Notes under the pieces: model-generated
The model's database searches: none
Told to the model about the DNA's origin: nothing
Seen by the model: only the letters and a program-made list of their open reading frames with translations
Shown here: piece after piece, positions 1-64,000 of the stretch
How the letters are laid out: the number at the start of each line of letters is the position of its first letter
Position numbering within the stretch: the stretch's first letter is position 1
Program-made: the position numbers and the translations under genes
Source of the DNA: a virus
Taxonomy: Duplodnaviria; Caudoviricetes
Virus record (IMG/VR): IMGVR_UViG_2910013374_000001
Coordinates: 1-64,000 of that record
Strand: one strand, 5' to 3'
Length of the DNA: 64,000 nt

Positions 1-288
1 ATGGCTCGAGGTGGAGACAAGCACCGCAGAAGGCAGCGTCAAAAGAAACTTCTCGAGCAACAGATTGCTGAATACCAACCACGTCCCGATCATGAAGATG
101 GGCCCAGTGGTGGTCAGTTTTATGTCCTGAATATGGAGACGGGAGAAAAGACTCCTGGCCTCAATCTGAAAGAGGCAAAAGCTCTATGGCGCCAACTTCC
201 AAAAGCGATGTATCTCGAGATGGAGAACTACACGCCAGGTCGTGCACCTCTGCAGGCCAAGTTTGATGCTGGTCGCATACCTGACTAG
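1..288 (+). CDS. hypothetical protein (may be 5'-truncated by the window edge)
   Basis: 95-aa ORF starting at base 1; no recognisable motif. Confidence 0.5.
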   Translation: MARGGDKHRRRQRQKKLLEQQIAEYQPRPDHEDGPSGGQFYVLNMETGEKTPGLNLKEAKALWRQLPKAMYLEMENYTPGRAPLQAKFDAGRIPD

Positions 289-300
289 ATCCTTTTTGCA

Positions 301-393
301 GCTCGTCGGGTAACTCACCCGAAGGTCAAACCTGCCCGTCGGGTAACTCGCACGAAGGTCTTTCCTGCTCGTCGGGTAACTCACCCGAAGGTC
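301..393. repeat. three 27-bp direct repeats at 33-bp period, with a TCGGGT-N5-ACCCGA palindrome core
   Basis: GCTCGTCGGGTAACTCACCCGAAGGTC at 301 and 367; variant with 3 mismatches at 334. Confidence 0.9.
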
Positions 394-437
394 GGGAGTT
401 CACTCCTGTCGGGTTGTGATTGATGTCTTAGCGTCGA

Positions 438-665
438 ATGTTCGCTTCTTGCTTGGTGTCTACTGAACGCAGCTTTCAAGGGGACTGGGTCGACACAACG
501 GTGATGTGTGAATTGCTTTGCTGCCATAGGAGGACCCTCTACAGGCTTAAGCAGGCCGGCTACTTGTCCGAGGGCAGGCACTGCAGAAAGAAGAATCCGC
601 TAGCTCCCAGAGGTGAATTTGTTTGGCATCGAACCCGCGTGTTGATCAAGATGGGGGCTCAATAG
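438..665 (+). CDS. small HTH DNA-binding protein (excisionase/MerR-like)
   Basis: WVDTTVMCELLCCHRRTLYRLK..G.L..G.H pattern typical of Xis-like winged HTH proteins. Confidence 0.55.
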   Translation: MFASCLVSTERSFQGDWVDTTVMCELLCCHRRTLYRLKQAGYLSEGRHCRKKNPLAPRGEFVWHRTRVLIKMGAQ

Positions 666-680
666 ATTCCGCATGGGCAA

Positions 681-709
681 CAAAAAACCCGCCCTGTGAA
701 GAGCGGGTC
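681..709 (-). terminator. rho-independent terminator
   Basis: minus strand ACCCGCTC-TTCACA-GGGCGGGT followed by a T run. Confidence 0.7.
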
Positions 710-761
710 CGTTCCCAACAACCAGGCCGACTACCGACCTGAGACAAGCTACGAGTCGTCC

Positions 762-1706
762 TTAAATCGCAACCCCAGTAGTGGTTCGGCCAGCGTTTAG
801 GTGTGCAACTTTCTCCTCGTTCTTAAGAGCAGGGAGAGCTTTTGCAGCGGAGCTGGATGTGATTTCTCCACCACACTGTTTCTCAAGCGTGGACCAACCG
901 TCGACGGTCAGACCGGACAAACGTGCCTGCTTATAAAGAGCACCGATTGCTCCCTTCAGATCTGTCCGCTCTGGCAGATCGTCAGACACCTTGGCATCCA
1001 CCGCAGGGACCGTCTCCGTCTTCACCGGTTCCGGAGTAGAGACCGAAGGCGCTTCCTTCATCTCCGTCTCCACCTCCTTCCCCGCGAACGCTTCCTTGAT
1101 CGCGTTCTGTGCGGCGGCCATCTTCTGACCTTCCTCTGGGTCGGCTTTGGTCACCTTCTTTTCGCTTTTCGGTGCGGGTGATGAAGCCTCGGGGCGAGTG
1201 AAGCCAGCTTGGTCCATCTCCTCCTGGGCATACAAGCCACCAAGCAGATCGGAGAAACCGAGACGAAGTGCAGCGGCCAGGGCGACCTTGCGGATCATCG
1301 TCGATGGCATTTTCTGCCAGAGGTTGCTTCCTTTGTAGTCATCGAAGCGTGCGGCAGAAGTGAAACCGCGAGAACAACCGCGGCGATACACGGTCACGGC
1401 GCAAGCAGCTGGTGGTGCCTTCGGCAGCCAGACCGGAGTGCTGTTTGCTTCAGCGTCGTAGAAGATAACATCGACGCCATCGAGTTGAGCGGCCACCACT
1501 TTGAGCATCCCGTTGATGCTGGTGATGAAGGTTGCGCGGTTTCCTTTGGGGATCGCGTAGAGCTCGTTGTTCAGTGGATCAAGGCCCCGACTGATGGCCA
1601 TGTGCTCGAGCAGAGCGAGATTGGCGGCGTCCAGGCCCTTGCCAACAGTTGCTGCGACCAGCTTCTTGGTGTGGTCGTCCCACCTTGCAGATGCTTCAGG
1701 ACTCAT
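762..1706 (-). CDS. bet: Bet/RecT-family single-strand annealing recombinase
   Basis: GLDPL..ELY and W.KMP.TMIRKVA...ALR.GF...LGGLY..EEM signature motifs. Confidence 0.85.
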   Translation of the reverse strand: MSPEASARWDDHTKKLVAATVGKGLDAANLALLEHMAISRGLDPLNNELYAIPKGNRATFITSINGMLKVVAAQLDGVDVIFYDAEANSTPVWLPKAPPAACAVTVYRRGCSRGFTSAARFDDYKGSNLWQKMPSTMIRKVALAAALRLGFSDLLGGLYAQEEMDQAGFTRPEASSPAPKSEKKVTKADPEEGQKMAAAQNAIKEAFAGKEVETEMKEAPSVSTPEPVKTETVPAVDAKVSDDLPERTDLKGAIGALYKQARLSGLTVDGWSTLEKQCGGEITSSSAAKALPALKNEEKVAHLNAGRTTTGVAI

Positions 1707-1775
1707 AAGTTGGGGAGGCTGAGTGTGCCCCCCAAGCTACGAGGTGTCAAAACGTGAATCCTGATTCGTGTTACC

Positions 1776-2291
1776 TCAAACCACGCCCCAGGTGTTCTGC
1801 TTTTTTTCGAACCTCTGCACGGTGCTCATCGCGGTTCTGAATTCAGGCATGTCCCGAACGTCGCGTGAGTTTTGAGCGCAGGTGGTGATCAACTGCTCGA
1901 ACGCTTCAGGTTCCTCGGCGTCGTACCAGTAGTTCATGTCGTGAATGTGGGGCTCGTTGCGCATGTGCATCGCGACCCGATGTCTTCCTTTGGCTCCAAA
2001 CACCCGTGTGGCCAGTTGTTCTGCCAGTGTTGCCTGAAGACTCAACGGGTCGATGTAGCAGTCGATGTTCTGTGGAACGGGGCGAAAAAGCCGGCGCTGC
2101 TCATCGACTGGTTCCCAGCACTTGATGTCAAAGCCGTGGCTGACCATTGCTGTTGACGAATCGATCAGCTCGATTCTCCCGACGTTGGCCATGTCCTCTG
2201 TGAGGAACATGCAGTCCCAGCTCCGAGTGCGCAAAAGGCTTTCGATGTCTGCATCAGTTGCAAGGGTTGCAAGCAGGAGTTCGACAGTCAT
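1776..2291 (-). CDS. hypothetical protein
   Basis: 171-aa ORF co-oriented with bet and preceded by a GTTCTAGTTCTTAC box. Confidence 0.6.
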   Translation of the reverse strand: MTVELLLATLATDADIESLLRTRSWDCMFLTEDMANVGRIELIDSSTAMVSHGFDIKCWEPVDEQRRLFRPVPQNIDCYIDPLSLQATLAEQLATRVFGAKGRHRVAMHMRNEPHIHDMNYWYDAEEPEAFEQLITTCAQNSRDVRDMPEFRTAMSTVQRFEKKQNTWGVV

Positions 2292-2368
2292 GATAAGAAA
2301 TTGATAGAAGAAAGATACGAGTAAGAACTAGAACAGGTGTTGCGCAAGGGAGAAGGCCCTCCCAGGCA

Positions 2369-3112
2369 TCAGCCGATCGCTGTGACGACGGCTTCAGGGT
2401 TGCGCTTCTTGCCATCAAGAGCTTCGAGCGCAGTGCAGATGTTGCCGATTTCAGCGGTCACTTCATCAGGAGTGAATTCCTCGAGGTGAGCAGCTGCAGA
2501 GATCATCCGAGTGGCCTGGGCTGCGCTGAGCTTCTTAGTGAAGATCGACTTGGCTGAACTGAAGTCTTTGCCGGAATCGCGGATCACAGTTTCGATGAAT
2601 GTGCCGAGCTGGGCTGCGACTTTTGAGAAGTCTTGGCTTTCAGAGGCACCGCCGACAACGCCGGGAACTTTGATGTATCCGAGATAGAGCTCCATCCAGC
2701 CGCCTTGAGTCAGGGGCTCGTTGGTGCGTGGGTCGATGATTGGCTCAGCGTCCTTGAGCATCTCTTCGATGCGTGCGGTCAGCGTTGATGTGCCAAGGGT
2801 TTTGAGAACTGCTTTTTCGTTCTTGTAGGCCCAGGTTGCAAGGTTGATCGCGCCGAGGGCGTCGATTGTCTTGACTCCGAGCATCCGCATCCGGCCGTTG
2901 CGAATGTGGCTGATCTGACTGGTGTGAAGTGCACCTTCCTCAGAGAGGGCCCAGCTGGCCAGCTCCTCAAGGTTTGGGTGGCTCCAATTGTTTCGGCTCA
3001 GCCAGTAAACAAGAACTGCGGACGTGTGTGTCTTCCCAAAGTCACGTCGAGCCGCGTTATCCATAAGGACCTGGGAGCGATCGAGGGTGCTTGGGATGGT
3101 TGCAGTAGTCAT
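2369..3112 (-). CDS. XRE-like HTH regulator (candidate repressor)
   Basis: WSHPNLEELA...LHTSQISHIRNG resembles an XRE HTH; divergent from a small HTH gene; TTGACA on the minus strand at 3201-3206. Confidence 0.55.
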   Translation of the reverse strand: MTTATIPSTLDRSQVLMDNAARRDFGKTHTSAVLVYWLSRNNWSHPNLEELASWALSEEGALHTSQISHIRNGRMRMLGVKTIDALGAINLATWAYKNEKAVLKTLGTSTLTARIEEMLKDAEPIIDPRTNEPLTQGGWMELYLGYIKVPGVVGGASESQDFSKVAAQLGTFIETVIRDSGKDFSSAKSIFTKKLSAAQATRMISAAAHLEEFTPDEVTAEIGNICTALEALDGKKRNPEAVVTAIG

Positions 3113-3289
3113 GGGGGGTGGGTTCAGTGAGCAGGTTGTCGATGCCGTGGCTTCGAGTTGATCGGTTCGACCCCTCTGTCATACATCGGACAGGTCGAGG
3201 TGTCAATCATCTGGTTAGGCGAACAGGGTTGATCGTCTGTTTTGATACACAGCGAAACAGGAAGAATTGGTGAGTACACATTGAGATCA

Positions 3290-3469
3290 ATGCCTGGCCG
3301 AGCGGGAGATGTGACAACGAACAGGCACCGGCCAAGCGTTCGCGAACGGGTCTTGAAGCTTGTTGACCAGGGTTTTTCAGCTGAAGAGATCGGCAGGCGG
3401 ATGAAAGGCTTGATCGATCGAACAACAATTCAGCTTTGGGTCAAAGCACATCGAGGAGGTGACGAGTAG
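3290..3469 (+). CDS. small HTH protein (Cro-like position)
   Basis: RERVLKLVDQGFSAEEIGRRM..IDRTTIQLW HTH; sits between the putative repressor and rep. Confidence 0.6.
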   Translation: MPGRAGDVTTNRHRPSVRERVLKLVDQGFSAEEIGRRMKGLIDRTTIQLWVKAHRGGDE

Positions 3470-3516
3470 GTCGTCATCAGGACTCATAGCTTGTCCTGTT
3501 CCAACTCCAACACGGC

Positions 3517-4413
3517 ATGACCCGAAAGGTCTTGAACATCAGTCTTGATCAGATCGCTTGGATCATCCAGGCCCTCGGATGCAAGTCCAACGAGGCGCTT
3601 CGCCTCCTGCAGCTCTACGGATACCTCGAGCACATCGTCTCGGAAGGCAACGCTGTCTGCTTTAAGCAGACCGTCTATCACAAGAAAACTGGCTTCACTC
3701 GCGACACCATCCGCCGAGATCTTGCGACCTTGTCGGCTCGGCGCTGGATCGAGGTTTTTACGACTGCAAACGGCACGTCTGTCGAGGTGCATGACATCCC
3801 CTTCGATGAGGCGCCAGTGAAGAGCAGCTCTTCGGTGACGAGTAGGTCGTCGGTGACGAGAGAGTCTTCGCTAGGTGACGAGCAGGTCTCCACTGAGGTG
3901 ACGACTGAGTCTTCAACAGATAAGAAGGCTTTTAAGAAACCTCCTTCGGAGGAGAAGAAGGCACCAACCCCTTCTCTCAAGGAAGAACTCATCTCTGCCT
4001 GGAACTCACACAAGCCAAAGGTCTGGCCGACGATGAAAGGGATCTCCCCTTCTCGTGAGCGTTCGATCAAAGCTCTCGGCGGTTACCGGGAAGTGATCGA
4101 TCTGTTGCCCTCCTCGTTGGCCGGCGCCAAGGCGACCCGGTTCTGGAACAGCAAGCCCATGACCTGGGAGAACCTGATCGGCAGCGGCACGACACCAAAG
4201 GGGCATCTGCACTCGCTGGCGGAAGTTGTTCCTTCAGCTGGTCTGGGTTCGAACTCCAACAACGCCCCGTACCCTGTGGAGCACGAGGACTTCTTTGCGC
4301 CTGATCCAAAGACCGGCGACATGCGACCCAAGCATGGCTTCGCAAGTCCAGAGGATCGCAAGGCAGCCGAAGAGTCCGCCCGCGCCTTCTACACCCAACT
4401 CCAGGAGGGCTGA
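3517..4413 (+). CDS. replication initiator (lambda O / replisome-organiser-like)
   Basis: N-terminal winged HTH (KTGFTRDTIRRDLATL), Ser-rich linker encoding iterons, directly upstream of DnaB. Confidence 0.75.
   Translation: MTRKVLNISLDQIAWIIQALGCKSNEALRLLQLYGYLEHIVSEGNAVCFKQTVYHKKTGFTRDTIRRDLATLSARRWIEVFTTANGTSVEVHDIPFDEAPVKSSSSVTSRSSVTRESSLGDEQVSTEVTTESSTDKKAFKKPPSEEKKAPTPSLKEELISAWNSHKPKVWPTMKGISPSRERSIKALGGYREVIDLLPSSLAGAKATRFWNSKPMTWENLIGSGTTPKGHLHSLAEVVPSAGLGSNSNNAPYPVEHEDFFAPDPKTGDMRPKHGFASPEDRKAAEESARAFYTQLQEG
3818..3945. promoter_or_regulatory. putative replication origin: five 17-bp iterons plus an A/T-rich tract inside rep
   Basis: TGA(C/A)GA-N5-TC(G/T)(T/C)C(A/G) at 3818, 3836, 3854, 3876, 3899, then ACAGATAAGAAGGCTTTTAAGAAA. 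Confidence 0.75.
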
Positions 4414-4416
4414 TCC

Positions 4417-6015
4417 ATGACCGACCAGATCCAAGACCAGGTTCTTTCGGCAGTCGATGAGCTGATCGCCGAAGGAACTTTCGTGAATGGCCCCGAGGGC
4501 CTCAGCCTTGCCGACGAGCAGGCCACCCTCGACTCGCTGGATGATCGCCGCGAAGAGCGCAAGGCCAGCCAGATCGACACCGATGACTCCAGCGATCAGG
4601 AACGCCTGATCCTTGGATTCACTCTCAATGGTGAGAAGGACAACGGCCCGATCTGGGCGAAGTTCCGCCAAGCGCTTGGCTTACGTCCTGACCAGACCGT
4701 TCCTGAGAGCATCTGGTCTGAGGGCACCCACCACCGCCTCGCTGAGGAGATCGATGCGATCTTCCGCGGAAACCGTGACGTCCGGACCTTGAACGGCCGG
4801 ACCTTGATCGAGAGCTACAAGCTCCGGGTCGAGCGTGATCAAGCTCACGGCTCGGTGCAGGCTCTTTCACAGATGGTGGTTGAGCTTCGCGAAGAAGCAG
4901 GCAGCTTCGTCGAGAACGACATGCTGATCGCAATCGAGCTTTTGCAATCAAGCAGAGCCCGCTCGATCTTGAAGCTCGCCAACCGGAACCTCGAGAACGC
5001 CCTCCGCCGGGATCGCAATGTCGAGACCGTTGTGCAGGACATGCAGCGCACCATCGAGAGCGCCAAGTCCTTGGTCGCTGGTCGCTTGGGTGAGGACATC
5101 GAGCTGAGCAGCTTTGCCTCGATCCAGGACGAGCTCGCTGACGCCATGACTGCAGTGAAAGATCTGCCGATCTCCACCGGCATCGTCGCTCTGGACATGG
5201 ATCTTCAGGGAGGTGTTCAGCCGAGCGATACGGGGAAGCTCAACGTGATCGGCGCGAGAACCGGAGTCGGCAAAACGACGCTCGGAGCCGCTGCAGCGAT
5301 GGGCCTCACTCTTAACGGCGGAAACACCTTGTTCTTGTCGACTGAGCTGAACACCCGCGAAATCGGTGCCCGTTGCCTGAGCCACTACGCCTACCACCGG
5401 AACTTCATGCAGTGCCGCTCTTGGGTTCTCGAGGGACGCGGGAAGAAGCGGGAGATCCCGCAGGGCTACGAGGAAATGATGCAGCAGTGGACCACTGAAA
5501 AGCAGGACGGAACGATCGGCGACATCAACTTCAGGGCGATGTTCCACGCATCAGCAGAGGACATGGTCGACGCGATGTATGCAGCCAAGGCGAAGAACCC
5601 CCGCCTGAGTTCTGTATTCCTGGATCACTTCCATGCCCTGCGCCCTTCAAAGGGATACAGCAACCGCTCCCAGGAGATGGAAGCCCGCATCCTTTTCCTT
5701 CATCAAGCGGCGAAAGCTTGCCATGTGGATCTGTTCTTGATGGCGCAGCTAAACCGTGACGCCTGCCTGGCGAACAAGCCAAGCATCGAGCACATCAATG
5801 GCACCGATGCGATCGGTCAGTTGGCAACAGCTGCCTGGTTGCTCGAGTTCCCGAAAAGAGAAGAGGGTGTCGCCTTCAATCCCGGCGTCCTCGATTGCTT
5901 CCACGGCAAGTTCCGCAACGGCCAGCGAATTGGAGACGACTTCGTCAATCACGAACAGTCGATCCTCCAGATCAACCGCGAGTACATCACCATCACTTCA
6001 GAGGCTCACGTCTGA
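4417..6015 (+). CDS. dnaB: DnaB-like replicative helicase
   Basis: ISTGIVALD, Walker A GARTGVGKT, LFLSTE, VFLDH, MAQLNR and KFRNG motifs. Confidence 0.9.
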   Translation: MTDQIQDQVLSAVDELIAEGTFVNGPEGLSLADEQATLDSLDDRREERKASQIDTDDSSDQERLILGFTLNGEKDNGPIWAKFRQALGLRPDQTVPESIWSEGTHHRLAEEIDAIFRGNRDVRTLNGRTLIESYKLRVERDQAHGSVQALSQMVVELREEAGSFVENDMLIAIELLQSSRARSILKLANRNLENALRRDRNVETVVQDMQRTIESAKSLVAGRLGEDIELSSFASIQDELADAMTAVKDLPISTGIVALDMDLQGGVQPSDTGKLNVIGARTGVGKTTLGAAAAMGLTLNGGNTLFLSTELNTREIGARCLSHYAYHRNFMQCRSWVLEGRGKKREIPQGYEEMMQQWTTEKQDGTIGDINFRAMFHASAEDMVDAMYAAKAKNPRLSSVFLDHFHALRPSKGYSNRSQEMEARILFLHQAAKACHVDLFLMAQLNRDACLANKPSIEHINGTDAIGQLATAAWLLEFPKREEGVAFNPGVLDCFHGKFRNGQRIGDDFVNHEQSILQINREYITITSEAHV

Positions 6016-7535
6016 TGAGACTTCACCAAAACACGATCGACCAAGTCCGGGATCGCGCTCAGATCCTCGATCAGTTTTCACAGGAGAACCTCAAGAAGGT
6101 GGGCTATGAGTTCGCCTCCAAGTGCCCCTGGCACGACGATCGTCGCCCCAGCCTCAGCATCAGCCCGCAGAAAAACTTCGCTTATTGCCACGTCTGCGCT
6201 CGAGGCGTGGATGCCATCGGCTGGGTTCAGGACCGCCAAGGCCTGAGCTTCTCCGAGGCTGTGATGAACCTGGCGGGCCAGTACAACATCGAGGTCCAGG
6301 CCGCTGACGAGGAGGACGCCAAGAAGTTCGAGGAAGAACGTCTTGAGAGAGCTTCCTTGTTTCGCCAGCGCGAACAGCAGCAAGAGCAATTCAGCGAGCG
6401 GATCTGGGATTCACCAGGCCTCGAGTATTTGCTCGGCCGTGAGTTGACAGCTGAGACGATCGAGGAATGGGGCATCGGCTTCAACGGAAATCGGGTGATG
6501 TTTCCTCTTTGTGATCCTCAAGGCCGGACCGTTGGCTTCACTGGCCGGGTCCTGGATGACTCCAAGCCCAAGTACAAGAACTCTCAGAACGACGCGATCT
6601 ACCAGAAGGCCAACCTTGTCTTCGGTTTGCACAAGGCACGCGAGCGGATCATGGCCACCAGCCAGGTGGTCATCACCGAGGGCCAGTTCGACGTGGTCCG
6701 TCTCTGGCAAGAAGACGTGCGCAATGTGATCGCGGTGTCTGGTTCCTCCCTGACCAGGGGCATGATCGAGAACCTGGTCCGCACCACCCGCGTGACTCAG
6801 GTCGTCCTCTGCTTCGACGGAGATCTTGGCGGGCAGAAGGCCGCCGAACGTGCGATCAACGAACTGCAGGAGTTCGCCCTTCGTGGTGAGCTGGATCTGC
6901 GGATCCTGGTGATGCCTGACACCCTCGACCCCGCTGACTGCGCTGAGGTTTTCCCCTTCCTTCTTGAGGAGGCGGTCTCCTGGGTGGAGTACATGTTCGA
7001 GCGTGCGGTCGAGAAGATCGACCTGACTGACCCGTATGCGATCACCACCGCAGAGCGTGGAGTCAAGCGAATCCTCCAGATCCTCCCGAAAGGCGGACTT
7101 CGCGAGTGGGTGCAGCGCAGGGCTAAAGAGGTCCTGAAGGCCATCCCTGACGTGAAGCCGGCCAAGGTTCAGACCCAGAAGCAGATCGACAGGTGTTCCT
7201 GGGCTGAGCGTCGTGCGATCCGTCTCTATTTGATGGATCAGGGGTGCAGGCCTGCTCTTGCTGAGATCAGCTACACGGACCCGAGGATGCAGCAAGCCTG
7301 GAAGATCATCGAAGTCCTGGAGGGAATGGGGCAAGACCGGATGCTGCGTATGGCATTCGCTGCGGTGATCCAGAAGCTCGAGCGTGATCTCTCTGATGAG
7401 CTGTCTTCGCTGTGCAACCCGATCAAGGAGGTCGCCCGCGTGATCGAGGCGAACCCCGTGAATGAACTGGAGGGAGCGATGGCCGTCCTGCTTTCCGAAT
7501 GCTGTTCGAGTTCGAACCCTGACCAAGACCGGTAG
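6015..7535 (+). CDS. dnaG: DNA primase
   Basis: CHC2 zinc finger CPWHDD...CHVC, KYKNS, TOPRIM TEGQFDV and CFDGD; ATG overlaps the dnaB stop. Confidence 0.95.
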   Translation: MRLHQNTIDQVRDRAQILDQFSQENLKKVGYEFASKCPWHDDRRPSLSISPQKNFAYCHVCARGVDAIGWVQDRQGLSFSEAVMNLAGQYNIEVQAADEEDAKKFEEERLERASLFRQREQQQEQFSERIWDSPGLEYLLGRELTAETIEEWGIGFNGNRVMFPLCDPQGRTVGFTGRVLDDSKPKYKNSQNDAIYQKANLVFGLHKARERIMATSQVVITEGQFDVVRLWQEDVRNVIAVSGSSLTRGMIENLVRTTRVTQVVLCFDGDLGGQKAAERAINELQEFALRGELDLRILVMPDTLDPADCAEVFPFLLEEAVSWVEYMFERAVEKIDLTDPYAITTAERGVKRILQILPKGGLREWVQRRAKEVLKAIPDVKPAKVQTQKQIDRCSWAERRAIRLYLMDQGCRPALAEISYTDPRMQQAWKIIEVLEGMGQDRMLRMAFAAVIQKLERDLSDELSSLCNPIKEVARVIEANPVNELEGAMAVLLSECCSSSNPDQDR

Positions 7536-7558
7536 CCTATCCCATTCGAGGAGGACTC

Positions 7559-7942
7559 GTGCGGACCAAAATCTTCCACGCCATTGGCTGGATCTCTGCC
7601 CGTCACATGGCCCACTTCGATGCTCAGAAAGTTCTGACAGCCAAAATCGGCGCCTTTTTCATGAAGGCCGCTGATCCCACCTGTTTCGAGTACTACGAGG
7701 CAGTGATGGTCCAAGGGCCGGAGCTTCAAGAGTTGAAAGCGCTTGATGCTGCGCTCGACATCAAGGAGCTGGCCAAGGGCCAGGGGGGCTGGGCCAACCA
7801 CCACGGGATTGGCCTCGACATGGTGTCCGGTGTGCTGATCGAGCAACACGGCTGGGACCCAGAAGATGTTCAGGACTTCGTGGACGACCTGACCGATGGC
7901 TTCTTCGCCTTCGGAGATACCGATTCCGACGAGCTCGACTGA
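7559..7942 (+). CDS. hypothetical protein
   Basis: 127-aa ORF in the replication operon. Confidence 0.55.
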   Translation: MRTKIFHAIGWISARHMAHFDAQKVLTAKIGAFFMKAADPTCFEYYEAVMVQGPELQELKALDAALDIKELAKGQGGWANHHGIGLDMVSGVLIEQHGWDPEDVQDFVDDLTDGFFAFGDTDSDELD

Positions 7943-8074
7943 TGCAGCGCACGTTTTGCCTGGGCCTGTGGAATCCCGCAGGTGCCAAGACCACTGAATT
8001 CAAGACCAAAGAAGAGCGCGAAGCGGCTCGCAAAGCTGCCACCGACGCTGGCTACATCTGTTGGGAGGTGGGCG

Positions 8075-8578
8075 ATGTCAACACTCGTTGACCACCAGAT
8101 CAGGAACCTGGCCCGTTCGGCTGACGCGATCCAGCCCTACAGCGAGGAGCAACTCAACCCCGCCAGCTACAACCTCCGAATTGGAACCAAGGGAATCATC
8201 GAGACCCCCCGCGGGAGGCGAACTGTTGATCTGACCAATGGCTTCAAGGTCGTTCCCGGTGGCTGGATCCTCACTGATGTGGAGGAGTTGATCTCCATTC
8301 CTTCAGACGTCGAGGCACAGGTGATCCTTCGCAGTTCCGCCGCCAGGCGTGGATGGGACCACGCTCTCGCTGGCTATGTCGACCCCGGCTACGAAGGCCG
8401 GCTCACCCTCGAGTTCGTGAACTGCTTGAAGTACGAGCACCTGACCATTCAGACCGGGATGCAGATGGTGCAGCTCAAGCTCTCAGGGCTCGATGCTCTC
8501 CCTGAGCGCGACTACAGCCTCACTGGCAGGTACTCAGGAGCGACCGAAGTCGAGGACTGTAAGGATTCAACCCTTTGA
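8075..8578 (+). CDS. dcd: dCTP deaminase
   Basis: LNPASYNLRIG, RSSAARRG, AGYVDPGYEGRLTLE motifs. Confidence 0.9.
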   Translation: MSTLVDHQIRNLARSADAIQPYSEEQLNPASYNLRIGTKGIIETPRGRRTVDLTNGFKVVPGGWILTDVEELISIPSDVEAQVILRSSAARRGWDHALAGYVDPGYEGRLTLEFVNCLKYEHLTIQTGMQMVQLKLSGLDALPERDYSLTGRYSGATEVEDCKDSTL

Positions 8579-8689
8579 TTCTGAAAGTTGCATGAGATGG
8601 GCGTGGTGTTGTTGACACCGCGTCTTTTTTATTGCTACGTTCTGTTTGTTCGTGATCGTATCGTGATCACACCACATCCACTCAAAGCC

Positions 8690-8851
8690 ATGAACAACCT
8701 TTTCTTTGTTTGTCTCCTTGGTATCTGGACGTTCGGATTCGGAGCCGGCATTGCTGCCGTCAGCAAGGTTGAGTCGAAAGCTCAGCTGATCGTCGACAGT
8801 CGCGTCGCCCAGTACTGCGAGGCAGGGCTCCTCGAGTTCTGCGATCGATGA
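8690..8851 (+). CDS. small membrane protein
   Basis: hydrophobic N-terminus; downstream of a TTGACA promoter at 8612. Confidence 0.5.
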   Translation: MNNLFFVCLLGIWTFGFGAGIAAVSKVESKAQLIVDSRVAQYCEAGLLEFCDR

Positions 8852-9015
8852 GCGAACACCCAGTCGATTGTCGAGGTGTGCGGCTGAACCCCAATTGTCG
8901 GCGTTCGGAAAACATCTACGTCCAGATCGCCAAGCACCGGGCGAAGCAGGGCAAGACCACCAAGCAACTCATCCAGGACGTCCTGGACAACTGATCACTT
9001 TCTTCTTTTTCTTCA

Positions 9016-9900
9016 ATGGCAACCGACTCACTTTCCTGCTGGCTTGATGCGGCAGGTCGCTTTCCACTACTCACCACTCCTCAGGTCATTCAGCTTTCTC
9101 GTTTGATCCAGGAACCAACGACACGTGAAAAAGTTCGCGTGCGAGCCATTGATCGTTTGATCTGCTGCAACCTCCGGTTGGTCGCAAAGATCTGGCGCTC
9201 GCAGTTCGCCTACGTGAAGCCAAGCGAGGCTCGTGTGACCGATCTGCTTCAAGAAGGAACGATTGGTCTCCGTCGTGCTGCTGAGAAGTACGACTATCGG
9301 ACCGGCTACACCTTTGCGACCTACGCCATCAACTGGATCCGCAAGGAGATGTTCGCCTATCTGCGCGACCGCGACCGCAACATCCGCATCAGCGCTGACT
9401 GCTTCGCTGTTGTGAACACTGCTCGCAAGTTCGTCAGTCATGAACTGGCTCGCACAGGTCAGCGTCCCTCTATGGAGGCCATCGCCGCCAAGGTGAAGAA
9501 GCCCTTGAACACAGTCGACTTCTTCTTTGAGCGCTACCTCACCACCAGCAACAGCAGCTTGAACCGACCAACCGTCGTCAAGGGCGATGACGTTGGCCAG
9601 TTGCAGGACATCATCATGGGCCGTGCTGACTACGACCTGGAGATGGACGCAAAGGGCGAGAAGCTCCGCCAGATCCTCGAGATCCTGATGGATTCCGCAG
9701 GGTTTGAGGACAAAGACAGGGCGCTGGTTATTGCCCGCAACTGCCAAGGCGAAAACCCCCGCACCTATGCCTCCATCGGTCGCGATTGGGGTATGAACCC
9801 GGCTTATGCAAGGAACCACCACGAACGTTTGATCAAGCGCTTGACCAAGGCGGCTGCAGCCTCGGATATGTGCATGACTCGTATCTTGGAGAAGGTCTAA
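9016..9900 (+). CDS. sigma-70 family RNA polymerase sigma factor (group 1/2-like)
   Basis: region 1.2 FPLLT; region 2 NLRLV..I, DLLQEG.IGL.RA.EKYD...GY.FATYA.NWIR; regions 3 and 4 present. Confidence 0.92.
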   Translation: MATDSLSCWLDAAGRFPLLTTPQVIQLSRLIQEPTTREKVRVRAIDRLICCNLRLVAKIWRSQFAYVKPSEARVTDLLQEGTIGLRRAAEKYDYRTGYTFATYAINWIRKEMFAYLRDRDRNIRISADCFAVVNTARKFVSHELARTGQRPSMEAIAAKVKKPLNTVDFFFERYLTTSNSSLNRPTVVKGDDVGQLQDIIMGRADYDLEMDAKGEKLRQILEILMDSAGFEDKDRALVIARNCQGENPRTYASIGRDWGMNPAYARNHHERLIKRLTKAAAASDMCMTRILEKV

Positions 9901-9937
9901 CAACGACCTGTTCTAGTTCTTACACTGATTTCTTTTC

Positions 9938-10339
9938 ATGGCTTCTATCTCCATCGCTGGCAAAGTCACTCGCGCTCCTGAGATCAAGTTCTTCGACTCA
10001 GGTTCACAGCTGTGCACCTTCAGCGTTATCGACAAGGAGTACGTCCGCCCCGCTAAGGGGCAGGACGAAGCTGCTGGCCAGTTCTATGACGTTCAGGTCT
10101 GGGGCAAGTACGCCGAGATCATCAGTGATCGAGTCGTCAAAGGGTCACGCGTTGCTGTTCACGGCAAGGCCGTCTGGGAGGAGTACACGAACAAGTCGGG
10201 AGAGAAACGCAAGGTTCTCCGCGTCAACGATCCCAACGTGACCTTCCTCGACAACAAGGAAGAGGCCGAAGCCCTCAAGGCTGCAGCTGGTGGCGGTGGC
10301 TCGTTCGGAGCACCGTCTACCGAAGAGATTCCTTTCTGA
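9938..10339 (+). CDS. ssb: single-stranded DNA-binding protein
   Basis: OB-fold SSB pattern (VQVWGKYAE, KGSRVAVHG) and acidic EEIPF tail. Confidence 0.92.
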   Translation: MASISIAGKVTRAPEIKFFDSGSQLCTFSVIDKEYVRPAKGQDEAAGQFYDVQVWGKYAEIISDRVVKGSRVAVHGKAVWEEYTNKSGEKRKVLRVNDPNVTFLDNKEEAEALKAAAGGGGSFGAPSTEEIPF

Positions 10340-10373
10340 TCAACCTGTACGAGTTAGAACACGGACACCCCTC

Positions 10374-10766
10374 ATGATCGACGAGTGCACCCTTCAACAT
10401 CTCGGCGGCTGTCTTGGAGCAGTCGCCTTTGATGACCAACCCCGCGTCACCCCCGGCCGAGTTCGTCCCTTTATCTGGGCCTACTTACTGCTCCGCGGCG
10501 CTGTCCGCAGACACGAGGTCGTTGGTGCACTCAGCGGTCACGTTCGCGACGAAGACATCCGGGTCGAGGACGACCCCCTTGATCGCTCAACGCTGGAAGT
10601 AACTGTCGACGACTGCCTGGCCAACTTGGTTCTGGCGAATGTCCTCCGCTTCAACGGCGATCTTTACGTTCTCAAGCCGGAAGCTCTCGCCAGAACGGTT
10701 TCCCTGGTCACTCAGCTCGACGCTCAGCTTCCAGATCACCTGCTCCACGACCTAGCTGGTCGATGA
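10374..10766 (+). CDS. hypothetical protein
   Basis: ORF following a GTACGAGTTAGAAC box; coupled to the next gene. Confidence 0.55.
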   Translation: MIDECTLQHLGGCLGAVAFDDQPRVTPGRVRPFIWAYLLLRGAVRRHEVVGALSGHVRDEDIRVEDDPLDRSTLEVTVDDCLANLVLANVLRFNGDLYVLKPEALARTVSLVTQLDAQLPDHLLHDLAGR

Positions 10767-10972
10767 GCAAGAAGACCGAACAGCAGCGCCTCGAAATGCC
10801 TGCCCATCCCATGCCTGTCTTCAGGCGCAACCAAGACGTGAAGGTCTTTATGGGTGCCGGTTGGGCCAAGGGCACTGTCAATCAGTCAGATCGCGACGGC
10901 TGCACGGTTTATCTGTCTCAGCTCCGAAAAACCACCCGCGTCCGTGATGCGCGGAACATCATTTCTCTCTGA
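10763..10972 (+). CDS. hypothetical protein (SH3/KOW-like)
   Basis: 69 aa; ATGA overlap with the upstream gene. Confidence 0.5.
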   Translation: MSKKTEQQRLEMPAHPMPVFRRNQDVKVFMGAGWAKGTVNQSDRDGCTVYLSQLRKTTRVRDARNIISL

Positions 10973-10975
10973 ACC

Positions 10976-11764
10976 ATGAACAACGCACGCCGCGATGCTG
11001 AATGGTTGGCCTTCAACCGCCCTTCTGCAAGCCCTGCCCCCACTCCCACCCGCTCAGCGATCGTCAGCACCTGCAACGACATCCGCGATTTGCTGCTTGA
11101 GAAGAATCAGAAGTACGGGGATTCGGCTCTCAACCCCCAGCGCGTTTTCTCAGGCGCAGACCCCATCGAACAGATCAAGGTCCGCATCGACGACAAGCTC
11201 TCCAGGATCCAGACCACCGGATTCTCCGCCGCCGATGAAGACACACTCCAAGACCTCATTGGTTACTTGGTCCTTCTGAAGATTGCCCTCTCGAGATCCC
11301 CCGAGCCCATGGACCTCACCCGCACCCGCGAGCAGCTCCAGGACATGGTCGCGATGACCTTTGCTTCTGACTCGGCTCCAACCATCGATGAAGCATTCGA
11401 CCAGGACGAGGCTGAGTTCTTGGCGATGGGGGAAAAGTTCCGCATTCCCTCTTCCGTGATCCCTGGTCCGGACTGTGAAACCTATGTCCCTTTTGAAATG
11501 CGTCCGGAGGATATGTGGGAGGAGTATCAGGAGGACGTCTGGGAAGCAGAGCGCTCGCACTTCGCCGGCAACTACGCCGGTCCGCTGTACGCCCCGCACC
11601 CTGAGATCAAGAAGGACCTCAGCAAGTTTGAGCCCCACGAGATCTATGAAACTCACTACGTGGACGGCGCGATCCTCGGAACACAGAAGAACGGAGACGT
11701 CCGGATCCTTGGGACCTACAACCTCTACGACGAGATCAAGAAGGCTTCTCCGCTTGATCTGTAG
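10976..11764 (+). CDS. DUF1599 / nucleotide-modification-associated domain protein with acidic C-terminal extension
   Basis: LLEKNQKYGDS...RIDDKLSRI...EDTLQDLIGY. Confidence 0.7.
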   Translation: MNNARRDAEWLAFNRPSASPAPTPTRSAIVSTCNDIRDLLLEKNQKYGDSALNPQRVFSGADPIEQIKVRIDDKLSRIQTTGFSAADEDTLQDLIGYLVLLKIALSRSPEPMDLTRTREQLQDMVAMTFASDSAPTIDEAFDQDEAEFLAMGEKFRIPSSVIPGPDCETYVPFEMRPEDMWEEYQEDVWEAERSHFAGNYAGPLYAPHPEIKKDLSKFEPHEIYETHYVDGAILGTQKNGDVRILGTYNLYDEIKKASPLDL

Positions 11765-11818
11765 CTGTACGAGTTAGAACAGGGATCGGAAGCCTCGGCT
11801 ATTGCCGGGGCTTTTTTC

Positions 11819-12217
11819 ATGGCTGAGATCAACTTTCGGCTCGACATGCCTTTGAAGTCCAAGGCAAGGCCAAGACTTGGCAAGGGTCGAGCATTCCTTC
11901 CAGCGGATTACAGGGAATGGAAGAACGCCACGCGTGATCACTTGAAGCAGTACTGGGTCGACTTCGATCTCGAGACCCTCGAGCAATTTGAACTGCATGT
12001 TGAGGCTCATGGGCCTGGTCGCTGTGATGCCGACAATTTGATTGGAGCCCTGTTGGACGCTGGGCTTCCATGCAAGAAGACGGGATGGCGTGGTGCTTGG
12101 AAAGACGATCGCGTCACCGTGATTCCTTACATCAGTTTTCGCTGGATCAGAGACAAGGAGCAGTACTGGGACATTCGAATTGTCCTGTTAAGCGATAAAC
12201 GCATAAGTAAGGACTGA
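11819..12217 (+). CDS. rusA: RusA-like Holliday junction resolvase
   Basis: KARPR, DADNLIGALLDA, WKDD catalytic pattern. Confidence 0.8.
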   Translation: MAEINFRLDMPLKSKARPRLGKGRAFLPADYREWKNATRDHLKQYWVDFDLETLEQFELHVEAHGPGRCDADNLIGALLDAGLPCKKTGWRGAWKDDRVTVIPYISFRWIRDKEQYWDIRIVLLSDKRISKD

Positions 12218-12306
12218 TCCCCCAGATGGGGGAGATGTTGTTGCTTGTCAATCCCCCAAATGGGGGAGTGAAACCAAAGCGATGAGAACCATTCCCACGA
12301 CTGGGA
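12218..12306. promoter_or_regulatory. palindromic operator-like sites TCCCCCA-N2-TGGGGGA (two copies) and a related TCCCA-N4-TGGGA
   Basis: 12218-12233, 12252-12267 and 12293-12306 in an A/T-richer intergenic gap. Confidence 0.6.
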
Positions 12307-12459
12307 TCCCCGTTTTAGTGAGAACTATCTGAGTCTGTATCTTCCTATACCAAATCTGTGTGTAAAAGGTTCGAACACCTATTGACACCACGTCGACGAG
12401 GAGAGACAGTATGTACACGAGGGCACAAGCTCCCACCCAAACCCAAGTCTCTGAAACCC

Positions 12460-12966
12460 ATGTTCGATCTAGCACTGCTTGTCATGACCGATGCGAGAGG
12501 GATTGAGCGCATCGAAGCAGAAACCTTCGAGATGCCAGCCATGGCACTCCGGCCAGACCAAACAGAAGCGACTCAGATCCTGTTTCTCGAAATGGGCTCT
12601 GACACCATCGAAAACGTTGCTTTGCTCCACGCTGGGCAGCCCTTCATCGCAATGCCTGACGGCAGTTTCACTCCGAACGTTGTCGAGTTCATGCCTTTGA
12701 TGGAGCCAATTGAGATCTCCTCCTCAGCCTTGAACCACACGTGGGTTCTTGATTGCGTTCCCACGCTCAACATCGAAGCCGTGAACATTGACCCCGATGA
12801 GCTTGAGACCTCGGTGGACTACTTGGCCGGCCAGATCGTGGATGAGGTGATCGTCAACCGCCGAAGCTTTAACCACGAGATGGTCAAGCGTGGGTTGCTT
12901 CAAGCGGAGTTCTCCTCTTTCGACTCGACACGGCAAGCAATGGAGGCTCTTGTTCACCGCTCGTAG
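12460..12966 (+). CDS. hypothetical protein
   Basis: ORF downstream of a TTGACACCACGTC promoter at 12382. Confidence 0.6.
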   Translation: MFDLALLVMTDARGIERIEAETFEMPAMALRPDQTEATQILFLEMGSDTIENVALLHAGQPFIAMPDGSFTPNVVEFMPLMEPIEISSSALNHTWVLDCVPTLNIEAVNIDPDELETSVDYLAGQIVDEVIVNRRSFNHEMVKRGLLQAEFSSFDSTRQAMEALVHRS

Positions 12967-12998
12967 CTTGTTTTTGACACCACGTCTGTCAGAGGCTC

Positions 12999-13949
12999 AT
13001 GCAGCTCGAGGGATTAGCTCCAAACGCACCAAGGGTCGCGTTCTATCAACCAGACCCCGACTACAGAAGGACCGAGGGACTCAGTCAGTCAGCCATGAAG
13101 GAGCTGCTGAAGTCCCCGGCTCACTACATGTCCGCCTATGGCCCCAATGCTGAACCGCGGTTTGCAACTGCGGCGATGACTTGGGGACTGGCTCTCCATG
13201 CACGGGTCCTCGAACCCGAGAAATTTGACAATCTCTTCTACGACCGGAGCAGCAAGGCCAAGGAGCCAACGGTCCAGGAGCTGAAGGACATGCTCGACGA
13301 GTCGCAGGTCGAGTATCCAAAGAGCGCCAAGAAGGCCGACCTTGAGTTGCTGCTCTGGCCTGAGGGCAAGAAGAAGGACAGCAGGACCTCGATGGATCCG
13401 ACCGACTTCGGGAACGTCATCCGCGCAGCTGAAACGCTTCGCACCCACGACATCACTGGTGAGTGGTTTTGCCCTGGCAATGAGGGATATCGGGAGTTCA
13501 ACGAAGTTTCGGCCTACATCAAGAACGAAAACGGTCAGACCCTGAAAGGTCGGTTCGATCGTTTGCTGCTGGATGAGGCGGGCAAAAAGGTCACGATCCT
13601 CGATCTCAAGACAACCCAGTCCGCTGAGTTGAAGGACTTCCAAAAGTCCTGCGTCAACTTCTCCTACGACCTTCAAGCCGCCTGGTACACGAACCTCGCG
13701 CAGCGTTGCTGGCCAGGCTTCGAGGTCGAGTTCTTGTTCTGCGCGATCGAGAAAAAGCCTCCGTTTGGTATCAGCGTTTTCCGCGCTTCTCCAAACTTGA
13801 TCCTGAACGGGCAAAAAAAGATGGCGAAGGCTTTGGACCTATTCGCTCAATGCCAAGCCCTGGACTACTGGCCTGCCTATGACCCAATTGTTCACGATCT
13901 GGACCTTCCTGGTTGGGGCCTATACAGTCCTGAGGATCAGTCCTTCTAG
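12999..13949 (+). CDS. RecE/exonuclease VIII-like PD-(D/E)XK nuclease with a HeH/SAP-like insert
   Basis: LSQSAMK.LLKSPAHY, G.ALH..VLEP, KGRFD, DLKTT, YDLQAAWY, EKKPPF. Confidence 0.85.
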   Translation: MQLEGLAPNAPRVAFYQPDPDYRRTEGLSQSAMKELLKSPAHYMSAYGPNAEPRFATAAMTWGLALHARVLEPEKFDNLFYDRSSKAKEPTVQELKDMLDESQVEYPKSAKKADLELLLWPEGKKKDSRTSMDPTDFGNVIRAAETLRTHDITGEWFCPGNEGYREFNEVSAYIKNENGQTLKGRFDRLLLDEAGKKVTILDLKTTQSAELKDFQKSCVNFSYDLQAAWYTNLAQRCWPGFEVEFLFCAIEKKPPFGISVFRASPNLILNGQKKMAKALDLFAQCQALDYWPAYDPIVHDLDLPGWGLYSPEDQSF

Positions 13950-14434
13950 TGACTTTGCCCAAAGGCAGGCCTACTACCAGCACCGAGCGGATGCGGCTTA
14001 AAAAGCTGCGTGACAAGGGCGAAGCTGCGCCCGTCAAGACCTGCTCGGTCTGCGGCCAGCGGCTGAAGAAAGGCGCGGGTGCTAACCGTGCCTACGACAT
14101 GGGCCTTTGCTACACCCACTGGAGGCAGACCCCAGAAGGCAAGGCAGTCAGAAGAGCGAAGCAGATCAAGAGTGAGGTCTGGGGAATTTGGTACTACGGA
14201 GGAGAGCCGGCGGAGGGTTTCGCCAGCCTTCGCAAAGCGTTGACAGCATCAGTCCAGGTTGGTGCTGAGAACCACCCGGTCTTTGTGGTTTGGAGTGATG
14301 GCCGGGTGACCGTGCACTTCGCATTGACTCACCGAGCCTCGAGAGGCCTGGTCCCTGAGGAGGGTGACGAGATCGTGGACGGCTTTGAAGAGTTCAAAGA
14401 GCAAGTCCCCCAGAACCTCAAGACCTGGTTCTAA
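13949..14434 (+). CDS. hypothetical protein with a zinc-ribbon-like CxxC...CxxH motif
   Basis: CSVC...CYTH; start overlaps the exonuclease stop. Confidence 0.55.
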   Translation: MTLPKGRPTTSTERMRLKKLRDKGEAAPVKTCSVCGQRLKKGAGANRAYDMGLCYTHWRQTPEGKAVRRAKQIKSEVWGIWYYGGEPAEGFASLRKALTASVQVGAENHPVFVVWSDGRVTVHFALTHRASRGLVPEEGDEIVDGFEEFKEQVPQNLKTWF

Positions 14435-14649
14435 GTCGAACAGGGCCTCGTAGCTTGTGCCACACCGCACTGCTCCGACATGTTCGTGGTCATCGCAACC
14501 ATCCGAGGCAAGAGGCCAGACATCTATGGCCCGTTTTCCTCGCCCCTGCAAGCAGCCGACTGGGCGCAGGAGCATTTCGAGGAAACTCAGCAGGCCTGTG
14601 AAATCCGGCCCCTGACCACCGCCATCGTCTACGGCGAAGAGGGTCTGTG

Positions 14650-15294
14650 ATGCAGCGCGATATTCACACCGCTTCACTGATCTCGGTCACGCCTCACGCC
14701 GAGAAGCAGATCGCCTACTGCGCACGTGTCAGCAGCAAGAACCAGGAGAACGAATCGATCGCTGGTCTGCTCCGCTTCTGTATGCGTGAGGGGCACTTCT
14801 CGATTTTCGAGCAGGCTCACATGACGGTTCAGATCGAGACCACACCCGAGATCTCACGTCAGATCCTTCGCCACCACGACATGCGCTTCCAGGAATTTTC
14901 CCAGCGCTACCAGGACGTGTCCGAGCTTGGTGGCTGGGTGGTCCCGAACCTTCGCCGCCAAGACGACAAGAACAGGCAGTCATCCCATGACGACTTGGAC
15001 CCTGAGTTCAAGCACTTGATGGAACGCAAGATCGAGACCCTTTATGGGCAAGCCTTCGATCTCTATGAGTACATGCTCAGCCAGGGCGTGGCCAAGGAGA
15101 CAGCTCGTTCAATCCTGCCGATCGGCGGCACACGCACGAAGCTCTACGCGACAACCAATCTGCGCACCTGGATCTTCTATCTGAAGAACCGGACTCATGA
15201 GTCGACGCAACTCGAGCATCGCCTGGTGGCCAATGCCATCAAGGACATCTTCGAGGTGCAGTTCCCGACGATCTTCGAGGCCGCTTTCGGATGA
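14650..15294 (+). CDS. thyX: flavin-dependent thymidylate synthase
   Basis: AYCARVS, GHFSIFE, RQILRHH..RFQEFSQRY, GVAKETARSILP, TQLEHR. Confidence 0.93.
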   Translation: MQRDIHTASLISVTPHAEKQIAYCARVSSKNQENESIAGLLRFCMREGHFSIFEQAHMTVQIETTPEISRQILRHHDMRFQEFSQRYQDVSELGGWVVPNLRRQDDKNRQSSHDDLDPEFKHLMERKIETLYGQAFDLYEYMLSQGVAKETARSILPIGGTRTKLYATTNLRTWIFYLKNRTHESTQLEHRLVANAIKDIFEVQFPTIFEAAFG

Positions 15295-15858
15295 CCACGC
15301 TCTACGCCCTGGGGATCGGCTTCGTCTGCTGGTCTTTTTTCTCTTTCTTCCTGTTCGGGTTCTTATCGTGACACCAATCAGCTATTCGTTCGCGTTCATC
15401 TTGTCGGCCTTCATGGCTTTCGGTCTCGGCCTTTTTGTCCTCGCCCTGCTCTCCCCGTTTGGCTATGACCGCTGAATCTCAATCCAGCTTCTGGGTCAAC
15501 CTGTTCAAGCGTCGGCCAGACCTGAAACCTCCGGGCTACGAAGAGACGGTCAGGGCCATGGGCTACGAGACCAAACCACCACTCGTAGCTTCCACAGAGG
15601 ACGAATGTTCTATCGAGTTCTGAGATGACCAAGAGCCACCAGACCCAGATCAAGCTCACCCGCGAGGACATCCTCGGCATCATCGACGCTCTCCGATGCC
15701 AGGAGATCACCGGAGGAGCCGACGCCATCAACGGCTGGGACCCTGAACGATTCCTCAAGCGCCTCGACCGAGCACTTGACCGCCTCCCATAAGGGGGGCT
15801 TTTTTTTGTTCGGAAGCCTCAGGTGCAACTGGGAGTGATTCCCAACAGCACGAGATTC

Positions 15859-16380
15859 ATGGCCGTTTACGACCACAACCAAGGCTTCGATACGAGCGGG
15901 AGATCCAGAGAGAGCCCCGAGGCCTATGGCTATTTCGTCACCTACATGGAGCTGGGCAGGAGCCGTTCCTATGGAAAGGTCGGCGAAATCGTCAGCACAA
16001 CTGAAGGCAATATCCGCAAGTTCGCCAAGAAGTACAACTGGCGCGAACGCTGCGCCCAGTACGACGCCGATCAGGTGCGGGCCAACTTCGCCGACGCCAA
16101 AGCCGAGAGCCAGAAGAAGCACAAGGCTGCGATCAAGCGCTTCCGCGACGAGCAGATGAACCGCGCCCAGGGCATGGGCGATCTGGCCGATTTGATGATG
16201 GAGCTCACCGCCGAGAAGCTGATGGCGATGAGGGCTGCAGGCGAGCTGCCCAGCGAACAGAGCATCAGCAACCTGGCCAAGACCGTCGCCTCACTGGCTG
16301 ACATGGCGATGAATCTCCAGGCCACCGGCCTCGGGATCGATGAACTGGTCGACACCCTGGAGACGGAGCTAGGGGAGTGA
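15859..16380 (+). CDS. terS: terminase small subunit (putative)
   Basis: ESPEAY..F..Y..LG..RSY HTH...KYNWRER..QYD; coupled to terL; late motif upstream. Confidence 0.7.
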   Translation: MAVYDHNQGFDTSGRSRESPEAYGYFVTYMELGRSRSYGKVGEIVSTTEGNIRKFAKKYNWRERCAQYDADQVRANFADAKAESQKKHKAAIKRFRDEQMNRAQGMGDLADLMMELTAEKLMAMRAAGELPSEQSISNLAKTVASLADMAMNLQATGLGIDELVDTLETELGE

Positions 16381-17924
16381 AGAAGGGACTCGGAACGAAG
16401 TTCCTGCGCAAGGGCAGCAGGGATCAACCGCTTGTCGCCGATGCTCGCGAGAAGAAACTCAAGACCACGGGAGCAAGCGTCACCAACCTCACCTTCAAGG
16501 AGTACATCCAGGTGGTGATGCCTTCGTTTCAGTTTTATCAGTGGAACGAGATCCTGATTGACCGCCTCCAGGAGGTGGCCGACGGGAAGATGAACCGGCT
16601 GCTGGTCCAGTGCCCTCCTCGCCACGGCAAGTCAGAGCTGGCAAAGCTTTTCGCGGGCTACTACCTGCTGAGGTATCAGAACCGATTCGTCGGCGTGTCC
16701 TCTTATTCGATGGACTTGGCTTCCACCTTCTCGCGTGCATCGAGGGCCTACTACGGAGACGCTGGTGGCAAGTTCAACCCTGCCTCTCAGTCCGTTCAGT
16801 TCTGGGAGACAGAGAAGAAAGGCGGCTGCTGGGCTGCAGGTTCAGGCGGCTCCATCACCGGCAAGGGCGCTCACCTGGCGATCCTTGATGACCCGGTGAA
16901 AGGCAGAGAGGAAGCGGAATCACCGGCTTACATCCGCAAGCTGCATGACTGGTATAAATCCACCCTCAGAACCAGGATCAACCCTGAAGGTGGCGCCATC
17001 GTGATCATCCAGACCCGTTGGTCGATGACCGATGCGATCGGCCTGGTGATGGATCTCGAGGAGAGCGCACCCTCTGAGTTCAGGGAGGGCTGGCACATGG
17101 TCGACTTTCCCGCTGAGTATGAGGAATGGGACTACCGGCCACACATCCCTGAGTGCATCACCGTCGAGGAGGACTTCCGGACGACCAAGGGCGAAGCACT
17201 CTGCCCTGAGCGCTACAACGAGCAGGCCCTGGGCCAGATCAAGGCATCGATCGGGAGCCGGGAGTACGGCTCGCTGTATCAGCAGAACCCGCAAGCAACC
17301 GACGCTGCAATCTTCAAGCCGAGCTGGTGGCAGTTCCGCGAGATGGATCCAGACGTGGCGAAGTGGCAGCGGATCATCCTTTCGGTTGACTGCGCCTTCA
17401 CCGCCACAGCCAACAGCGACTTCGTGTCAATCGCCACCCTTGGTCAGCGCGAAGACGGCAGCTACGACGTGATCGATGTGATCAACGAGCGGCTGGATGT
17501 AGTCGACACCATGGCCGCCATCCGCGGAGCCGTGAACCGATGGAGGCCGTCTGCAGTTCTGATCGAAGCGGCAGCCAATGGCCACGCGGTGATCCAGATG
17601 ATGAAGAAGAAGATCCCGAACATCATCCCGATCAAGCCCGACAAGTCAAAGATCGCCAGAGCTTCAGGCGCTGCTCCAATGATCGAGGCGGGAATGGTGT
17701 TCATGCCAATCACAGCTCACTGGCTGCGCTTTGTGCTCGATCAGTTCGCTGTTTTTCCCGTGGGCCGTAACGATGACTGCGTGGACAGCATCACCCAGGG
17801 CCTGAACTGGATGCGGGACCGGGAGCCAATGCGTCAGATCACCGCCACCTGGGGCCGGTCAAACCACGCCCGCACCGTGCTTCCTCCGGACCTTCAAACA
17901 AGGCAAGGGATCGGCTGGGCTTAA
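16377..17924 (+). CDS. terL: terminase large subunit
   Basis: PPRHGKS Walker A, ILDDP Walker B, IQTRW, YQQNP, SVD, IE.AANG, SKIARA, NDDCVDS. Confidence 0.95.
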   Translation: MKKGLGTKFLRKGSRDQPLVADAREKKLKTTGASVTNLTFKEYIQVVMPSFQFYQWNEILIDRLQEVADGKMNRLLVQCPPRHGKSELAKLFAGYYLLRYQNRFVGVSSYSMDLASTFSRASRAYYGDAGGKFNPASQSVQFWETEKKGGCWAAGSGGSITGKGAHLAILDDPVKGREEAESPAYIRKLHDWYKSTLRTRINPEGGAIVIIQTRWSMTDAIGLVMDLEESAPSEFREGWHMVDFPAEYEEWDYRPHIPECITVEEDFRTTKGEALCPERYNEQALGQIKASIGSREYGSLYQQNPQATDAAIFKPSWWQFREMDPDVAKWQRIILSVDCAFTATANSDFVSIATLGQREDGSYDVIDVINERLDVVDTMAAIRGAVNRWRPSAVLIEAAANGHAVIQMMKKKIPNIIPIKPDKSKIARASGAAPMIEAGMVFMPITAHWLRFVLDQFAVFPVGRNDDCVDSITQGLNWMRDREPMRQITATWGRSNHARTVLPPDLQTRQGIGWA

Positions 17925-17986
17925 CCTTCTAAGTTATCAGTGTTCGTATCACGACTGGTAGCTTGTCACAACTCTTAGTGGCATCT

Positions 17987-18781
17987 ATGGGCGTGCGACC
18001 CCTTGGCTTCAAGCTCTCCAAGGCTCAGGCCCTTAAGGCACAGGAGAACATGAACCTGGCTCGCCGTGAGGCCTGGCGCTTCCAGCGTCGGACCGACATG
18101 ACCTACGACGACCTGGAATCGGTTGCCTTCATCGGCCTGATGAAGGCCTGCTTCAAGTTCGACGTTGGCAGGGGCTGGAAGTTCTCCACCTATGCGGTGC
18201 CTGTGATCCGCGGGGAATTGCTGCACTACGTGCGCGATCACTCCTATTTGCTGAGGCTCTCTCACCGGATGCGTGAGAACTGGGTCAAGGGCAGGCGCTT
18301 CCTTGATCGAGGTCACACCGATCAGCAGGTCGCCGATGAGCTGAAGATCAAGCTCGCTGAGTGGCTCGACACCCGTCAGGCCTGCAGCGGTGCACCTCTT
18401 GAACTCAAGGAGAGCCTCCATGTTGCTGACAAGTCTTTGGAAGCCAAGGAGGACGACAGGCTCAGCCGCCTCGAGCTGGCCGTTCAGAAGTCCTGGTCAC
18501 GAATGGGAGAGGTCTTCGCCAAGAACCTCGCTGCTCACTACCGTTTCGACCACCTGCTGAAGCCACACGCCGCAGACACCTTCGTCTCCAACTCCCTGGC
18601 CATTTACGACGGCCGGGATATTTGCTGGATGGACTACGGCTGCACGCCTGAAGCATCCCGCCCTACCTACGGGATCCAATCCGCCAGCGCCCAGGTGGAT
18701 GACGCCGGGATCTTCGTGATCGAATCGCAGGATCTGGGCAACGGCAGAGAGCAGCGTTCTCTCTTTGAGGACTACCTGTAA
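17987..18781 (+). CDS. second sigma factor (SigF/SigB-like group 3, divergent C-terminus)
   Basis: ENMNLAR..AW, DDLESVAFIGLMKA..KFD..RG.KFSTYAVPVIRGELLHYVRD. Confidence 0.88.
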   Translation: MGVRPLGFKLSKAQALKAQENMNLARREAWRFQRRTDMTYDDLESVAFIGLMKACFKFDVGRGWKFSTYAVPVIRGELLHYVRDHSYLLRLSHRMRENWVKGRRFLDRGHTDQQVADELKIKLAEWLDTRQACSGAPLELKESLHVADKSLEAKEDDRLSRLELAVQKSWSRMGEVFAKNLAAHYRFDHLLKPHAADTFVSNSLAIYDGRDICWMDYGCTPEASRPTYGIQSASAQVDDAGIFVIESQDLGNGREQRSLFEDYL

Positions 18782-18962
18782 GAGTTCGAACAGACAAGGG
18801 TAGCTTGTTCTGTCTCCAATCGCGGCCCTTATGGAGCCACTTTTCACCATCACGTCTTGGTCTCAAGGTCTCGCCCTCTATGGCGGGGCCTTTGCAGTGG
18901 GCGCCCTCTTCGCGGGAATTGCCATCGGCCTCGACACCTTGTCCAACCCTCGCCGCTGATTT

Positions 18963-20399
18963 ATGGCTGCCTCTTCTAACCACCTCAAGCGATTGCACTC
19001 CCTGTTGCAGTCGGGCTTGTACGCAACAAAAGGGCTCGCTTTCGATGCTCTTGCCCTCGAATTCCCCGAGGTCATGGATGGCTATGGCACCCCGATGTCT
19101 GCCGAACAGAACACCCTTGCTAAGTACCGCAAGGCCTATCCCGAGGAATTCACCCCACGCCCTGGCGCTGGTGGTGAGCGCGACGATCCCGACTATCTAG
19201 ACCAGCTCTTCCTCGATTCGATTGCTGAGGAGGTCGAGCACCCGCCCAGTCCTGTCGCTGAATGGACTCTTGAGGAGAAGCTCGATGCAGCTGACCTTGA
19301 GATCCAGGTTCAGAACGTCAGGTTGGCCAAGCAGCTCCAAGGACAGCGCGACAAGAACCGCATCGAGGCCAAGTCCTTCCGTGAGCACGCCCGCGTCGAA
19401 AACGCGATCGAGGCCTATGCCCGCGAGCTAACTGCAGCCGCCAAGGTGATGCAGGAGTACATGCCGGACTACACGGTCCGCACTGGCCCCCATGACTCTG
19501 ACTCTGCCGTTGGCCTTGTTCACCTCAGCGACCTCCATTTCAACGAGCTGATCGACCAGGTCGACAATCACTACGACTTCGAAATCGCTGCCAAGCGCCT
19601 CCAGAAGCTCGCCTCTGTGGTCAAGTTGCAGGCCAAGGTCTTTGGCATCGAGAAGATCGTGATCTGCTTCGGCGGTGATCTGCTGAATTCAGATCGTCGC
19701 CTCGACGAACTCCTCTCCATGTCCACCAATCGGGCACGGGCAACCATCCTTGCGGTGCACATCCTGCGCCAGTTCGTGATGGATCTCCGCGAGGAGTTCT
19801 TTGTCGACTGCTTCGGGATCACCGGTAACGAAGGCAGGGCCAAGCAGGAACTCGGTTGGGGCGACCTCGCTGTCACCGACAACTACGACGCGATGATCTA
19901 CGACATCCTCGGGTTTGTGATGGCCGGCGATAGAGGTCTTCGCTTCCACTCCCTGAAGGGCAACGAGCAGGTGTTCCAAGTCCACCAGGAGACCATCCTT
20001 CTGATCCATGGTCACCAGGTGAACGCCGACGATCAAAAGAAGGTCCAGGCGATCATCGGCCAGAAGTCAGCCTCCATTGGCCAGCGGATCACCCACATCC
20101 TGTGCGGACACATCCACGCTTCGAGGATTGGTGACTACATCAGCCGCAACGCTTCACTCGCTGGGGCTAACGCTTACAGCGGCCAAGCACTGCAGCTGGC
20201 TTCCAAGGCAGCTCAGAACTTTCACGTGGTCGACGCCGCTCACGGCGGGAGCATGTTCGGGCTGAAGGTTGATCTCCAGAACGTCGTGGGCATCGAGGGT
20301 TATCACATCATCGAAGAGCTCGAGGCCTACAACGCCAAGAGCCATGACAAGGCCCACCGCTCGACTCATCAGATCCAGCCGATTGTTGTTGTGATCTGA
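18963..20399 (+). CDS. calcineurin-like metallophosphoesterase with N-terminal extension
   Basis: SDLH, GGD, GNE, HGH and GHIH metal-binding motifs. Confidence 0.8.
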   Translation: MAASSNHLKRLHSLLQSGLYATKGLAFDALALEFPEVMDGYGTPMSAEQNTLAKYRKAYPEEFTPRPGAGGERDDPDYLDQLFLDSIAEEVEHPPSPVAEWTLEEKLDAADLEIQVQNVRLAKQLQGQRDKNRIEAKSFREHARVENAIEAYARELTAAAKVMQEYMPDYTVRTGPHDSDSAVGLVHLSDLHFNELIDQVDNHYDFEIAAKRLQKLASVVKLQAKVFGIEKIVICFGGDLLNSDRRLDELLSMSTNRARATILAVHILRQFVMDLREEFFVDCFGITGNEGRAKQELGWGDLAVTDNYDAMIYDILGFVMAGDRGLRFHSLKGNEQVFQVHQETILLIHGHQVNADDQKKVQAIIGQKSASIGQRITHILCGHIHASRIGDYISRNASLAGANAYSGQALQLASKAAQNFHVVDAAHGGSMFGLKVDLQNVVGIEGYHIIEELEAYNAKSHDKAHRSTHQIQPIVVVI

Positions 20400-20511
20400 T
20401 CCTGTTCGACTTGGAACAAGCAAGACACCAGGAGGCCTTCGGGCCTCTTTTTTGTGTCTGTTCGGAATCGAACAGGGACTCGTAGCTTGTCCTGTCGACG
20501 CATCTCACACC

Positions 20512-20601
20512 ATGAAACGCACCTCAATCGGGCACGGCAGGCGCAAGCGCGGCTCCTACGGCAGGGGCAAGAAAAAGTACCGCGGCCAAGGACGTCGCTG
20601 A
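20512..20601 (+). CDS. 29-aa highly basic peptide
   Basis: MKRTSIGHGRRKRGSYGRGKKKYRGQGRR directly after a TCGTAGCTTGT motif; below the ORF-track cutoff. Confidence 0.6.
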   Translation: MKRTSIGHGRRKRGSYGRGKKKYRGQGRR

Positions 20602-20628
20602 TCTCTGAAAACCCCTCTCTTCACTTCC

Positions 20629-20820
20629 ATGACTGCTCCCGGACAACGCACCAAAAAGGACTGCAGTTGCCCTCCCTCTTGCGCCTACTGCGCACAGACC
20701 GGCACCTGTACTTGCCCTGATGATCACGCCCCAGTCACTGAGCTCACTTTCGAGAGGAAGTTCGAGCGCTTCTGCGAGGAAAACGAAGGCGCCATCGAGT
20801 GCCGCATTTATGAGGACTGA
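20629..20820 (+). CDS. cp12: CP12-like protein with a Cys-rich N-terminus
   Basis: C-terminal FERFCEENEGAIECRIYED matches the CP12 C-x8-C-RIY(E/D)D tail. Confidence 0.75.
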   Translation: MTAPGQRTKKDCSCPPSCAYCAQTGTCTCPDDHAPVTELTFERKFERFCEENEGAIECRIYED

Positions 20821-20823
20821 CCC

Positions 20824-21090
20824 ATGAGCACTGAATTCACTCAAGACCCTTATGGGTATGAGGGCGTCGATGTCTACACATTTGACGTCAACTTCGACAA
20901 GAAGCTCGGCTTCGACGTCTCGGAATCCTCTTCTGCTTCGCAGACGCGACTCGACGGTGAATGGTTCGTCCTAGCCACGCCCGACGAGATCTTCGGCCCG
21001 TATGCCACGAAGGCAGAGGCTGAAGCCCTGCTCACAAAAGACCGCTTCAACTCTGACGAGTCGATGGTCTTTCAGCTCTCCTACCCCTGA
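20824..21090 (+). CDS. hypothetical protein
   Basis: 88-aa ORF in the cp12-thioredoxin run. Confidence 0.55.
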   Translation: MSTEFTQDPYGYEGVDVYTFDVNFDKKLGFDVSESSSASQTRLDGEWFVLATPDEIFGPYATKAEAEALLTKDRFNSDESMVFQLSYP

Positions 21091-21095
21091 CGCCC

Positions 21096-21389
21096 ATGTT
21101 CAAGCTCTACGCCATCGTCAACTACCAGACGTGCGGCTGGTGCAAGAAGTTCCGCCCGGTTTTGCAAAGCAACACCAGGGCCATGAACCCACGCAGCCAG
21201 GCCATGGTCGAGGAGGTTGATCTCTCGACACCAGCAGGTAAAGCCAAAGCATCCGAGCTGGGCTTCTCCGGAGGCATCCCTTGCTTGATCGCCACCAAGG
21301 GCGAAACACAGGTCTACAACAAGCCTGGCTATCAGGACGGCAAGGCATTCGCGCAGACCTTGTTCACCCTCTTCTCCACTTACGTCTAA
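21096..21389 (+). CDS. thioredoxin/glutaredoxin-like protein
   Basis: CGWC active site and GIP cis-Pro motif; adjacent to the RNR. Confidence 0.8.
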   Translation: MFKLYAIVNYQTCGWCKKFRPVLQSNTRAMNPRSQAMVEEVDLSTPAGKAKASELGFSGGIPCLIATKGETQVYNKPGYQDGKAFAQTLFTLFSTYV

Positions 21390-21463
21390 CCAGTACTGGT
21401 TCGAACACGTACACCGCCTCGGCCTAGCCGGGGCTTTCTTTTCCCAATTCCTTATCCCACCCG

Positions 21464-24067
21464 ATGCAGATCGTTCTTATTTCAGCTCCAGACCGTTGCG
21501 AGCCATGCCGGGACATGGATGCGCGTATTCAGGAAGTTCTCGAACTCAAGCCCCTCACATCCGCTGGAATTCGCATCATCCACGCTGATCGTCAGGAAGC
21601 TGAGGCCGCTAAGTACAACGCCAAGGTCATCCCAACAATCCTTCTCGTAAACGAGGGAGAGGAGCTTTTCCGCGCCGAGGGCCGGATCACCTCTGTTTTG
21701 TTTGAGACCTTGGTCGATGCCGTCCTTTTGGGCACCTATGACCCCGAGGAATTCCGCGAGCACGCACCCTCGGGAAATGTGGTCTTCTATCGCACCTACA
21801 GCCGCCGCACCGAAAGCGATCAGCGCGAGACTTTCAAGGAAGCCATCCATCGCGTCGCCAAGGACATCAAGGAGCTTGGCCAGTTCACAGAAGATGAGGA
21901 AGCCCTTGTCCTGAAGCAGGCTTTGGGGCAGCACGCTCTCCCTTCAGGCCGTTGGCTTTGGGTTGGTGGCACCCAATGGATCAAGCAACAGGAGAATTTC
22001 TCCGGCGCCTACAACTGCACGAGCACCAACGTCGACAGCCTTGAAGCTTTCGGCCTGATGATGGAGCTCGCGATGATGGGCTCAGGCACAGGCGCCATCC
22101 TCGAGAAGGACATGGTGGCCAAGCTTCCCAAGATCCTGAACCGCCTCAAGATCACGAAGGTCACAGAGCTGGGCACAGATGGTGGTGACGCCGAAACCCG
22201 GATGATCGGGAAGTTCAACGAAGCAAGCGCACGAATCATCGTTGGCGACTCCCGCAAGGGATGGGTCTCTGCTTATCAGCGACTGATCGAACTGGCCTAC
22301 GACCCGAATCTCAGAGCCAGGCTGAACAAGGACGGCAACGACTGCCTCAAGGTGATCATCGATCTCTCTCAGGTTCGCCCCGCTGGCCGCAAGCTCAAAG
22401 GCTTTGGCGGAACATCCAACCCCGTCAAGTTGGGCGACATGTTCAAGAAGGTGGCCTCGCTGCTCTCCCAGGCCCAGGGCCGCAAGCTCTCAGCCGTTGA
22501 GTGTTGCCTGCTGATCGATGAAGCGGCTGCCTGCATCGTGGCCGGCAATATCCGCAGGTCTGCAGGGATGCGTCAGTTCTCCTGGGATGACCTGGAGGCC
22601 AAGGACGCCAAAGACAACCTGTACACGCAGGACGCCAAGGGCAACTGGAAGGTGGACCCGATCAAGGAAAACCTGCGCATGGCGAATCACACCCGCTGCG
22701 CTCACACCAAACCAAGCCTCGAGGACGTCAAGGCTGCGGTGACCAAGCAGTTCTTCTCAGGAGAAGGCGCCATCCAGTACGTGCCCGAGGCCATCGCCAG
22801 GTCTTCCGCTGATCTCTTCGAGACACGCGACGACATGGAGGCATTCATGGAGATGTACGAGCAGGGCTATGGCAAGGACTTTCTCTGCTCCCTGATCGAT
22901 GTCGAACGCCCCGACATGCACAAGGAAGAGAAGGAAGAAGAGTTGACCGATCGCTTGCAGCGCTATGGACTCAACCCTTGCGGTGAGATCCTTGGCCACG
23001 ACTTCCACTGCAACCTGGCCGAGGTGCACCTCAACACCATCGACCCCCGCAACATCGACGCCCAGATCGAGGCCTTCCAAGCCGCAGGCCTACAGGTCGC
23101 AGCTCTTCTCCATCACGAGTTCGCCGTCGACCGTTATGCCTACAGCCGGATGATGGACCCCATCGTTGGCGTCAGTTTCACCGGCCTGTTCGATTTCTTC
23201 GTGCACGCCTTTGGTGAGCCTTGGCTCGCCTGGATGATGGCTGGCCGCCCCAATACTCAGGAGGGCTATGAGTTCATCGAGAAAGAGAAGGGCTATCTCG
23301 GCATCTGGCGCCGTGCTGTTCACACCACGGTCAAGGAGTACTGCGAGCGTCATGACCTGAAGGTGCCTAACCGCACGACAACAGTTCAGCCCGCAGGCAC
23401 AAAGAGCCTCCTTACAGGAGCCTCCTCTGGCTGGCACCCTCCCAAAGCGCAGCGTTTCATCCGCCGGATCACTGTTGGGGCAAACGATCCCGTCGCCTTG
23501 GCTGCAATGGAGTACGGCTTCTCGGTGATTCCAGCTCAGAGCGCACGCGATGAGGAGGGCAACCTGCTCGACGACATCAACGATCCACGCTCGACCGAGT
23601 GGCTGATTGAGATCCCGACTGAGGTTTCATGGGCCAACATCCCAGGCGTTGATCAGCACGATCTGTCTCAGCTGTCAGCCGCGGCCCAGTTCGGTCTGTA
23701 CATGTCAGTTCAGACCCACTACACCGAGCACAACACCTCAGCCACCATCGAGTTCCGTGAGCACGAGATCGACCAGCTGGCCGAACTCATCCATGGCCAC
23801 ATGGGCAAGGGCTACATCAGCGCCGCTTTGCTTGCGCGGTTTGACGCCAATGCCACCTTCCCCCGTCTTCCCTTTGAACCGATCAGCAAAGAGGTGTACG
23901 ACGAGATGGTTGAGCGCGTCTCGATCCGTGGTGAGGGCTGCGAGGACTTCCACCAGGCCCTGGCCAAGCACGACAGCGCTGACTTCGAGCTGACAACCTC
24001 AGCTGCTTGCACGTCAGCCGCCTGCATCGCATCAGCGGACAGGGCAGAAGCAGAAGGCAAGGTTTGA
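21464..24067 (+). CDS. nrdJ: class II (adenosylcobalamin) ribonucleotide reductase with an N-terminal thioredoxin domain
   Basis: VFYRTYSRR, PSGRWLW, YNC, VAGNIRRSA, NPCGEI, CNLAE, TVQPAGTKS and C-terminal ACTSAAC; N-terminal CEPC...IPT thioredoxin fold. Confidence 0.93.
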   Translation: MQIVLISAPDRCEPCRDMDARIQEVLELKPLTSAGIRIIHADRQEAEAAKYNAKVIPTILLVNEGEELFRAEGRITSVLFETLVDAVLLGTYDPEEFREHAPSGNVVFYRTYSRRTESDQRETFKEAIHRVAKDIKELGQFTEDEEALVLKQALGQHALPSGRWLWVGGTQWIKQQENFSGAYNCTSTNVDSLEAFGLMMELAMMGSGTGAILEKDMVAKLPKILNRLKITKVTELGTDGGDAETRMIGKFNEASARIIVGDSRKGWVSAYQRLIELAYDPNLRARLNKDGNDCLKVIIDLSQVRPAGRKLKGFGGTSNPVKLGDMFKKVASLLSQAQGRKLSAVECCLLIDEAAACIVAGNIRRSAGMRQFSWDDLEAKDAKDNLYTQDAKGNWKVDPIKENLRMANHTRCAHTKPSLEDVKAAVTKQFFSGEGAIQYVPEAIARSSADLFETRDDMEAFMEMYEQGYGKDFLCSLIDVERPDMHKEEKEEELTDRLQRYGLNPCGEILGHDFHCNLAEVHLNTIDPRNIDAQIEAFQAAGLQVAALLHHEFAVDRYAYSRMMDPIVGVSFTGLFDFFVHAFGEPWLAWMMAGRPNTQEGYEFIEKEKGYLGIWRRAVHTTVKEYCERHDLKVPNRTTTVQPAGTKSLLTGASSGWHPPKAQRFIRRITVGANDPVALAAMEYGFSVIPAQSARDEEGNLLDDINDPRSTEWLIEIPTEVSWANIPGVDQHDLSQLSAAAQFGLYMSVQTHYTEHNTSATIEFREHEIDQLAELIHGHMGKGYISAALLARFDANATFPRLPFEPISKEVYDEMVERVSIRGEGCEDFHQALAKHDSADFELTTSAACTSAACIASADRAEAEGKV

Positions 24068-24143
24068 AGCTGTTCTAGTTCGAACAGGGACTCGTAGTTT
24101 GTAGGGCTCGCGCAGGCGGGCCCTTTTTCTTTCCTATTCATTC

Positions 24144-24449
24144 ATGAAAGCTCTTCTCCTTGTATCTGCTGGTTTGCTGCTTGGAGCACCTGCCATGGCT
24201 CTTGAAGTCGGTGTCCGTCACAGCCACGGATCCTCCTATTCCACCTTCGAAGGCCGCAGCGTCACCGACTCCCACGTCAATGGATCTGTGACTGAGCACT
24301 CCGTCTCTGGTGGTGGTGCTCGTTTGTTTGGTGGTTCAGGTGGTTTCCGCACCGTGACTGAGAACTACGGCTCAACAACGAACACTCGCGAACGTTTCTC
24401 TGGTGGTGCCAATAGCGGCTTCACCGAGTCCGCCACCTTCTCTCGCTGA
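24144..24449 (+). CDS. secreted hypothetical protein
   Basis: signal-peptide-like N-terminus (APAMA). Confidence 0.6.
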   Translation: MKALLLVSAGLLLGAPAMALEVGVRHSHGSSYSTFEGRSVTDSHVNGSVTEHSVSGGGARLFGGSGGFRTVTENYGSTTNTRERFSGGANSGFTESATFSR

Positions 24450-24490
24450 GAAGCGCTGATCTGATTTCTGACCTCTTTCCTTTCTGAACC

Positions 24491-24985
24491 ATGCACCGCT
24501 TTGCTCTTCCTTTGTTGCTCGGCCTTTCCGCTATTGGTGCGCCAGCTTTTGCTGGTGGCTCGGCACAGCAGAACTCCGTCAACAACCAGAACAACAGCGG
24601 CATGGTCAACCAGAGCCCAATAGGCGGGGTCAACCACAACACTCAGATCAACAACAACTCGATCAGTGAGTACAGCTTCGGGCCTGGGATCAACTGCCCA
24701 ACTCCTGGGCTTGCCTTCTCCTCCTCTTATGCAGGCGGGAGTGGTGGTTTCGATGGCTATTCAGCTTCTGTGTCCTATGTGATGCCGCTTGGTGGCTCCA
24801 TTGGCAGAGCTTGCAAGGAACTCGCCGTTGAGATCGCCAGGCAAAGGCAGCTCGACACCCAGGTCACGATGATCCACCAATGCGCAGGCTTTGCGGCTCA
24901 GGGCATTCAGATCGACGTTGCATCCTTTCCAGAGTTCAGCGTTTGCAGCGCTGTGCAGGTCAACGGGAACTCTGCTGTCAACTAG
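24491..24985 (+). CDS. secreted hypothetical protein (Asn/Gly-rich, Cys-containing)
   Basis: signal-peptide-like N-terminus (APAFA). Confidence 0.65.
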   Translation: MHRFALPLLLGLSAIGAPAFAGGSAQQNSVNNQNNSGMVNQSPIGGVNHNTQINNNSISEYSFGPGINCPTPGLAFSSSYAGGSGGFDGYSASVSYVMPLGGSIGRACKELAVEIARQRQLDTQVTMIHQCAGFAAQGIQIDVASFPEFSVCSAVQVNGNSAVN

Positions 24986-25087
24986 CTGTTCGAGTTAGAA
25001 CAGCAACAGGGAGCAGAAGGCACAGCCTCGGAGCCGGGTCTGCTCACACCCCCTGTCAATCCCCGGATGCTCTCTTCGCATGGCTCC

Positions 25088-25762
25088 ATGCCTACCGCAG
25101 CTCTTCTCCTCTTCTTCTCTCTCTTGGCCCCAGCAGCTACACCGTCTCGCCTCGATCAGGCCCTCTCATCGATCGGCCCAGCAACGACCATCCAGGTCAC
25201 GGTCAACCCTGAGCCAACTTCAACCCTTCGCTCAGTGCTTGCACCGCTGGCTGATCTCGTGGCCAAAGGTGAGTCCACAACCATGGGCGGATACAACGCC
25301 GCGAACCGTGGGCGTGCTTCTGACCTTGGACGCGATGGCTTGAGCGCTGTCTTTGGCGGGCGTGACTGTAGTGAGATCACCATCGGTGAAATCCTCCTGG
25401 CTCAGGGCCAGAGGCGTCTTCATGCGGCAGGCCGCTATCAAATCATCGGGATCACCATGCCCATGGCTGTGCGTTCTGCAGGGCTATCAGGTGCCGACAT
25501 GTTCAGTCCTGAGAATCAGGATCGTCTGTTCCTGGCTCTGCTGAAGAACAAGCGTCCGCTGGTGTGGCTCTACATCAACGGGTTGTCAGGCAATGGCCTA
25601 GGCGCTGCTGATGCGATGTCTCGTGAGTGGTCCTCGATCGCTTACTGGGATGGCCGCTCTTACTACGGCGGAGGAGATCGCGCCCACGTTTCGCGTGAAG
25701 AGATCCTATCTGAGTTGGAACAGACGCGAGAGCGTATGCGAAGCCATACACAACACCCGTAG
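25088..25762 (+). CDS. lysozyme-like muramidase/lytic transglycosylase (lambda R / GH104-like) with N-terminal hydrophobic signal
   Basis: GES..GGYNA, AAGRYQII, FSPENQDRL and EWSSI motifs. Confidence 0.8.
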   Translation: MPTAALLLFFSLLAPAATPSRLDQALSSIGPATTIQVTVNPEPTSTLRSVLAPLADLVAKGESTTMGGYNAANRGRASDLGRDGLSAVFGGRDCSEITIGEILLAQGQRRLHAAGRYQIIGITMPMAVRSAGLSGADMFSPENQDRLFLALLKNKRPLVWLYINGLSGNGLGAADAMSREWSSIAYWDGRSYYGGGDRAHVSREEILSELEQTRERMRSHTQHP

Positions 25763-25807
25763 TTTGTATCACCCCGAACTACCCCCGACTTCTTCCCCCT
25801 CTTTTCT

Positions 25808-26089
25808 ATGAACCGTTTCGCACTCCTTGCTGCATCTGCTGGAACCGGCGCTGCCCTCAGCCTCGCCATGGCTGTGACCCAGCCAGCTAAGGCCGGAGGC
25901 CACATCAATGGCTACGAAGTCTCCTACCTCTACGACTCCGGCAGCTACGGAACCACCGACACCATTCACGTTTATGGCCCCTCGGGCCTCGAAAAAATTC
26001 AGGTCCGTTGTGCCCCCTTCGATTGGAGCAGCTACGGCGCCAACACCGAAGCCTTTGCTGCTTCGATCGCACGTGCTTGGTGCTTCTGA
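25808..26089 (+). CDS. secreted hypothetical protein
   Basis: signal-like N-terminus after a CCGTAGTTTGT motif. Confidence 0.55.
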   Translation: MNRFALLAASAGTGAALSLAMAVTQPAKAGGHINGYEVSYLYDSGSYGTTDTIHVYGPSGLEKIQVRCAPFDWSSYGANTEAFAASIARAWCF

Positions 26090-26427
26090 TGGATCCTCAA
26101 ACCATTCAGAACTGGCCCCTTTGGGACATCATCCAGCTCTCTCGCGACGTCGCTGAAGCCCGTGGCGACACTCACATCCTTGTTCAAGTTGAAGAAACAG
26201 AGGATCTCCTCCTCCGCCTCGAGCTCCTCTACACCGACGTCCCCGCTCATGAACGCTGAAATCCGCGAACCATGGCTCGCCACCCTCTGCGAGTGGTTCC
26301 AATCCGCTGACCAGAGCACGATGCTCCGCTACCCGATCAAGCGTGATGAGTACAGCCAGGCACGCCAAACCTGTTCACACCTCGAGCGCTGCTTCTCCTA
26401 TCCCTCTGTCCTATCTGAGTTCGAACC

Positions 26428-26904
26428 ATGACTTGCTATTCACCTTTCACTTCCTGGTTTGACCGCTGCGTCGGGTCCTGGAACTCCGATCGCTCTTATC
26501 GCTACTTCACGCCCAAGGGCACCATCCCTCAGCTGATCAAGACCCGCTTCGTCACCACCCACACCGGCACCTGCAAGTACGAGGTGGCCTGGTCCTCCGA
26601 CATGGTCGACCTAAGCGGTGAGGTTCTTCGCGAGGCATCAGCAGGAACGATGCGCCTCGAGTTGTCCGGCGATCTTCTCGTCCGTGACATCGGGTACTTC
26701 TCCAAGGAGCCCACCTCCTGCCGTCTCGAGCTCGTCGACGAGGACACCGTCGTGTTCCACACCGCTTATGGCGGCTCGAAATACCGCGAGGAGATCCGCT
26801 TCATCGGAGACAACATCCGCCTGAGGCAAACGATTGGTTTCTCAGAGGAAGGGTCTCTGCAGCTGATCGGCCAGTACTCCGAAACCCGGCGAATTGATGA
26901 CTAA
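26428..26904 (+). CDS. phycobiliprotein lyase, CpcS/CpeS/CpcV (S/U-type) family
   Basis: WF....G.W.S.RSY at the N-terminus, RDIGY, T.Y....YREEIRFIG...RLRQT...IGQY.E.R at the C-terminus. Confidence 0.72.
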   Translation: MTCYSPFTSWFDRCVGSWNSDRSYRYFTPKGTIPQLIKTRFVTTHTGTCKYEVAWSSDMVDLSGEVLREASAGTMRLELSGDLLVRDIGYFSKEPTSCRLELVDEDTVVFHTAYGGSKYREEIRFIGDNIRLRQTIGFSEEGSLQLIGQYSETRRIDD

Positions 26905-26950
26905 GTCCTCAACCCACTCGCCGGAACACTCCACCACCACTACTTCTTCC

Positions 26951-28436
26951 ATGGCTGACTTCACCTACGACCAAGACCTCCACATCGTCATCAACAAGAA
27001 GGTCTATGCCCGAGCCGACTTCACTCCTGAAGCTGTTCAGGGCGTGAGTGTGATCAACTTCGCTGATCAGACATTGGCCAGCAAGGCGCAGGAGCTGAAC
27101 ATCCTGCAGCGCGGCCGGGACACCTTGGTTCGCGACCTGGTCGAGATGATGGCCCCGTTTCCTGTTCTGCACGAGATCAGCGACGAGGAAGAAGAGCGCG
27201 GGGAGGTGGACTGATGTTCCGTTTTCTCTTTCGCAAGCCACAGGCCAAGTCCTTCCGGATCTTCTACACCTGCGGCAGCTCGCACTTCTATCAACAGCTG
27301 GTGGTGAAGGCCAACAGCATGTACGAGGCGCTGAGGATCTTCGACACCGAGATGGAGCCTTGCTTCACCCGGCGTGGAGCTGAGGAGATCGTCGCGTGAC
27401 TTTGCGCCAGCGCAACTACTGCCTGGCCACATGGGACCCAGCCACCGAGATGGATGAGCTTCGGGTCCCTTTGTGTTTTGCCTTCGTCGGTATCCGCTCC
27501 AACCTCGAGGCAGCTAAGGCCCTGGGCGACAAGCTGAATGTCGAGCCGCGGCCATGGCTGGTCAAGAACCACTGGGCTGTGGCTTTCGACTATGTCGTGG
27601 GCCAAGGCGTTGATCCCTTCAAGGAGATCCACATGAAGTTGTGGGAGATGTCCGTGATGGGGATCGAGTTCGCATGGTGCACCGATCCGATGCCTGAGAT
27701 GCCGCCTGAACTCACGAAGCGGAACAACTGCTTCCAGACGCTGGAGGAGGCGCTTGAAGCTTTCGCCCGCATCAGTCCTGGTTCGAATTCTGATCTTTGA
27801 TTGTGACCCTATGACCGCTTCAACGGCTTTCATCTCCATCACCCTGTTCCTTTGCGCTGTTTGCTTCCCAGAAGAGACCTATCTGGTGGCCATGAAGATC
27901 GGCCTCGAGCTGGAGCTGATGCACCTGAACTGGAAGCTCCGCCGGATGCAGTGGAAGCTGTACAAGCAGCTCCAACGCGCTCACAAGGAGCGGGGCTGGG
28001 CTCCGTTGCCTCCCTTCAAGTTTGTCCGCATTCAGGACAGGGCGAGGAAGTGATGGGCATGTTCGACACGGTCACCAGCAGCTACAAGATCCTTGGCTGT
28101 CCCTGGGATCACGAGCTACAGACCAAGGACTTGATGTGCTCGATGGGCCGGTATTGGATCAGCCCAAAGGGTCAGCTGTACGAGATCAGCTTGAGGGACA
28201 CCGCCGACTATGTCGCCAAGCCTGAGGACGAACGCCGCGGCCCATGGGACACCCTGACCTGGTCACGCAATGGCAACCGAGGCAGGGTTCTGATCACGCC
28301 ATGGTGGGGGCCAGTCCTGGTCTATGCCTCGCAGTACTCCGGGCCATGGGAGAAGAGGCCTTGTGCTCGGCTCAGCTTCTGTGATGGCCGGATCATCGCT
28401 GTCACCACGTCCACCATGGGTGACGTCGCCTCGTAG
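26951..28436 (+). other. run of five small coupled hypothetical genes (26951-27214, 27214-27399, 27396-27800, 27811-28053, 28053-28436)
   Basis: stop/start overlaps (TGATG, GTGA) and phage-like codon use. Confidence 0.55.
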
Positions 28437-28542
28437 TTTGTTTCATAGCTGCAAGACCCACACCCAAGGGCAGGGCTCACAGTTCGGCACAAGTCAGCCG
28501 CACATGACTTCAGGAGCTCCCGAAAGGGGGCTTTCTTGTTGC

Positions 28543-29091
28543 CTAGATGTTGAAGTCGAACGCATAAGGGACCAGGAGGGTGTCCTCGAGGTCCTGGCGG
28601 TTGATGAAGCCTTGATTGATTGCACGGCGCAACATCTCGCGCCCATCTCTCAGAATGAAGAGCTCAGGCTGGCAGTGGGCCTCGAGCAGGAGGCTCACCG
28701 TCTTGACGATGTCCTTCTTGCTGGCGCGGTGTTCCTTGGCCTGAGTGGCCCGGACGTTGATGATCTCCTCGATGATGAGCTCGGTCTGTTCAACGTTGCC
28801 TTCTTGCTCGGCGAGACCATTCAGCAAGTCGTAGCGGTAAGAAGTGGCCTCCCAGCCAGGAACCGTGCCCATCATGCAGGCGTTGCCGGTGATGGCTTCG
28901 TTTACTCGAGCTTCCAGGCTGTAGGGGACGCTGTATGTCTCGATCGCCTCGACTGATGAGACGTTGGGCTGCCATGCGTTGCCGCCGAGGTGCTTGAAGC
29001 CTGTGACTTGAACGACCAGGGAGATGCAACTGCAGTTCATGTCGTAGACGACAATCTCATTGGCGACCTCCATGCCAGGAAGAAGGATCAC
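28543..29091 (-). CDS. hypothetical protein (start uncertain; frame is open up to about 29220)
   Basis: ORF of at least 182 aa converging on a hairpin at about 28513-28535. Confidence 0.6.
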   Translation of the reverse strand: MILLPGMEVANEIVVYDMNCSCISLVVQVTGFKHLGGNAWQPNVSSVEAIETYSVPYSLEARVNEAITGNACMMGTVPGWEATSYRYDLLNGLAEQEGNVEQTELIIEEIINVRATQAKEHRASKKDIVKTVSLLLEAHCQPELFILRDGREMLRRAINQGFINRQDLEDTLLVPYAFDFNI

Positions 29092-29360
29092 CGGACACCA
29101 GTTTTGGTTCTTTTCTGCGCGGTCAAGATCGATCGGATAGCCGCCAATGGCCAGAAAGTTCTCTCCCGAGAGGAGGTCGGCTGCGTAATTTGTCGAGCTT
29201 CCCTCAGGCTGCGTGTGTTGTCACCACAGTAACCAGAAAACACACGCAACTGCAACTTCCGCATTCATGGCGGAGCAGATGTTGCATAGACAGGGCCGGA
29301 ATCCTCTGACAGCGCAGGCGTGATGCCTCGTCTCATCACACTTCAGCCGAGAGGGCTCCA

Positions 29361-30953
29361 ATGCTTGACGTTCTTGTCGCCCATCCGATCGACGACCCTG
29401 AACTCGTCAGCTATGTGAGACCCGAGCTCCGGGCACTGTTTCCCGAGCTGGAGAAAGTTCGTGATTGCTACGAGCTGATGAGGAGCCCCCAGTGCAAAGG
29501 GCGCTACTTAACGCAAGAGCCAGGCGAGCCTGATGAGGCGTTCGAATCACGGCTGAGCCGCAGTACTTACACCCCGGTCTTTCGCGATGCGATCAAGGCC
29601 TTCGCTGGCCTGCTGGGCAACTACCAAGAGCACGAGCTACCCAAGACCCTCGAGGACAACCTGAGCAACGTGGATCTGATGGGATCCAGCCTGGCCAAGC
29701 TGCTCAACGACCTGGACCAGCTGGTCTTGCGTGATGGTGGCGCTGCTCTGCTGGTGGAGATGCCACCTGAAGACGAAGGCCTGGAGTCAGCGCTCGAGGA
29801 ATCAGAAGCGGGCAAGCGGCCGTACTTGGTGCCCGTTGAGCGAGCCAACATCATCAATTGGCGGACAACGATGCGAGCTGGCCGGGAGATGGTCGAGCAG
29901 TGCGTGATTCGCACGATCGTCGAGGAGCCCTCAGAAGACGGTCAGTTCGGCACCAAGCTCGAGCCGGTCTATTGCTACCTCTACCCAGGCGGATACACGA
30001 AGTTCAAGCTGGTTCGCGGAGCTGCTGACAGCAAGTGGACCCAAGTTGTGGTGGCCCAGGGCGAAACGAGCCTCCCTGTTGTGCCCTTGGTCTGGATGGG
30101 TGCAACCGGCAGCCGCTTCGGCATCGGTGACGTGCCCCTCTATGGCCTGGCCGATCTCTCGATCCAACACTTCCAGCTGCGCAGCGACCTGGCTGAGCTG
30201 ATCCATAAATTGTCGATGCCTGTTCCTGTGCGCAAGGGAGCACCGACTGATCAACACGGCAGGCCCGCACCTCTGACGATTGGACCCAACACCGCGATCG
30301 ATCTACCTGAGGAGGGCGACTTCTTCTTCGCTGAGCCGAGTGGATCTTCCCTGGCCCAGCACCAAGAGGAGATCAAGCACGTAGAGGCGCTGATGGATCG
30401 CTCGAGCCTTGCCTTCATGTATGGCAGCGAGCAGACCAAGACCGCGACAGAGGCCGTCCTGCAGGGCGCTCAGATTCAGGCCCAGGTGAAGACGCTGATC
30501 GAGAACAAGGAGAGCCTGTTCGACATGGTGCTCAAGCTGTGGGCGATCTATACCGGCGAGAAGGTGGCTGAGGAGTCAGGCATCGAGGTGAGCGACAACC
30601 TGATCCAACGCCCGCTCGAGGCGACGGAGGTTCAGAGCTACCTCAACCTGTTTGGTGAGAGCGCGATCAGTCATCAGACCCTGCTCGAGGAGCTGCAGCG
30701 TGGTCATGCGTTGAGCCATGACATCGACATCGAGGAGGAGATCGCTCGCATCGATGAGGAGAAGAAGAAGGCCCAAGAGGAGGCGATGGCCCAGATGGAG
30801 GCGATGGGCGGCCTAACCGGTGGCCCTGAGGATATGGCACCTGCGGCGGGCAACTTCAGCAAAGCGCCTGAGGCCAAGAAGAAGGACCCCAAGAAGGAGC
30901 AGGAGGTGGCAGCCGATAAGAAGGCCGCCAAGAAGCCAGCCAAGGAGAGCTGA
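29361..30953 (+). CDS. portal protein (DUF4055-type)
   Basis: YL.QEPGE...F..RL, NVDLMGSSL, IINWR, PL..LA.L.I.HFQ..SD, KTATE; 530 aa; late motif upstream. Confidence 0.85.
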   Translation: MLDVLVAHPIDDPELVSYVRPELRALFPELEKVRDCYELMRSPQCKGRYLTQEPGEPDEAFESRLSRSTYTPVFRDAIKAFAGLLGNYQEHELPKTLEDNLSNVDLMGSSLAKLLNDLDQLVLRDGGAALLVEMPPEDEGLESALEESEAGKRPYLVPVERANIINWRTTMRAGREMVEQCVIRTIVEEPSEDGQFGTKLEPVYCYLYPGGYTKFKLVRGAADSKWTQVVVAQGETSLPVVPLVWMGATGSRFGIGDVPLYGLADLSIQHFQLRSDLAELIHKLSMPVPVRKGAPTDQHGRPAPLTIGPNTAIDLPEEGDFFFAEPSGSSLAQHQEEIKHVEALMDRSSLAFMYGSEQTKTATEAVLQGAQIQAQVKTLIENKESLFDMVLKLWAIYTGEKVAEESGIEVSDNLIQRPLEATEVQSYLNLFGESAISHQTLLEELQRGHALSHDIDIEEEIARIDEEKKKAQEEAMAQMEAMGGLTGGPEDMAPAAGNFSKAPEAKKKDPKKEQEVAADKKAAKKPAKES

Positions 30954-31010
30954 TCGGAGGCCTCTCAAGATCTAGATCTGCCCGCGAGCCCCCACATGAG
31001 GGGCTCTTTT

Positions 31011-31331
31011 TTATGGCTCGGATCCTTCGACGTCTGCTCCTGATCCCACCTCATCGTCGACCTGGTCTTCCCGGCCTGGCCTCCAGCCACTGGTCCAGAT
31101 CTTGCGGGTCTTGATGTTCAGTTCGTCGCGGCTGAGCTTCCAGATCTTGAGGAGCTTCTCTAAGTCCTGCTTGATGTCAGGCGAGCCAGGGAATTCCGCG
31201 TACCTGGAGAAGAGCATCGCGACGGTTGTGAGGTGCGTGTTCGTCGGATCGCCCTGGTGGCCAAGCGCAGCGTCCAGCCGGTCGCGGTCGGTCGCATAGA
31301 GGGGATGGGTCTGTTCGTTGTTGTCGCTCAT
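31011..31331 (-). CDS. DUF3288-like cyanobacterial protein
   Basis: HPLY..DR, RY..FPG..DI..DL...L..W.L....L...TR.IW, VGSG.D pattern. Confidence 0.7.
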   Translation of the reverse strand: MSDNNEQTHPLYATDRDRLDAALGHQGDPTNTHLTTVAMLFSRYAEFPGSPDIKQDLEKLLKIWKLSRDELNIKTRKIWTSGWRPGREDQVDDEVGSGADVEGSEP

Positions 31332-32830
31332 GAGCTGATCTTGCCAGCGGCGAACTCTCAGCGTCCTCTCATTGACAACACGTCCACTAGAAAGCACAAT
31401 GAAGGAGTCCCGAAGGAAAACAACATGGCCGACTTCTTCACCACCTACTTCGACGAGAAGAACCTGACCGAGGAGATCTACGAGGTCACCGACAAGCGCC
31501 CAGCCGCCGGCATCTTTGGCACCACTCACATCATCCCCACTGGCGTCGTGATCGAAGCGATCAAGGGCACCAAGGGCCAAGAGCGCCAGCAGATCGAGCA
31601 GATCATCCGCCAGATCGATTGCAGGAACGGCGACATCCACCACTTCTTGCGCCACATGGCCGAGGGCATCGCCAACAACACCTGAGCCAAGCGGGCCCAC
31701 CTGGGCCCTTCACCTATCACCATTCGCACCCTGACATCATGGCCAACTACAACACCTACGTCACCCGCCTGCGCACCGAGAACCTGATCAAGCTGATCGA
31801 GGCCACCACCAGACACCAGGCAGGCTTGAGGTTGCAAGTGACTCAAGAGCGCAACATCACTCAGCTTCAGGAGCTGCAGGCCGAGCTGTTCAGACGAATT
31901 GCTTGACACCACGTCCAACAGAATGCACACTTAAGGAGCCAAGCAACCGGAGCCAACCATGACCAACATCGCCACCATCAGAACCGCTGCCTACCAGATC
32001 GCAGTCGACTTCGAAGCCACCAAGAGCCAGGCCATGAGCCTTGCAATCCTGGCAATCAACGCCGCAGGCTTTACCGCCAAGGAAGCATTCGAAGCCGTGA
32101 TCGGCGAGGGCCGCTGGGACATGCTCCCCGCAGATTGCACAGAGGAGGCCGTGATGGCCGCAGTGTTCGCTGACATCCCCCTCGAGCTGCAGCAAGCCAT
32201 GGCCGCCGCCGCCTGACCTGAACGGGTTCTTCGGAACCTTTCCCTGTAACCATTCGCACCCTGACAACAATGGCCAAGAAGAAAGCCGCCACACCCAAGC
32301 CCACCGCGCTCACAGCCACCGCCGAGAGCGGCGAGGTGTTCACCCGCAAGACCAAGAACACCTACACCCACGCGGTCTACATGGAGGCCACCATGAGCGA
32401 TGGCCGGGTCGTGAACTACACGCCCTCCTGGGTTGGACGTCCTGACCTGGTGGAGAAGGCCATGAAGCGGGTCACGGCTCTGGCCGGCTACCGCCAGGGC
32501 AAAGAGCTCCTCGAGTTCGACCGGGAGAACGGAGGCACGATCGCCACTGGGATCTTCTTCGAGTCGGTTCGCGGTGTTGCTGTTCCGGTCAACGCCTGAT
32601 GACCTACCAAGTCCGCCTCATCGAGTCCGCCACAGGCCAGGTTTTCGCCCGCGTCGTGCTGGTGGATCCCGATGGGGCGGAGCACCCCTCCAAGCATCGG
32701 GGCACCCTGCACCGCACAGCTCAGGGGACGCCAGTCGTTAAGCCGCGGCCATGAGCAGCGGCTCTCGGGCCCGCCGAAAGATCCTCAGCGAAGTCTCAGC
32801 CGGATTCTCAGCGAACTCTCATCCCTGCTG

Positions 32831-32859
32831 CTGACACCACGTCCCTCAGGATCTACACT
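32831..32859 (+). promoter_or_regulatory. representative sigma70-type early promoter (T/C)TGACA-CCACGTC-N10-(T/C/G)ANNNT
   Basis: CTGACA + 17 bp + TACACT; related copies at 8612, 12382, 12974, 31372, 31903, 33753, 44027, 45152, 46233, 47125, 47938 and minus-strand 1750, 3206. Confidence 0.85.
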
Positions 32860-33385
32860 GGAGGAGTCCACAAGACACCCAACAACATGACCAAGACCGA
32901 GACCAAGGCTGCAGCATTGATCGCCGCGATCACCGCCTACGCCGCTGAGTTCATTCAGGCCGGCGACTGCGCCGGATTCCTTGAGGACTTCGCCATCAAC
33001 GCAGGCGTCGAGATCGATGAGCTCACCGACACGCTGCAGGACAACGCGGACCAGCTCAAGGAGATGCGCCTCGCCGATGAGTTCGCCGATGAGCAGGCCG
33101 AGGGAGCCTGATCCCGCGGGCCCTTCTGGGCCCTTCTTCTGTTCGAGTTCTAACCGCAACAACATGAAACAGACCAAGACCCACAGCGCCACAGGCCGCC
33201 CGCTCTACATGACCACCGAGTGGTGGTTCTCCGCCTACAACCCCGAGGGCTGGTGGGCGAAATACCACCCCGAGTGTCTGGACAGCCTGGACACGATCGC
33301 CAGCCGCCCAAGCCTCGATCCCTGGGGCCACGAGGACAAGCGGGACATGATCCACCCGAGACAGCAGGCCATGGCCGGCCAGCGC

Positions 33386-34126
33386 TGATCACCTGGGCCC
33401 TTCGGGGCCCATAGCCTGTCACCATTCGAACCCCAACAACCCCAACAACAATCATGACCGCTCCACTCTTTACCGCCACCGACTCCTTCCTCTGGGATCT
33501 CGAGATGGCTGACATGTCCGACGATCAGTTGATCGCTGTCGTCCGCGGCCTGTATCACACAGCACCACACGGCAAGGTTCGCGCCATGGTCGATGAGCTC
33601 CACCACCGCTTCGGCTTTGACGTGGCCAACCACGTCATCGGGACGGCTCACCTCAACGCCTGATCCACCTGGGCCCTTCGTGGCCCTTTCCTATAGGCGC
33701 CATGTCAGATCGCCGACGCTGCCGATTCTCAGCCAGCTCTCAGCTTGCAGTGTTGACACCACGTCCACCAAGGGCGATACTTAAGGAGTCCCCGAAAGAA
33801 CCGGAACATGACCAAGTCCACCGCCTTCGATTACACCGCCGTCGGTCGCCTCACAGCCATCCACGGTCGCTTGGCTGTCATCACCGTCACACGCGGTGAG
33901 ATGCAGCCACTGGAGGTCGAGTTCCTGATCAAGAAGGAGATCGAGACCAAGGAGATCGGCGCTTATGTCGGCGCTGTCGGCAAGGTTCGCCTCGTCGATG
34001 GCAAGTTCTGCGGCGTTGCCCGCAACCTGACCCGCCTGGGCAAGCCAAAGGCCGCCTGATCACCTGGGCCCTTCGGGGCCCATAGCCTGTCACTATTCGA
34101 ACCCCAACAACCCCAACAACATCATG
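33386..34126 (+). repeat. near-identical ~70-bp intergenic linkers at 33386-33456 and 34057-34126
   Basis: TGATCACCTGGGCCCTTCGGGGCCCATAGCCTGTCAC(C/T)ATTCGAACCCCAACAACCCCAACAAC(A)ATCATG. Confidence 0.9.
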
Positions 34127-34662
34127 GCCACGAGATCTGCAATCGGTTACAAGCTCCCCAACGGCAACATCAGAGCCAGCTACTGCCACTGGGATGGCAA
34201 TCCCGAGCACCAGCTCCCCATCCTCACCGAGCACTACACCACAGCCGAGGCCGTCGTGGCCTTGGTGGCCCATGGCTCGATGAGCCAGCTCCGCACCCGC
34301 AGCACCTGGGACAACGGCTCTGTCCTTCGCGACGCACAAGGCGGCTTCGTGCGTGACGCCGAAGGCCTCTTGCGCTACGAGACCGAGCAGGAGCCTGGCC
34401 CGCTCTATCACTGCGAGCGCGGCGACGGTATGGAGCCAATCACCAGCAACTATCCCGCGAACTGCTGGGATGAGCTGATGGACATTGAGCACCTCTATGT
34501 CTTCCACCCTGAGCACAGCTACTGGGAGCACGTCGAACAGGACTGAGACACCGGGCCTAAGGGCCCTTTTTTTTGTGCCTCGTGTTTTCGCTTCCGGGAG
34601 CAGCTGCGCGGGGGCCGCGGCTTAGCGCCCTCGGAATCCTGCGCTGTTCTTACAAGCGCGTC

Positions 34663-34872
34663 ATGGACATCAAAGCCTGCGGAAAATGTGGCGCCAAGTG
34701 GATTGATGGGCAGCTGTATTGGTCCACCGGAGCCAAGGCAAAAGAGGAGGACCTCGCTGGCCTGGTCTGCAACACCCTCGGCGACAAGCAGTGCATCAAC
34801 CCGATGCGCGGCAACGACACCGGCACCACCTGGGCCAAGCGCATGGACGCCATCAACGAGCTCGACGAATAG
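34663..34872 (+). CDS. small Cys-containing hypothetical protein of a cyanobacterial/cyanophage type
   Basis: CGKCGAKWIDGQLYWSTG...DLAGLVC...CINP; late motif 31 nt upstream. Confidence 0.7.
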   Translation: MDIKACGKCGAKWIDGQLYWSTGAKAKEEDLAGLVCNTLGDKQCINPMRGNDTGTTWAKRMDAINELDE

Positions 34873-34902
34873 CCAGGCGCCGGAACACTTGTGCGCTGAG
34901 AT

Positions 34903-37900
34903 TTGGTGCAAGTGGCAGGTACTGGAGCTGATCTTGAGAATTCCACCCTGGCCTGGGTCGACAAGCTCGACGGGCTAGGTGATGGCACCACGAAAGCTCA
35001 GAACGCAATCCTGGCCAACAGCGCCGAGCAGATGCTCGCTGAGCTGCGCAAGTCCTACACAAAACTCGCTGACGAGAAAGCCAAGGACCCCAACAGCAGG
35101 TCCCAGATCTACACCTCGCAGCAACTGGCCAACAGGATCGAGAGCACGATCGAACTGTTGCCGGCCAAGCAGCGCAAGGCACTTGAGGGCCTTTATGACG
35201 CCGAACTGAAGAAGGCCGACCGACTGGGTCGTGAGTCAGGCGTTGATCTCAACAACATCCTCAAAAACAGAGACAAGACCCTCAATCAGAACGCCAAGCC
35301 AAACGTCGATGCCGTCAACGCAGCCAACAGGCGGCTGAACCAGTTCTGGCAGAAGGAAAACTCGCAATTCACCGATCGGGTGAAGGCGATGACTCGCAAC
35401 GCCGCAGCCCAGGGCATGAGCTGGCGGCAGCTGAGCAAGAACATCCGCGAACTGCTGATCCTTGAGGAGAAGCAGGGCACACAGAGCGACAGGTCCAAGG
35501 CCGTCAACAAGCGATTCGGCATCCCAGGACGGGCCGAGATGATTGCCAGAACAGAGCTCTCCAACGTCTACATCGGCGGAAAGCTCGATTCATACAGAGA
35601 GATGGGATACGACCACGTCAGGTGGTCCGCTGCAGCCGAGCGCACCTGCGGCTTTTGCATGAGCCGTGACGGGCTGGTCTATCCAGCCGAGGAGATCGAG
35701 AGCGCAATCCCTGCGCACCCTCGCTGCCGCTGCGACCTCATCCCGGTCGATGTGCCCAAGGACATGAAGGGCAAGAAGATCACGCCCAAGCAGGCCGCTG
35801 AGGAGCTCGACGATGGCTACTGGTCCAATTCCAGGAAGCAGAAGCTCGACCAGTGGAAGAAGGAGCAGAACCTCAACAAGAGAGGCGAGCCCAAGTCGAT
35901 CCTCAAGAGCAACAGCGAACTTGACCAGGCTCTGCGCAACTACGCCCAGACGCCCACCAACACGCAGAACTATTTGCGCCCAGGCCAGCCGGCTTCCCCT
36001 CCCCTGTATGCGCCAAGCGGCAGCATCATTCCCGATGTCGAGGTGGCGGCCACAGCGGCCAAGCAAGCCGCAGCGGATGAGACCAATCGCGTCGAGAGAA
36101 AGCGGCTAGAGGCTGAGGCCCAGAAGCTCAGGGACACAGAGGTTCAAGAGCGCCCAAGCGAGGAATTCACCCACCAGCGATTCAGCGACGCGGACGGAGA
36201 GCCAGGGCCCAATACCCGTTGGACCAAGGAGCGGCAGAAGCTGCACGACAAGATCCTCAACGAATTCCTGAAGAACGGGGTGGTCAGCAAGAACCCCACC
36301 TTCACCATGTCTGGTGGTGGCCCTGCCTCAGGCAAGGGCTTCATGTTGAAGAAGACCGGCCTGGATCAACCCGGCAAGGTCGTGATCGACGCGGACGAGA
36401 TCAAGAAACTCATCCCTGAGTACGCCAAGGCACAGAAGACAGGCGGCAAGGCACAGCAGGCAGCAGCGGGTCTGGTGCACGAGGAATCGAGCTACCTGGC
36501 CAAGCGGATCATGAGCGAGGCCTCCAAGCGCAAGTTCGACGTCGTTCTCGATGGAACAGGGGACAGCGGCATCAAGTCCCTGTCTAAGAAGGTTCAGAAG
36601 ATGCGCGACCAGGGCTACAGGGTCGAGGCCAAGTACGTCAGCGCCGACACAAACACTGCAGCGCAACGCAACTGGGATCGTTTCCTCAAGACCGGACGCC
36701 TTCCACCCGAGTGGATGCTCCGCAACGTTCACGCCGATGTCTCCAAAACTCTCCCTGAAGCCATCAAGAAGGGGATCTTCGACAAGGTCGAGCTCTACGA
36801 CACCAACAAGTCGGGCGAACTGCGCAAGGTCATCACACAGGTGGGCGGCAAGAAGCCAACCATCAACGATCCGAAGCTCTGGGATGACTTCCTGAACAAG
36901 GCCAAGGCCCCTCAGGTCACTAAGGAACAAGGCGACGCAATGATCGCCAAGCGCAAGGCCGACATGCAAGCGGCCAAGGCACCAAAGAAGGCTCCTCAGG
37001 CAATCATCGATGCGGGCCTCGAGCAGGGCTGGAAGCTGATGGCCGAGCAGCCGGCACAGCAGGCCAAGCTCCTCGCCAAGGTCGAGGGCATTGCAGCCAA
37101 GGCCAAGCGCACCGAGGCGCTCAAGCCGATCAAGGCCAAGAAGTCAGCTGAGACCCAGGAACGCAAGAAGGACTACTACGACGAGGTCGTGTGGAGGGCT
37201 GAGCAGTTCGGGATCAGCATCAAAGCGGCCACAGGTGCTTACGCCAAGGCGATCAAAGAATCGGGCATGAAGCCCGGCGCTGACTACAACGAGGCCATCG
37301 ATAACGCGTTCATGAGCGCGATGAGGAAGGCCGGTGAGGCGGCCAGGAAGGACGCACTGAGGGGAATCAAGGCCAAGAACTCAGCCAAGGTCGCTAGCGC
37401 GAAGGAGGACTACCTCGACGAGATCGACTATCGGGTCAAGACCAACAAGATCACCCGCGCAGAAGCGATCGACGTCTACGCCAAGGCGGTCAAGAAGACC
37501 AAGTTCAAGAACGGACGCTCGGGCGAAGACCTCGAGGACGATTTCTTCTCAGCGATCAGCAAGGAAGCCAAAGAGCAATTCGCCAAGACCGGCATCGACA
37601 CCAAGAAGATGGTCGCGGAAGCCAGGGCGGAAGCACTCGCGAAGAAGCAGGCCAGGAATCTGGGCACGGTCGACACTGCGAAGACTGCAGGGCCAGCAGC
37701 AACCAAGGGCACCTTCAAGGGCAAGACCTCAGCGGATCGCGTCGCTGAGCAGAAGCTGCTGATGAAGGACAGCTTCGATGGTGGGCTCACACGTCAGGGC
37801 ATCAAGGACACCTTCAACACGTTGGCATCGGCCAGCGGTGCATCGGGCGCGAACTTCCGGAAGCTGATGGATTTCGCGGAGAGATACAACATCTCCACGG

Positions 37901-40155
37901 TCATGGGCTCCGGCGGACAAACAGCAGCTCAGATGCCGTATGCAACGCGGGGCAAGTGGGCCAAGCAGCTCGAGAGCTCGATCAAGTCCTCTCAGGCACG
38001 AGGCGACAGCTCGAATCGGTCATGGCAAGACACCGCCCTGCTCGAAATCAAGAACAGGCGCAAGGGCAGCAACGCCGGCACTCCACTACTCGACCGGGAC
38101 CTGGGCATCGACCCCACCTTCGGAGTCAACGGCACAACAGCAAAGGGCTGGGGATTCACCAAGGTCAAGACCCTGGCAACCGACAGACCAATCGATCGCG
38201 GCACCTTCGAAAAGATGCGCTCAAACATCGAGAAGGGCATCAGGGACGCAGCGGACTTCAACGCACCGGCAAACGTCAAGTCAGGGGTGGGCAACCGGAT
38301 GATCAAGGGCCCCAATGGCCAGGTCCTCCAGCGCGGTGATCACGACTGGCTGCTCACCCATGTCCACGAAATGGGCCACCAGATCCACTTCGCGGCAGGT
38401 TCTCCCAAGTACCGCGGCAAGGATCGTTACTCCCCGAGCCAATACGGCAGGACCAACAAGGAGGAGTGGTTCGCGGAAACTCTCGTCCAGTACACGATCG
38501 CCCCCAACGCACTGAAGACGGCCTCACCCGAGGCGTTCAAGTTCGTGGACAAGATCGTGAAGCGGGCGATGTCGGACACCCCAGGCCGGGTGAACCGCTG
38601 GGCAAACAACGGCACCGTCAAGCCGGACGACCTGTTCAACCCAGCCGAGGTGCTGGCCAAGCAGAAGGGCGCCACGGTGCCGCAACTGAAGGCGATGGCC
38701 AAGGAAGCCGGACTGAAGGGCTACTCGAAACTGACCAAGCCGCAGCTCGTCGAGGCCCTCTCAAAGACAAGATCTGCGGGTACGCCTGCCCCTGCAAAGA
38801 CACAGTCTTCCCCTACAGGCACACCTGCAAAGCCAAAGGCTGCAGCTAAGACCCCAGAGGTCAAGCCGGTCGACTACGGCAAGAAAACCGTCAAGCAACT
38901 GCAGGCTGAAGCCAAGGCCAATGGACTGAAGGGCTACTCAAAGCTGAAGAAGCCCGACCTCGTCAAGGTCCTGGAGGAGGCAACAGCTGCGCCTAAGGCT
39001 GCAGGCATCAAGACCAGCAAGGCCAAGGCCAAGAAGAACCTGACGCAGGCGGAGAAGGACTTCAAGCTCGTCAATGAGCAGCTCGGCCTGAGCAAGGAGC
39101 AGTGGAGCAGCAAGAGCGACGCTGCCAAGACGCTCACGCTGAAGACGGCCGCCAAGAAAGCGGCTGCGCCCAAGCTCACCGCTGCTGAGGTGAAAGCGAA
39201 GGAAGCCAAGGCGAAGTACGAGGCAGCCCTCGAGGCCAAGGCTCAGAAGAAGCTCGCGGCTGACATCGCCAAGCTCGACGCTGAGGTGGCCGCCAAGGCC
39301 GCCAAGGCTGCAGCGAAGAGCGCCAATAAGGCTGTCGAGGATCAGATCGCGGCGATCAATAAGGAGATCAAGGCGATCTCACAGAAGGCGCTCACGGGCC
39401 AGAAGGTGACCGCAGCAGAGCAGAAACGCGCAGCCGAACTGCAAAAGCAGAAGCGCGAGCTCATGCAGGAGGAGCCGGGCGACGTTGTCACGAAGATCGA
39501 TCGGACGACGACCGACGTCGAGCACATCTACCGGGCGAAAGACTTCAAGGCCTACGGCTACAACAGCCGGGCGGAGATGACCAGCGCCCTGCAGAAGGTG
39601 GCGGAGTACACCGACGAGGGCTACAAGCGATTCATGAATGCCCAATGGGCGCAGAAGCTGCAGGCAGGCGGCAAGTTGACCGCTTACGAGACAGCCAGGG
39701 CGAAGGAGGCGATCAAGAACAAGAACGCCCTCAAGCTGCAGAGGGACATGGAAGCAGCCGAAGAGCTCGAGAAGTTCATCGCCAAGGCGCCCAAGTACGA
39801 CGGATTGGTCATGCGCGGCTTGCACATGGCCGACGACGCGTCTGCTCTGCAGTTCATCAAGAACCTGGGCAAGGGCACGAAGACCAATTCGGTCGAGAGT
39901 TGGTCAGACGATTACGCCACCGCCGAGCAATTCTCAAATGGCCGCAAAGGCATGGTCGGGATTGTGCTCAGCGTGCAGAACAAGAGCGGCGTCCCGATTG
40001 CCGGCGCTTCCAACTTCTCCACGGAGAGCGAGGTTCTGGTGCCAAGTGGCCAGAGTTACCGGGTCAAGAACGTGACCAAGCGCATCGATGAGGATCTAGA
40101 GATCGGCGGCAATAAGCAGGTGATCTATGACGTCGACCTCGAGCTGATCGATTGA
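34903..40155 (+). CDS. MuF/SPP1 gp7-like minor head protein fused to Zeta-like kinase, zincin peptidase, two Rho-N/HeH motifs and an ADP-ribosyltransferase (start may be GTG 34912)
   Basis: IARTE...TCGFC...PAHPRCRC; GGPASGKG, IDADEIK, HEES, LDGT; HEMGH...SQYG.TN.EEWFAE; YT..GY, MRG, ESWS, ESEVL. Confidence 0.88.
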   Translation: MVQVAGTGADLENSTLAWVDKLDGLGDGTTKAQNAILANSAEQMLAELRKSYTKLADEKAKDPNSRSQIYTSQQLANRIESTIELLPAKQRKALEGLYDAELKKADRLGRESGVDLNNILKNRDKTLNQNAKPNVDAVNAANRRLNQFWQKENSQFTDRVKAMTRNAAAQGMSWRQLSKNIRELLILEEKQGTQSDRSKAVNKRFGIPGRAEMIARTELSNVYIGGKLDSYREMGYDHVRWSAAAERTCGFCMSRDGLVYPAEEIESAIPAHPRCRCDLIPVDVPKDMKGKKITPKQAAEELDDGYWSNSRKQKLDQWKKEQNLNKRGEPKSILKSNSELDQALRNYAQTPTNTQNYLRPGQPASPPLYAPSGSIIPDVEVAATAAKQAAADETNRVERKRLEAEAQKLRDTEVQERPSEEFTHQRFSDADGEPGPNTRWTKERQKLHDKILNEFLKNGVVSKNPTFTMSGGGPASGKGFMLKKTGLDQPGKVVIDADEIKKLIPEYAKAQKTGGKAQQAAAGLVHEESSYLAKRIMSEASKRKFDVVLDGTGDSGIKSLSKKVQKMRDQGYRVEAKYVSADTNTAAQRNWDRFLKTGRLPPEWMLRNVHADVSKTLPEAIKKGIFDKVELYDTNKSGELRKVITQVGGKKPTINDPKLWDDFLNKAKAPQVTKEQGDAMIAKRKADMQAAKAPKKAPQAIIDAGLEQGWKLMAEQPAQQAKLLAKVEGIAAKAKRTEALKPIKAKKSAETQERKKDYYDEVVWRAEQFGISIKAATGAYAKAIKESGMKPGADYNEAIDNAFMSAMRKAGEAARKDALRGIKAKNSAKVASAKEDYLDEIDYRVKTNKITRAEAIDVYAKAVKKTKFKNGRSGEDLEDDFFSAISKEAKEQFAKTGIDTKKMVAEARAEALAKKQARNLGTVDTAKTAGPAATKGTFKGKTSADRVAEQKLLMKDSFDGGLTRQGIKDTFNTLASASGASGANFRKLMDFAERYNISTVMGSGGQTAAQMPYATRGKWAKQLESSIKSSQARGDSSNRSWQDTALLEIKNRRKGSNAGTPLLDRDLGIDPTFGVNGTTAKGWGFTKVKTLATDRPIDRGTFEKMRSNIEKGIRDAADFNAPANVKSGVGNRMIKGPNGQVLQRGDHDWLLTHVHEMGHQIHFAAGSPKYRGKDRYSPSQYGRTNKEEWFAETLVQYTIAPNALKTASPEAFKFVDKIVKRAMSDTPGRVNRWANNGTVKPDDLFNPAEVLAKQKGATVPQLKAMAKEAGLKGYSKLTKPQLVEALSKTRSAGTPAPAKTQSSPTGTPAKPKAAAKTPEVKPVDYGKKTVKQLQAEAKANGLKGYSKLKKPDLVKVLEEATAAPKAAGIKTSKAKAKKNLTQAEKDFKLVNEQLGLSKEQWSSKSDAAKTLTLKTAAKKAAAPKLTAAEVKAKEAKAKYEAALEAKAQKKLAADIAKLDAEVAAKAAKAAAKSANKAVEDQIAAINKEIKAISQKALTGQKVTAAEQKRAAELQKQKRELMQEEPGDVVTKIDRTTTDVEHIYRAKDFKAYGYNSRAEMTSALQKVAEYTDEGYKRFMNAQWAQKLQAGGKLTAYETARAKEAIKNKNALKLQRDMEAAEELEKFIAKAPKYDGLVMRGLHMADDASALQFIKNLGKGTKTNSVESWSDDYATAEQFSNGRKGMVGIVLSVQNKSGVPIAGASNFSTESEVLVPSGQSYRVKNVTKRIDEDLEIGGNKQVIYDVDLELID

Positions 40156-40156
40156 G

Positions 40157-40345
40157 TTAAGTGAGGTCGATGAAGTCGAAGCCCATCTCTTCGGCCATCG
40201 CTTCCATGAATCCAGGATCGCCGGCCCAGAGCTCTTTGCCGTCTTTGCCGGTGACCGGACCTGCCTCCTCTCGAGTGACGTGCGGATGCTCGGTGAACCT
40301 GCCTTCAGCGCCGTCGTCCGTGGGTCGTTCCTTGGTCATGCTCAC
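40157..40345 (-). CDS. small acidic hypothetical protein
   Basis: convergent with the MuF gene; GGAAACCT motif upstream on the minus strand. Confidence 0.55.
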   Translation of the reverse strand: MSMTKERPTDDGAEGRFTEHPHVTREEAGPVTGKDGKELWAGDPGFMEAMAEEMGFDFIDLT

Positions 40346-40410
40346 AAGCTACCGGGTGCGGCCAAGGTTTCCTGTCAGCGGAACACTGCTGCGACTCATA
40401 GCTTGACGAC

Positions 40411-40617
40411 ATGGAATCCAATTTCGACAAAGCTCAGAAATTGGCGATGCGCTGGCCAAAGGACAAAACGATCCCAGCCAAGCTCGTCAAGCTCTACAAA
40501 GCAGAGAACGGTGATCCGATGGTGGGTCTGTTTTTTGAGGCGTTGTATGCAGCGGCCAATGGTCCGGAAGATCTGGAATTGATTGGCAGGGCACGCCTCG
40601 AAGAAGACGAGGAATAG
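40411..40617 (+). CDS. small hypothetical protein (candidate immunity protein)
   Basis: CGGAACACT motif 32 nt upstream; lies after the MuF gene. Confidence 0.55.
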   Translation: MESNFDKAQKLAMRWPKDKTIPAKLVKLYKAENGDPMVGLFFEALYAAANGPEDLELIGRARLEEDEE

Positions 40618-40677
40618 GTGGACAGGGCCTGGCCGGAAGGTTAGACTTGACACGTCGTCCATCTGGAGACACATCCC

Positions 40678-40878
40678 ATGACGCTCAGCGCCGAAGAAAT
40701 GGAACGGATCGTGACCCAGGTGTCGCGAGGAGAAGAGCTTTCTGGGCGCGAGTCAGGGGAAGCTGCAGAGTTTCGCGCTGGTGTGACGCAAGAAGTCGAT
40801 CAAGCCCGCGAGATCGCTGAAGAGCTGGGCTTGGACTTCCAGGTGGAGATCCCGAACGAAACCCCCTTGATGTGGTGA
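40678..40878 (+). CDS. small acidic hypothetical protein (candidate immunity protein)
   Basis: 66 aa, Glu-rich. Confidence 0.55.
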   Translation: MTLSAEEMERIVTQVSRGEELSGRESGEAAEFRAGVTQEVDQAREIAEELGLDFQVEIPNETPLMW

Positions 40879-40935
40879 CATGAAAAAGGGCCCGAAGGCC
40901 CTTGGTTGCTCAGAGAAGCGGGTTGATCACCGCGT

Positions 40936-41121
40936 TCAGGAGGCTTTATAGCTGACACCACGGTAGGTGCAAACCTTGGGCTGGGCTCTGAGTGCCGCCG
41001 GAGACTGATGGGCGGTCGTATTGACACCGCGATAGGCGGTCTGACGCAGATGCGCCATCTGTGCATCGCTTAGGCGTTGCTGACGCTGTGCGAAGCGTTG
41101 TGCGTGTGCGAGAGGGGACAT
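40936..41121 (-). CDS. DUF4278-like small protein
   Basis: two YRGV motifs (TAYRGVNT, CTYRGVSY); directly downstream of a riboswitch; terminator at about 40882-40903. Confidence 0.8.
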   Translation of the reverse strand: MSPLAHAQRFAQRQQRLSDAQMAHLRQTAYRGVNTTAHQSPAALRAQPKVCTYRGVSYKAS

Positions 41122-41136
41122 GAAGGTCTCCACAGC

Positions 41137-41196
41137 GCCCTGGCCCCCGTTGCGTGGCCTGGATCTGACTGCACCCGACGACTGCCGGGTCAACGT
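41137..41196 (-). ncRNA. glutamine-II riboswitch (Downstream-peptide motif)
   Basis: CGUUG-ACCCGGC-AGUC-GUCGGGU-GCAGUCAGAU-CCAGGCC-ACG-CAACG-GGGGCCAGG gives P1, P2, conserved GCAGU and a pseudoknot, upstream of DUF4278. Confidence 0.82.
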
Positions 41197-41202
41197 GCTT
41201 TC

Positions 41203-41231
41203 AGTTTACCGGTCTTTGTAGCGGTTGCGAC
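41203..41231 (-). promoter_or_regulatory. -10 TAAACT with an NtcA-like box (GTC-N8-TAC) in a repressing position
   Basis: minus strand GTCGCAACCGCTAC-AAAGACCGG-TAAACT immediately 5' of the riboswitch. Confidence 0.6.
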
Positions 41232-41279
41232 GAACGACGACTGGGAGCCTGTACGAGTTAGAACAACCCCCTCTTTCTC

Positions 41280-41795
41280 ATGCTCAAGAAGACAGCCGCC
41301 GCCGCAATGGCCATCATCACCTTGGCTTTTGCCACGCCCGTCATGGCTTCTGATCCAGACAACGTCAAGGACTTGGCCGCCACGATCTCAGCTACAGGAA
41401 CGCAGTTCCTCAACGAGTGTCCGCCAGGGGCAAAGTTCCAGGGCGTCTACATGCCTGGTCGCCGTGTTCTGGCTGTCTGCGCTGGAGGGAAGGATCCTTC
41501 TGAGTTCAATGCTGAAGAGCAAGACACCCTGCGCCATGAGGGGATTCACCTCGCTCAGGACTGCATGGATCGCAGCTTCAACAGTGAACTGGAGACCACC
41601 CGCAACCTGATCTCTGTGATGGAGATGATGAAGCTCGCTTCCACCACCCTCAACTTCGCTGAGATCGAGCGTGCCTACAGGGAGATGGGCGCTGATGACC
41701 AGATGATCATGCTCGAGTTCGAAGCCTGGTCTGGAGCTGCTCTGCTCACGAATGCGGAGGTTTCTGACCTGATCCGCCGCGTCTGTCGCCTTTAA
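41280..41795 (+). CDS. secreted HExxH-motif protein
   Basis: signal peptide and TLRHEGIHLAQDC. Confidence 0.7.
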   Translation: MLKKTAAAAMAIITLAFATPVMASDPDNVKDLAATISATGTQFLNECPPGAKFQGVYMPGRRVLAVCAGGKDPSEFNAEEQDTLRHEGIHLAQDCMDRSFNSELETTRNLISVMEMMKLASTTLNFAEIERAYREMGADDQMIMLEFEAWSGAALLTNAEVSDLIRRVCRL

Positions 41796-41848
41796 GCTGT
41801 TCTAGTTCGAACAGATACAGGCAACCTAAACCAAACAACCCCCGACTC

Positions 41849-43039
41849 ATGGAAGATCTCGTCATCAGAATCTGCTTCAAGTCGGGGTCTGTCTCTGAAG
41901 AGCGCGGGACTGAACTGCAGATCACCGCTCTCTTCGATGACGACGTCAACGGTCTGATCGATTACGTCATGGCCCTGGAGCCCAAAGCTGGTGAGATCGC
42001 TCTCTGGCAGCACGAAGGCGACCCACGCTGGGCCGAGATCGAGTACTGATCACACTTGGAACAGGGCTCGTAGCTTGTTGCACATCGCACAAGCGGCCAT
42101 GCTTGAACTCCTCAAGCTTCTGTTCAGCAAGAAAGGCTTCTCCTGCAGGGTCCTTCCACCCGGCTCCGTCTGGGCATCCAAGTCAAAGGGCAGACAGCTC
42201 GTCGTGATCATCGACCTGGATGAACTCGATGCTTGAGTCCGGAACCTCCTTCTCCTCCCCTGGGGGGAGTTTTTCGTATGTGATCCAGGGGCCTGTTTGC
42301 CGCCTGTACGACCGCGAGGAATTGCCCTGGCCCTCCTGCTCGCTGCAGTGGAAGGGCAAGCAGCCCAGCTGGAACCGGGTCGGCCGCCGCTTCGTTGGTG
42401 ACATCGCTGTCAAGCGCAACCCTTCCTATTCCGTGATTGGTATCGACCGCTCCGGGCACACCTGGGAGCAGGTGATCACGGATTTCACCTACATGAACTC
42501 CATGGCGCATCGCCGCTGGTGGTATGCCGCCTCGCCGCCTCCTGGGAAGAACTATCCGAACTATCCAGGAGACAACGGATGAGCAACCGTGCCCTTTCGG
42601 TGATGCGCTGCTGCGCGTCTGCTTTGGCTTTGATTGCCTATGGGCTGCTCACCCACGGCATGACGACCGCCGGGATCTTCGTGGCCTTGGCCGGCCAGTG
42701 CGCCTTTATCCCCTGGTCGATCCGTAACAAGGTCTGGGACATGGTCGCCCTCGACGCCTTCTACATCGCCATTGGTCTCACTCGCCTGGTGACGCTGTGA
42801 TCCGTCTTTACTTCTCCCACGCCACAAGACTGCGCAAGTTCTCCCTGTGGACCGCGATGATCGGTTTTGGCGGGTTCATCGTGGGCGCTGTTGAGTTCGC
42901 TCTCTGGGTGCGAATCCTCACCGAGCTAACCCGCTTGCCGAGCTTCAAAGAAGAGGGCATGACCGACCAGGTCCGCCTCTGTTATGTGGTGCTGATCGGT
43001 TGCGTGATTGGTCTGATTCGGCTGCGCTTCTACCCCTGA
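41849..43039 (+). other. small hypothetical genes (41849-42049, 42099-42236, 42229-42582, 42579-42800, 42797-43039); the last two are membrane proteins
   Basis: coupled ORFs after conserved boxes; hydrophobic segments. Confidence 0.55.
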
Positions 43040-43041
43040 GC

Positions 43042-43210
43042 TGACGAGCTACTCGTCACTGCACAGCTAGTCGTCAGTGAAGAGCTACTCGTCACTGGGT
43101 GACGACCTAGTCGTCATCTAGATGAAGAGCTACTCGTCATCAAGGTGAAGAGCTACTCGTCAACATATAAGAAGGTTTATAAGAAGCTCTTTAAGAAGAA
43201 GAAGAAGAAC
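43042..43210. repeat. second iteron array (six 17-bp palindromes) plus A/T-rich tract, matching the origin inside rep
   Basis: TGA(C/A)GA-N5-TCGTCA at 43042, 43060 (TGCACA variant), 43078, 43100, 43123, 43146, then ACATATAAGAAGGTTTATAAGAAG. Confidence 0.9.
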
Positions 43211-46200
43211 CTCACTTCGTTCGGCAACCTCCTCCGCGTCTCCCTTCAAAGCGTGGACAAGCCACTCACTGATCACCAAGTCAAGCTCCTCAAAATCATC
43301 GACCACGTCAGATGGGATGAGAACGATGAGCTGGACGCTTTCGGATACCACCAAGTGCGTCGGGCGATTGGCCAAGGCGACTTCGTCATCGAGTTCGAGC
43401 TGAAGCAGGCCGTGGACCATCAGGAGTCGTTCTCAGGCCAAGGCTTTCCAACTCCACCGCCGGGTGAGGCTCGCTCTCCATGGATCGACACCTGGAATGT
43501 GCCCCTGGATCAGTACCGGCGGATCAGCACTGCCATCGACCTGTCTGGCTTCGAACCGGGCTCGTAGCTTGTCCTGTTCCGTACAGCTTGAACATGTTTA
43601 CGGCAAGACCCCGTCCGGTTGATCGCCTCACGGTGACCGACACCGCCTTCGTCCTCAATCTCGGCTTCTTCGCTCTGGTTGGCTTCAACACGATCCACCA
43701 CACCGATGGGCACATCACCTGGGGCGCAACCTGGGCCATGCTTGATCTCGGCTTCGTGCGCACCGCTGGATTCATCGGGGGGACAGGCCAGTGATCACCC
43801 GCTTCTATCTCGCCCTTGCGGCGAGCATGGCCGGCATTGGCTTGTGCTTCTACCTCGCGCCAGCTCAGCAGTGGCCCGTCACCCGCAGCGGCCTCGATTG
43901 CTCGGAGATCGGCGAGGTTCTGTCCGAGGTTCCGCCTGAACTTCGTATGCCGCTCGCTGACATCGAGGCGATCATCGAGCGCTGCAGGAATTCTGAGATG
44001 TCTCAGGCAATGCTCACTCGAACAGCTTGACATCAAGTCTTCGCTGAGCGACTCTTAAGGAGTCGAGCCCGAACCGGCTTTTTTTAAGCCTCCACCTTGT
44101 TCTAGTTCTTACCATGACCGCTACTTCACGCGAACTGCGCATCATCGAACTCACGAAGGAAGCTCAGATGCACAGCGATATGGGCAACAAATTCGGCATG
44201 TACGCGTGCCTCCGCGAGATCACATCTCTGCGCCAGCCATGACCTACTCCGTCACCTTCATGACCAAGCAGGGAGCCAGTCGCACCGAACACGTCAAGGC
44301 CGACTCGCTCTTCCTCGCCGTCCAGACCTGTCAGCACACCGACCAGGTCGCAAAAGTCCTCCGCATCGTTGAAGTCCAATGATCGATCTCACCCAACACT
44401 CCGACGTCCACGTCCTGTTCCTCGAGACCACCGAGGCAGACCTCAAGGCCAAAGACAAGAGCCTCCCGAGTGACACCCATTTGGTGCGCTACATCAAAGA
44501 GGGCATCGAGCAGATCAGCGCCCTGCGGGCCTACAAGAGCGTCGACATCTTCGACGCCCTGCACGACAACGGCTGCGAAGTGCTCGAGATTCGCCGCGGG
44601 TTCGGGACCATCAGGCCGAATCTGTACGGCTTCGTGAAGACGGAGGGCTGATCTATGGCTCAGTCATCAGCCGAGAAGCGCGACCGCTTCGCCCGGATGT
44701 TCCCGCCACGTGCCCAGAAGCTTGTCGATCAGTTCCGCCTTCTGGAGAACTGCACGAGCAAGTCCAACTACGAGTGGACCGAGGACACGGTGAAGCGGGC
44801 CTGGATTGAGATCGCTAAGGCGTTGCAGACCACTGCCAAGGCCTACGACCTGGAACTGGACGTCAGCCTCAATGGCGACGAGGTCCAATTCATCGACACC
44901 AGCAAACCCCTGCCCGAGTAAGCCATGACCGAATTCACCACTGATCCCTACGGACCCGAGAACGTCGCCACCCTCCTCGCTGCCATGAAGCGTGTCCGGG
45001 AGCTCCGCAAGGCTGGGAGAGACCCAGAAGCCGGTGAGGTCGTCAAGCAGCACTGGCCGCACCTGTACTCCCACTTCTTCGAAGGGGAAGCACGCAGGGC
45101 TTGAGTTTGCCCTTACTCAGGAAATTCTCAGGGGCCTCGGCCCCTTTTTTGTTGACACCACGTCCCCCAGGATCCATGCTTAACGAGTCACCGAGAGAAC
45201 GACATGCAACGCCAACTCCGCACCCCTGAAGAAGTCGCCGCTTTCAAGGCCGCCAACCTCGCAGCAAACGCCCGCAACAAGCAGGTGGTCGTGATCAAGG
45301 CCGAGAGGCCAGCACCTCGCCCGACCCAGCGCCAGCAGTTCGCAGCTGACCTGCGCGAGACCGAGGACATGATCCGCGCCGCTAAGCGCCAAGGCCTTCT
45401 GCAGGCCATCCCCGCCCTGATCGGCCGCCACAACACACTGACCGCCTTGGTCAATAACGCCGCGCTGACCTGAGATGTCACGCGGAGGACGCGTAGCTGG
45501 GGGCGCTTTCCCCGGCCCCTCGATCGGGTGCTTGCCAGCACTCCTGCCATTCATCGGGATGGCACTGGTCCTTGCAGCGGCAAGGCCTCTGGCGCAACAG
45601 ACGCCCGCTCCTGCGCCTGCAGCTCCGCTGGTTCAGGTCAACCTCGGGCCTGTGATCGAGAACGTGAACATCTACGTGAAAGAGGGAACGCCTCAGTGGG
45701 TGATCGAGGAAGAGCTGAGGAATCTGGGCCGAGCAAAGGCTCACTCGCCCGCCTCCCCCATGGCTGCCCGCACCCGCGCTGGTCGCACCACTCACCTCAA
45801 GACGCCGGCGATGTATTTCAGCGACTGCGAGGACGATCCAGTGCTGATGCCGCTCAAGGAGTGGAGGGAACGCTAGGGCGACTGGTAGCTGTGTCTTGTT
45901 CGAGTTCGTACTATGACCGTTTTCTCTCCCGGCCCGTTCAAGGGTCACCAGCGCAAGCATTCACCCCTCGTCGACGCCGCAACGCTCAAGGCCCGCCTCG
46001 ACGAACAGGTTCGCCAATTCCGCCAGGGAGCCGAGCAGTGAGCCGCGCCTCTGATCGATTGGCGCTACTGGATCTCGCCATCGAGGCCGCAGACACTGAC
46101 GAGCTGAAACACCAGCTGATCGGTGAACGGGCTGCGCTGGCTGAGGCCTATAGGACGCCCACTCAATGACACATGCGCGACCCGGTTTTCGAGCCGGGTT

Positions 46201-47222
46201 TCGTTTTCTCAGGCAACTCTCAGTTCCGAATGTTGACACCACGTCCATCTGGGGCCATAGTTGGCACAGATCGGTCGAGCAACTCTTCGGCTCCCGCTCT
46301 CACAGAACTGATGAACACCACCACCACTCACCCCATCGATCACGCCATCGTCGCTTTCCTGTTCCTGCTTGAAGGCATCGCCTGGATCATCAACGAGGCC
46401 GCTGGCTTCCACGCCCCCTTAACCGCGGAAACTGCTGAGCCCGAGCTCATCGATCCCCGCGACGTCTACGCCATCGAGGCACCCGTCCACGAGCCCACCA
46501 TCACTGAGATGCCTGACTTCGCCGAGTACGTCGAGTTCATGGCTCCCTTCGACCTCGCCAAGCTCAAGGTCACCGAACTCCGCAAGCGGGCCCGAGGCCT
46601 CGCCAAGGGCGTCCACCTGATGCGCAAAGAGGAACTCCTGCAGGTGCTCGCATGACCTACTCCTGCATCTTCAGGAACGGAGACGCCCGCAAGGGCCTCC
46701 TGTTCGACCAGGCCTGGGCTCTGTTCATGGCCTACCGCTTCACCACCAATCCCTGCACCCTCTCCGTGGAGATGAACTGATGGAACTGATCCTTGTCCCT
46801 GTCATTCTTCTTGCCTTGCCCTGCCTGATCATCGAGGGCTTCGGCAACTGAGCGGAATCCTGGGGGAGCCGCCTCCCCCTCCTTGACCACTAGAGAACTC
46901 GCCCTGGGCGTCGTGATCGCTGGCCTCTTCATCGGGGTCAGCGGTTCGTATTACAGGGCCGCTGCCTGCGGGACCGAGAAGATCTGCGACGAGTACTGGA
47001 ACGCAGCTGGACTGGCCACCAGCGGAGCCGTGGGCATGGGCTGGGCCTGGCTGACCAAGGCACCGGGCGACGACACGCCCACCAAACCGACACCGCGCCG
47101 GACCACCCGAGTGAAGAACCCGGACTGACATCACGTCCGCCGTGTGCGATCTACAGGAGGGCCAGGAAGGCCCCTCCGCCCTGTTCTGGGTCAGATCCTG
47201 CAGTCTCCTGATTAGGCGTCCC

Positions 47223-47531
47223 TCAGGGAGCCTCTTCGTCGAAGGCGCGATGTCTCGCTCTTAGCTCGCCGCCTAGAGGCGTTTCGCCTTCTGGTGTCTC
47301 GCTACGGGTCCAAGGGTCGTCATCAACCCACTTGGCCTTGATCGCTTCGATCTGTTCGTCGAGACCGGCCATTGTCTTGGCCGTTTTGTACTCCACCCAA
47401 GACGAGAACCAGTTGTCGTGGATCATCTGGGCGATTCGGTGGGTCCTAGAGAGAAGGCCCCGGTCCCAGAGCCGACGAATCAGCTCAACGACCAGGGCCT
47501 GGAGGACCACCGTGGTGGTCAAGGATTTCAC
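47223..47531 (-). CDS. hypothetical protein
   Basis: GTGA-coupled to the upstream small membrane gene. Confidence 0.55.
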   Translation of the reverse strand: MKSLTTTVVLQALVVELIRRLWDRGLLSRTHRIAQMIHDNWFSSWVEYKTAKTMAGLDEQIEAIKAKWVDDDPWTRSETPEGETPLGGELRARHRAFDEEAP

Positions 47532-47668
47532 TTCTTCGGCGCGTAAGGGAAGACACCGCGCAGGACTTCGATGATTTCTTGCACCACACCGTTGCCCTTC
47601 AGCGGGGTGTAGGGAAGAACCTCAGAAACAACAAGCAGAACGAGAGCTGCGACCGTGACGAATTCCAT
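47528..47668 (-). CDS. 46-aa membrane protein (holin-like candidate)
   Basis: MEFVTVAALVLLVVSEVLPYTPLKGNGVVQ...; late motif CGGAACCCT 32 nt upstream. Confidence 0.5.
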   Translation of the reverse strand: MEFVTVAALVLLVVSEVLPYTPLKGNGVVQEIIEVLRGVFPYAPKK

Positions 47669-49047
47669 GGATGAGTGATGTGAACTGCCGCAGGGTTCCG
47701 GAAGGCTCAGCCGTTCGCACTTGGTTCATGTCTCTGCTTGAAGCGCATCAGATCCTGTTCAAAGGCCAGTCGAATGTGCGCCTGATGGCGACAGAAGTCG
47801 GATGCACGCTTGAAGAGCTGCAGCAGTCGTTCCGCGCTTACGTGGCCATGAATCCGATCTCCGATGACGCATGGGAGAAAGATGTCGAGCTGTCCTGGCC
47901 CTGGGCTTGATTCTCAGCCGATTCTAAGTCGCACTGATTGACACCACGGCCAGCCAGGACCATGATGGAGGCATCGAGATCGCAGCAACCCGATGACCAC
48001 CACCACCCACAAGCTCACCAACGGCGAGGGCAACTGGCTCTTCCGCATCTCCGGCGACGTCGCCACCGTGATCCAGGTCTTGCCCTGGGGCGTCACCAAG
48101 ATCGAAGACAAGATCAGCACTGCCGCTCAGGCCCGCAAGTTCTGGGCTACCGCTAAGAAGTACGGCTGCACCGAGGGTTGGACCGAACTGATGAAGTTCC
48201 GCAAGCTCACCACCTGGGAGCAGGTCGACACCTACATCGCAGCCAACTACAACATGGCCGCCGACAACGATCCCGAGGCAGCCCTGGCACTCGAGGACGA
48301 GTTCCGTGGCTGCGGTTGTTTGAACGTGGCCGCATGAAATACATCTGGACTGGCCTGGGCATCGCGATCGGCGTTGCCCTTTGGCCAATCGTTCTACCTG
48401 TCTTCATTCTCACCCTGATCTTTGTTTGTATTTCTGACGCCCAGAAAAAGCCCAAGCCACCCACCAAGCCAACCCGTAAAGATCCATGACCCAACTCACT
48501 CCTCGCCCCACCTACACCGCCCCGGCTCGTCCAAAGCGTGTCTCTCTCAAGCCTTTCATCGTTCACTACACCACCCGAGCTGGCTTCCGCGCCTCGTGGA
48601 CCCTTTCGGCTCCGACGCAATGCGCAGCGCGTTTTGCCTTCCAGGAGTTGCTTCCCACAGGCCGGATCAACCTGATCTCTCTCCAGATGTAATGGTTCGA
48701 ATCACGACCGGTAGCCTGTGCCATTGACTGCACCTCGATGGCCCTTCCCTCCTTAGATCCTGGCCATCTCCTCCTCTGTTGTCTGGCTGTCGCTGTGAAG
48801 AGACGCGATCCCGTCCTTGTCAGCCAGATTGCCGAGAAAGCCGACAAGACTCTCCCCCAGTCTCAGCTCAAGCGAGCGTTCGGACGACTCAAGGGGTTTG
48901 GCATGTCAACCGACGACCTCCTCTGGCTGGCTTCCCTCGAGGAGTGAGCCCCAACCTTTGGTTCCGCCTGCGTTTCGTATAGGGGCGCAGATCTTGTCTT
49001 TGAGAGGACCTCGGCCGGAAACCTTGAGGCAGCTCTCGTCGTCACCT

Positions 49048-49593
49048 ATGCCTGCCTCTCGCGTTGGCCCCCTCTTTGGGCCCCTCCCTGAACTCGATGA
49101 AAGCTGGATCCTGATGACAGCAGACGAGACCTTGGTTTTGTACACCGCCGAGGACGTCCGCGAGTTCATTCGCGAGATCCAAGACCTGCGCGGCGCGTAC
49201 GACCAGATCCACAAACTTTCGATGGCCATGAACGGCCTCGCTGCTTACAACCCGGTCGCCGTCAAGACCGTTCTCGTTGACGTGATCCGGTATCTCGAGC
49301 TCGAAGACATCCTCAACGCCAAACAAGAGGAGAGCCCCACCAATGTCTCGCCCGACGGCTTGCCGATCATCAAGGCCGACGTGGTCGAGTACTCCGAGGA
49401 GCCTCTCAAGAACGGCACTAACTACATGGAGACCGTGCTGCAGCCAATGCGTGAGCGCATGGCACGCCTGAAAATGAGCATCTGCAGGGCTTTGGATCTG
49501 TGCAGTTATGACCTGAGCGAGGCCCCTTGCTGCGACGGTCCCACCGCCATGAAGAGCTATCGGCGCGGTGCCACTCACATGTACCGGAGCTGA
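49048..49593 (+). CDS. putative head completion/adaptor protein
   Basis: late motif upstream; IIKADVVEY; position before HK97 gp10-like gene. Confidence 0.5.
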   Translation: MPASRVGPLFGPLPELDESWILMTADETLVLYTAEDVREFIREIQDLRGAYDQIHKLSMAMNGLAAYNPVAVKTVLVDVIRYLELEDILNAKQEESPTNVSPDGLPIIKADVVEYSEEPLKNGTNYMETVLQPMRERMARLKMSICRALDLCSYDLSEAPCCDGPTAMKSYRRGATHMYRS

Positions 49594-49596
49594 TTG

Positions 49597-50061
49597 ATGG
49601 CGACTCCGCTCGAGCAGTTCAGCAATGCCCGCCTTCTCGTCACGGCCCCCGGTGGCAGGGGTGGTCCGGAGACCGGTTTCCAGGAGCTTCCTGGCCAGGA
49701 GTACATCGTTCTGGCATTTCTGAAGCTGGTCAAACCGGATCGGAAGGACACCTTCAAGGGCATGGTCGACCTCAAGGTTTCGACCGAGATCGCCGAGGGC
49801 TACATCACAGGCTTCTGCCCCATCCCAGACGGTGAGGACTGGAAGACCTACGCCTTCAGGTCCGATGCGAACTACGACTCAACCGGATTCCGCTTCCCAG
49901 GATTCATGGCCCCCAAAGGGGTCGAGGTTCTGATGTCCGGTCGCCACTTCACTGTCGCTGAACTGATCGAAACCGCAGGCGTGTTCCTCGATGAGGGCAT
50001 CGGCCAGATCGTCCGCGACGTGATCGGGGATCGACTCATCGTCAAATTCGAGCGTTTCTGA
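49597..50061 (+). CDS. putative head-tail joining protein
   Basis: size and synteny. Confidence 0.5.
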   Translation: MATPLEQFSNARLLVTAPGGRGGPETGFQELPGQEYIVLAFLKLVKPDRKDTFKGMVDLKVSTEIAEGYITGFCPIPDGEDWKTYAFRSDANYDSTGFRFPGFMAPKGVEVLMSGRHFTVAELIETAGVFLDEGIGQIVRDVIGDRLIVKFERF

Positions 50062-50495
50062 TGGCCAACAACTTTCAATTTGAGATCAACGTTGAACTCC
50101 CGAAAGGAGCAGAGAAGACCTTCGAGCGAGCAGCTGAGCAAGCGATGAAGCAGGTGTCTGCAGAGCTCGATGGACGCTTCACCGATGCGATCAGCTCAGC
50201 TGTGTGGCCTTGGCCCTTCCCTGCGAGCAATGGCAAGGGCAGTCCCCGCTCCATCGTCGATACGGGGGCACTCAAGCAGTCAGGGGTCTTCAAGCTCTCG
50301 GGTCTGCAAGCCGAGTGGAAGTGGACCTCCAACTACGCAGCAGCAGTGCACGAAGGTGCTCGGCTTTGGAATGGCGCCAACATCCCAGCGAGGCCCTGGA
50401 CCAATGCAGTCCTCGAAGGCGGAACCTCAGCAAGCATCCCGGTCTACGACTTCTCCACGGAACTCTCTAAGAGAATCACCAACATTCTTTCCTGA
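50061..50495 (+). CDS. HK97 gp10-like tail completion protein
   Basis: IVDTGALKQS...YAAAVHEG...PARPW. Confidence 0.7.
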   Translation: MANNFQFEINVELPKGAEKTFERAAEQAMKQVSAELDGRFTDAISSAVWPWPFPASNGKGSPRSIVDTGALKQSGVFKLSGLQAEWKWTSNYAAAVHEGARLWNGANIPARPWTNAVLEGGTSASIPVYDFSTELSKRITNILS

Positions 50496-50572
50496 TGCCT
50501 CTTCCTCTGATCACTGCAAAGGGCTGCGGCAAAGGCGGCAAAAAAGGTGGCAAGAAAGGCGGCAAGAAATAG
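50495..50572 (+). CDS. 25-aa basic peptide with GGKK repeats
   Basis: MPLPLITAKGCGKGGKKGGKKGGKK; TGATG coupling to the upstream gene. Confidence 0.45.
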   Translation: MPLPLITAKGCGKGGKKGGKKGGKK

Positions 50573-50692
50573 GCCCGGATTTCAAACCTTTGGTTCCCCG
50601 TGTGTTTTGTATAGGCCCGCAGATCTTGTCTTTGAGAGGACCTCGATCCGGTTCGGTTGATCCCGGAACACTCGGCCAGATTCCGAGACTTC

Positions 50693-51906
50693 ATGGCATC
50701 CCTCAAGCTCCCGTTTCAGACCGCACCAGCAGAAGAGCGGGTAGTCCTAGGGAATGAGCGCACAGGCACTCTGGAGTTTCCCGTCTACAACGATCTGACG
50801 ATCACCGAGACGGCTTTCATGGCCGCCAACGGAGCAAAGAACACAGCCTTCACCTACACATCCAAGACCGCTCTCAAGATCGCCCGCGTTGAGAACGCCA
50901 AGCCGATTGATACCCATAACTTCGTCTCCAAAGTCCTGGTCGCCTCGATGGGTGGTCAAGTGAACTTCACAGAGCTGGAATTGGCCTGGCAGGTCAAGTA
51001 CATCCGTGAACTCGAGGAGACCGCCTTCAAGGTTCTCGAGCTGTCTGTGATGCAACAGCAAGTGCTTGTGACTTGCGTGATCCGCCACCGTCTTCCAGGA
51101 ATGCACGAGTGGAATCCCGAGGACACCGCAAGCCTCCCGAGTGAACTCTGTGAGGCCATTTATGAGTTCGCTCTAAAGGAGCAGGGACGAGGAGAGGATT
51201 TCGACAAGGAGGGCGCCGTCGAGGAGGTTGCGGAAATGCTGGGAAAGTCGAAGACGGAACCTACGGAGGAGTCGAGCACCCCGACTGGGGAGACATCTTC
51301 CACCAGCTCAGAGACCTCTACCCCGGCTCCCAAGAGTTCACGCCGGAAACGTTCGGCCAGCTCAAAAGCGGATACGTCCTCGAGTGCCTCCGAGAAGGAA
51401 GCCGGCTAAGACGCGATCACTATCACGCTCTGGAGCTGCCAATCGCGCAGCTCTCAAGCATTCACGCCAACTTGAACAGGGACCCCAAAAGGACCCGCAA
51501 GGCCTATACGGCCGAGGACTTCTGCTTCTTCGTCGACCACGGCTACAACAAGCCGGAGGAACGAGCGGCTCGAGCCTTCATGTCTTTGGTGCAAGCCAAG
51601 CAACTCCCAAGCTTTGCTCTTGGTTTCTTCTCAGACTTCAAGCACGGCAAAGCGAGCAAGGCTCCATGGGAGGAGCAGGCCCTCGTTCACGAGAGCTTCA
51701 TTCTGCTTGCGCCGATGCCGATCGATGGTGGATTCACCGGCACGATGCTCGCTGAAAACGAAGTTGCAGGTCAGGTGATCGAGGTTCAGCACATGGGCCA
51801 AACCTGGGTGATTCAAGTACCTGACTTCAAGGACTACGTGAAGGCTGAAAACAGCATCGAGATCGATGTGGTCAGGCCGCCTGAGCCTGTTCCGCCTGGA
51901 TCATGA
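50693..51906 (+). CDS. tail assembly chaperone G (50693-51409) and -1 frameshift product GT (to 51906)
   Basis: slippery G GGA AAG at 51241-51247; the -1 frame is open into ANLNRDPKR..Y..EDF (gpT-like). Confidence 0.85.
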
Positions 51907-52417
51907 CGATCGCCTCAAGATTGGACTCCCACTGCTCGCCACCTGTGCGGTCGCCCTGGGCCATCCAGCTTTCGATCTCAAGCTCACGAGTGCGGCAATA
52001 GAAGTCTTGCTTCCGATACCACTCCTTCCAGTCCTCACTTCCCTTGTCGGTGTTGCAGGACTGGCAGGCCGGGACGAGATTCCTGGTCAGGTCTTCGCCT
52101 CCTTTGCTCTTTGGTTTGACGTGGTCAAGAGTGAGAGATTCGTCGTCGATTGGTGTGGCGTTGCAAAAAGCGCAGCGGTTGTCCCAGCAGGCCTTGATCC
52201 CGTCGCGCCAGATGGCTCGGGCTTCCTTTCTATTCATTGTTTCCAGGGCGAAGAGGTAGTCCTTGTGCGTGGGCCTGGGTGGCTCAACAGAGCCGAACTT
52301 CCAGGCGGGAGAGGGATAGGTGCCGCTCACTTGCTGCAAGTGACGGAGAAGCTGCTGTTGGTCGAAAGAGCGCGACGCATAGGCTTCTCCGGCTTCTACC
52401 GGTGCGATGGATGCCAT
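51872..52417 (-). CDS. HNH endonuclease
   Basis: CAFC...LTLDHVKPKSKGG...NLVPACQSCN..KG. Confidence 0.9.
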   Translation of the reverse strand: MASIAPVEAGEAYASRSFDQQQLLRHLQQVSGTYPSPAWKFGSVEPPRPTHKDYLFALETMNRKEARAIWRDGIKACWDNRCAFCNATPIDDESLTLDHVKPKSKGGEDLTRNLVPACQSCNTDKGSEDWKEWYRKQDFYCRTRELEIESWMAQGDRTGGEQWESNLEAIVMIQAEQAQAA

Positions 52418-52503
52418 AGCGTTCCCGAGAAGGCAGTGGTGGCCTGACTTTCCCGGTGGCCTTGTGCTCGGAACCCTGGACACACGAATGCGCACGCCCT
52501 CCC

Positions 52504-52935
52504 GTGATCGAGTCAGCCAACGAGATCCTGTTGAAGCTTCAGGCGGACGCAGACTTCATGGCGAACGTCGGCCACTACGACTTCGGCAGCGGGATCATCG
52601 AGACAGCTCTGACCGTGCTCGCTTCCAATCAGCACGTCCCGAACATCAAGCAAGTCGTCGGAGTCGAGGCGATCATCGGCCGCGTGCCAGACATGACCTC
52701 CAGGGCGATGGTCGCTGGCTGCAGCATCCGCGAAAAAATGTGGAGGGTCTACCTGGTTCAGTACGCAGGAAGTGACCTCGACGCAGCAATGCTTGCCGCT
52801 GATCGCATCGTTGATCTTTGTCCTGGGGCGTCTTACAGCTCAGTCGGTACAGGGGACACTCAGTCCGAGATCGCAGGTATCGAGCAGATAGTCGTCAAAA
52901 TTCCAGCTCATGCTCCGTGGGCTGATCTGAACTAG
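52504..52935 (+). CDS. putative tail terminator/neck protein
   Basis: late motif at 52469; size and position. Confidence 0.45.
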   Translation: MIESANEILLKLQADADFMANVGHYDFGSGIIETALTVLASNQHVPNIKQVVGVEAIIGRVPDMTSRAMVAGCSIREKMWRVYLVQYAGSDLDAAMLAADRIVDLCPGASYSSVGTGDTQSEIAGIEQIVVKIPAHAPWADLN

Positions 52936-52969
52936 GGGACGGAAGACTCCAGAAGGTCGGAAGGGGCTT

Positions 52970-54037
52970 ATGGCGTCGCTGGATCAGCTAAAGAAGAAGA
53001 TCCAGGGCAACCCCGTCCTCAAGGCCGCGATCGGCGATGGCTCGATTCGCATTATTTACAAGGAACCGCCCGTCATCGACGAGGACAGGTTGTTCCGCAC
53101 CTGGACGCTTGAAGTCCTGATCGTTGACGACAGCACGTACAACGGCCTGATCCAGAAGTCCCTCGAGACGCTTGGCTTCGATGCCAGCCGCAAAGGCGAC
53201 AAGATCACAGCCGTCCTCGATGAGGCCATCACCGCCAGTGAGCGGCAGGAGATGGAGGCCGACGACAGGCAAGAACGCAAGGCCGCAAAAGTCCAGGCAG
53301 ACGAACGCAGGGATGACCTGCTGATCAAGACGCTCGAGGCCATGCAGGCCAAGATCGATGCGCTCGAGGAGAAGATCGAGTTCATGTCCCTGGTGAAGGC
53401 CAAGGGGCAAGCAGGCCCGCCCGGACGACAAGGTCCGAGTGGTGCCGCGGGACGTGACGGCCAAGATCTCCTGGCTACGGACGCCAATCTTCAGGACCTG
53501 AACGACGTCTCAGACGAAACCCCCAAGCAGGGCCAAGTCGTGATGTATCAGGAGGCGACGGACTCCTGGGAGCTGCGCTTCCCCCCAATGGGAGGCGGCG
53601 GCGGCGGTGGTGGCGGAGCTGGTGGTGGTCAGGCCAAGCTTCAGCACTGGACCGAGACAAGTGAGGGGCACCTGGTTCCCAACGGCGAGGACCAGAACCT
53701 GGGCTCACCGACTCAGCCGGTTCGCGAGATCTATGTGACGGGCAACACCGTCTACATGGACAACAAGCCGCTATCGATCAACGAGAACGAGCGGATCTCA
53801 TTTGACGGCAATCAGCTGGGCTATGGCGACGGCGACGTTTCTGAAGCTCCTGAGAACTCGGTTGCTTATGTCCGTAGAGATGGCACCTGGATCCCTTTGG
53901 ACACGGTCAACACCGATATCGAGTTGCCCACCTCCATCACTGCATACCCCAGCAACTACGCCAACATCGTCATCGACCTCGACACCGGTTTGCTCGTTGC
54001 TGTGGAACCTGAGGACGTGATCAGCCCAGAGGGCTGA
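52970..54037 (+). CDS. structural protein with coiled coil, short collagen GXY repeat and fibre-like motifs
   Basis: GQAGPPGRQGPSGAAGRDG, LQDLNDV, NLGSPT.P.REIYV, SEAP...AYVR.DG.W. Confidence 0.65.
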   Translation: MASLDQLKKKIQGNPVLKAAIGDGSIRIIYKEPPVIDEDRLFRTWTLEVLIVDDSTYNGLIQKSLETLGFDASRKGDKITAVLDEAITASERQEMEADDRQERKAAKVQADERRDDLLIKTLEAMQAKIDALEEKIEFMSLVKAKGQAGPPGRQGPSGAAGRDGQDLLATDANLQDLNDVSDETPKQGQVVMYQEATDSWELRFPPMGGGGGGGGGAGGGQAKLQHWTETSEGHLVPNGEDQNLGSPTQPVREIYVTGNTVYMDNKPLSINENERISFDGNQLGYGDGDVSEAPENSVAYVRRDGTWIPLDTVNTDIELPTSITAYPSNYANIVIDLDTGLLVAVEPEDVISPEG

Positions 54038-54095
54038 GAGAGGAAGCCTGAACTGATGGCCCACCAGTCATCGGATTCCAGCTCCTAGGAGACTT

Positions 54096-55886
54096 ATGGC
54101 CAGTTTTAAGGTCTCGCAGTTCACTGGGGTGACAGACACGACAGCAGATTCTCTGCTGCTCCTGGCGTACACCGCAGACAACGGCGCAACTTATTCCACA
54201 CGAAAGATCCGCGTACAGGATCTTCTTGATGACCTCGCGCAAGATTCAGATCTCACCAGCCTGCTCACCCTTCAAGGTGTCCCTGCAGGATCAGCTGATC
54301 TGGGCAGCTTTACGGGCGACACGATCGCCGAGGGCGCAACAATCAAGGAAGCCCTTCAGGCCCTTGAGAGCAGCCTCGAACTTCAGCAAGGCGCTCTGAC
54401 TGCCGGCAACGGTGTCGAGCTCGATGCTCAGGGAAACATCTCTTTGAAGATCGCCACCGGCGGCTTCCTTGAGTTCTCTAGCGATGAGCTAAGTGTCAAG
54501 ACTCTCGACGAAGATGACTTCGTCAGCAACAGCGACAGCCACCTCCCGACTCAGCAGTCGGTCAAGGCCTACGTTGACACCCAGATCAGCACCCTTGGCA
54601 GCGTTTCTGAAGGCGCTTATGTCAAGAAGGACGGCTCTGTCGCCTTCGAGGGTGACCAGTCCATGGGCGGCTTTGAGCTGACCAACCTGGCGATCCCGAC
54701 ACAGGATTCTTCCGCTGCCACGAAGCAGTATGTGGACCTGGCCGTTCAAGGCCTGGACCTCAAAGAGTCCGTCCGTGCAGCCACAACTGTTGAGCTTGCT
54801 CTCGTCGGTGAGCAGGTTGTTGACGGTGTGTCCCTGACGGCAGGTGATCGCGTTCTGGTCAAGAGCCAGACCGACGCCAGCGAGAACGGCATCTACGTCG
54901 TCGACGCAGGCGCTTGGACCCGTGCAGAAGACGCCGATGGCAACCCCGACGGTGAAGTCACCTCAGGGATGTTCACCTTCGTCGAAGAAGGCACGGTCAA
55001 TGGTCAGAACGGCTTCTCGCTGTCGACTGCCAACCCGATCCTTGTAGGCGCAACGGATCTCACTTTTGTTCAGTTCTCTGGCGCTGGTCAGATCACCGCT
55101 GGAAACGGCATCTCGATCACTGGCAACGAGATCAGCGTTGCTCCTGCTGTCCTTTCGGACATCAGTGACCTGGCCTCCCTTACTGGAGTGAGCGGAAGCA
55201 GCGATCTCGGGACGTTTGCTGGCGACACGATCGCCGATTCCTCGACCATCAAGGAAGCTCTCCAATCCCTGGAGACCCTGGCCGAAGCAGTCGCCTCGAA
55301 CATCGCGACGAACGACACCGAACTGGCTGATCATGAGAGCCGGATCGCTGCCAACGAGCTGAACATCGCCTCGATCGATGGAATCAATACAGCTCAGTCC
55401 ACCCGCATCTCTGACCTTCAGGATGCTTTAGGTGCTGCTGACGGTGTGCAGGACATGGGCTCCTTTACGGGTGCCACCATCACCGACAACGGATCCGTCC
55501 GTGACGCCCTGCAAGAACTGGAAACAGCTCTCGAGCAGCTGGCACTTGACTCAGGCTCCGGCTCTGCTGTTGCAGCCAACTTGGCTGAGATCACCGCCCT
55601 GCGTTCCGCTCAAGGAACTGCTAACGGCGACATCAACCTCGGCACCTTCACCGGTGGCACGATCAGCGACAACGCCAGCGTGAAAACCGCCTTGAGCGAG
55701 TTGGAAGCTGCTGTTGAAGCTGGTGCTGGCAACTACGTCAGCAAAGGCGCCAACGTCACCGAATTGGTGGCTGGAACGGTTGCAGAGACCGAGCCTGCTA
55801 ACTACCTCTTCATGGTGGTTGACCAGGCCGATGGCTCAATCAAGGTCCTCGACAAGACTTTCATCGAGACCGAAGAATCCGCCTGA
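54096..55886 (+). CDS. tail fibre/whisker-like structural protein
   Basis: four copies of D(L/M)G.F.G.TI....(I/V)K.ALQ.LE; PTQQSVKAYVD, AATKQYVD, DRVLVK.Q...ENGIY. Confidence 0.75.
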   Translation: MASFKVSQFTGVTDTTADSLLLLAYTADNGATYSTRKIRVQDLLDDLAQDSDLTSLLTLQGVPAGSADLGSFTGDTIAEGATIKEALQALESSLELQQGALTAGNGVELDAQGNISLKIATGGFLEFSSDELSVKTLDEDDFVSNSDSHLPTQQSVKAYVDTQISTLGSVSEGAYVKKDGSVAFEGDQSMGGFELTNLAIPTQDSSAATKQYVDLAVQGLDLKESVRAATTVELALVGEQVVDGVSLTAGDRVLVKSQTDASENGIYVVDAGAWTRAEDADGNPDGEVTSGMFTFVEEGTVNGQNGFSLSTANPILVGATDLTFVQFSGAGQITAGNGISITGNEISVAPAVLSDISDLASLTGVSGSSDLGTFAGDTIADSSTIKEALQSLETLAEAVASNIATNDTELADHESRIAANELNIASIDGINTAQSTRISDLQDALGAADGVQDMGSFTGATITDNGSVRDALQELETALEQLALDSGSGSAVAANLAEITALRSAQGTANGDINLGTFTGGTISDNASVKTALSELEAAVEAGAGNYVSKGANVTELVAGTVAETEPANYLFMVVDQADGSIKVLDKTFIETEESA

Positions 55887-55934
55887 TCCTGATCAGATCA
55901 ATCGGAACTCTGGGGGCACTTGCCCCCTTTTTTC

Positions 55935-56159
55935 ATGGCACCTCGTGAAGAGCTGATCGAACTTGTGGAGGCTTATGCAGCCGCGAAAAAGACCGACAAC
56001 AAGCTGCTCATCGGCATGGCCAGCAAGGCCCTGGGTGCATTTCTGAAGTCCGTCGACATCGTCAAGCCAGTCGATGTTCCTGAGGAAATCAAGCAGGCCG
56101 TCGAGGTCCAGCTGCCCAAGAAACCCGCCGCTTCACGCAGGTCAAGATCAAAAAGCTGA
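55935..56159 (+). CDS. hypothetical late protein
   Basis: CGGAACTCT motif 32 nt upstream. Confidence 0.55.
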   Translation: MAPREELIELVEAYAAAKKTDNKLLIGMASKALGAFLKSVDIVKPVDVPEEIKQAVEVQLPKKPAASRRSRSKS

Positions 56160-56192
56160 TGCGGAAGCCTGTGGCGTCACAGCGCCACTCGC

Positions 56193-58016
56193 ATGAAGAT
56201 CTCAGGCTTTCAGGCAGTCCCGGACGGCTCGGACGAGTCCCTGTTGATGATCAGCTACACCGAAGACGGTGGCGCGACCTTCAAGACCCGGAAGATCCGG
56301 CTTGAAGACTTCATCGATGACTTTCGCGTCGAAGATCTGGCGAACGTGGGCGAGGACGTCGAGGCTTTCGATGGTGCCGTCCTGTCATGGAGCCAAGCGG
56401 ATCAGTACTGGCACGCGGTCAATCCAGCGATTGCAGCGGCCCCCGTTGCAGCGGGCTTCACCCTTGGCCTGACTCAGAAGCTTCTGGCTGAGAACCGCCA
56501 GATCGGAAAGACCGTTTTCGCTGTTCCTTACGTCTACAGCGATCGAGATGCCTTGGCGGTCGCACGCCCTGAAGGTGGAGTCGAGCGTGGCCGCTGTCAG
56601 GTCGTCAGCCTTGAAGACGGGAACACCCTCTTCGTTTACGCCAGCGGAAACGACTTCCTCACCCAGACGATCCAGGAAGGTCCGATCTTCCTGAGCAAGG
56701 GCGAGATCTATGTGATCGACGAGGTCGTCCCTGGCGCGATCATCACGATGGAAGAGGGCGGATATGGCATCTGCGAGCAGGGCAGCGGCGCCAGCGTGTC
56801 GCCCATGCCACTGCTCAGCCTTGCGCTCGGCTTCAACGATTCATTCTTTTTCGCCTTCAGGAACTCAGAAGGCCAGACCCCAGGTGGAACGGACCAAGGC
56901 TGGATCCATGTGGTGAATGGTCCGATCGCCTCGACGGTCAACCTGCAGTTCGGCAACGGCCTCCCGGTCGCGGACTACGACGGGAACTTCCAGATCGGAA
57001 TCGAGCTGGCCCCCTGGGAATATCGCCGCCTCTACACCCGAGGAAACACCGAATACCGGCTCACCAGTAGTCAGCTCTGCATGGCTGCACTGAACGCAAG
57101 CATGGGCCCGAGCCCGCGCTTCTACGACTCGCGGCTGATCATGCCGATGACGACTGACGGGATCACTTGGCCAAGGTCCGGATTCGTCTCGGCCCAGTTC
57201 CCCAGCACCCTGGTTCGCTACTGGAACAACGCTGGATTCAAGGGAGCTAACAACGATGGCAGTTTCGTCGTCAGCCCTGGCGCCCCGATCGACTCCGACA
57301 GCCAAGACGGCACAGCTGCCGCTCAGTCCGATTACGAGGCAGAAGGCGCCACCCGTTACAAGGCGGCAGGCGTGATCTCGGCCTACTCAGGCGCCGACTC
57401 AGCCGGTCTGGAAGCCACTCCTCTGCTGGCCACGAAGAACATGACCCAGCGGGTGGCCATCCCTTGTTTCGTCGCTGCTTCGGGTGATGGCGGCAACAAC
57501 GGGATTGCAGTCGCCTCTCCATTCGCTGGAAGTTTCCGCCTGTACGAATGGAACCCAGCCACCGGTCAGGCCGAAGTTGTCACGGTGGCCAACTCAAACA
57601 ACGCCTTCATCCAAGACATTCCCCTCGCGAGGCGAACGGGCTCGACACCAGCCGCGAACGCGGAGGAGCAGAACGTCCCCGCCTCAGCCATGGTCAGCCG
57701 GATCAGAGAAGGCGACAACTGCATCTGGACAGGAACTCAGGCGAGCGCTGGATTCAATGGCGGATATGTGGAAGCGACCGTCCCGATCACGGTGGTGGTG
57801 AACTCCGAGCAGAACAGCGCCAACAGCAGCACTCCTGATCGGTTCTATCGGGGAACAGGAGGACAACAGCTTCCCGGAATCCCCATCAATGACGACGAGA
57901 CCCTGATGGTCGGGATCACGCCTTTTGACATCAAGGCAGAGATCAGACGCGGAGATGACGGTCGCTTTTTTCGCCGAAAGATCAATCAATGGAACACGAC
58001 TTGGGAGATCGTCTGA
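56193..58016 (+). CDS. virion-associated/receptor-binding candidate sharing its N-terminal module with 54096
   Basis: KISGF...SLLMISYTEDGGATFKTRKIRLED resembles KVSQF...SLLLLAYTADNGATYSTRKIRVQD. Confidence 0.65.
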   Translation: MKISGFQAVPDGSDESLLMISYTEDGGATFKTRKIRLEDFIDDFRVEDLANVGEDVEAFDGAVLSWSQADQYWHAVNPAIAAAPVAAGFTLGLTQKLLAENRQIGKTVFAVPYVYSDRDALAVARPEGGVERGRCQVVSLEDGNTLFVYASGNDFLTQTIQEGPIFLSKGEIYVIDEVVPGAIITMEEGGYGICEQGSGASVSPMPLLSLALGFNDSFFFAFRNSEGQTPGGTDQGWIHVVNGPIASTVNLQFGNGLPVADYDGNFQIGIELAPWEYRRLYTRGNTEYRLTSSQLCMAALNASMGPSPRFYDSRLIMPMTTDGITWPRSGFVSAQFPSTLVRYWNNAGFKGANNDGSFVVSPGAPIDSDSQDGTAAAQSDYEAEGATRYKAAGVISAYSGADSAGLEATPLLATKNMTQRVAIPCFVAASGDGGNNGIAVASPFAGSFRLYEWNPATGQAEVVTVANSNNAFIQDIPLARRTGSTPAANAEEQNVPASAMVSRIREGDNCIWTGTQASAGFNGGYVEATVPITVVVNSEQNSANSSTPDRFYRGTGGQQLPGIPINDDETLMVGITPFDIKAEIRRGDDGRFFRRKINQWNTTWEIV

Positions 58017-58684
58017 TGGTTTCCCTTGACTTTGAATCGGCCCTGGCGGCCGCTTGCAGTGACGCGTCCTACGAGTACAAGCCGGTGGCTGGTTGCCGGC
58101 TGATTTGGGAGCACCACCAGGGCAGCGATTCCGTTGGGATCTATGCCTACCAAGACCAGCCAGATTGGCTTGTGTTGACCTTTCGAGGTTCAGAAGAGCT
58201 TCGTGACTGGAGCCGGAACTTCAGGGCATTCCCACGCCATCAGGGTGAGATTCACGGGGGATATGCCCGCTGTTGGGCGGGTCTGAGCCATGCGGTCGAG
58301 GAGAAGCTTGCTGGCCTTTCTTTCACTCATCTGACGATTACTGGCCACTCCATGGGCGGTGCAGTGGCGACCCTTGCGGCTTGGCAGCTGCCATGGGCTT
58401 GCCACTTGATCACTTTCGGCAGCCCTCGAGTGGTGAACCATTCGCTTGCGGAACGGATCCAAGAGAAGGTTCCAGTCGTGAGGCGCTTCGTTCATGGCGG
58501 CGATGTTGTCCCCCTCTATCCCGTTCTCCTTCATCGCCACGTCGGAGAGGTCCGGCGGATTGGTGCGGAGCGAACTTTGGTGCGGATGTTGCTCAAAGGT
58601 TTTGCTGATCACCACCCGAAGCGATATGCGGAACTGCTGGCCACTTCTTTGAAAACAACCGGTTGGGGTTCGAATCCCGACTGA
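58016..58684 (+). CDS. lipase class 3 (alpha/beta hydrolase)
   Basis: FRGS, IHGGY, GHSMGG nucleophile elbow, TFGSPRV, DVVP, DH. Confidence 0.88.
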   Translation: MVSLDFESALAAACSDASYEYKPVAGCRLIWEHHQGSDSVGIYAYQDQPDWLVLTFRGSEELRDWSRNFRAFPRHQGEIHGGYARCWAGLSHAVEEKLAGLSFTHLTITGHSMGGAVATLAAWQLPWACHLITFGSPRVVNHSLAERIQEKVPVVRRFVHGGDVVPLYPVLLHRHVGEVRRIGAERTLVRMLLKGFADHHPKRYAELLATSLKTTGWGSNPD

Positions 58685-58786
58685 AAGCTCTAGAGGAGTT
58701 CTTACCAGAACCAAGCCCGGAATCCTCAGACAGAAGGGGCAGGTCTCGCCACGCCCCGACCCGTCACTTCAAGGAGTTCCCTTCCT

Positions 58787-59416
58787 ATGGCTTCCTGTTC
58801 TCAGTATTCAGCCGCATTCGGCTATCAAGTATTCATCACTCCTGTCAGCGCTTGCGGCGTTGACCTGAACTCAGTCAACGGCGGCGTCGGCGCTGGTGGC
58901 TTCATCGATCCCACAGCTCTTGCTCCTGCAACCGAAAAGATTGTCGAAGGCGCTAGCGCTGCTGAGATTCTCTTGGGCGATCCTGGTGCGAACATCGTTT
59001 ATGACAACGACACTGTAACGACCGAGACAGTGTTCAAGCTCCTGGGCCTGACCAACGCAGCTCTCGAGACTGACACCTCTTCCGAGACCGTCACCACCTA
59101 CGACACCGAGTCAAAGGGTTTCGACCAGAACGTCGCTACCTCCAAGAGCTGGAGCCTCAGCTTGGAAGGTGTGAGCCAGTTCGGCGACTCCGCCTACAAG
59201 GCGCTCCGTCTTCTTGAGCTCAACTCTGTTGCTGGTTCACTCAAGTGCAAGATCGGCCGCATCGGTCCTTCCGGAACTGTTGAGTCCGTTTACGGCTACG
59301 TGACCCTGACCAACTTCTCTGAATCAGTAGAAGCAGGTTCAATCGTTTCCTGGAGCGTGACAGCTACTGGCTACGGTCCGATCTCTATCGATCTGGACAA
59401 CAGCGCCAGCGTTTAG
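58787..59416 (+). CDS. major tail tube protein
   Basis: LTNAALET...TTYD...GF...VATSKSWSLSLEG...FSES..AGSIVSWSVT.TGYG; upstream of the tape measure gene. Confidence 0.78.
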   Translation: MASCSQYSAAFGYQVFITPVSACGVDLNSVNGGVGAGGFIDPTALAPATEKIVEGASAAEILLGDPGANIVYDNDTVTTETVFKLLGLTNAALETDTSSETVTTYDTESKGFDQNVATSKSWSLSLEGVSQFGDSAYKALRLLELNSVAGSLKCKIGRIGPSGTVESVYGYVTLTNFSESVEAGSIVSWSVTATGYGPISIDLDNSASV

Positions 59417-59983
59417 CTGACTGGAGGAGTCGCCTCCGCTTCAGTAACTGATGCCGGCATCGCTATCGCTGACGACATCTACTCGGCCCAGGCCCTGTCA
59501 ACTACAGGGTCCGGCGCTGATGCCACCGCAGACATCGAAGTCTCAGGTGGCACCGTTACCGGCTTCACCATCGTGAACGCCGGCACCGGTTACAAGGTTG
59601 CAGACCAACTGTCCGCAACCCTTCCAGGAGAGGACACCATCACTCCTGGAACTGGCGAGGTTCTCACCACCAGCTTCACCGCTGGCGATGGCCTGGACGC
59701 AGCAGACGAGACCCTTGTTGGTGTCGCCTCTTCTTCCACTACATCGATCTCTGGTGCTGGAGCCAGCTTCGACATCACCATCACCGGTGGTGCAGTTACC
59801 GACGTCCAGCTCAATGCTGCTGGCGCCGACTACGAAGCAGCCGACGAAATCACAATCTTTGCTTCCGATCTTGGAGCAACTACAGGCACCGATCTGGTCA
59901 TCACTGTCGCCACCGTCGACGAAGACACCATTTCAGCAGGTCCAGACGTCACCATCACGGCAGCCGTCTCAACCATCGCCTGA
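59417..59983 (+). CDS. in-frame C-terminal extension of the tail tube (probable stop-codon readthrough), two beta-rich repeats
   Basis: the frame stays open directly after TAG for 188 codons; first ATG/GTG/TTG only at 59573, in the middle of a repeat. Confidence 0.72.
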   Translation: MTGGVASASVTDAGIAIADDIYSAQALSTTGSGADATADIEVSGGTVTGFTIVNAGTGYKVADQLSATLPGEDTITPGTGEVLTTSFTAGDGLDAADETLVGVASSSTTSISGAGASFDITITGGAVTDVQLNAAGADYEAADEITIFASDLGATTGTDLVITVATVDEDTISAGPDVTITAAVSTIA

Positions 59984-60074
59984 TCATCGACCTGAAGTCC
60001 CCCACCTACCAATCCGCGACTCATCGGCAAGGACAAGGACCACGGAATACCAGGGGCCAGTTGGCCCCTTTTTT

Positions 60075-60248
60075 ATGCACGTTCCCCAGCTGGTTTATGA
60101 CCAACGGCTTGCGATCTGTAGGGGTTGCATCAGATGGCTACCAAGTGATCGCTGTAGTGCTTGTGGCTGCTTCATGTCAGTCAAGGCCAGGGCTGCACAC
60201 ATCAAGTGCCCGTTGGGGTTTTGGGAGACCTGGGCGCCGGAAGCCTGA
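60075..60248 (+). CDS. small Cys-rich protein (DUF6171-like)
   Basis: RLAICRGC...C..CGCFM..K......CP.G.W. Confidence 0.7.
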   Translation: MHVPQLVYDQRLAICRGCIRWLPSDRCSACGCFMSVKARAAHIKCPLGFWETWAPEA

Positions 60249-60271
60249 AAGGACGTTGAACAGGCGACCAG

Positions 60272-63200
60272 ATGTCAGGTGGACTTGGAGAAGTCAAGGT
60301 ATCGCTAGGACTTGACACGTCCAAGGCCAAAGGCCAGATGGCGGAGTTCTTCTCCGGCATTGGAAAGAACCCTGTTCAGAATCCTTTTAAGGGCCTCGAC
60401 GAAAGCCTCAAGAAAACAGGCCAGGCCGCTAAGACACTTACAGATCAATTCAAGCCCTTACAAAAGAGTGATCTCCTCAAGGGCATCACAACTTCAACCA
60501 AGCAGGCCAAGACAGATCTCGACAGCCTGGGAACCGCGGGCAAGACCCTCAAGACAACGCTCCAAGGCTTAGGGCAAGGCGGAAATGGACTCAAGACTCT
60601 TGGCACTGACGCCAAGACGGCCTACGGCTCCGTTCAGAATCTCTCTACAGGCGCGAAGACTCTCGGGGCTGCAATCACAGGCCTGAATAGGGCCAAGCCC
60701 CTGCCTGGGATGAAGGCGACGCTGGACCAGATCAATGGCACAGCAAGAACAACCACCACAACCTTCGGGACGCTCAAGACTGCGCTCAACAATGCAGGGC
60801 AAGGCGGCAAGTCGCTGACCCAGTTGCCCACAGGGCTCAACGCCGTCAAGACAGCGCTTCAGGGTGTCAAGAATTCAACGACCGGTGTCGGCACCGAATT
60901 CACGAAGTCCAAGACCGTTGGTGAGGGATTCCTCGACTCAATCAGGAACGGCTTCAAGAATCTGGCGACTGGCATTCCTCAGGGCATCGGCCTCGCACTC
61001 GGCAACGCGATCCTGCAGCCCCTGAAAAACATCGCTGGCGTTATTCCTGCAGCGGTTGAAGAGTTCAGAGCGCTTGATGAGCAGCTCCGCTTAACCCTTG
61101 AAATTTCTGGCGCAGGTGCTTCGAAGTTTGGTGAGCTGCAGCAAGCAGTTCTGGACGTTTCGAGTCAGTTCGCAGCGACGGCTGTCGAGGTCGCAAAGGT
61201 TCAGCAGTCCTTGGCTCGCGCTGGATTCTCGCTCGATGAAATCAAGCAGGCGACCACCGGGGTCATCCAAGGCGCAGAAGCAACTGGCACCAGTTACGAG
61301 CGAATGGGCGACATCGTCGTCTCAGCTCTTGGTGCATTTGGTCTTGCTGCAAGTGACTCGACTGACGTTGTTGACACCCTGACGGTCGCAGCCAACAGCT
61401 CCAACCAGTCAGTCAATGACTTGGGAGAGGCGATCAAATACGTCGGCCCGATCGCGGCATCGACAGGTCAGTCATTGCAAGACGTTTCCCTGGCCCTCGA
61501 ACTGCTAGCCAACAACGGCATCAGGGGTTCACAGGCAGGCACCAGCTTCCGCACGATTCTGACCAACCTCCAGATCGCAGCATCAGGCGCGGGCGAGGAG
61601 TTCATGGGCCTGACTCGAGGCTCCACGCGACTGGCCAAAACCCTGAAGGTGATCGGCGCTGACATGACCGACGCCAATGGCGAACTTCTAACGGGTCGCG
61701 ACTTGATCGAGGAGCTGCAGCGCTCCATGGAAGGTCTGTCGTCTGGAGAGAAGGCGCTGGTCTCCAAAGCGCTTGCCGGCGCTGAAGGGCTGCCCGCAAT
61801 GAACTCCCTGATCAACGCCAGTACAGAGCAGATCGACAAGTTGGCCGAAGGTCTTGAGAACAGGGCAGGCAAAGCAGCTGAGCAGGCGGAGAACGCACTG
61901 GCCGGTCTGTCTGGTTCGTTCAAAGTCCTCGAGTCGAATGTCTCGGCCGCCCTGGTTCAGATCGGCGCGATCATCGCGACAGCACTGAAGCCGCTGATCG
62001 ATGCGGCCACTGCAGTCCTGGCAGCTCTGAATGGGCTCCCCGGTCCGATCAAGAACCTCCTCACCACCCTCGCTCTGCTCGGTACTGCCATCGGCGCGAC
62101 TGTGGTGGCGCTCAATCTCCTCAAAGGCACCAAGGTCTCGGGCTTCTTCCTGGAAGCGGCTGCCGGTGTCAAGAAATGGGCCGCATCGATTGCCACAGCA
62201 AACATCGGAGGGACTCTCACGACCTGGGTGAGCTCGCTCGCTGTTTTTGGGAAGAAGGTCAAGGCCACACTCATCTTGGGCCTCACCAATGCGACCAAGA
62301 GCCTGAACGACTTCAGGAAAACGCTCTCGAGCATCAAGGTCGGGAACATCCTGAACAACCTCACCGAGGGCTTCTCGAACTTCTTCAAGGTCGCCACTAA
62401 GAAGGGCATCCCTGCGGCGATGAACGGCCTCAAGGTCGGAGCAAACGGAGCTTTGGGTGCGCTTAAGGGTCTCTTGCCTGCGATCGGAGGCTTTGTAACC
62501 GCTGCGGCTCCGTTTATCGCAATCGGTGCAGGCATTGTTGCCACATGGGTCGCCATTCAACGCCGTTGGGAAGCAGCCAAGGCCGTTGCAGATCCGCTGG
62601 CGGATTCACAGTCATCGCTTGACGATGCACTTCGCAAGGCGGGAGAAGGCGGAGAAGTCGCCGCCGAGGGCTACACCGGATGGGGCAAAGCCATCGAGGA
62701 CGCACTTGGTCCGCTCGATCGCTTACTAAGTATTGCCAGCCCCCTATACAACGGCATCAAGCTCGTCGCCGAGGTTCTCGGCAAGGTCGACAACTGGAGC
62801 CGCAACAACGCCGCTGTCCAGCAGGTCAACGACGAGTATGCGAAGTTCCAGAAGTCGATGGATGCGACCAATCGGAAGATCAGCGAGAACCGCGATGCGA
62901 TGTCACGACTCAACCCGGAGTCGGAAGAGTTCGGGCGGCTGGCAACTGAGAACGCTGAACTGATCAAGGCTGAGAAGAATGCCGTTCAGGACCGCATCAA
63001 AGCGATCGACAGCACGATCGCAAAACTCAAAGAGAACGAAGGAGCGAACCGCAGAACGATCGATGCCCTCGAGGAGATGAAGGGCAAGTACCAGGATCAG
63101 CTCCCCGTCATCGAGGCGAACGAAGCCTTGCTGCGTGAAGAAAGACAGACCTATGAGGAGCTCAGCGGATCTGTTCAGAACTACACGCTGAGGCTTGATG

Positions 63201-64000
63201 AAGCCACCGAAGCAAGAGAGAAATCATTCTCAAAAGCAGATACTCAGGTCATCTACGACGAACTGGAGGCTTACAACGCGCTTAAGGAAGGCCTGATCAA
63301 CGAAGCCGAGGAGCGTGCAATCAATGCCAAGGCGGCTCTCAATGCAAGTGACGCCAAGATCAAGGCCGTCAACAACGAGATGACGGAGATTCAGGCGGCT
63401 TACGACGAAGGCGCGATCTCCCTCGATCAGTACGAAAAGCGGATGGATGCGGCCTATAAGGCCATGGAAGGCCTGACGGAAGGCCGGATCGAGACTGAAA
63501 GGGCAGCAACGGAAGCAATCAGGGCAGCGGTCGAATCGCGCATCGCTGAGTACGAGAGAGAAGCTCAGGGTGTGGCTTCAGCGATCCAGAAGATCAACAC
63601 CGCCATCGGCGAGATTCAGCAGGTTCGTGGGACTGGTATCTCAGCGTTCAAGACCCTGGCTCAGGAGGTCACAAACGCAGAGATTGCTGGGATCGATAGG
63701 GCGAAGACAGCTCGAGATCAAGCCATCGATAACAACCTGCAGAACCGGCTCAGGGCAATCGAGAAAGCTGGCTACGGAGAGAAGACAGCAGCAAGGAAGA
63801 AGAGGCAAGCGGAAGCCAATGCCGAGTCCGCACGCATGGACGCCGAGCGCAGCTACGTCAACGAGCGCAGGAACATCATGCAGAAACAGATCGACTTCGA
63901 GAAGAAAGCACTCGAAGCTCAGATCGCTCTCAAGAAGGTCGAGCTCGAACTTTGGTATGAGCAGGCAAGGGTCTCGTCAGAATTGGCCATTGCGCAGAAC
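60272..64000 (+). CDS. tail tape measure protein (TP901-type core; incomplete at the window end, so absent from the ORF track)
   Basis: ATG at 60272, 34 nt after a late motif; ANSSNQSVNDLGEAIKYVGPIA...LANNGIRGSQAGTS.R core; Ala/Gly-rich helical sequence. Confidence 0.9.
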   Translation, partial: MSGGLGEVKVSLGLDTSKAKGQMAEFFSGIGKNPVQNPFKGLDESLKKTGQAAKTLTDQFKPLQKSDLLKGITTSTKQAKTDLDSLGTAGKTLKTTLQGLGQGGNGLKTLGTDAKTAYGSVQNLSTGAKTLGAAITGLNRAKPLPGMKATLDQINGTARTTTTTFGTLKTALNNAGQGGKSLTQLPTGLNAVKTALQGVKNSTTGVGTEFTKSKTVGEGFLDSIRNGFKNLATGIPQGIGLALGNAILQPLKNIAGVIPAAVEEFRALDEQLRLTLEISGAGASKFGELQQAVLDVSSQFAATAVEVAKVQQSLARAGFSLDEIKQATTGVIQGAEATGTSYERMGDIVVSALGAFGLAASDSTDVVDTLTVAANSSNQSVNDLGEAIKYVGPIAASTGQSLQDVSLALELLANNGIRGSQAGTSFRTILTNLQIAASGAGEEFMGLTRGSTRLAKTLKVIGADMTDANGELLTGRDLIEELQRSMEGLSSGEKALVSKALAGAEGLPAMNSLINASTEQIDKLAEGLENRAGKAAEQAENALAGLSGSFKVLESNVSAALVQIGAIIATALKPLIDAATAVLAALNGLPGPIKNLLTTLALLGTAIGATVVALNLLKGTKVSGFFLEAAAGVKKWAASIATANIGGTLTTWVSSLAVFGKKVKATLILGLTNATKSLNDFRKTLSSIKVGNILNNLTEGFSNFFKVATKKGIPAAMNGLKVGANGALGALKGLLPAIGGFVTAAAPFIAIGAGIVATWVAIQRRWEAAKAVADPLADSQSSLDDALRKAGEGGEVAAEGYTGWGKAIEDALGPLDRLLSIASPLYNGIKLVAEVLGKVDNWSRNNAAVQQVNDEYAKFQKSMDATNRKISENRDAMSRLNPESEEFGRLATENAELIKAEKNAVQDRIKAIDSTIAKLKENEGANRRTIDALEEMKGKYQDQLPVIEANEALLREERQTYEELSGSVQNYTLRLDEATEAREKSFSKADTQVIYDELEAYNALKEGLINEAEERAINAKAALNASDAKIKAVNNEMTEIQAAYDEGAISLDQYEKRMDAAYKAMEGLTEGRIETERAATEAIRAAVESRIAEYEREAQGVASAIQKINTAIGEIQQVRGTGISAFKTLAQEVTNAEIAGIDRAKTARDQAIDNNLQNRLRAIEKAGYGEKTAARKKRQAEANAESARMDAERSYVNERRNIMQKQIDFEKKALEAQIALKKVELELWYEQARVSSELAIAQN

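What the first reader, a model, noticed from the sequence alone, without database searches (positions are those of the whole stretch)
20629..20820. CP12 tail fused to a metallothionein-like Cys cluster
Seen: the C-terminus is the CP12 motif (C-x8-C-RIYED), but the usual N-terminal AWD_VEEL core is replaced by C-x-C-x3-C-x2-C-x5-C-x-C followed by a His. Established: cyanophage CP12 inhibits the Calvin cycle, and the C-terminal loop binds GAPDH. Inference: a metal- or redox-gated GAPDH inhibitor, encoded two genes from a thioredoxin and the RNR, coupling reductant diversion to dNTP synthesis. I do not know of this architecture being described.
Basis: partly seen in the sequence, partly recalled or inferred. 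Interest (0 to 1): 0.72.

Follow-up and report, generated by a model that had tools for sequence, protein, structure and literature searches.

The report
Cysteine-headed, PRK-armless phage CP12
A P-SS2-like cyanobacterial siphovirus encodes a small, conserved protein that keeps only the GAPDH-binding tail of the Calvin-cycle inhibitor CP12 and replaces the PRK-binding half with an undescribed six-cysteine module, giving a new, testable variant of a known phage trick.

Summary
Window 20629-20820 (+) is a real 63-aa gene. Its last 21 residues are a complete CP12 GAPDH-binding domain: the C-x8-C pair, the Glu before the second Cys, and RIYED. The Pfam CP12 score is 21.9 bits, just under the 22.7 cut-off. 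All 12 relatives scanned also hit CP12, and the family profile finds solved CP12 peptides at E 9e-6.

The PRK-binding half with AWD_VEEL is absent. In its place is C-x-C-P-P-x-C-x-Y-C-x5-C-x-C. Five of these Cys are invariant and the sixth is present in 19 of 20 relatives. The following His is not conserved (15 of 20). The head matches nothing in Pfam or in PDB sequences, so "metallothionein-like" is only a description and metal binding is inferred.

All relatives with known context lie in the same siphovirus module: exonuclease, CP12-like gene, thioredoxin, thioredoxin-fused class II RNR. Type phage P-SS2 has an unannotated orthologue with a shorter four-Cys head.

The most likely function is a GAPDH-only, NADPH-sparing inhibitor whose Cys head binds a metal and supplies stability, avidity or redox gating. 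An earlier first-reader note of this scan (e1-5610848) saw the same family on other DNA. I class it as a new variant of a known kind.

The parts
20629..20820 (+). 63-aa CP12-like gene (stop codon included)
   Evidence: ORF. There are 20 relatives at 43-79% identity. Pairwise dN/dS is below 1.
20662..20733 (+). Cys-rich head, residues 12-35 (C-x-C-P-P-x-C-x-Y-C-x5-C-x-C ... A-P)
   Evidence: C14, P15, C18, Y20, C21, C27, C29 and P35 are invariant in 20 sequences; C12 is present in 19 of 20. The head alone has no Pfam or PDB match. AF2 predicts a hairpin at 19-21/26-28 at low confidence.
20755..20817 (+). [quoted passage not shown]
   Evidence: Pfam PF02672 scores 21.9 bits against profile positions 50-70. 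The family profile hits 3zdf_C at 9.3e-6 and 6gfo_E at 1.4e-5. It aligns one-to-one with T. elongatus CP12 residues 55-75, defined as the GAPDH-binding domain in PMC6800369.
20430..20449 (+). terminator-like hairpin closing the upstream exonuclease gene
20460..20490 (+). conserved 31-nt intergenic element, a possible promoter of the unit (GTTCGG, 17-nt spacer, TAGCTT)
   Evidence: Near-identical copies lie at 14428 and 24072. The palindromic core is enriched: 18 matches against 5.8 expected. Its function is inferred.
20512..20601 (+). 29-aa very basic micro-ORF, first gene of the unit
   Evidence: Its peptide is conserved in L004, L006 and L011. No family hit.
20824..21090 (+). 88-aa gene of unknown function that starts 4 nt after the CP12-like stop
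   Evidence: A homologue follows the CP12-like gene in L005, L006 and L011. It is absent in P-SS2.
21096..21389 (+). thioredoxin-like protein (CGWC)
   Evidence: Pfam Thioredoxin and Thioredoxin_2 hits are weak, E 0.005 and 0.0015. The P-SS2 gp010 orthologue is annotated as thioredoxin.
21416..21434 (+). terminator-like hairpin closing the unit
21464..24067 (+). class II ribonucleotide reductase with an N-terminal thioredoxin-like domain (neighbouring unit)
   Evidence: Pfam RNR-II_ins_dom, RNR_Alpha, and Thioredoxin at residues 11-78. The S-CBS2 rnr matches at the DNA level.

Best explanation
The gene encodes a chimeric mini-CP12 of P-SS2-like cyanosiphoviruses.

Tail (residues 43-63). This is a complete CP12 GAPDH-binding domain. 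Once C49-C58 forms its disulfide, it should insert into the NAD-bound active site of the host Calvin-cycle GAPDH (Gap2). Glu57 corresponds to the CP12 Glu that clashes with the 2'-phosphate of NADP(H). The predicted effect is to suppress NADPH-consuming reduction of bisphosphoglycerate.

Missing arm. The two-helix PRK-binding domain is gone, so the protein probably does not assemble the classical GAPDH-CP12-PRK complex.

Head. The 24-residue six-Cys head is most likely a small metal-thiolate module, holding Zn, Cu(I) or an Fe-S cluster. It would stabilise the peptide and perhaps dimerise it. Dimerisation could supply the avidity that PRK gives in the classical complex, or it could make inhibition sensitive to redox or metal state.

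Expression. The gene appears to be transcribed as one short unit with a phage thioredoxin, next to a thioredoxin-fused B12-dependent RNR. That fits diversion of reducing power towards dNTP synthesis.

What is shown and what is inferred. Shown: gene reality, tail homology, loss of the PRK arm, conservation of the head, and synteny. Inferred: GAPDH binding, metal binding, oligomerisation and physiological role.
For: Tail:
- Pfam CP12 scores 21.9 bits, E 3e-4.
- 12 of 12 relatives scanned hit CP12, best E 3.1e-5.
- The family profile hits crystallised CP12 C-terminal peptides 3zdf_C (9.3e-6), 6gfo_E and CBS-CP12 5nmu_A.
- Residues 43-63 align without gaps to T. elongatus residues 55-75, the GAPDH-binding domain. 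Both Cys, Glu69, Arg, Ile, Tyr and the terminal Asp are retained.
- The AF2 helix at 41-51 matches the two-turn helix of that domain.
- ESM Atlas nearest clusters are all CP12, scores 0.80-0.83, leads only.

Loss of the PRK arm:
- Only profile positions 50-70 match, against 3-70 in a myovirus CP12.

Head under selection:
- Five Cys, Pro15, Tyr20 and Pro35 are invariant in 20 sequences.
- Head dN/dS is 0.06-0.41.

Context:
- Terminator-like hairpins at 20430 and 21416 bracket the CP12-like gene, ORF88 and thioredoxin.
- The same gene order is found in L004, L005, L006, L011 and P-SS2.

Binary complex:
- In the binary GAPDH-CP12 complex, CP12 competes with NADP(H) and lowers activity; avidity in the ternary complex tightens binding (PMC6800369).
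Against: - The Pfam score is just under the gathering cut-off (21.9 against 22.7).
- The usual loop Pro (N-P) is Glu in most members, although 4 of 20 members and P-SS2 keep it.
- The head has no homologue with a known metal site. AF2 confidence is low, pLDDT 55. Metal binding therefore rests on Cys spacing and conservation alone.
- A co-transcribed thioredoxin could in principle reduce and inactivate the tail disulfide.
- The phage lacks talC, the usual partner of phage cp12.
- The P-SS2 orthologue has a degenerate ending (C-R-E-F-D-V) and only four head Cys. The family's constraints are therefore not uniform.
Confidence: 0.6

Rival explanations
1. The protein still shuts down both enzymes. 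The Cys head, as an anionic metal-thiolate knob, is an analogue of the acidic AWD_VEEL patch. It plugs the cationic PRK active site, so a ternary GAPDH-protein-PRK complex still forms.
For: Canonical CP12 uses an acidic patch to bind the positively charged PRK active-site cleft (PMC6800369). The head is flanked by acidic residues, and a Cys4-metal site would carry net negative charge (inference). Strong conservation of the head implies a specific partner.
Against: There is no sequence or predicted structural similarity to the two-helix PRK-binding domain. The PRK-contact residues (Trp33, Glu37, Glu38 equivalents) are absent. Tail-only mini-CP12s with no head at all exist in other phage contigs and metagenomes, so PRK engagement is dispensable for some CP12 derivatives.
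Confidence: 0.12
2. The head is the business end. The protein would be a small redox or metal protein, such as an Fe-S or Cu/Zn carrier or a thiol relay, serving the adjacent thioredoxin and B12-RNR system. The CP12 tail would act only as a redox-switched anchor or regulator, or would target a different NAD(P) enzyme.
For: The invariant core C-x3-C-x-Tyr-C has the spacing and aromatic residue of 4Fe-4S-binding radical-SAM motifs, and one member gives a weak Radical_SAM hit at E 0.35. The gene shares a terminator-bracketed unit with a thioredoxin and abuts a Trx-RNR fusion. Head dN/dS is as low as or lower than the tail's in several pairs.
Against: The tail is the most conserved stretch and retains every residue class needed for GAPDH binding. 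No Fe-S or metallochaperone family matches the head. The P-SS2 orthologue keeps the tail but has lost a third of the head.
Confidence: 0.15
3. The head Cys form disulfides rather than binding metal. This would be an expanded redox sensor, analogous to the N-terminal Cys pair of canonical CP12, that orders the peptide only under oxidising conditions.
For: CP12 is a conditionally disordered protein ordered by disulfides (PMC6800369; PMC3906501). AF2 gives low confidence for the whole chain, as expected for such proteins.
Against: Six Cys within 18 residues in CxC and CxxC spacing, with an invariant Pro-Pro/Gly turn, is more typical of metal-thiolate sites than of cytoplasmic disulfide switches (general knowledge, not tested). 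CxC pairs cannot easily form intramotif disulfides.
Confidence: 0.1
4. It is a decaying CP12 remnant or a chance ORF with no function.
For: The protein is short, scores below the Pfam cut-off, and has no Shine-Dalgarno sequence. No RNA data are available.
Against: Sixteen 90%-identity clusters plus metagenome and viral loci share invariant residues. dN/dS is as low as 0.05 at dS 0.5. The start and synteny are conserved. Motif co-occurrence is far above chance.
Confidence: 0.03

Closest known systems
T4-like cyanomyovirus CP12 (e.g. P-HM2, or SynMITS9220M01 gp17 = P0005)
   Same: Both are phage-encoded small proteins with the C-x8-C-R-I-Y-E-D GAPDH-binding tail. The presumed purpose is to inhibit the Calvin cycle and spare NADPH for dNTP synthesis (PMC3906501).
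   Different: Myovirus CP12 matches the whole Pfam domain (profile 3-70, 55 bits), including the PRK-binding half, and has no Cys cluster. This protein matches only positions 50-70 and carries a six-Cys head. It is in a siphovirus and is not accompanied by talC.
Cyanobacterial 'CP12-C' class (Stanley et al. 2013 classification, as summarised in PMC3906501)
   Same: Only the C-terminal Cys pair is retained. The N-terminal pair and the AWD_VEE motif are lacking.
   Different: The original paper could not be read here. Its description gives no Cys-rich N-terminal module. No relative of this family was found in 185,579 representative prokaryote genomes.
Tail-only mini-CP12s (53 aa in phage contigs L007-L010; P0018 44 aa; P0020 51 aa)
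   Same: They have the same tail (Pfam CP12 26.5-39 bits), no PRK-binding domain, and occur in phage or metagenome contexts.
   Different: Their N-terminal parts are Cys-free and unrelated. They show that the tail is a portable module, whereas the Cys head is specific to the P-SS2-like lineage.
Plant GAPDH subunit GapB C-terminal extension and cyanobacterial CBS-CP12 fusions
   Same: They set a precedent for grafting the CP12 tail onto another module to confer redox control. The GapB extension drives PRK-independent aggregation and inhibition of GAPDH (PMC6800369; PMC3906501). 5nmu_A is hit by the family profile.
   Different: Those are fusions to large folded domains in cellular organisms. 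Here the partner is a 24-residue Cys module in a phage protein. No longer fused forms were found.
Metallothioneins and small metal-thiolate modules (SmtA-type, fungal Cu-MT, zinc knuckles)
   Same: CxC and CxxC motifs are densely packed: 6 Cys in 18 residues.
   Different: No Pfam or PDB sequence match. The Tyr and Pro-Pro are invariant. Cys content of the whole protein is only 8 of 63. Metal binding is untested.

Membership tests
CP12 (Pfam PF02672), C-terminal GAPDH-binding domain | C-terminal Cys pair with 8 intervening residues | tested here: met
   C49-x8-C58. Both Cys are invariant in 20 relatives.
CP12 (Pfam PF02672), C-terminal GAPDH-binding domain | Glu before the second Cys (T. elongatus Glu69) and a C-R-x-Y-x-D ending | tested here: met
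   The protein has E57-C58-R59-I60-Y61-E62-D63. E57, R59, I60 and D63 are at least 90% conserved and Y61 is invariant. The alignment to 3zdf_C and 6gfo_E has no gaps. The role of Glu69 comes from PMC6800369.
CP12 (Pfam PF02672), C-terminal GAPDH-binding domain | Score above Pfam's curated gathering cut-off | tested here: not met
   21.9 bits against a 22.7 cut-off and 20.2 bits on the DNA. Only 21 of 70 profile positions can match. All 12 members hit at E<=3e-4, and the family profile finds solved CP12 chains at E 9e-6.
Canonical CP12 (N/C type) | Central AWD_VEEL motif in a two-helix PRK-binding domain | tested here: not met
   There is no alignment to profile positions 1-49, and no such motif appears in any of the 20 members. 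P0021 and P0005 show what a full match looks like.
Canonical CP12 (N/C type) | N-terminal Cys pair forming a helical-hairpin disulfide | tested here: not met
   The N-terminal Cys are arranged as CxC-x3-CxxC-x5-CxC, not as a single pair at a helix-turn-helix apex. AF2 predicts a beta-hairpin, not helices.
Canonical CP12 (N/C type) | Binds and inhibits GAPDH (and PRK) | not testable with these tools
Biochemistry is needed.
Metallothionein | Sequence membership in a metallothionein family | tested here: not met
   No Pfam family matches the whole protein at E<=1 or the head alone at E<=10, apart from noise. There is no PDB hit.
Metallothionein | Cys-rich CxC/CxxC clusters with few or no aromatic residues | tested here: inconclusive
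   CxC/CxxC density is met (6 Cys in 18 aa). However, Tyr20 is invariant inside the cluster and total Cys is 8 of 63.
Metallothionein | Binds multiple metal ions through thiolates | not testable with these tools
   Needs ICP-MS or spectroscopy.
Radical-SAM-type 4Fe-4S site | C-x3-C-x-aromatic-C motif within a partial TIM-barrel enzyme | tested here: not met
   The motif spacing is present (C14-x3-C18-x-Y-C21, invariant). The protein has only 63 aa, and just one member gives a Radical_SAM hit, at E 0.35. This is a resemblance of motif only.

The most novel reading that the evidence does not exclude
The six-Cys head assembles a shared metal or Fe-S cluster between two or more chains, producing a multivalent CP12 tail. 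That would cross-link or aggregate host GAPDH tetramers without PRK, as the GapB extension does in plants. Cluster assembly or loss would make Calvin-cycle shutdown responsive to oxygen, ROS or metal status, or to the phage's own thioredoxin. This would be a new way for a virus to gate host carbon fixation.
Probability: 0.15. Interest if true: 0.8.

Novelty: new variant of a known kind. Interest (0 to 1): 0.58.

Why it matters
- Phage CP12 is the textbook example of a virus throttling host carbon fixation, but it has been described for T4-like cyanomyoviruses with a full CP12 domain.
- This family shows that P-SS2-like siphoviruses, including temperate or prophage forms, carry their own version. 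The type phage's genome annotation lacks the gene.
- In this version the PRK arm has been exchanged for a conserved Cys module.
- It offers a natural experiment on what the GAPDH-only half of CP12 does in vivo.
- It also offers a compact, possibly metal- or redox-switchable GAPDH inhibitor. CP12-based surveys of viral carbon-metabolism genes that use the Pfam cut-off would miss it.

Tried and rejected
The long contigs holding P0009, P0015 and P0017 therefore could not be inspected.
- AF2 with 12 and with 20 sequences gave pLDDT 55. The Foldseek PDB search of that model returned only noise, as expected.
- ESM Atlas on the head alone gave no usable hit.
- The head-only profile against PDB and Pfam found nothing.
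- The search for longer fused forms found none, which is weak evidence.
- Genome-contig scan: no relative in representative prokaryote genomes. The first viral-contig scan found none. A second found one contig.
- The genome search 'relatives' is not available for a virus record.
- Sequencing runs: no RNA holder listed, and only marine DNA metagenomes with partial word shares.
- Stanley et al. 2013 (PMC3561022) is not held.
- An FTR-like CxC redox module was considered and dropped: no FeThRed_B or other hit in Pfam.
- A lipoprotein or secreted reading was considered and dropped: the window's protein has no hydrophobic N-terminus, and only three relatives have an amphipathic extension.

Full report
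**What is there.** Window 20629-20820 (+) is a 63-codon ORF.
- Cys lie at residues 12, 14, 18, 21, 27 and 29, giving C-x-C-x3-C-x2-C-x5-C-x-C, followed by His33.
- The protein ends with C49-x8-C58-R-I-Y-E-D.
- In a six-frame scan of the whole 64-kb window, a tail regex and a head regex each occur exactly once, both in this ORF. In 100 shuffles the mean counts were 0.07 and 0.

**The replicon.** The window is the first 64 kb of a 106,484-bp IMG/VR record classed as a provirus and estimated 99% complete.
- GC content is 55-62%.
- The only DNA-level phage match is the rnr gene of Synechococcus siphovirus S-CBS2.
- Gene order around the finding is that of the Prochlorococcus siphovirus P-SS2: terminase, sigma factor, exonuclease, thioredoxin, class II RNR.
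- An earlier agent's note names the host as Synechococcus sp. SYN20. I did not verify this.

**It is a real gene and a family.**
- Word-indexed and exhaustive HMMER searches, plus metagenome and viral contig scans, gave 19 relatives at 43-79% identity.
- These make 16 clusters at 90% identity in a 5.8-billion-protein collection.
- None is annotated and none has a precomputed Pfam domain.
- In the 20-sequence alignment A5, the invariant positions are M1, C14, P15, C18, Y20, C21, C27, C29, P35, F45, C49, G54, C58 and Y61.
- C12 is present in 19 of 20 sequences. His33 is at that column in only 15 of 20.
- Pairwise dN/dS on the five loci with DNA is below 1 everywhere. The head ranges 0.06-0.41 and the tail 0-0.78. 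For L005 against L006 it is 0.05 at dS 0.53.

**The tail is a CP12 GAPDH-binding domain.**
- Pfam CP12 aligns residues 42-62 to profile positions 50-70 of 70, at 21.9 bits and E 3e-4. This is 0.8 bits under the curated cut-off.
- All 12 members scanned hit CP12, best E 3.1e-5.
- A family profile finds solved CP12 chains as its top hits: 3zdf_C at 9.3e-6, 6gfo_E at 1.4e-5, CBS-CP12 5nmu_A at 1.2e-4 and 3b1j_C at 0.014.
- The alignment to T. elongatus CP12 is gap-free over its residues 55-75. McFarlane et al. define this stretch as the GAPDH-binding domain that inserts into the active site.
- Their Glu69 blocks the 2'-phosphate of NADP(H). It corresponds to Glu57 here and is at least 90% conserved in the family.
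- AF2 gives a helix at 41-51 (low-confidence model), which matches the two-turn helix of that domain.
- One difference is that the usual loop N-P is N-E in most members. Four members and P-SS2 keep the Pro.

**The PRK arm is missing.**
- Nothing aligns to profile positions 1-49 and there is no AWD_VEEL.
- A T4-like cyanophage CP12 (P0005) covers positions 3-70 at 55 bits. A canonical CP12 (P0021) covers 1-70 at 99.7 bits.
- According to PMC6800369, residues 1-52 form the two-helix PRK plug.

**The head is new.**
- Residues 12-35 have the consensus C-x-C-P-P-G/S-C-x-Y-C-A-x-T-G-x-C-x-C ... A-P.
- They have no match in Pfam or among PDB sequences, even at E 10, and none in the ESM Atlas.
- No longer protein carrying this head was found.
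- AF2 suggests a beta-hairpin at 19-21/26-28, but at pLDDT about 60-69.
- The invariant core C-x3-C-x-Tyr-C has radical-SAM-like spacing, and one member gives a Radical_SAM hit at E 0.35. I treat this as a motif resemblance only.
- "Metallothionein-like" is descriptive. Metal binding is a reasonable inference from six conserved, closely spaced cytoplasmic Cys, but it was not tested.

**Context.**
- Terminator-like hairpins at 20430-20449 and 21416-21434 bracket a short unit.
- The unit holds a conserved 29-aa basic micro-ORF (20512-20601), the CP12-like gene, an 88-aa gene of unknown function that starts 4 nt after its stop, and a CGWC thioredoxin (21096-21389).
- The next gene is a class II RNR with its own N-terminal thioredoxin-like domain.
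- A 31-nt element at 20460-20490 lies between the first terminator and the unit. Near-identical copies occur at 14428 and 24072. It has the geometry of a promoter: GTTCGG, a 17-nt spacer, then TAGCTT.
- The same gene order occurs in metagenome contigs L004, L005 and L006 and in a 99.5-kb viral contig, L011.

**P-SS2 orthologue.**
- P-SS2 has an unannotated ORF at the same position, directly upstream of its thioredoxin gp010 (L002:3959-4135).
- It has a shorter head (C-x-C-x3-C-x2-C) and a degenerate ending (C-R-E-F-D-V).
- It scores 22.1 bits on Pfam CP12 and 94.3% probability by hhalign to the family profile.
- The P-SS2 genome paper does not mention CP12.

**Other genes and genomes.**
- The phage record has no second CP12 and no transaldolase.
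- No relative was found in 185,579 representative prokaryote genomes.

**How it probably works.**
- Shown: the tail has every sequence feature of the CP12 module that docks into NAD-bound Gap2, and the PRK module is absent.
- Established (PMC6800369): in the binary complex, CP12 blocks the proximal sites, competes with NADP(H) and lowers activity. Avidity in the ternary complex makes binding resistant to NADP(H).
- Inference: the phage protein is a Gap2-only inhibitor that reduces NADPH drain into the Calvin cycle.
- Inference: its Cys head, probably a metal-thiolate module, stabilises the peptide. It may dimerise the peptide to replace the avidity lost with PRK, or it may make the switch depend on redox or metal state.
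- Its co-location with thioredoxin and RNR fits the NADPH-to-dNTP logic proposed for myovirus CP12 (PMC3906501), but this rests on gene order only.
- I put about 0.6 on this package. That breaks down as about 0.75 on GAPDH binding by the tail and about 0.6 on metal binding by the head.
- The rivals are a head that binds PRK by another mode, a head-centred redox or metal function serving Trx and RNR, and a pure disulfide sensor. Each is listed with its refuting result.

**Comparison and novelty.**
- Tail-only CP12 derivatives exist. They include the cyanobacterial CP12-C class and Cys-free mini-CP12s in other phage contigs and metagenomes (L007-L010, P0018, P0020).
- CP12 tails are also grafted onto GapB and CBS domains.
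- What has not been described, as far as the searched literature shows, is the conserved six-Cys head and a CP12 derivative in siphoviruses.
- I class it as a new variant of a known kind.
- An earlier first-reader note of this scan (e1-5610848) recorded the same architecture on the contig that I fetched as L011. It had no follow-up.

**Limits.**
- No interaction modelling was possible.
- There is no neighbourhood look-up for most relatives.
- No RNA evidence is available.
- No confident structure was obtained.

Noticed in passing
window 20512-20601 (+); also L004 about 472, L006 about 495, L011 about 4654: This is a conserved, extremely basic micro-ORF (29 aa here, with core T-S-I-G-x-G-R-R-K-R-G-S ... 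Y-R-G-Q-G-R). It sits between the exonuclease gene and the CP12-like gene in four loci. No family hit, and it is not seen at the equivalent place in P-SS2.
   Followed up: partly
window 14428-14458, 20460-20490, 24072-24102 (weaker copies near 7504, 24988, 33141, 41799, 45898): A roughly 31-nt intergenic element (GTTCnnnnTCGAAC followed by AGGGaCTCGTAGyTTGT) lies directly after stop codons or terminators. The palindromic core is enriched: 18 matches against 5.8 expected. Its geometry fits a -35/17-nt/-10 (TAGCTT) promoter, possibly read with the phage's own sigma factor (17963-18781).
   Followed up: partly
L002:3959-4135 (NC_013021.1 about 6197-6373): This unannotated 58-aa ORF in type cyanosiphovirus P-SS2, between gp009 and thioredoxin gp010, is a CP12-tail protein with a four-Cys head. 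It scores 22.1 bits on Pfam CP12 and 94% by hhalign to the family. The reference annotation misses this gene.
   Followed up: yes
L007:2499-2687, L008:1987-2175, L009:5881-6069, L010:1522-1674: A different, Cys-free 53-aa tail-only CP12 (Pfam 26.5 bits) lies in another phage type, next to a Gp80-like fibre protein, a lysozyme/M15 peptidase and a LAGLIDADG endonuclease. The CP12 tail is evidently a portable module in several phage lineages.
   Followed up: partly
window 20824-21090 (+): An 88-aa gene (N-terminal motif P-Y-G-Y-E-G-V-D-V) starts 4 nt after the CP12-like stop. It follows the CP12-like gene in L005, L006 and L011 but is absent in P-SS2. It has no family and could be a partner.
   Followed up: partly
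L004 513-821, L006 379-843, L011 4484-5029: Relatives carry an extra ORF of about 100 aa (motif A-V-H-Q-L-W-L-L-R-R) between the basic micro-ORF and the CP12-like gene. This window lacks it.
   Followed up: no
window 21464-24067 (+): The class II RNR has an N-terminal thioredoxin-like domain (CEPC; Pfam Thioredoxin at residues 11-78, 22.3 bits, just below cut-off). The L005 and L011 orthologues also have it.
   Followed up: partly

Follow-up and report, generated by a model that had tools for sequence, protein, structure and literature searches.

A multidomain MuF gene in a Synechococcus prophage

The window (the whole stretch of 64,000 nucleotides analysed here) belongs to a prophage in the complete chromosome of the marine cyanobacterium Synechococcus sp. 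SYN20. Within it, an open reading frame of 1,750 codons with zero internal stops extends from 34903 to 40155 on the plus strand, as do all features described below unless stated otherwise. Read from the TTG at 34903 it encodes 1,750 aa; the NCBI call uses the GTG at 34912 and gives 1,747 aa. The product matches PHROG 16619 ('minor head protein', E 1.6e-235). The portal gene, a marker of the head module, lies upstream (29361..30953; phrog_145, E 1.6e-92), and the ~4 kb between the two are occupied by small ORFs, likewise in cyanophage P-SS2; the order portal, small ORFs, MuF gene is found in P-SS2 and in six other loci. Portal, tape measure and virion protein genes share the strand of the MuF gene, which is the context of a head module. 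From the N-terminus, the protein comprises a MuF/SPP1-gp7 anchor, a Zeta-fold kinase, an anthrax lethal factor (LF)-like zincin, two Rho_N/HeH motifs and an R-S-ExE ADP-ribosyltransferase (ART). These five domains had been called in a preliminary description of the DNA, and all five calls were correct, their coordinates being off by at most a few tens of bases: every module is supported by profiles, the two weak ones (zincin and ART) also by fold, and the catalytic motifs are intact.

The anchor (34903..35802, Pfam core 35380-35742) matches Phage_Mu_F (PF04233) over aa 160-280 with 34.8 bits (cut-off 29.6) and TIGR01641 (SPP1 gp7) with 47.9 bits (cut-off 39.65), and it is kept in all ~25 long relatives. 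It is followed by a linker (35803..36135) that is conserved family-wide; the final residues, ERKRLE, are shared with the zincin-type backbone.

The Zeta-fold P-loop kinase cassette (36136..37002, aa ~412-700), the boundaries of which derive from comparison with the relatives P0004 and P0008 and with P-SS2, matches Zeta_toxin (PF06414) at aa 462-635 (E 1.6e-23; 83.6 bits, cut-off 22.3). Its family profile matches zeta toxin 1GVN with an E-value of 1.4e-6 and PezT with 2.2e-4. An AvrRxo1-type identity was rejected, since the profile match was marginal (E 0.47) compared with that to zeta. With the Zeta/PezT UDP-GlcNAc kinases (1GVN, 2P5T) the cassette shares the fold family PF06414, the P-loop Lys and the catalytic Asp. 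The latter lies in the motif VVIDAD (36379-36408), in which VIDAD aligns to zeta VIDND and D498 equals zeta D67 (PezT D66), a residue whose role has been described (PMC3062530). In contrast to Zeta/PezT, the Walker A motif GGGPASGKG (36313-36339) ends in GKG rather than GKT, i.e. the Lys is kept and Gly replaces Ser/Thr, which departs from the canonical GxxxxGK[ST]. This ending, pointed out in the preliminary description, is real: it is conserved in ~30 domain copies of the clade. Also unlike in Zeta/PezT, the stretch LDGTGDS (36547-36567) occupies the place of the GTXR motif, which binds UNAG in zeta and PezT (zeta G117-T121; PMC6362051, PMC3062530). Here DGTGDS aligns to zeta EGTGRT, so that Arg120, a UDP-phosphate contact, reads Asp, and GTGD or GTGN predominates in the whole clade, which in addition carries a clade-specific HEESS motif. 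As GTGD stands in place of GTXR, the UDP-GlcNAc (UNAG) kinase activity that had been expected is unlikely, and judging from these motifs the kinase probably has another substrate.

Because the Walker A motif has no Ser/Thr after the Lys, kinase activity is not certain. This feature and the missing GTXR motif would fit the view that one or more of the modules are catalytically dead (e.g. a GKG pseudo-kinase) and retained for structural or DNA-ejection roles. We consider this very unlikely: the GKG, IDxD, HEESS, DGTG and Arg motifs are near-invariant in the ~30 copies at overall identities of 64-82%, as one expects where selection maintains an active site, and more distant relatives have GKS or GKT in their Walker A motifs. 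Furthermore, GKG also occurs in other P-loop kinases, e.g. adenylate kinase.

Behind the kinase lies a Lys/Ala/Glu-rich region (37003..37719) that is common to P0004 (84%), P0005 and P0160. A Pfam search with this region gave no match, an ESM Atlas search with aa 686-939 gave no usable match, and no internal repeat was found in a self-BLAST of aa 686-939.

The anthrax-LF-like (M34-type) zincin (37720..38652, aa ~940-1250) was identified by profile, family alignment and fold. It contains HEMGH (38365-38379, aa 1155-1159) and, downstream, YGRTNKEEWFAE (38443-38478, aa 1181-1192). At cluster level it has 142 relatives, and in the family alignment (25 sequences) HExxH and E..AE are invariant. The Pfam ATLF score of the SYN20 protein (16.5 bits) is below the cut-off of 27.4, narrowly exceeded by the relatives P0005 and P0009 (27.6 and 27.8 bits), and the ART match to PF01129/PF03496 (18.5 bits) is below its cut-off of 22.3; both modules were therefore tested further. 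The zincin family profile matches the LF catalytic domain with an E-value of 1.8e-7, with HExxH and YGxTNxxEFFAE aligned, and YGRTNKEEWFAE, providing the Tyr and the third-ligand Glu, falls on the LF block SYGRTNEAEFFAE. For the AF2 model (pLDDT 83), VIA gave a Z-score of 10.1 against LF residues 568-776 (175 aligned residues, rmsd 4.2) and of 8.8 against the Pro-Pro endopeptidases PPEP-1/-3. Foldseek alone was weak (E ~0.24), its top matches all being LF or PPEP; despite this, the VIA re-alignment and the sequence profile settle the identity. The module thus has the signature HExxH...YGxTNxxE(F/W)FAE and the fold of the LF catalytic domain and the PPEPs (MEROPS M34), from which it differs in its low identity (~13%) and ATLF score, and it sits in a phage head protein whereas LF is a secreted toxin.

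Two Rho_N/HeH motifs follow at 38674..38766 (PF07498) and 38887..38979 (PF07498 and SAP; phrog_2724, phrog_2250), with a Pfam match for the two copies at E 2.8e-15 (56.4 bits, cut-off 24.9). A stretch of 31 nt at the edge of the first copy (38750-38780) recurs in inverted orientation at 50616-50646. The subsequent Ala/Lys-rich linker (38998..39492; K+A+E+P = 56%) has 88% identity to P0149.

The C-terminal R-S-ExE ART (39493..40152, aa ~1531-1750) is recognised by motifs, profile and fold. Its active-site residues are R1638 (within 39808-39822), S1666 in the motif ESWS (39895-39906) and E1708-S-E1710 (within 40024-40044); the R and the first S are invariant among relatives, and ExE is present in 15/15. 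The family profile matches the Vis toxin (4XZJ) with an E-value of 8.8e-12. With the AF2 model (pLDDT 91), Foldseek returned 134 matches at E <= 0.001, of which those listed are all ARTs, the best one being Vis (8.5e-10), followed by C3, Certhrax and VIP2. The triad and the fold are those of these enzymes; identity to the solved ARTs, on the other hand, is ~15-18%. No short stand-alone homologs of the ART domain (proteins of 121-387 aa) were found at E <= 0.001, and a scan of IMG/VR with the single ART sequence gave no match.

Mosaic origin and the P-SS2 ortholog

Among the ~25 long relatives found, the SYN20 protein is alone in having Zeta and zincin in one chain. The nearest relative differs for each module (P0160 for MuF, 86%; P0150 for Zeta, 82%; P0004 for the zincin, 85%; P0149 for the ART, 91%), and the Zeta cassette is an insertion at ~aa 412-700 relative to P0004. 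The protein is a mosaic. Along the locus the sequence type reads L008-type, P-SS2-type (Zeta), L008-type, P-SS2-type (the small ORF s3, see below) and again L008-type; Zeta and s3 are thus two separate P-SS2-type patches within an otherwise L008-type backbone. This alternation rules out a hybrid made by one block replacement. In the preliminary description the combination of domains was thought to be possibly undescribed. This holds for Zeta, zincin and ART together, which are unique among the relatives found, but not for the class, as MPTase, ART and zeta-like kinase domains have all been described in polyvalent MuF proteins and P-SS2 already combines MuF, Zeta and ART.

The P-SS2 protein, gp030/ORF030 (YP_003084174, 1,499 aa), is the ortholog in the same phage type, encoded at the same place after the portal gene. 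Its MuF, linker and Zeta parts are 56% identical over aa 7-685; a Rho_N motif is present as well, and so is an ART of the R-S-ExE type (27% identity). Unlike the SYN20 protein, it is without the zincin and the 701-939 region and has a single Rho_N motif, and its ART is internal, followed by a ~450-aa C-terminal module that is paired with another convergent ORF (gp031 family). ORF030 has been annotated as capsid or minor head protein; in purified virions it was detected with an average of 96.5 peptides, and gp031-033 with averages of 1.5, 1 and 2.5 peptides (PMC2784084). The assignment of the SYN20 protein to the phage head is thus borne out by the gene's position downstream of the portal and by the ortholog in virions. 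Its own presence in virions is assigned by homology to ORF030, and with the ortholog found in purified virions, packaging and co-injection can reasonably be expected. The idea of a low-copy protein finds no support in the same proteomics data, in which ORF030 and the portal protein have equal numbers of peptides per residue (0.064 each).

Small downstream ORFs and their distribution

Three small acidic ORFs lie downstream of the MuF gene: s1 (60 aa; 40157..40339, minus strand), which is convergent and abuts the MuF stop codon, s2 (68 aa; 40411..40617) and s3 (66 aa; 40678..40878), a homolog of P-SS2 gp033 (64% identity). A sigma70-like site, promoter-like by sequence, precedes s3 (40619-40647). 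Compared with Pfam and PHROG, s1-s3 matched no known family, and the same search found no adjacent epsilon/PezA-type antitoxin. The kinase thus also differs from Zeta/PezT in its candidate partner, s3, which is unrelated in sequence to epsilon/PezA and outside known families.

We compared the presence of these ORFs with that of the modules in 18 loci (18-19 with one locus added by an s3 scan of IMG/VR); scans of metagenomes and genome collections with the MuF alignment yielded few close relatives on long contigs, so the sample stayed at this size. All nine loci with Zeta have s3, but none of the eight loci without it (Fisher p 4e-5, kinship ignored). Likewise, s2 occurs in 6/8 zincin loci and in 0/10 without zincin (Fisher p 1.5e-3, kinship again ignored), the zincin loci devoid of it being L170 and L009. 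The s1 family (V1) is found only alongside C-termini of the ART type, with ARTs that are related to each other; P-SS2-type C-termini are accompanied by a different convergent family, V2 (= gp031), in 5/5 cases, so that the families of terminal modules and of convergent ORFs pair without crossing. An internal ART occurs without s1 in P-SS2 and L165. From locus to locus, each enzyme module thus seems to be accompanied by a small partner gene of its own: s1 is the candidate partner of the ART, s2 of the zincin and s3 of Zeta. The preliminary description of the MuF protein had made no connection between these ORFs and the modules. For s1, the zincin as partner is disfavoured because L014 and L172, a single lineage and the only one to separate the two possibilities, have s1 and ART but no zincin. 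This pattern suggests that every enzyme has a cognate inhibitor or immunity protein, and s1, s2 and s3 are most likely the inhibitors of ART, zincin and Zeta, respectively.

Alternatively, s1-s3 could serve as minor head or assembly proteins and be distributed according to phage lineage and local recombination blocks, the match with the modules being a by-product of linkage. Indeed, their P-SS2 homologs were annotated as structural on the basis of proteomics (PMC2784084), s1 and s2 almost always co-occur, and the independent contrasts number two that are well supported and four on the best tree, too few for significance in a sign test. However, s3 is 3.7 kb away from the Zeta cassette, both being of P-SS2-type with L008-type sequence in between, and on the anchor tree the SYN20 locus is the sister of L008 (100/100), which has neither Zeta nor s3, whereas SYN20 has both. 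In addition, the family of the convergent ORF switches exactly with that of the C-terminal module, and MuF toxin/immunity pairs of like layout have been proven experimentally (PMC11699363). We therefore consider mere linkage an unlikely cause of the pattern.

Possible role and relation to known systems

Taken together, the SYN20 protein is probably a polyvalent effector anchored by MuF and encoded by a temperate siphovirus of the P-SS2 kind, with exchangeable cargo and module-specific partner genes. Polyvalent proteins combine at least two unrelated effector-type domains in a virion-gene context, and here three enzymatic and two nucleic-acid-binding modules are present. The layout is also that of MuF polymorphic toxins: the element is a prophage, cassettes vary on a conserved MuF, and an adjacent small ORF co-varies with the toxin. 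The N-terminal ~410 residues (MuF and conserved linker) would tie the protein to the portal or head, and the remainder would be exchangeable cargo, namely the Zeta-fold kinase, the LF-like zinc peptidase, the two HeH nucleic-acid-binding motifs and the arginine-type (R-S-ExE) ART. Packed in the capsid, the protein would exit with the DNA at infection, whereupon kinase and ART may modify host molecules and the zincin may either cut host proteins or split the polyprotein into its modules. As inhibitors, s1-s3 would silence the enzymes in the producing cell or virion and/or shield lysogens from incoming kin phage.

Cleavage of host targets by the zincin, as assumed in the preliminary description, is one published option; the other is autoprocessing of the polyprotein, proposed for the MPTase domains of polyvalent proteins with precedents in P1 and N4 (Iyer 2017, PMC5512222). 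The zincin would then cut the Lys/Ala/Pro-rich linkers, in the head or post-injection, and free kinase and ART, leaving two host-acting modules. We regard this as possible, if on the doubtful side. The linkers are long and of low complexity, and in the long family proteins the zincin always has further modules after it; yet in many relatives of ~700-750 aa (MuF confirmed in 2/2 checked) it is the sole C-terminal cargo and nothing else could be released, and there are multi-module Zeta-type relatives without a zincin, which means that a protein of several modules can do without processing. The co-varying partner s2, moreover, fits a toxin that needs an inhibitor.

Going one step further, the locus may be a multiplexed toxin-inhibitor system, in which each virion-delivered cassette is matched by a small acidic inhibitor whose gene is separate from that of the polyprotein, a proposal we make tentatively and give somewhat less than an even chance. 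The transfer of a cassette to another phage would then require that of the inhibitor gene too, as the separate Zeta and s3 patches suggest. If this were true, the inhibitors would be carried inside the capsid, attached to their modules (virions of P-SS2 contain gp031-033), or be made by the prophage, or both; lysogens of marine Synechococcus would have module-by-module immunity against kin phages, i.e. kin discrimination among the ocean's main phototrophs, and the kinase, of the GTGD/HEESS type, would represent a class of the Zeta fold with a new kind of substrate.

Rather unlikely, in our view, is that the MuF protein mainly serves as a weapon of the lysogen (model b of Jamet 2017), with virions poisoning non-lysogenic Synechococcus and prophage-expressed s1-s3 protecting the lysogens. 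In favour of this view, the phage genome is integrated into a complete chromosome, and MuF toxins are nearly confined to temperate phages (PMC5576092). The three partner genes, moreover, are separate from the late gene; one of them reads in the other direction and another has a sigma70-like site to itself, so that they could be expressed in lysogens. However, the detection of gp031-033 in P-SS2 virions (PMC2784084) argues for co-packaged inhibitors rather than, or besides, lysogen immunity, and P-SS2, isolated as a lytic plaque former, has the same arrangement.

Marine Synechococcus and Prochlorococcus, both of them important primary producers, are hosts of siphoviruses. Our comparison indicates that in P-SS2-like cyanophages a head anchor bears enzymes (kinase, protease, ADP-ribosyltransferase) as exchangeable cargo, and P-SS2 ORF030, which was put down as a capsid protein in 2009, emerges as a multi-enzyme effector. 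The rule of one small partner gene per enzyme would extend the concept of MuF toxin-immunity to polyvalent proteins. The host strain SYN20 is in culture, and its prophage is apparently complete.

The class of the protein is already known, from polyvalent proteins (Iyer, Burroughs, Anand, de Souza, Aravind 2017, PMC5512222) and from MuF polymorphic toxins (Jamet 2017, PMC5576092); what is new is the Zeta and zincin mosaic, the absence of GTXR from the kinase and the three small ORFs that each co-vary with one module. Like the SYN20 protein, polyvalent proteins unite several unrelated effector-type domains in one virion-module polypeptide, with the zincin-like MPTase, their commonest domain, as hub, with ARTs, and with zeta-like kinases fused to phage MuF (PMC5512222). 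That work gives no example from cyanophages and does not deal with immunity proteins for polyvalent proteins, whereas the SYN20 modules each have a co-varying small gene. As a head-packaged and injected ART, T4 Alt is a functional analog (Iyer 2017 introduction, PMC5512222), but it is a free internal head protein, and the SYN20 ART is fused to a MuF anchor. MuF polymorphic toxins share with SYN20 the N-terminal MuF, the C-terminal toxin cargo, the occurrence in temperate phages and the small ORF that follows (PMC5576092); Bxa of Bacteroides stercoris (Bxa/Bsi/BAH) is a MuF-ART toxin to which a small immunity protein binds, thereby neutralising it (PMC11699363). In these systems the first partner is co-directional, and in SYN20 it is convergent; an ADP-ribosylhydrolase was not seen in the SYN20 locus. 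Whereas they carry one toxin domain, for which Bxa has two immunity proteins, SYN20 has three enzymes and three candidate partners.

The polyvalent MuF gene and its prophage setting

The polyvalent MuF gene (34903-40155, + strand) is a single unbroken ORF with a TTG start that encodes 1,750 aa; the NCBI gene call on the same record starts at a GTG at 34912 and gives 1,747 aa. Searching the 1,750-aa protein against Pfam, we found Phage_Mu_F at aa 160-280 (34.8 bits; cut-off 29.6), Zeta_toxin at aa 462-635 (E 1.6e-23) and two Rho_N motifs (E 2.8e-15); the ART and ATLF matches were sub-threshold (18.5 bits vs 22.3 and 16.5 bits vs 27.4, respectively). The NCBIfam model TIGR01641 (SPP1 gp7) scores 47.9 bits, above its cut-off of 39.65, and PHROG 16619, 'minor head protein', matches with E 1.6e-235. 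The two weakly scoring domains, ART and zincin, are real, and all five module identities and coordinates of the preliminary description were borne out by Pfam, NCBIfam, family profiles and AF2 models; its observation is confirmed, its interpretation partly supported.

The window belongs to a 106,484-bp IMG/VR provirus (CheckV completeness 99%) within the 2.73-Mb chromosome CP047959.1 of Synechococcus sp. SYN20, a strain described in a 2025 preprint as carrying 'a putative complete PSS2-like cyanosiphovirus prophage'. The portal gene (29361-30953, +) and the ribonucleotide reductase, virion-protein and tape-measure genes lie on the same strand as the MuF gene. The G+C content of the prophage (55-62%, ~59% near the MuF gene) is above the 53.4% reported for the SYN20 chromosome, and the element is therefore compositionally foreign to its host. 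Further downstream, a terminator-like hairpin is found at 40903-40886, followed by a basic 61-aa ORF (40936-41121, -; pI 11.3, phrog_545) that is conserved at five of the loci compared (L001, L006, L007, L008, L009), and by a 171-aa ORF (41280-41795, +; phrog_16003) conserved in L008, L009 and as gp015 of cyanophage P-SS2. Given a signal-peptide-like N-terminus and an HEGIH (HExxH) motif in its product, the latter may encode a small, secreted protein resembling metallopeptidases. The 31 nt at 38750-38780, which encode ...VEALSKTRSAG where Rho_N copy 1 ends, recur reverse-complemented with 30/31 identity at 50616-50646 and 48983-49013, both being intergenic elements 10-12 kb downstream; this recurrence could be a recombination substrate or remnant.

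Kinase, zincin and ADP-ribosyltransferase modules

The kinase family profile is nearest to zeta toxin (E 1.4e-6), then to PezT (2.2e-4); AvrRxo1 was considered as a relative and is marginal (E 0.47 vs 1.4e-6 for zeta toxin). The catalytic Asp is retained, VIDAD aligning with zeta VIDND, so that D498 is equivalent to D67. In zeta/PezT kinases the GTXR motif binds UDP-GlcNAc, its Arg120 contacting the UDP phosphates (PMC6362051, PMC3062530). At this position the window's kinase has GTGD, and GTGD/GTGN predominate over ~45 aligned copies; the UDP-GlcNAc kinase activity proposed earlier is therefore not supported, and judging from these motifs the module has the Zeta fold, yet is unlikely to be a UDP-GlcNAc kinase of the zeta/PezT type. 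The unusual Walker A ending, GKG, was correctly noted and is kept in ~30 copies of the cyanophage clade, with GKS/GKT in remoter relatives. Because GKG is conserved and the HEESS, DGTG and Arg motifs are near-invariant in the kinase clade, the pattern suggests an active site that selection has kept, though for another substrate, and not decay. Many relatives carry two (P0150-P0157) or three (P0147/P0148) tandem Zeta kinases per chain, with examples at loci L006, L014, L016, L165 and L168, all copies with intact GGGPASGKG, IDxD, HEESS and DGTG; such tandems may reflect dosage amplification of a cargo limited by per-virion copy number.

The zincin module (aa ~940-1250) has 142 relatives, counted as clusters, in an exhaustive HMMER scan. 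Many of these carry the zincin at the C-terminus of ~700-750-aa proteins, with MuF confirmed in both of the two checked. H-E-x-x-H and E...A-E are invariant in the alignment (n=25 sequences), and the family profile matches the catalytic domain of anthrax lethal factor (LF) with E 1.8e-7, the HExxH and YGxTNxxEFFAE blocks being aligned. The AF2 model (pLDDT 83, pTM 0.85) superimposes on LF residues 568-776 (Z 10.1, 175 residues, rmsd 4.2) and on Pro-Pro endopeptidases (Z 8.8); the Foldseek match, taken alone, is weak. For the ART module (aa ~1531-1750), R1638, S1666 (within ESWS) and E1708-x-E1710 are kept in 15 relatives, and a search with the family profile hits Vis (4XZJ), an arginine ADP-ribosyltransferase, at E 8.8e-12. 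Foldseek with the AF2 model (pLDDT 91) gave 134 matches at E <= 0.001, the matches listed all being ARTs, with Vis as the best (8.5e-10), followed by Certhrax, C3 and VIP2.

Mosaic origin and co-varying small ORFs

Among 5.8 billion proteins we found ~25 long relatives with the same MuF+linker anchor. Their cargo is of two alternative kinds. In the first, a single Zeta kinase or a tandem of two or three stands either alone or together with ART or other domains; the second consists of zincin plus Rho_N, in some cases joined by ART. Scored module by module, only the window's protein combines Zeta and zincin, so the suspicion that the Zeta+zincin+ART combination is unusual holds among these relatives. 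Its modules have different nearest relatives, namely P0160 for MuF (86%), P0150 for Zeta (82%), P0004 for region 701-939 and the zincin (84-85%) and P0149 for linker and ART (88-91%); the alignment with P0004 is interrupted at aa ~412-700, where a Zeta cassette of the P-SS2 type has been inserted, flanked by ...ERKRLE... and IIDAGLE(Q/K)GW.... The protein is thus of mosaic origin. The contig encoding P0004, the closest zincin-type relative, has a Photo_RC (psbA-like) gene between portal and MuF (L005:2412-3443, -); P-SS2 was reported without photosynthesis genes. GTDB assigns a 74,693-bp P-SS2-like phage contig (L016/L174), which has s3 and a MuF protein carrying two Zeta domains, to a 'Myxococcales bacterium' MAG, probably through a binning error.

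Downstream of the MuF gene lie three acidic ORFs, s1 (40157-40339, -; 60 aa, pI 4.4), s2 (40411-40617, +; 68 aa, pI 4.8) and s3 (40678-40878, +; 66 aa, pI 4.1), the last with a sigma70-like site directly upstream; no Pfam or PHROG family was matched by any of them. We compared 18 loci having the complete gene and downstream sequence. s3 is present at 9/9 Zeta loci and 0/8 loci without Zeta (Fisher p 4e-5, kinship ignored), and s2 at 6/8 zincin loci and 0/10 without zincin (p 1.5e-3). The convergent ORF abutting the MuF stop codon differs in family according to which C-terminal module is present: ORFs of the s1 family are limited to related ART C-termini (six loci, plus L007), the gp031 family accompanies P-SS2-type C-termini (5/5), and the two never cross. 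At L007 (7527-8174; P0006 locus), ART is a separate 204-aa ORF overlapping the MuF gene end, with s1 and s2 still there; either the coding sequence has been split or frameshifted, or ART is a gene in its own right at this locus. The additional locus L172 (two Zeta domains and ART), close kin of L014, matches the prediction, with s3 and s1 present and s2 absent.

On the anchor tree, Zeta and s3 switch state jointly four times, but well-supported branches hold only two of the four contrasts of the best tree; significance is out of reach for a sign test. L008 is the sister of the window (100/100, 74% identity) and has neither Zeta nor s3, both of which are present in the window. The locus alternates between L008-type MuF, P-SS2-type Zeta, L008/P0004-type sequence from 701 to s2, P-SS2-type s3 and L008-type s4/s5; the P-SS2-type sequence thus forms two patches, Zeta and s3, that do not adjoin, which would be difficult to explain unless both were needed together.

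Virion evidence and comparison with known MuF effectors

P-SS2 gp030 (1,499 aa) occupies the same post-portal position and is 56% identical over MuF+linker+Zeta and 27% identical over the ART region. It has no zincin, and its C-terminus is formed by an additional module absent from the window's protein. In the P-SS2 structural proteome, ORF030 gave a mean of 96.5 peptides and was labelled 'Major capsid protein', and ORFs 031, 032 and 033 gave 1.5, 1 and 2.5 peptides (PMC2784084). By homology, the window's protein would be packaged in virions. The expected low copy number was not borne out: peptides per residue for ORF030 (0.064) equal those for the portal ORF025 (0.064), a crude measure suggesting that ORF030 is not a very low-copy component. 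Since the 'Major capsid protein' in Table 2 of that study is a MuF polyvalent effector, the actual major capsid protein in phages of the P-SS2 type must be among the unassigned virion proteins. The ~450-aa C-terminal module common to P-SS2-type proteins (gp030 aa ~1050-1499, L001:7995-12494; L006, L011, L167, L168) has no Pfam match; as it is paired with a convergent gp031-family ORF in 5/5 cases, the two are probably another, uncharacterised toxin-partner pair.

Domain identities, intact motifs, head-module position, mosaic origin and small-ORF co-variation are established. The protein would exit the capsid along with the DNA, its HeH motifs tethering it to nucleic acid; kinase and ART would modify host targets, like T4 Alt, the zincin might cut either host proteins or its own polyprotein, and each of s1-s3 could inhibit its cognate module or confer immunity to it. 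The class of polyvalent proteins was defined by Iyer et al. (2017); in it a zincin-like MPTase, proposed mainly as an autoprocessing enzyme and possibly an effector, is the commonest domain; ARTs are mentioned there too, as are MuF fusions with zeta-like kinases, and immunity proteins for polyvalent proteins are not discussed. In the MuF polymorphic toxins of Jamet et al. (2017), found almost exclusively in temperate phages, the N-terminal MuF domain bears toxin cargo at the C-terminus and a small ORF comes next. For Bxa, an experimentally proven MuF-ART, both a hydrolase and a small immunity protein that binds the toxin are known. Given these precedents, the window's protein belongs to a known class, and the novelty claimed for it as a multi-effector narrows accordingly: new are the particular triple enzyme combination, the non-UDP-GlcNAc Zeta variant and, above all, the pattern of one partner per module.

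Follow-up and report, generated by a model that had tools for sequence, protein, structure and literature searches.

Why would a phage carry, far from its putative replication initiator gene (rep) and between two other genes, a second set of the palindromes that lie within rep itself? The question arises from a viral record in IMG/VR of 106,484 bp, classed there as a provirus, the first 64 kb of which are here called the window. An initial annotation of this DNA had described the distal locus as a free-standing second copy of a rep-internal replication origin, and had offered two explanations for it: a dual-origin phage, or a copy-control locus of the kind known as P1 incA. We designate the set inside rep array 1 and the distal set array 2.

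Genome Context and Relatives

The gene order of the window is collinear with that of the Prochlorococcus siphovirus P-SS2. It starts with a gene for a RecT-family protein on the minus strand, followed by rep, a DnaB-like helicase and primase; then come dCTP deaminase, a sigma factor, a single-strand DNA-binding protein (SSB), a PD-(D/E)XK exonuclease and ThyX, and after these terminase, portal, a very large protein that corresponds to one listed in P-SS2 as ‘head morphogenesis’, and a run of small genes (Table 1). A homologue of the P-SS2 integrase is encoded near the right end of the record (G000:103726-105171, 32% identity, E 5e-69), indicating that the phage is temperate and integrating; we take the record to be a prophage, resembling P-SS2, of a marine cyanobacterium. 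A tRNA-Met gene (G000:C1:103641-103716) adjoins this integrase homologue. The attP of P-SS2 is reported to have 36 bp in common with a host tRNA-Met (PMC2784084), and the attachment site of the record may thus be marked there. A plasmid similarity search gave no match.

Two full-length relatives were compared with the record, an IMG/VR contig of 99.5 kb (G001) and P-SS2 (107.5 kb), whose Rep proteins are 45 and 25% identical to the one studied here (gp107 in P-SS2). G001 was the single full relative recovered by alignment-based scans, which otherwise gave a 22-kb fragment, and it was also the sole match to a DNA pattern of the A/T-rich tract described below. Pattern scans of IMG/VR with single proteins (Rep, the gp037-like protein and the helicase) yielded no close relatives; scans of genome contigs yielded none either, and a metagenome scan gave one 1.4-kb fragment.

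Table 1. Positions of the two arrays, their A/T-rich tracts and the genes discussed in the text, numbered from the first base of the window.
Feature	Position	Strand	Remarks
RecT-family annealing protein	762-1706	-	
Single perfect palindrome	3460-3476	.	41 bp upstream of the rep ATG; candidate rep operator
rep, putative replication initiator	3517-4413	+	winged-helix N-domain, disordered linker, helical C-domain
Array 1	3818-3915	+	five sites, the first weak, within the stretch of rep coding for the linker
A/T tract of array 1	3916-3962	+	encodes DKKAFKK; followed by a short palindrome and a GAGAAGAAGG run
DnaB-like replicative helicase	4417-6015	+	
DNA primase	5895-7535	+	
Single-strand DNA-binding protein	9938-10339	+	
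PD-(D/E)XK recombination exonuclease	12999-13949	+	
Upstream 80-aa gene	42797-43039	+	putative membrane protein, by eye
Array 2	43042-43162	+	six 17-bp dyad-symmetric sites (6-N5-6), non-coding
A/T-rich, purine-skewed tract of array 2	43163-43210	+	candidate DNA-unwinding element
Conserved small gene, P-SS2 gp037 homologue	43253-43567	+	start revised to GTG 43253

Two Arrays of One Palindrome

The sites of array 2 start at 43042, 43060, 43078, 43100, 43123 and 43146, with the spacings 18, 18, 22, 23 and 23 bp that had been annotated. Five of the six match TGAMGA-N5-TCGTCA exactly; the second, at 43060, is degenerate, with two mismatches in its left arm. The five sites annotated within rep are likewise present, at 3818, 3836, 3854, 3876 and 3899 (spacings 18, 18, 22 and 23 bp), the first of them being weak (9/12 arm positions). 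When the whole window was scanned for the motif with at most one mismatch, 20 matches were found against 0.79 expected, a count equalled by none of 100 shuffles, and nearly all of these matches fall into two clusters. Array 1 and its A/T tract sit in the codons of the Rep linker (103-150, nt 3823-3966), and the start-to-start distance to array 2 is 39,224 bp, in agreement with the 39 kb initially given.

The likeness of the two loci extends beyond the palindromes. Both arrays are followed by the motif ACA-K-ATAAGAAGG-YTT-W-TAAGAA and an AAG-rich purine run, as had been described, and the two modules align over ~170 bp in identical orientation. Between paired sites the arms are identical at 47/60 positions and the N5 cores at 8/25 (Fisher p = 1e-4), which bears out the earlier statement that arms are conserved while cores differ. 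Array 2 has more sites than the rep-internal array, and its palindromes are nearer to perfect. Gene conversion between the copies could have contributed to their likeness.

Array 2 begins 2 bp past the stop codon of the upstream 80-aa gene, whose product appears, by eye, to have a homologue upstream of the array in the IMG/VR relative. Stops occur in every one of the six frames of 43040-43262; a coding reading of array 2 was dropped for this reason, and its description as free-standing stands. No DnaA boxes were found near either array, and an Rfam search gave no match. The first gene past the second array is always the gp037 homologue; Pfam and PHROG gave no lead for its protein, and Atlas returned sub-threshold matches only. 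Judged from the gene starts of its homologues in P-SS2 and in the IMG/VR relative, this gene most likely starts at the GTG listed in Table 1 and not at 43145; a start near 43253 is consistent with all three homologues. Here and in G001, a frame of lysine codons runs without a stop from the A/T tract into the gene that follows, giving a falsely long ORF (43145-43567); according to P-SS2 and the conserved N-terminus, the true start lies 3-4 codons ahead of an LTDHQ motif.

Single palindromes occur at two further places. Upstream of rep, 18 bp at 3458-3475 (the palindrome of Table 1 with two flanking bases) match the iteron at 3834-3851, and the site is a candidate operator at which Rep would regulate its own gene. 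The site patterns applied found no equivalent lone site ahead of rep in G001 or P-SS2. Beyond the window, a perfect TGACGA-N5-TCGTCA palindrome lies within a long tail-fibre ORF (G000:C1:84400-84416); since ~0.005 such palindromes are expected in 106 kb from base composition, it may be a third, solitary Rep site.

An A/T-Rich Tract at Both Copies

In the tract that follows array 2, three TAAGAAG words spaced 12 bp apart are followed by an (AAG) run. The least stable 46-bp stretch of the entire 106-kb record falls here, at 43165-43210 (dG -51.0, against a mean of -67.1 and a standard deviation of 3.5). The array 1 tract within rep reaches a stability z of +3.0, which places it in the top 0.2% of 26-bp windows, so that by rank of duplex stability both copies carry an A/T-rich tract, a candidate unwinding element. 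In P-SS2, the two corresponding tracts rank first and second among the distinct low-stability peaks of the genome, 93% of which was scanned. The A/T tract is common to all three genomes compared, whereas the iterons are not. The second least stable stretch of the record, 2288-2333, falls in the gap between the minus-strand genes 1776-2291 and 2369-3112, and also contains TAAGAA words.

The Putative Initiator

We assign the ORF that contains array 1 putatively as Rep, on the basis of weak profile matches, its predicted fold and its gene context. In an AlphaFold model (AF2; 16 homologues), residues 6-100 fold confidently into a winged-helix N-domain, which a disordered linker (103-150) joins to a helical C-domain. 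Foldseek ranked winged-helix domains of the MarR, GntR and ArsR types highest, with weak E-values and probabilities of 0.95-0.99. Rep and its family match several PHROG ‘replication initiation’ families, the best of which is the ‘O-like’ PHROG 678 (E 0.003 for Rep itself; 3/16 family members match, the best with E 2e-6), and a Pfam search of Rep gave no match. The gene lies directly upstream of those for the DnaB-like helicase and the primase. The protein collection holds rep only as a 198-aa product, P0002 (99% identical, 66% coverage), apparently because a gene caller placed its start past the iterons.

Variability across the family alignment is highest in the linker, which is made of short repeated peptides, as would be expected if it encodes iterons. 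Among distant members the N-domain has diverged more than the C-domain: the identities of the two domains to those of the G001 Rep are 45 and 61%, respectively, and in the most distant family member the corresponding values are 24 and 50%. The helicase is 59-67% identical across the three phages. P0008 and P0009, which are closely related, have different putative recognition helices as well as different repeat peptides in the linker. These sequence patterns fit a Rep N-domain that co-evolves with the iterons; on that view, the C-domain and the helicase, both conserved, would be the parts that use the conserved A/T tract.

Iterons Change Together at Both Loci

The two-array layout recurs in both full-length relatives. 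In G001, the linker-coding part of rep has GGGAGT-type sites at 2984, 3007 and 3030, 23 bp apart, and a second set of the same type starts at 36968, 36990, 37013 and 37036 (36968-37047), 34 kb downstream of rep. A terminator-like hairpin precedes this distal set, and TAAGAAG words, an AAG run and the gp037 homologue follow it. In P-SS2, the 107.5-kb genome has just two clusters of CTTCCATGGG sites with no more than one mismatch, one in the linker-coding part of gp107 (93863, 93885 and 93908) and one in the gap between cobO and gp037 (24850, 24872 and 24894); three isolated one-mismatch CTTCCATGGG sites lie elsewhere. The distal P-SS2 cluster is 38.5 kb downstream of the rep cluster across the circular junction, and a near-identical A/T tract follows each cluster. 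In the relatives, too, the second array is intergenic and upstream of the same conserved small gene. The array within the linker-coding part of rep is also present in a fourth, fragmentary relative, with a different site of the same 6-N5-6 geometry; this fragment does not extend to the distal locus.

The iterons of the three genomes are mutually unrelated, and each distal array is made of the iteron of its own phage. Local alignment of the iterons alone gave z-scores of 17.3, 19.1 and 23.5 for the three pairs within genomes, but at most 3.9 for the pairs between genomes (12/12). This difference indicates that the site sequence has changed fully between lineages, and that it did so in both copies together, while site geometry, phasing, the A/T tract and genomic position stayed constant. 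The covariation rests on three lineages, one for each of the three genomes compared. The initial annotation had argued for selection and against a recent duplication from the arms and cores of the window; this argument holds, and the syntenic array that covaries with the rep iterons in three genomes strengthens it. From these sequence comparisons we consider array 2 very probably bound by Rep and maintained by selection.

Comparison With SPP1 and Other Replicons

In Bacillus phage SPP1, the gene for the origin-binding protein, gene 38, contains one origin (oriL), and a second (oriR) occupies an intergenic gap at a distance of ~13 kb on the circle; each has repeats and an AT-rich unwinding element, and gp38 binds the two with nanomolar affinity (PMC6316719, PMC3485210). 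Theta replication starts at oriL, and it has been proposed that gp38 bound to oriR stalls the fork and triggers a switch to concatemer synthesis by way of a RecT-like protein, an exonuclease, SSB and a resolvase (PMC6316719, PMC3485210). A comparison within the SPP1 record aligned nt 290-465 of gene 38 to nt 4806-4970, a stretch past a terminator downstream of gene 7.

The cyanophage arrangement resembles that of SPP1 in several respects. In both, one origin is in the middle of the initiator gene, and a homologous copy of ~170-180 bp lies in the same orientation in a non-coding gap of the late region; initiator-binding repeats (putative here) are followed by an A/T-rich tract. A DnaB-type helicase gene is downstream of the initiator gene, directly here and past the loader gene 39 in SPP1, and RecT, exonuclease, SSB and a DnaB-like helicase are encoded by both phages. 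The SPP1 copy directly follows gene 7, for a minor head protein, and array 2 lies ~3 kb past the large protein whose P-SS2 equivalent is of the ‘head morphogenesis’ type, a putative counterpart of the (MuF-type) gene 7 product. The similar placement may be old and shared, or else a coincidence. The positions concerned are 34903-40155 and 43042 in the window, 3802-4970 in SPP1 (NC_004166) and 17648-24970 in P-SS2.

The two systems also differ. Alignment of Rep with SPP1 gp38 by hhalign detected no homology (probability 0.1%), and the sole link is PHROG 345, matched by gp38 (E 4e-7) and by one member of the Rep family (E 0.001). Since no homology of Rep to gp38 was detected, the likeness is one of architecture and not of protein family. 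The sites here are 6-N5-6 palindromes, in contrast to the direct-repeat boxes of SPP1, and no separate helicase loader gene was seen in the window. Unlike SPP1, the phage studied here is temperate and integrating, with a genome of ~105 kb and a cyanobacterial host, and the copies in the cyanophages are 34-39 kb apart and not ~13 kb.

Array 1 itself has the layout of the lambda origin: there, too, the middle of the initiator gene O, where the linker is encoded, contains dyad iterons spaced by about two helical turns, and an A/T-rich, strand-asymmetric tract and a short palindrome follow. The division of labor may be similar as well, with an N-domain that binds DNA and a C-domain that presumably recruits the helicase (putative for Rep), although homology to O appears only at a weak profile level. 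To our knowledge the lambda origin is single and has no distal copy, whereas here a second full copy spans 43042-43210. Replicons with separated arrays for one initiator are found in P4 (ori and crr) and R6K (alpha, beta and gamma), which share with this phage the presence of two or more arrays in one replicon and in which the arrays cooperate through initiator contacts. Their arrays are 1-5 kb apart (~4.5 kb for P4 ori-crr), and crr is, as far as we know, an enhancer that does not itself fire. P1, a plasmid prophage, resembles the phage studied here in having a second array of initiator sites (incA) apart from the origin and its incC array. We know of no unwinding element in incA; the present phage differs in that it integrates (integrase, provirus class) and in that array 2 has a candidate unwinding tract.

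Candidate Roles of the Distal Array

The question posed by the locus can now be answered in graded terms. We read the element as an oriR-type partner of the rep-internal origin, a non-coding copy of the complete origin module that would be recognized by the phage’s own Rep, and give this reading a probability of about 0.6. Array 2 is probably an origin or a barrier element resembling oriR and not purely a control site. Dual-origin use, the first of the two explanations initially offered, is the best reading available and has an exact precedent in SPP1 oriL/oriR (PMC6316719), which makes the layout less unusual than had been assumed; the part of that proposal concerned with firing goes beyond what the sequence can tell, and that array 2 actually fires is a tentative suggestion, somewhat on the doubtful side of even.

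In the mechanism that we envisage, dimers of the Rep winged-helix N-domain would bind the 6-N5-6 palindromes; that Rep binds both copies we infer from the covariation of iterons in three genomes. Because the sites are phased about two helical turns apart, the resulting nucleoprotein complex would form beside the most easily melted tract of the genome. Unwinding there could let a DnaB-like helicase be loaded at array 2, so that a second origin would fire. Alternatively, the tight Rep complex could arrest a fork arriving from the rep-internal origin, in the way proposed for SPP1 oriR, after which theta replication would give way to concatemer synthesis through the set of RecT, exonuclease and SSB. 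Firing and fork stalling are compatible roles.

A bolder form of this reading, which we consider rather unlikely, makes the intergenic copy a real firing origin, possibly the main or the late one. It draws on the freedom of this copy from coding constraint, on its more numerous and nearer-perfect sites and on its longer unwinding tract. On this reading, the conserved Rep C-domain and the helicase would recognize the conserved TAAGAAG words at 12-bp spacing as a helicase-loading element, and the iterons would be swappable parts read by the fast-evolving N-domain.

The second explanation initially offered was copy control, in which the distal array would limit initiation by titration or handcuffing in the style of P1 incA or R6K and would never fire. 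The larger number of near-perfect sites in array 2 would suit a titrating locus, and the cognate site type shared by both arrays makes Rep-mediated pairing physically plausible. A phage that integrates by a P-SS2-type integrase, however, has no obvious use for plasmid-style copy control, and titration needs no unwinding element, yet the tract is kept in three genomes and is even strengthened here, where it is the least stable spot of the record. We therefore regard such a locus as distinctly unlikely. Lower still in probability we place an enhancer resembling P4 crr, whereby Rep bound to array 2 would loop to the rep origin and initiation would occur only inside rep. Two arrays for the same initiator, whose relative orientation is fixed and whose separation is 34-39 kb in three genomes, would suit such an enhancer, but this separation far exceeds that in P4, and the conserved unwinding tract of array 2 would be left unexplained.

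Lower again is the probability that array 2 is a Rep-controlled promoter or operator for the small genes downstream, with the A/T tract serving as a -10 region. In each genome, the array is followed by the gp037 homologue, where a block of genes on the same strand begins; in G001 it follows a terminator-like hairpin, and in P-SS2 weak promoter-like matches overlap the tract. Against this, searches of the window and of G001 revealed no sigma-70-like promoter, the distance from tract to gene start varies from ~40 to ~215 bp, and a copy of the tract lies midway through rep, a place for which no promoter would be expected. Such a role would nevertheless be compatible with an origin. That the locus is a functionless relic of a duplicated or displaced rep fragment is hardly credible: the two modules are homologous and a lysine-codon frame runs open through the tract into the next gene in two genomes, but the array is syntenic in three genomes with unrelated iterons that always match the resident rep, its palindromes are nearer perfect than the coding copies, its arms are conserved while its cores have diverged, and a comparison of the downstream ORF with Rep found no Rep homology in the flanks.

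Implications for Cyanophage Replication

The replication of marine cyanosiphoviruses is essentially uncharacterized. The P-SS2 genome paper names no origin or iterons (PMC2784084), and literature searches for cyanophage iterons or a P-SS2 origin returned nothing relevant; a pair of the oriL/oriR type thus appears undescribed for cyanophages in the papers searched, while the design itself is known from SPP1. Two candidate origins and a putative initiator can now be assigned both to an integrated prophage and to P-SS2, for which phage and host are in culture. Because three lineages changed their iteron specificity in both copies together, the comparison supports, beyond SPP1 alone, the view that selection, and not accident, accounts for a distal copy of an initiator-internal origin. 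The role of SPP1 oriR has itself only been proposed (PMC6316719, PMC3485210), and the question of whether such an element is a second origin or a fork barrier for the change from theta to concatemer replication becomes testable in a second, unrelated system. If the intergenic copy does fire, cyanophages of the P-SS2 type would be natural two-origin replicons with modular origin specificity.

Follow-up and report, generated by a model that had tools for sequence, protein, structure and literature searches.

A probable UAG readthrough that would extend the tail tube protein of marine cyanosiphoviruses

The tail tube gene and the open frame behind its stop codon

The DNA analysed here is a stretch of 64,000 nucleotides (the window) that forms part of a 106,484-bp single-contig genome. 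An ORF at 58787–59416 (stop codon included) encodes a protein of 209 amino acids and ends with the codons GTT TAG. The protein matches the Pfam family PF06199 (Phage_tail_2; score 38 bits, curated cut-off 23.8, E=2e-9) and the PHROG family phrog_38654 (E=6e-76). Its AlphaFold2 model (pLDDT 83) was matched by Foldseek to the tube proteins of lambda (gpV), monocin, 80alpha and SPP1, with lambda gpV (7t4f_A) as the top PDB match (E=1e-5, 263 aligned columns). A tape measure gene (PF10145, E=5e-40) starts downstream at position 60272. By profile, fold and gene position, the product is a siphovirus tail tube protein. It is most similar to the tube proteins of the cyanosiphoviruses P-SS2 (52% identity) and S-CBS2 (44% identity), and the source phage is a marine cyanophage.

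Beyond the TAG the same frame reads CTG ACT GGA GGA, and 188 sense codons pass before it is closed by a TGA. A preliminary description of this DNA had reported this arrangement, and both the sequence and its translation confirm it. ATG, GTG and TTG are absent from the frame until the GTG at 59573, which is codon 53 of the extension, in agreement with the earlier statement that the first standard start codon lies 52 codons in. The two repeats that the same description had quoted are found in the translation and match two predicted all-β domains of ∼90 residues each (∼59423–59686 and ∼59705–59980). These are likewise the two domains of an AlphaFold2 model of the extension alone (pLDDT 87). Codons 1–52 form four strands of domain 1 in this model (pLDDT 82–94), so that a start at GTG 59573 would give a broken domain.

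The identity of the extension domains was searched for in several ways. The extension matches phrog_6005, annotated as ‘virion structural protein’ (E=4e-15). No match to the domains was found in Pfam at an E value of 0.1, or by Foldseek against the PDB at an E value of 0.001 or better. Structural alignment with VIA-align gave a weak match to small β-barrels (best Z score 4.5), and matches in the ESM Atlas were to unnamed clusters only. A gene caller yields a 136-residue ORF from GTG 59573 in the window. The corresponding ORF of S-CBS2, gp020, is annotated in its record as ‘structural protein’, a label that reportedly comes from mass spectrometry of virions. The layout of tube domain and extension resembles that of lambda gpV and, by this analogy, the extension domains probably project from the surface of the tube.

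The preliminary description had placed the next terminator only past 59983, and this is where it was found: the sole terminator-like site downstream of the tube gene is a hairpin at 60052–60069 followed by a T run (Table 1). Relatives of this tube gene that have no extension carry a terminator-like site ∼43 nt past the tube stop (88 of 91 loci). Where the tube gene ends in TAG and an extension follows, such a site lies past the stop of the extension in 28 of 37 lineages and inside the extension in one of 37. This placement of the terminator after the extension indicates that the tube gene and the extension form one transcription unit.

Table 1. Features of the tail tube locus, with positions counted from the first nucleotide of the window.
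Feature	Position	Strand	Remark
Tail tube (major tail) protein gene	58787..59413	+	209 codons; short standard product
Proposed readthrough signal, T-TAG-CTG-ACT-GGAGG	59413..59427	+	TAG at 59414–59416
In-frame extension	59417..59980	+	188 codons; no start of its own before codon 53
Hairpin, GGAGG / loop AGTCG / CCTCC	59423..59437	+	Begins 6 nt past the stop; predicted to form (GGAGG 59423–59427, AGTCG 59428–59432, CCTCC 59433–59437)
TGA, end of the proposed long product (398 aa)	59981..59983	+	Read from sequence and translation
Intrinsic-terminator-like hairpin and T run	60052..60075	+	Hairpin 60052–60069; closes the tube unit after the extension

Stop codons and their context in the tube family

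Related tube genes were gathered by protein similarity, blind to the sequence of the junction, from IMG/VR, a metagenome collection and phage records. Among the 161 loci obtained, 39 non-redundant lineages have an extension, and 54 non-redundant lineages have none; these share ancestry, and recombination may spread junctions among them, so that counts of lineages are not fully independent. The tube gene ends in TAG in all 39 of the lineages with an in-frame extension (81–191 codons), the tube proteins of which are down to ∼45% identical to that of the window. Lineages without an extension close the tube gene with TGA (51 of 54) or TAA (3 of 54), often as TGATAA, and never with TAG. The extension's own stop is TAA in 26 of the 39 lineages and TGA in the other 13, again never TAG.

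A third state of the same family was found in a search of 5.8 billion proteins, where ∼40 relatives fuse the tube domain to between one and four copies of the extension domain without any intervening stop. One example is P0002 (393 amino acids), which is 67% identical over 95% of the query. The junctions of these fusions read N-L-x-G-P in place of a translated TAG. The fusions show that the extension domain truly belongs at the C-terminus of tubes of this family. A tree of the tube domain requires at least five changes to account for the distribution of the TAG state, four of which are forced by well-supported branches, and on this tree the window adjoins the fused forms P0002, P0003 and P0010.

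The contrast between the two groups (39 of 39 TAG with an extension against 0 of 54 without) is best fitted by the reading that had been put forward for the window, that is, readthrough giving tube subunits of 209 and 398 amino acids. On this comparative evidence we consider it likely that the UAG is read through in a manner programmed by its context, which would yield a major 209-residue subunit and a minor 398-residue subunit with two extra β domains. To our knowledge, however, there is little bacterial precedent for a UAG that is read through efficiently by virtue of its context when no suppressor tRNA is present.

The sequence around the stop is near invariant among the 39 lineages with an extension, with the consensus T-TAG-YTG-AYW-GGAGG. 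The base at −1 is T in 38 of the 39, and TAG at +1 to +3 is followed at +4 by C in 37 and by T in two. Positions +5 to +7 are TGA throughout, position +8 is C (33 lineages) or T (6), and position +9 is T (36) or A (3). Positions +10 to +14 are GGAGG with few variants (GGGGG, AGAGG, AGAAG and GGAAG). Tube genes without an extension differ on both sides of the stop: of the 54, 36 carry C at position −1 and 42 carry T at position +4, mostly as TGA-T. In E. coli, U at +4 gives the strongest termination and C at +4 the weakest.

Several codon choices bear on the level at which this context is constrained. The first codon of the extension, for leucine, is exclusively CTG or TTG, and the third, for glycine, is GGA in 33 of the 39 lineages. 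A homologous asparagine codon is AAT before the TAG of S-CBS2 and AAC before the TGA of its relative S-CRES3. The fused relative L008, the one fused junction that was read as DNA, retains the residues T-G-G-I and encodes them as ACT GGT GGC ATC, without GGAGG. Since synonymous sites elsewhere in the extension are near saturation, these choices indicate that the context is constrained at the level of the nucleotides and not just of the residues.

The placement of the motif goes beyond chance. Within the window the junction 14-mer has a single exact occurrence, and one further site with two mismatches is at chance level. IMG/VR contains 90 exact 14-mer sites, of which 81 were examined; 40 of the 81 are located at the end of tube genes of this family, and the 39 among them with a complete context are all followed by an in-frame extension of at least 81 codons. 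The remaining 41 of the 81 sites lie outside the tube family and have no comparable ORF context.

TAG has its usual meaning elsewhere in this genome, as had been stated in the preliminary description. It ends 25 of the 104 ORFs of at least 150 codons in the 106-kb genome, including a gene of 2,678 codons in which the frame stays open for just 8 codons beyond the stop. The sole tRNA encoded by the window's genome is Met-CAT; no tRNA with a CUA anticodon was found in that genome, and the genome of S-CBS2 is without any tRNA gene. A genome-wide reassignment of TAG was rejected on these two grounds, the use of TAG to end other genes and the lack of a suppressor tRNA in the phage genome. A −1 or +1 frameshift of the kind that produces gp17.1* in SPP1 was rejected as well, as the extension is in frame 0, a TGA occurs in the +1 frame within TAGCTGA, and no slippery site was found. 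Translational bypassing of the T4 gene 60 type was set aside because the last sense codon varies and no matching landing codon was seen in the aligned junctions. A-to-I editing of the UAG was also discounted: TadA editing sites need UACG, which is absent at this site.

Recoding by some other route at the same codon would mean either that ribosomes skip the UAG by a short in-frame hop or that it is decoded by an amber suppressor or specialised tRNA encoded by the host. The product would be nearly identical to that of readthrough, and the comparative evidence therefore fits such a route equally well. Nevertheless, the codon from which a hop would start is variable (GCT, AAT, AGT, GTT, ACT, GAT or GAG), with no matching landing codon seen downstream, the two phage genomes provide no suppressor tRNA with a CUA anticodon, and a strong suppressor of host origin would also extend the many other genes of the same phage that end in TAG. 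We regard both variants as unlikely, and favour readthrough that is determined by the context of the stop.

RNA structure, selection and initiation behind the stop

The preliminary description had proposed that a stem-loop starting right after the stop stimulates readthrough. Its general placement is borne out across the family. When the RNA is folded from +8 onward, a stem is predicted to start at +8 to +13, that is, 5–10 nt past the stop, in 38 of the 39 lineages; this is the spacing at which stimulators of frameshifting and readthrough are located at the mRNA entrance of the ribosome. The stability of the RNA was compared with that of shuffled sequences that preserve the protein and the codon pool, using a Wilcoxon test. 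In nearly every lineage the first 26 codons past the stop have greater stability than their synonymous shuffles (mean z=−2.2, p=1.6e-10). Of the control windows, the three placed within the tube gene and one further along the extension had z values close to 0, and the last had −0.6. These comparisons of sequences indicate, across the lineages, selection for RNA structure that is confined to the region immediately behind the stop.

What did not hold is the particular form of the stem and its special stability in the window. A local hairpin of the GGAGG–CCTCC type occurs in some lineages only, namely where the residues are G-G-I/V-A-S, and in the other lineages GGAGG pairs with more distant partners, so that both the form of the stem and its 3′ partner vary. 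The pairing probability of GGAGG taken alone is barely above that of synonymous shuffles (0.84 versus 0.81), and the informative measure was the stability of the 26 codons as a whole. In the window itself this stability does not exceed that of the shuffles (z=−0.08), and given that the excess is nil, the effect there may depend more on the linear motif than on the stem.

The extension is under purifying selection, judged from substitution rates, and this includes the 52 codons that precede any start codon in the window. Pairwise dN/dS values between extensions are 0.15–0.37 with dS values of 0.8–2.2. Between the window and its relative L007, dN/dS is 0.25 over codons 1–52 and 0.34 over the rest of the extension (dS 0.8–1.0). 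These values indicate that the extension is translated in this frame. They also bear on the notion that nothing is expressed from it, in which case the TAG would have arisen by nonsense mutation or by faulty assembly and the downstream frame would be the decaying remnant of a fused ancestor. The position of the window in the tube tree, where its nearest relatives P0002, P0003 and P0010 are direct fusions, is in keeping with such a remnant. Against it are the occurrence of the same stop in the same context in 39 non-redundant lineages, the low dN/dS values at dS of at least 0.8 in extensions that have no further stops, and the selection of RNA structure directly past the stop. Moreover, contigs from three marine metagenome runs of three different studies (low-share contig sets) cover 59414–59416 and agree with the window at the site. 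A remnant is thus extremely improbable. By the recurrence of the TAG and the agreement of the three runs, a sequencing error or a mutation private to this phage, which the preliminary description had named as what would overturn its proposal, is rejected; the conservation of the in-frame stop in relatives and its support in sequencing reads, which it had asked for, are both found, the latter at the level of contigs.

Alternatively, termination followed by reinitiation, or an independent start, might produce the extension as a separate small protein that is bound to the tube non-covalently. Candidate starts are the CTG beside the stop, a codon past GGAGG or, in the window, GTG 59573. GGAGG[T] is a perfect Shine–Dalgarno core that matches the anti-Shine–Dalgarno sequence, and GTG or TTG is found at codon 8 or 9, ∼10 nt past GGAGG, in 8 of the 39 lineages, among them S-CBS2, L007 and L096. 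Gene callers do predict ORFs of this kind, as with gp020 of S-CBS2 and the 136-residue ORF of the window. However, the extension lacks ATG, GTG and TTG altogether in 12 of the 39 lineages, in 22 of the 39 there is none within the first 20 codons, and 30 of the 39 have none at codons 6–9. Codon 8 encodes valine or leucine and its synonymous choice is free (GTC in 8 lineages and GTG in 4, with GTT, CTC and CTG also used). GTG is just one of several valine codons there, and this free alternation with synonyms argues that no start codon is selected at that position. Codon 1 of the extension is never ATG or GTG, and GGAGG, being downstream of the CTG, cannot serve as its Shine–Dalgarno sequence.

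Initiation at GTG 59573 would discard codons 1–52, which are under purifying selection and form four strands of domain 1. A separate protein would also leave unexplained the conservation of the frame, of the TAG, of T at −1 and of C at +4, and ∼40 relatives carry the same domain in covalent fusion with the tube. An independent start, for which CTG 59417 and GTG 59573 had been suggested at the outset, is hence not general in this family, and we think that there is little chance that it accounts for the extension. Readthrough of the UAG remains the preferred explanation.

Internal initiation may nonetheless add a product in some phages, since GGAGG[T] together with GTG or TTG at codons 6–9 is present in 9 of the 39 lineages, and in S-CBS2 the GTG at codon 8 could also account for a virion protein.

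Proposed mechanism and relation to known recoding systems

We propose that most ribosomes would terminate at the UAG and release the 209-residue tube subunit, while a minority would accept an ordinary near-cognate tRNA at the UAG and go on in frame to the TGA at the end of the extension. The resulting 398-residue subunit, with its two extra β domains, would then be built into the tail tube alongside the short form, as its decorated minor component. The extent of the leak would be set by U at −1, by the weak termination context that C at +4 provides, by the spacer CUGAYW and by the purine run GGAGG, which would at the same time form the 5′ arm of a stem at the mRNA entrance of the ribosome. Base pairing between GGAGG and the anti-Shine–Dalgarno sequence while the stop is being decoded was judged to be geometrically unlikely, as the motif is then downstream in the entry channel.

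More tentatively, T-UAG-CUG-AYU-GGAGG and its stem could be a dedicated and portable stimulator of readthrough that acts by a specific contact between mRNA and ribosome and that cyanosiphoviruses have repeatedly passed to one another or evolved anew. Such a contact would be made by nucleotides +4 to +9 and by the Shine–Dalgarno-like purine run, and would thus go beyond the effect of a weak base at +4. We consider this possible but doubtful. If it is true, the motif would represent a new class of bacterial recoding signal by which phages dose the decorated subunits of their tubes.

RNA viruses and eukaryotes provide well-documented cases of programmed readthrough. We know of documented bacterial readthrough almost exclusively from phage Q-beta and from the decoding of selenocysteine and pyrrolysine. 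In Q-beta, a leaky UGA at the end of the coat gene is read by tRNA-Trp to give the A1 protein. The proposed case is similar in that the leaky stop of a major virion protein would give rise to a minority particle subunit with a C-terminal extension, and in that no suppressor tRNA is needed. It differs in that Q-beta is a single-stranded RNA phage that extends its coat protein past a UGA, whereas here a double-stranded DNA phage would extend its tail tube protein past a UAG that lies in a conserved 14-nt context with a stem.

The production of two tube subunits from one gene is known from phage SPP1 (gp17.1 and gp17.1*). Extended tail and capsid proteins made by frameshifting have been described for the Listeria phages A118, A500 and PSA and for the Lactobacillus phage A2 (Atkins et al. 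2016, PMC5009743). All of these resemble the proposed case in having two subunits per gene, the longer of which is minor and carries an extra C-terminal domain, but they employ a +1 or −1 frameshift, while the extension described here is in frame 0 behind a stop codon. Lambda gpV has the same combination of a tube domain with a C-terminal decoration, as do the fused relatives constitutively. Unlike the extended tubes considered here, gpV is the product of a single ORF and its additional domain is Ig-like, whereas the extension domains have neither a Pfam match nor a clear match in the PDB.

The murine leukaemia virus (MuLV) gag-pol junction and the tobamoviruses are established cases of UAG readthrough. 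The signal proposed here shares with MuLV a UAG, a spacer of 6–8 nt and an RNA structure at the mRNA entrance, and with the tobamovirus motif UAG-CAR-YYA a defined hexanucleotide 3′ context that begins with C. Those systems operate on eukaryotic ribosomes with eRF1, and the MuLV structure is a pseudoknot; a bacterial ribosome and RF1 are concerned here. The simple and variable stems, the Shine–Dalgarno-like 5′ arm and the conserved U at −1 are features of the present case that set it apart from both.

Genome-wide recoding of TAG or TGA also occurs in phages (PMC7918605). These phages share with the case proposed here the decoding of TAG as a sense codon within a late gene for a structural protein, yet they contain many in-frame stops and usually a suppressor tRNA, as opposed to one site per genome and no suppressor tRNA. 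No account of readthrough in tail tube genes or in cyanosiphoviruses was found in the open-access literature that was searched. The combination of a double-stranded DNA phage, a tail tube protein, a UAG and a defined bacterial 3′ context sets the case apart from each of the systems with which it was compared.

The tube family exists in three states, which are bare, fully decorated and, probably, partly decorated, making the dose of decoration a testable trait. The UAG signal is compact and conserved and therefore suits reporter work, with ∼40 natural variants at hand and with the fused relatives and the relatives with strong stops as natural controls. Gene callers at present either split off the extension as a short ORF, as in S-CBS2 and in the window, or miss it, and dozens of records of marine cyanosiphoviruses would need correction.

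Natural variants of the stop motif

The motif at the tail tube gene stop, T-TAG-YTG-AYW-GGAGG, varies naturally among metagenome and relative loci bearing tube genes. Its purine run (GGAGG) takes the forms AGAGG, AGAAG, GGAAG and GGGGG in L199, L232, L234, L208 and L216-L218, and the first codon after the stop is TTG in L191 and L211. The extensions behind these variant purine runs or the TTG codon are intact (83-185 codons), and the variants constitute an existing mutant set that can be used for reporter tests. In a single metagenome relative (L255:704-1300), TAA replaces TAG before an otherwise intact motif (TAACTGACTGGAGGT). Since the contig of L255 ends 10 codons past the TAA and the codons after the motif become AT-rich, this site may be decayed or switched off.

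In the early region, two ORFs terminate at TAG and run on into almost identical sequence, the 15 bases TAGCTGT[A/T]CGAGTTA (window 11762-11779 and 24983-25000), and related words resembling TTCGAACAG lie 3' of other nearby stops (13947 and 18779). These words may represent a repeated intergenic regulatory motif that is unrelated to the tube signal.

Annotation of the extension and the tube-tape measure interval

Automatic gene calling of the window opens a new ORF at a GTG within the extension and assigns the final 136 codons to it (59573-59983); exactly this truncated sequence is an entry in the ESM Atlas. The record of cyanophage S-CBS2 also places the start of gp020 at an internal GTG, and both calls are probably mis-annotations.

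No tail assembly chaperone pair was found between the tube and tape measure genes in the window (59984-60271) or in the relatives' loci L001-L003, where the interval contains only the putative readthrough extension or a terminator. In the phage family of the window, a pair of the lambda G/GT type, with its -1 frameshift, is thus absent from this interval. In cyanophage S-CRES3, a 'tail assembly protein' is instead annotated upstream of the tube gene.

Genes upstream of the tube gene

A predicted class-3 lipase gene lies directly 5' of the tube gene in the window, within the virion module. Two fibre-like virion genes are also located upstream. In one, a collagen-like run of G-x-x occurs along with a poly-Gly tract. 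The other contains repeated segments, and its PHROG matches are phrog_24595 and families of tail-fibre or head-decoration proteins.

Predicted genes upstream of the tube gene in the window
Feature	Position	Matches
Fibre-like virion gene	52970-54037	
Fibre-like virion gene	54096-55886	
Class-3 lipase	57989-58684	Pfam PF01764, E 9e-21; phrog_21992 esterase/lipase
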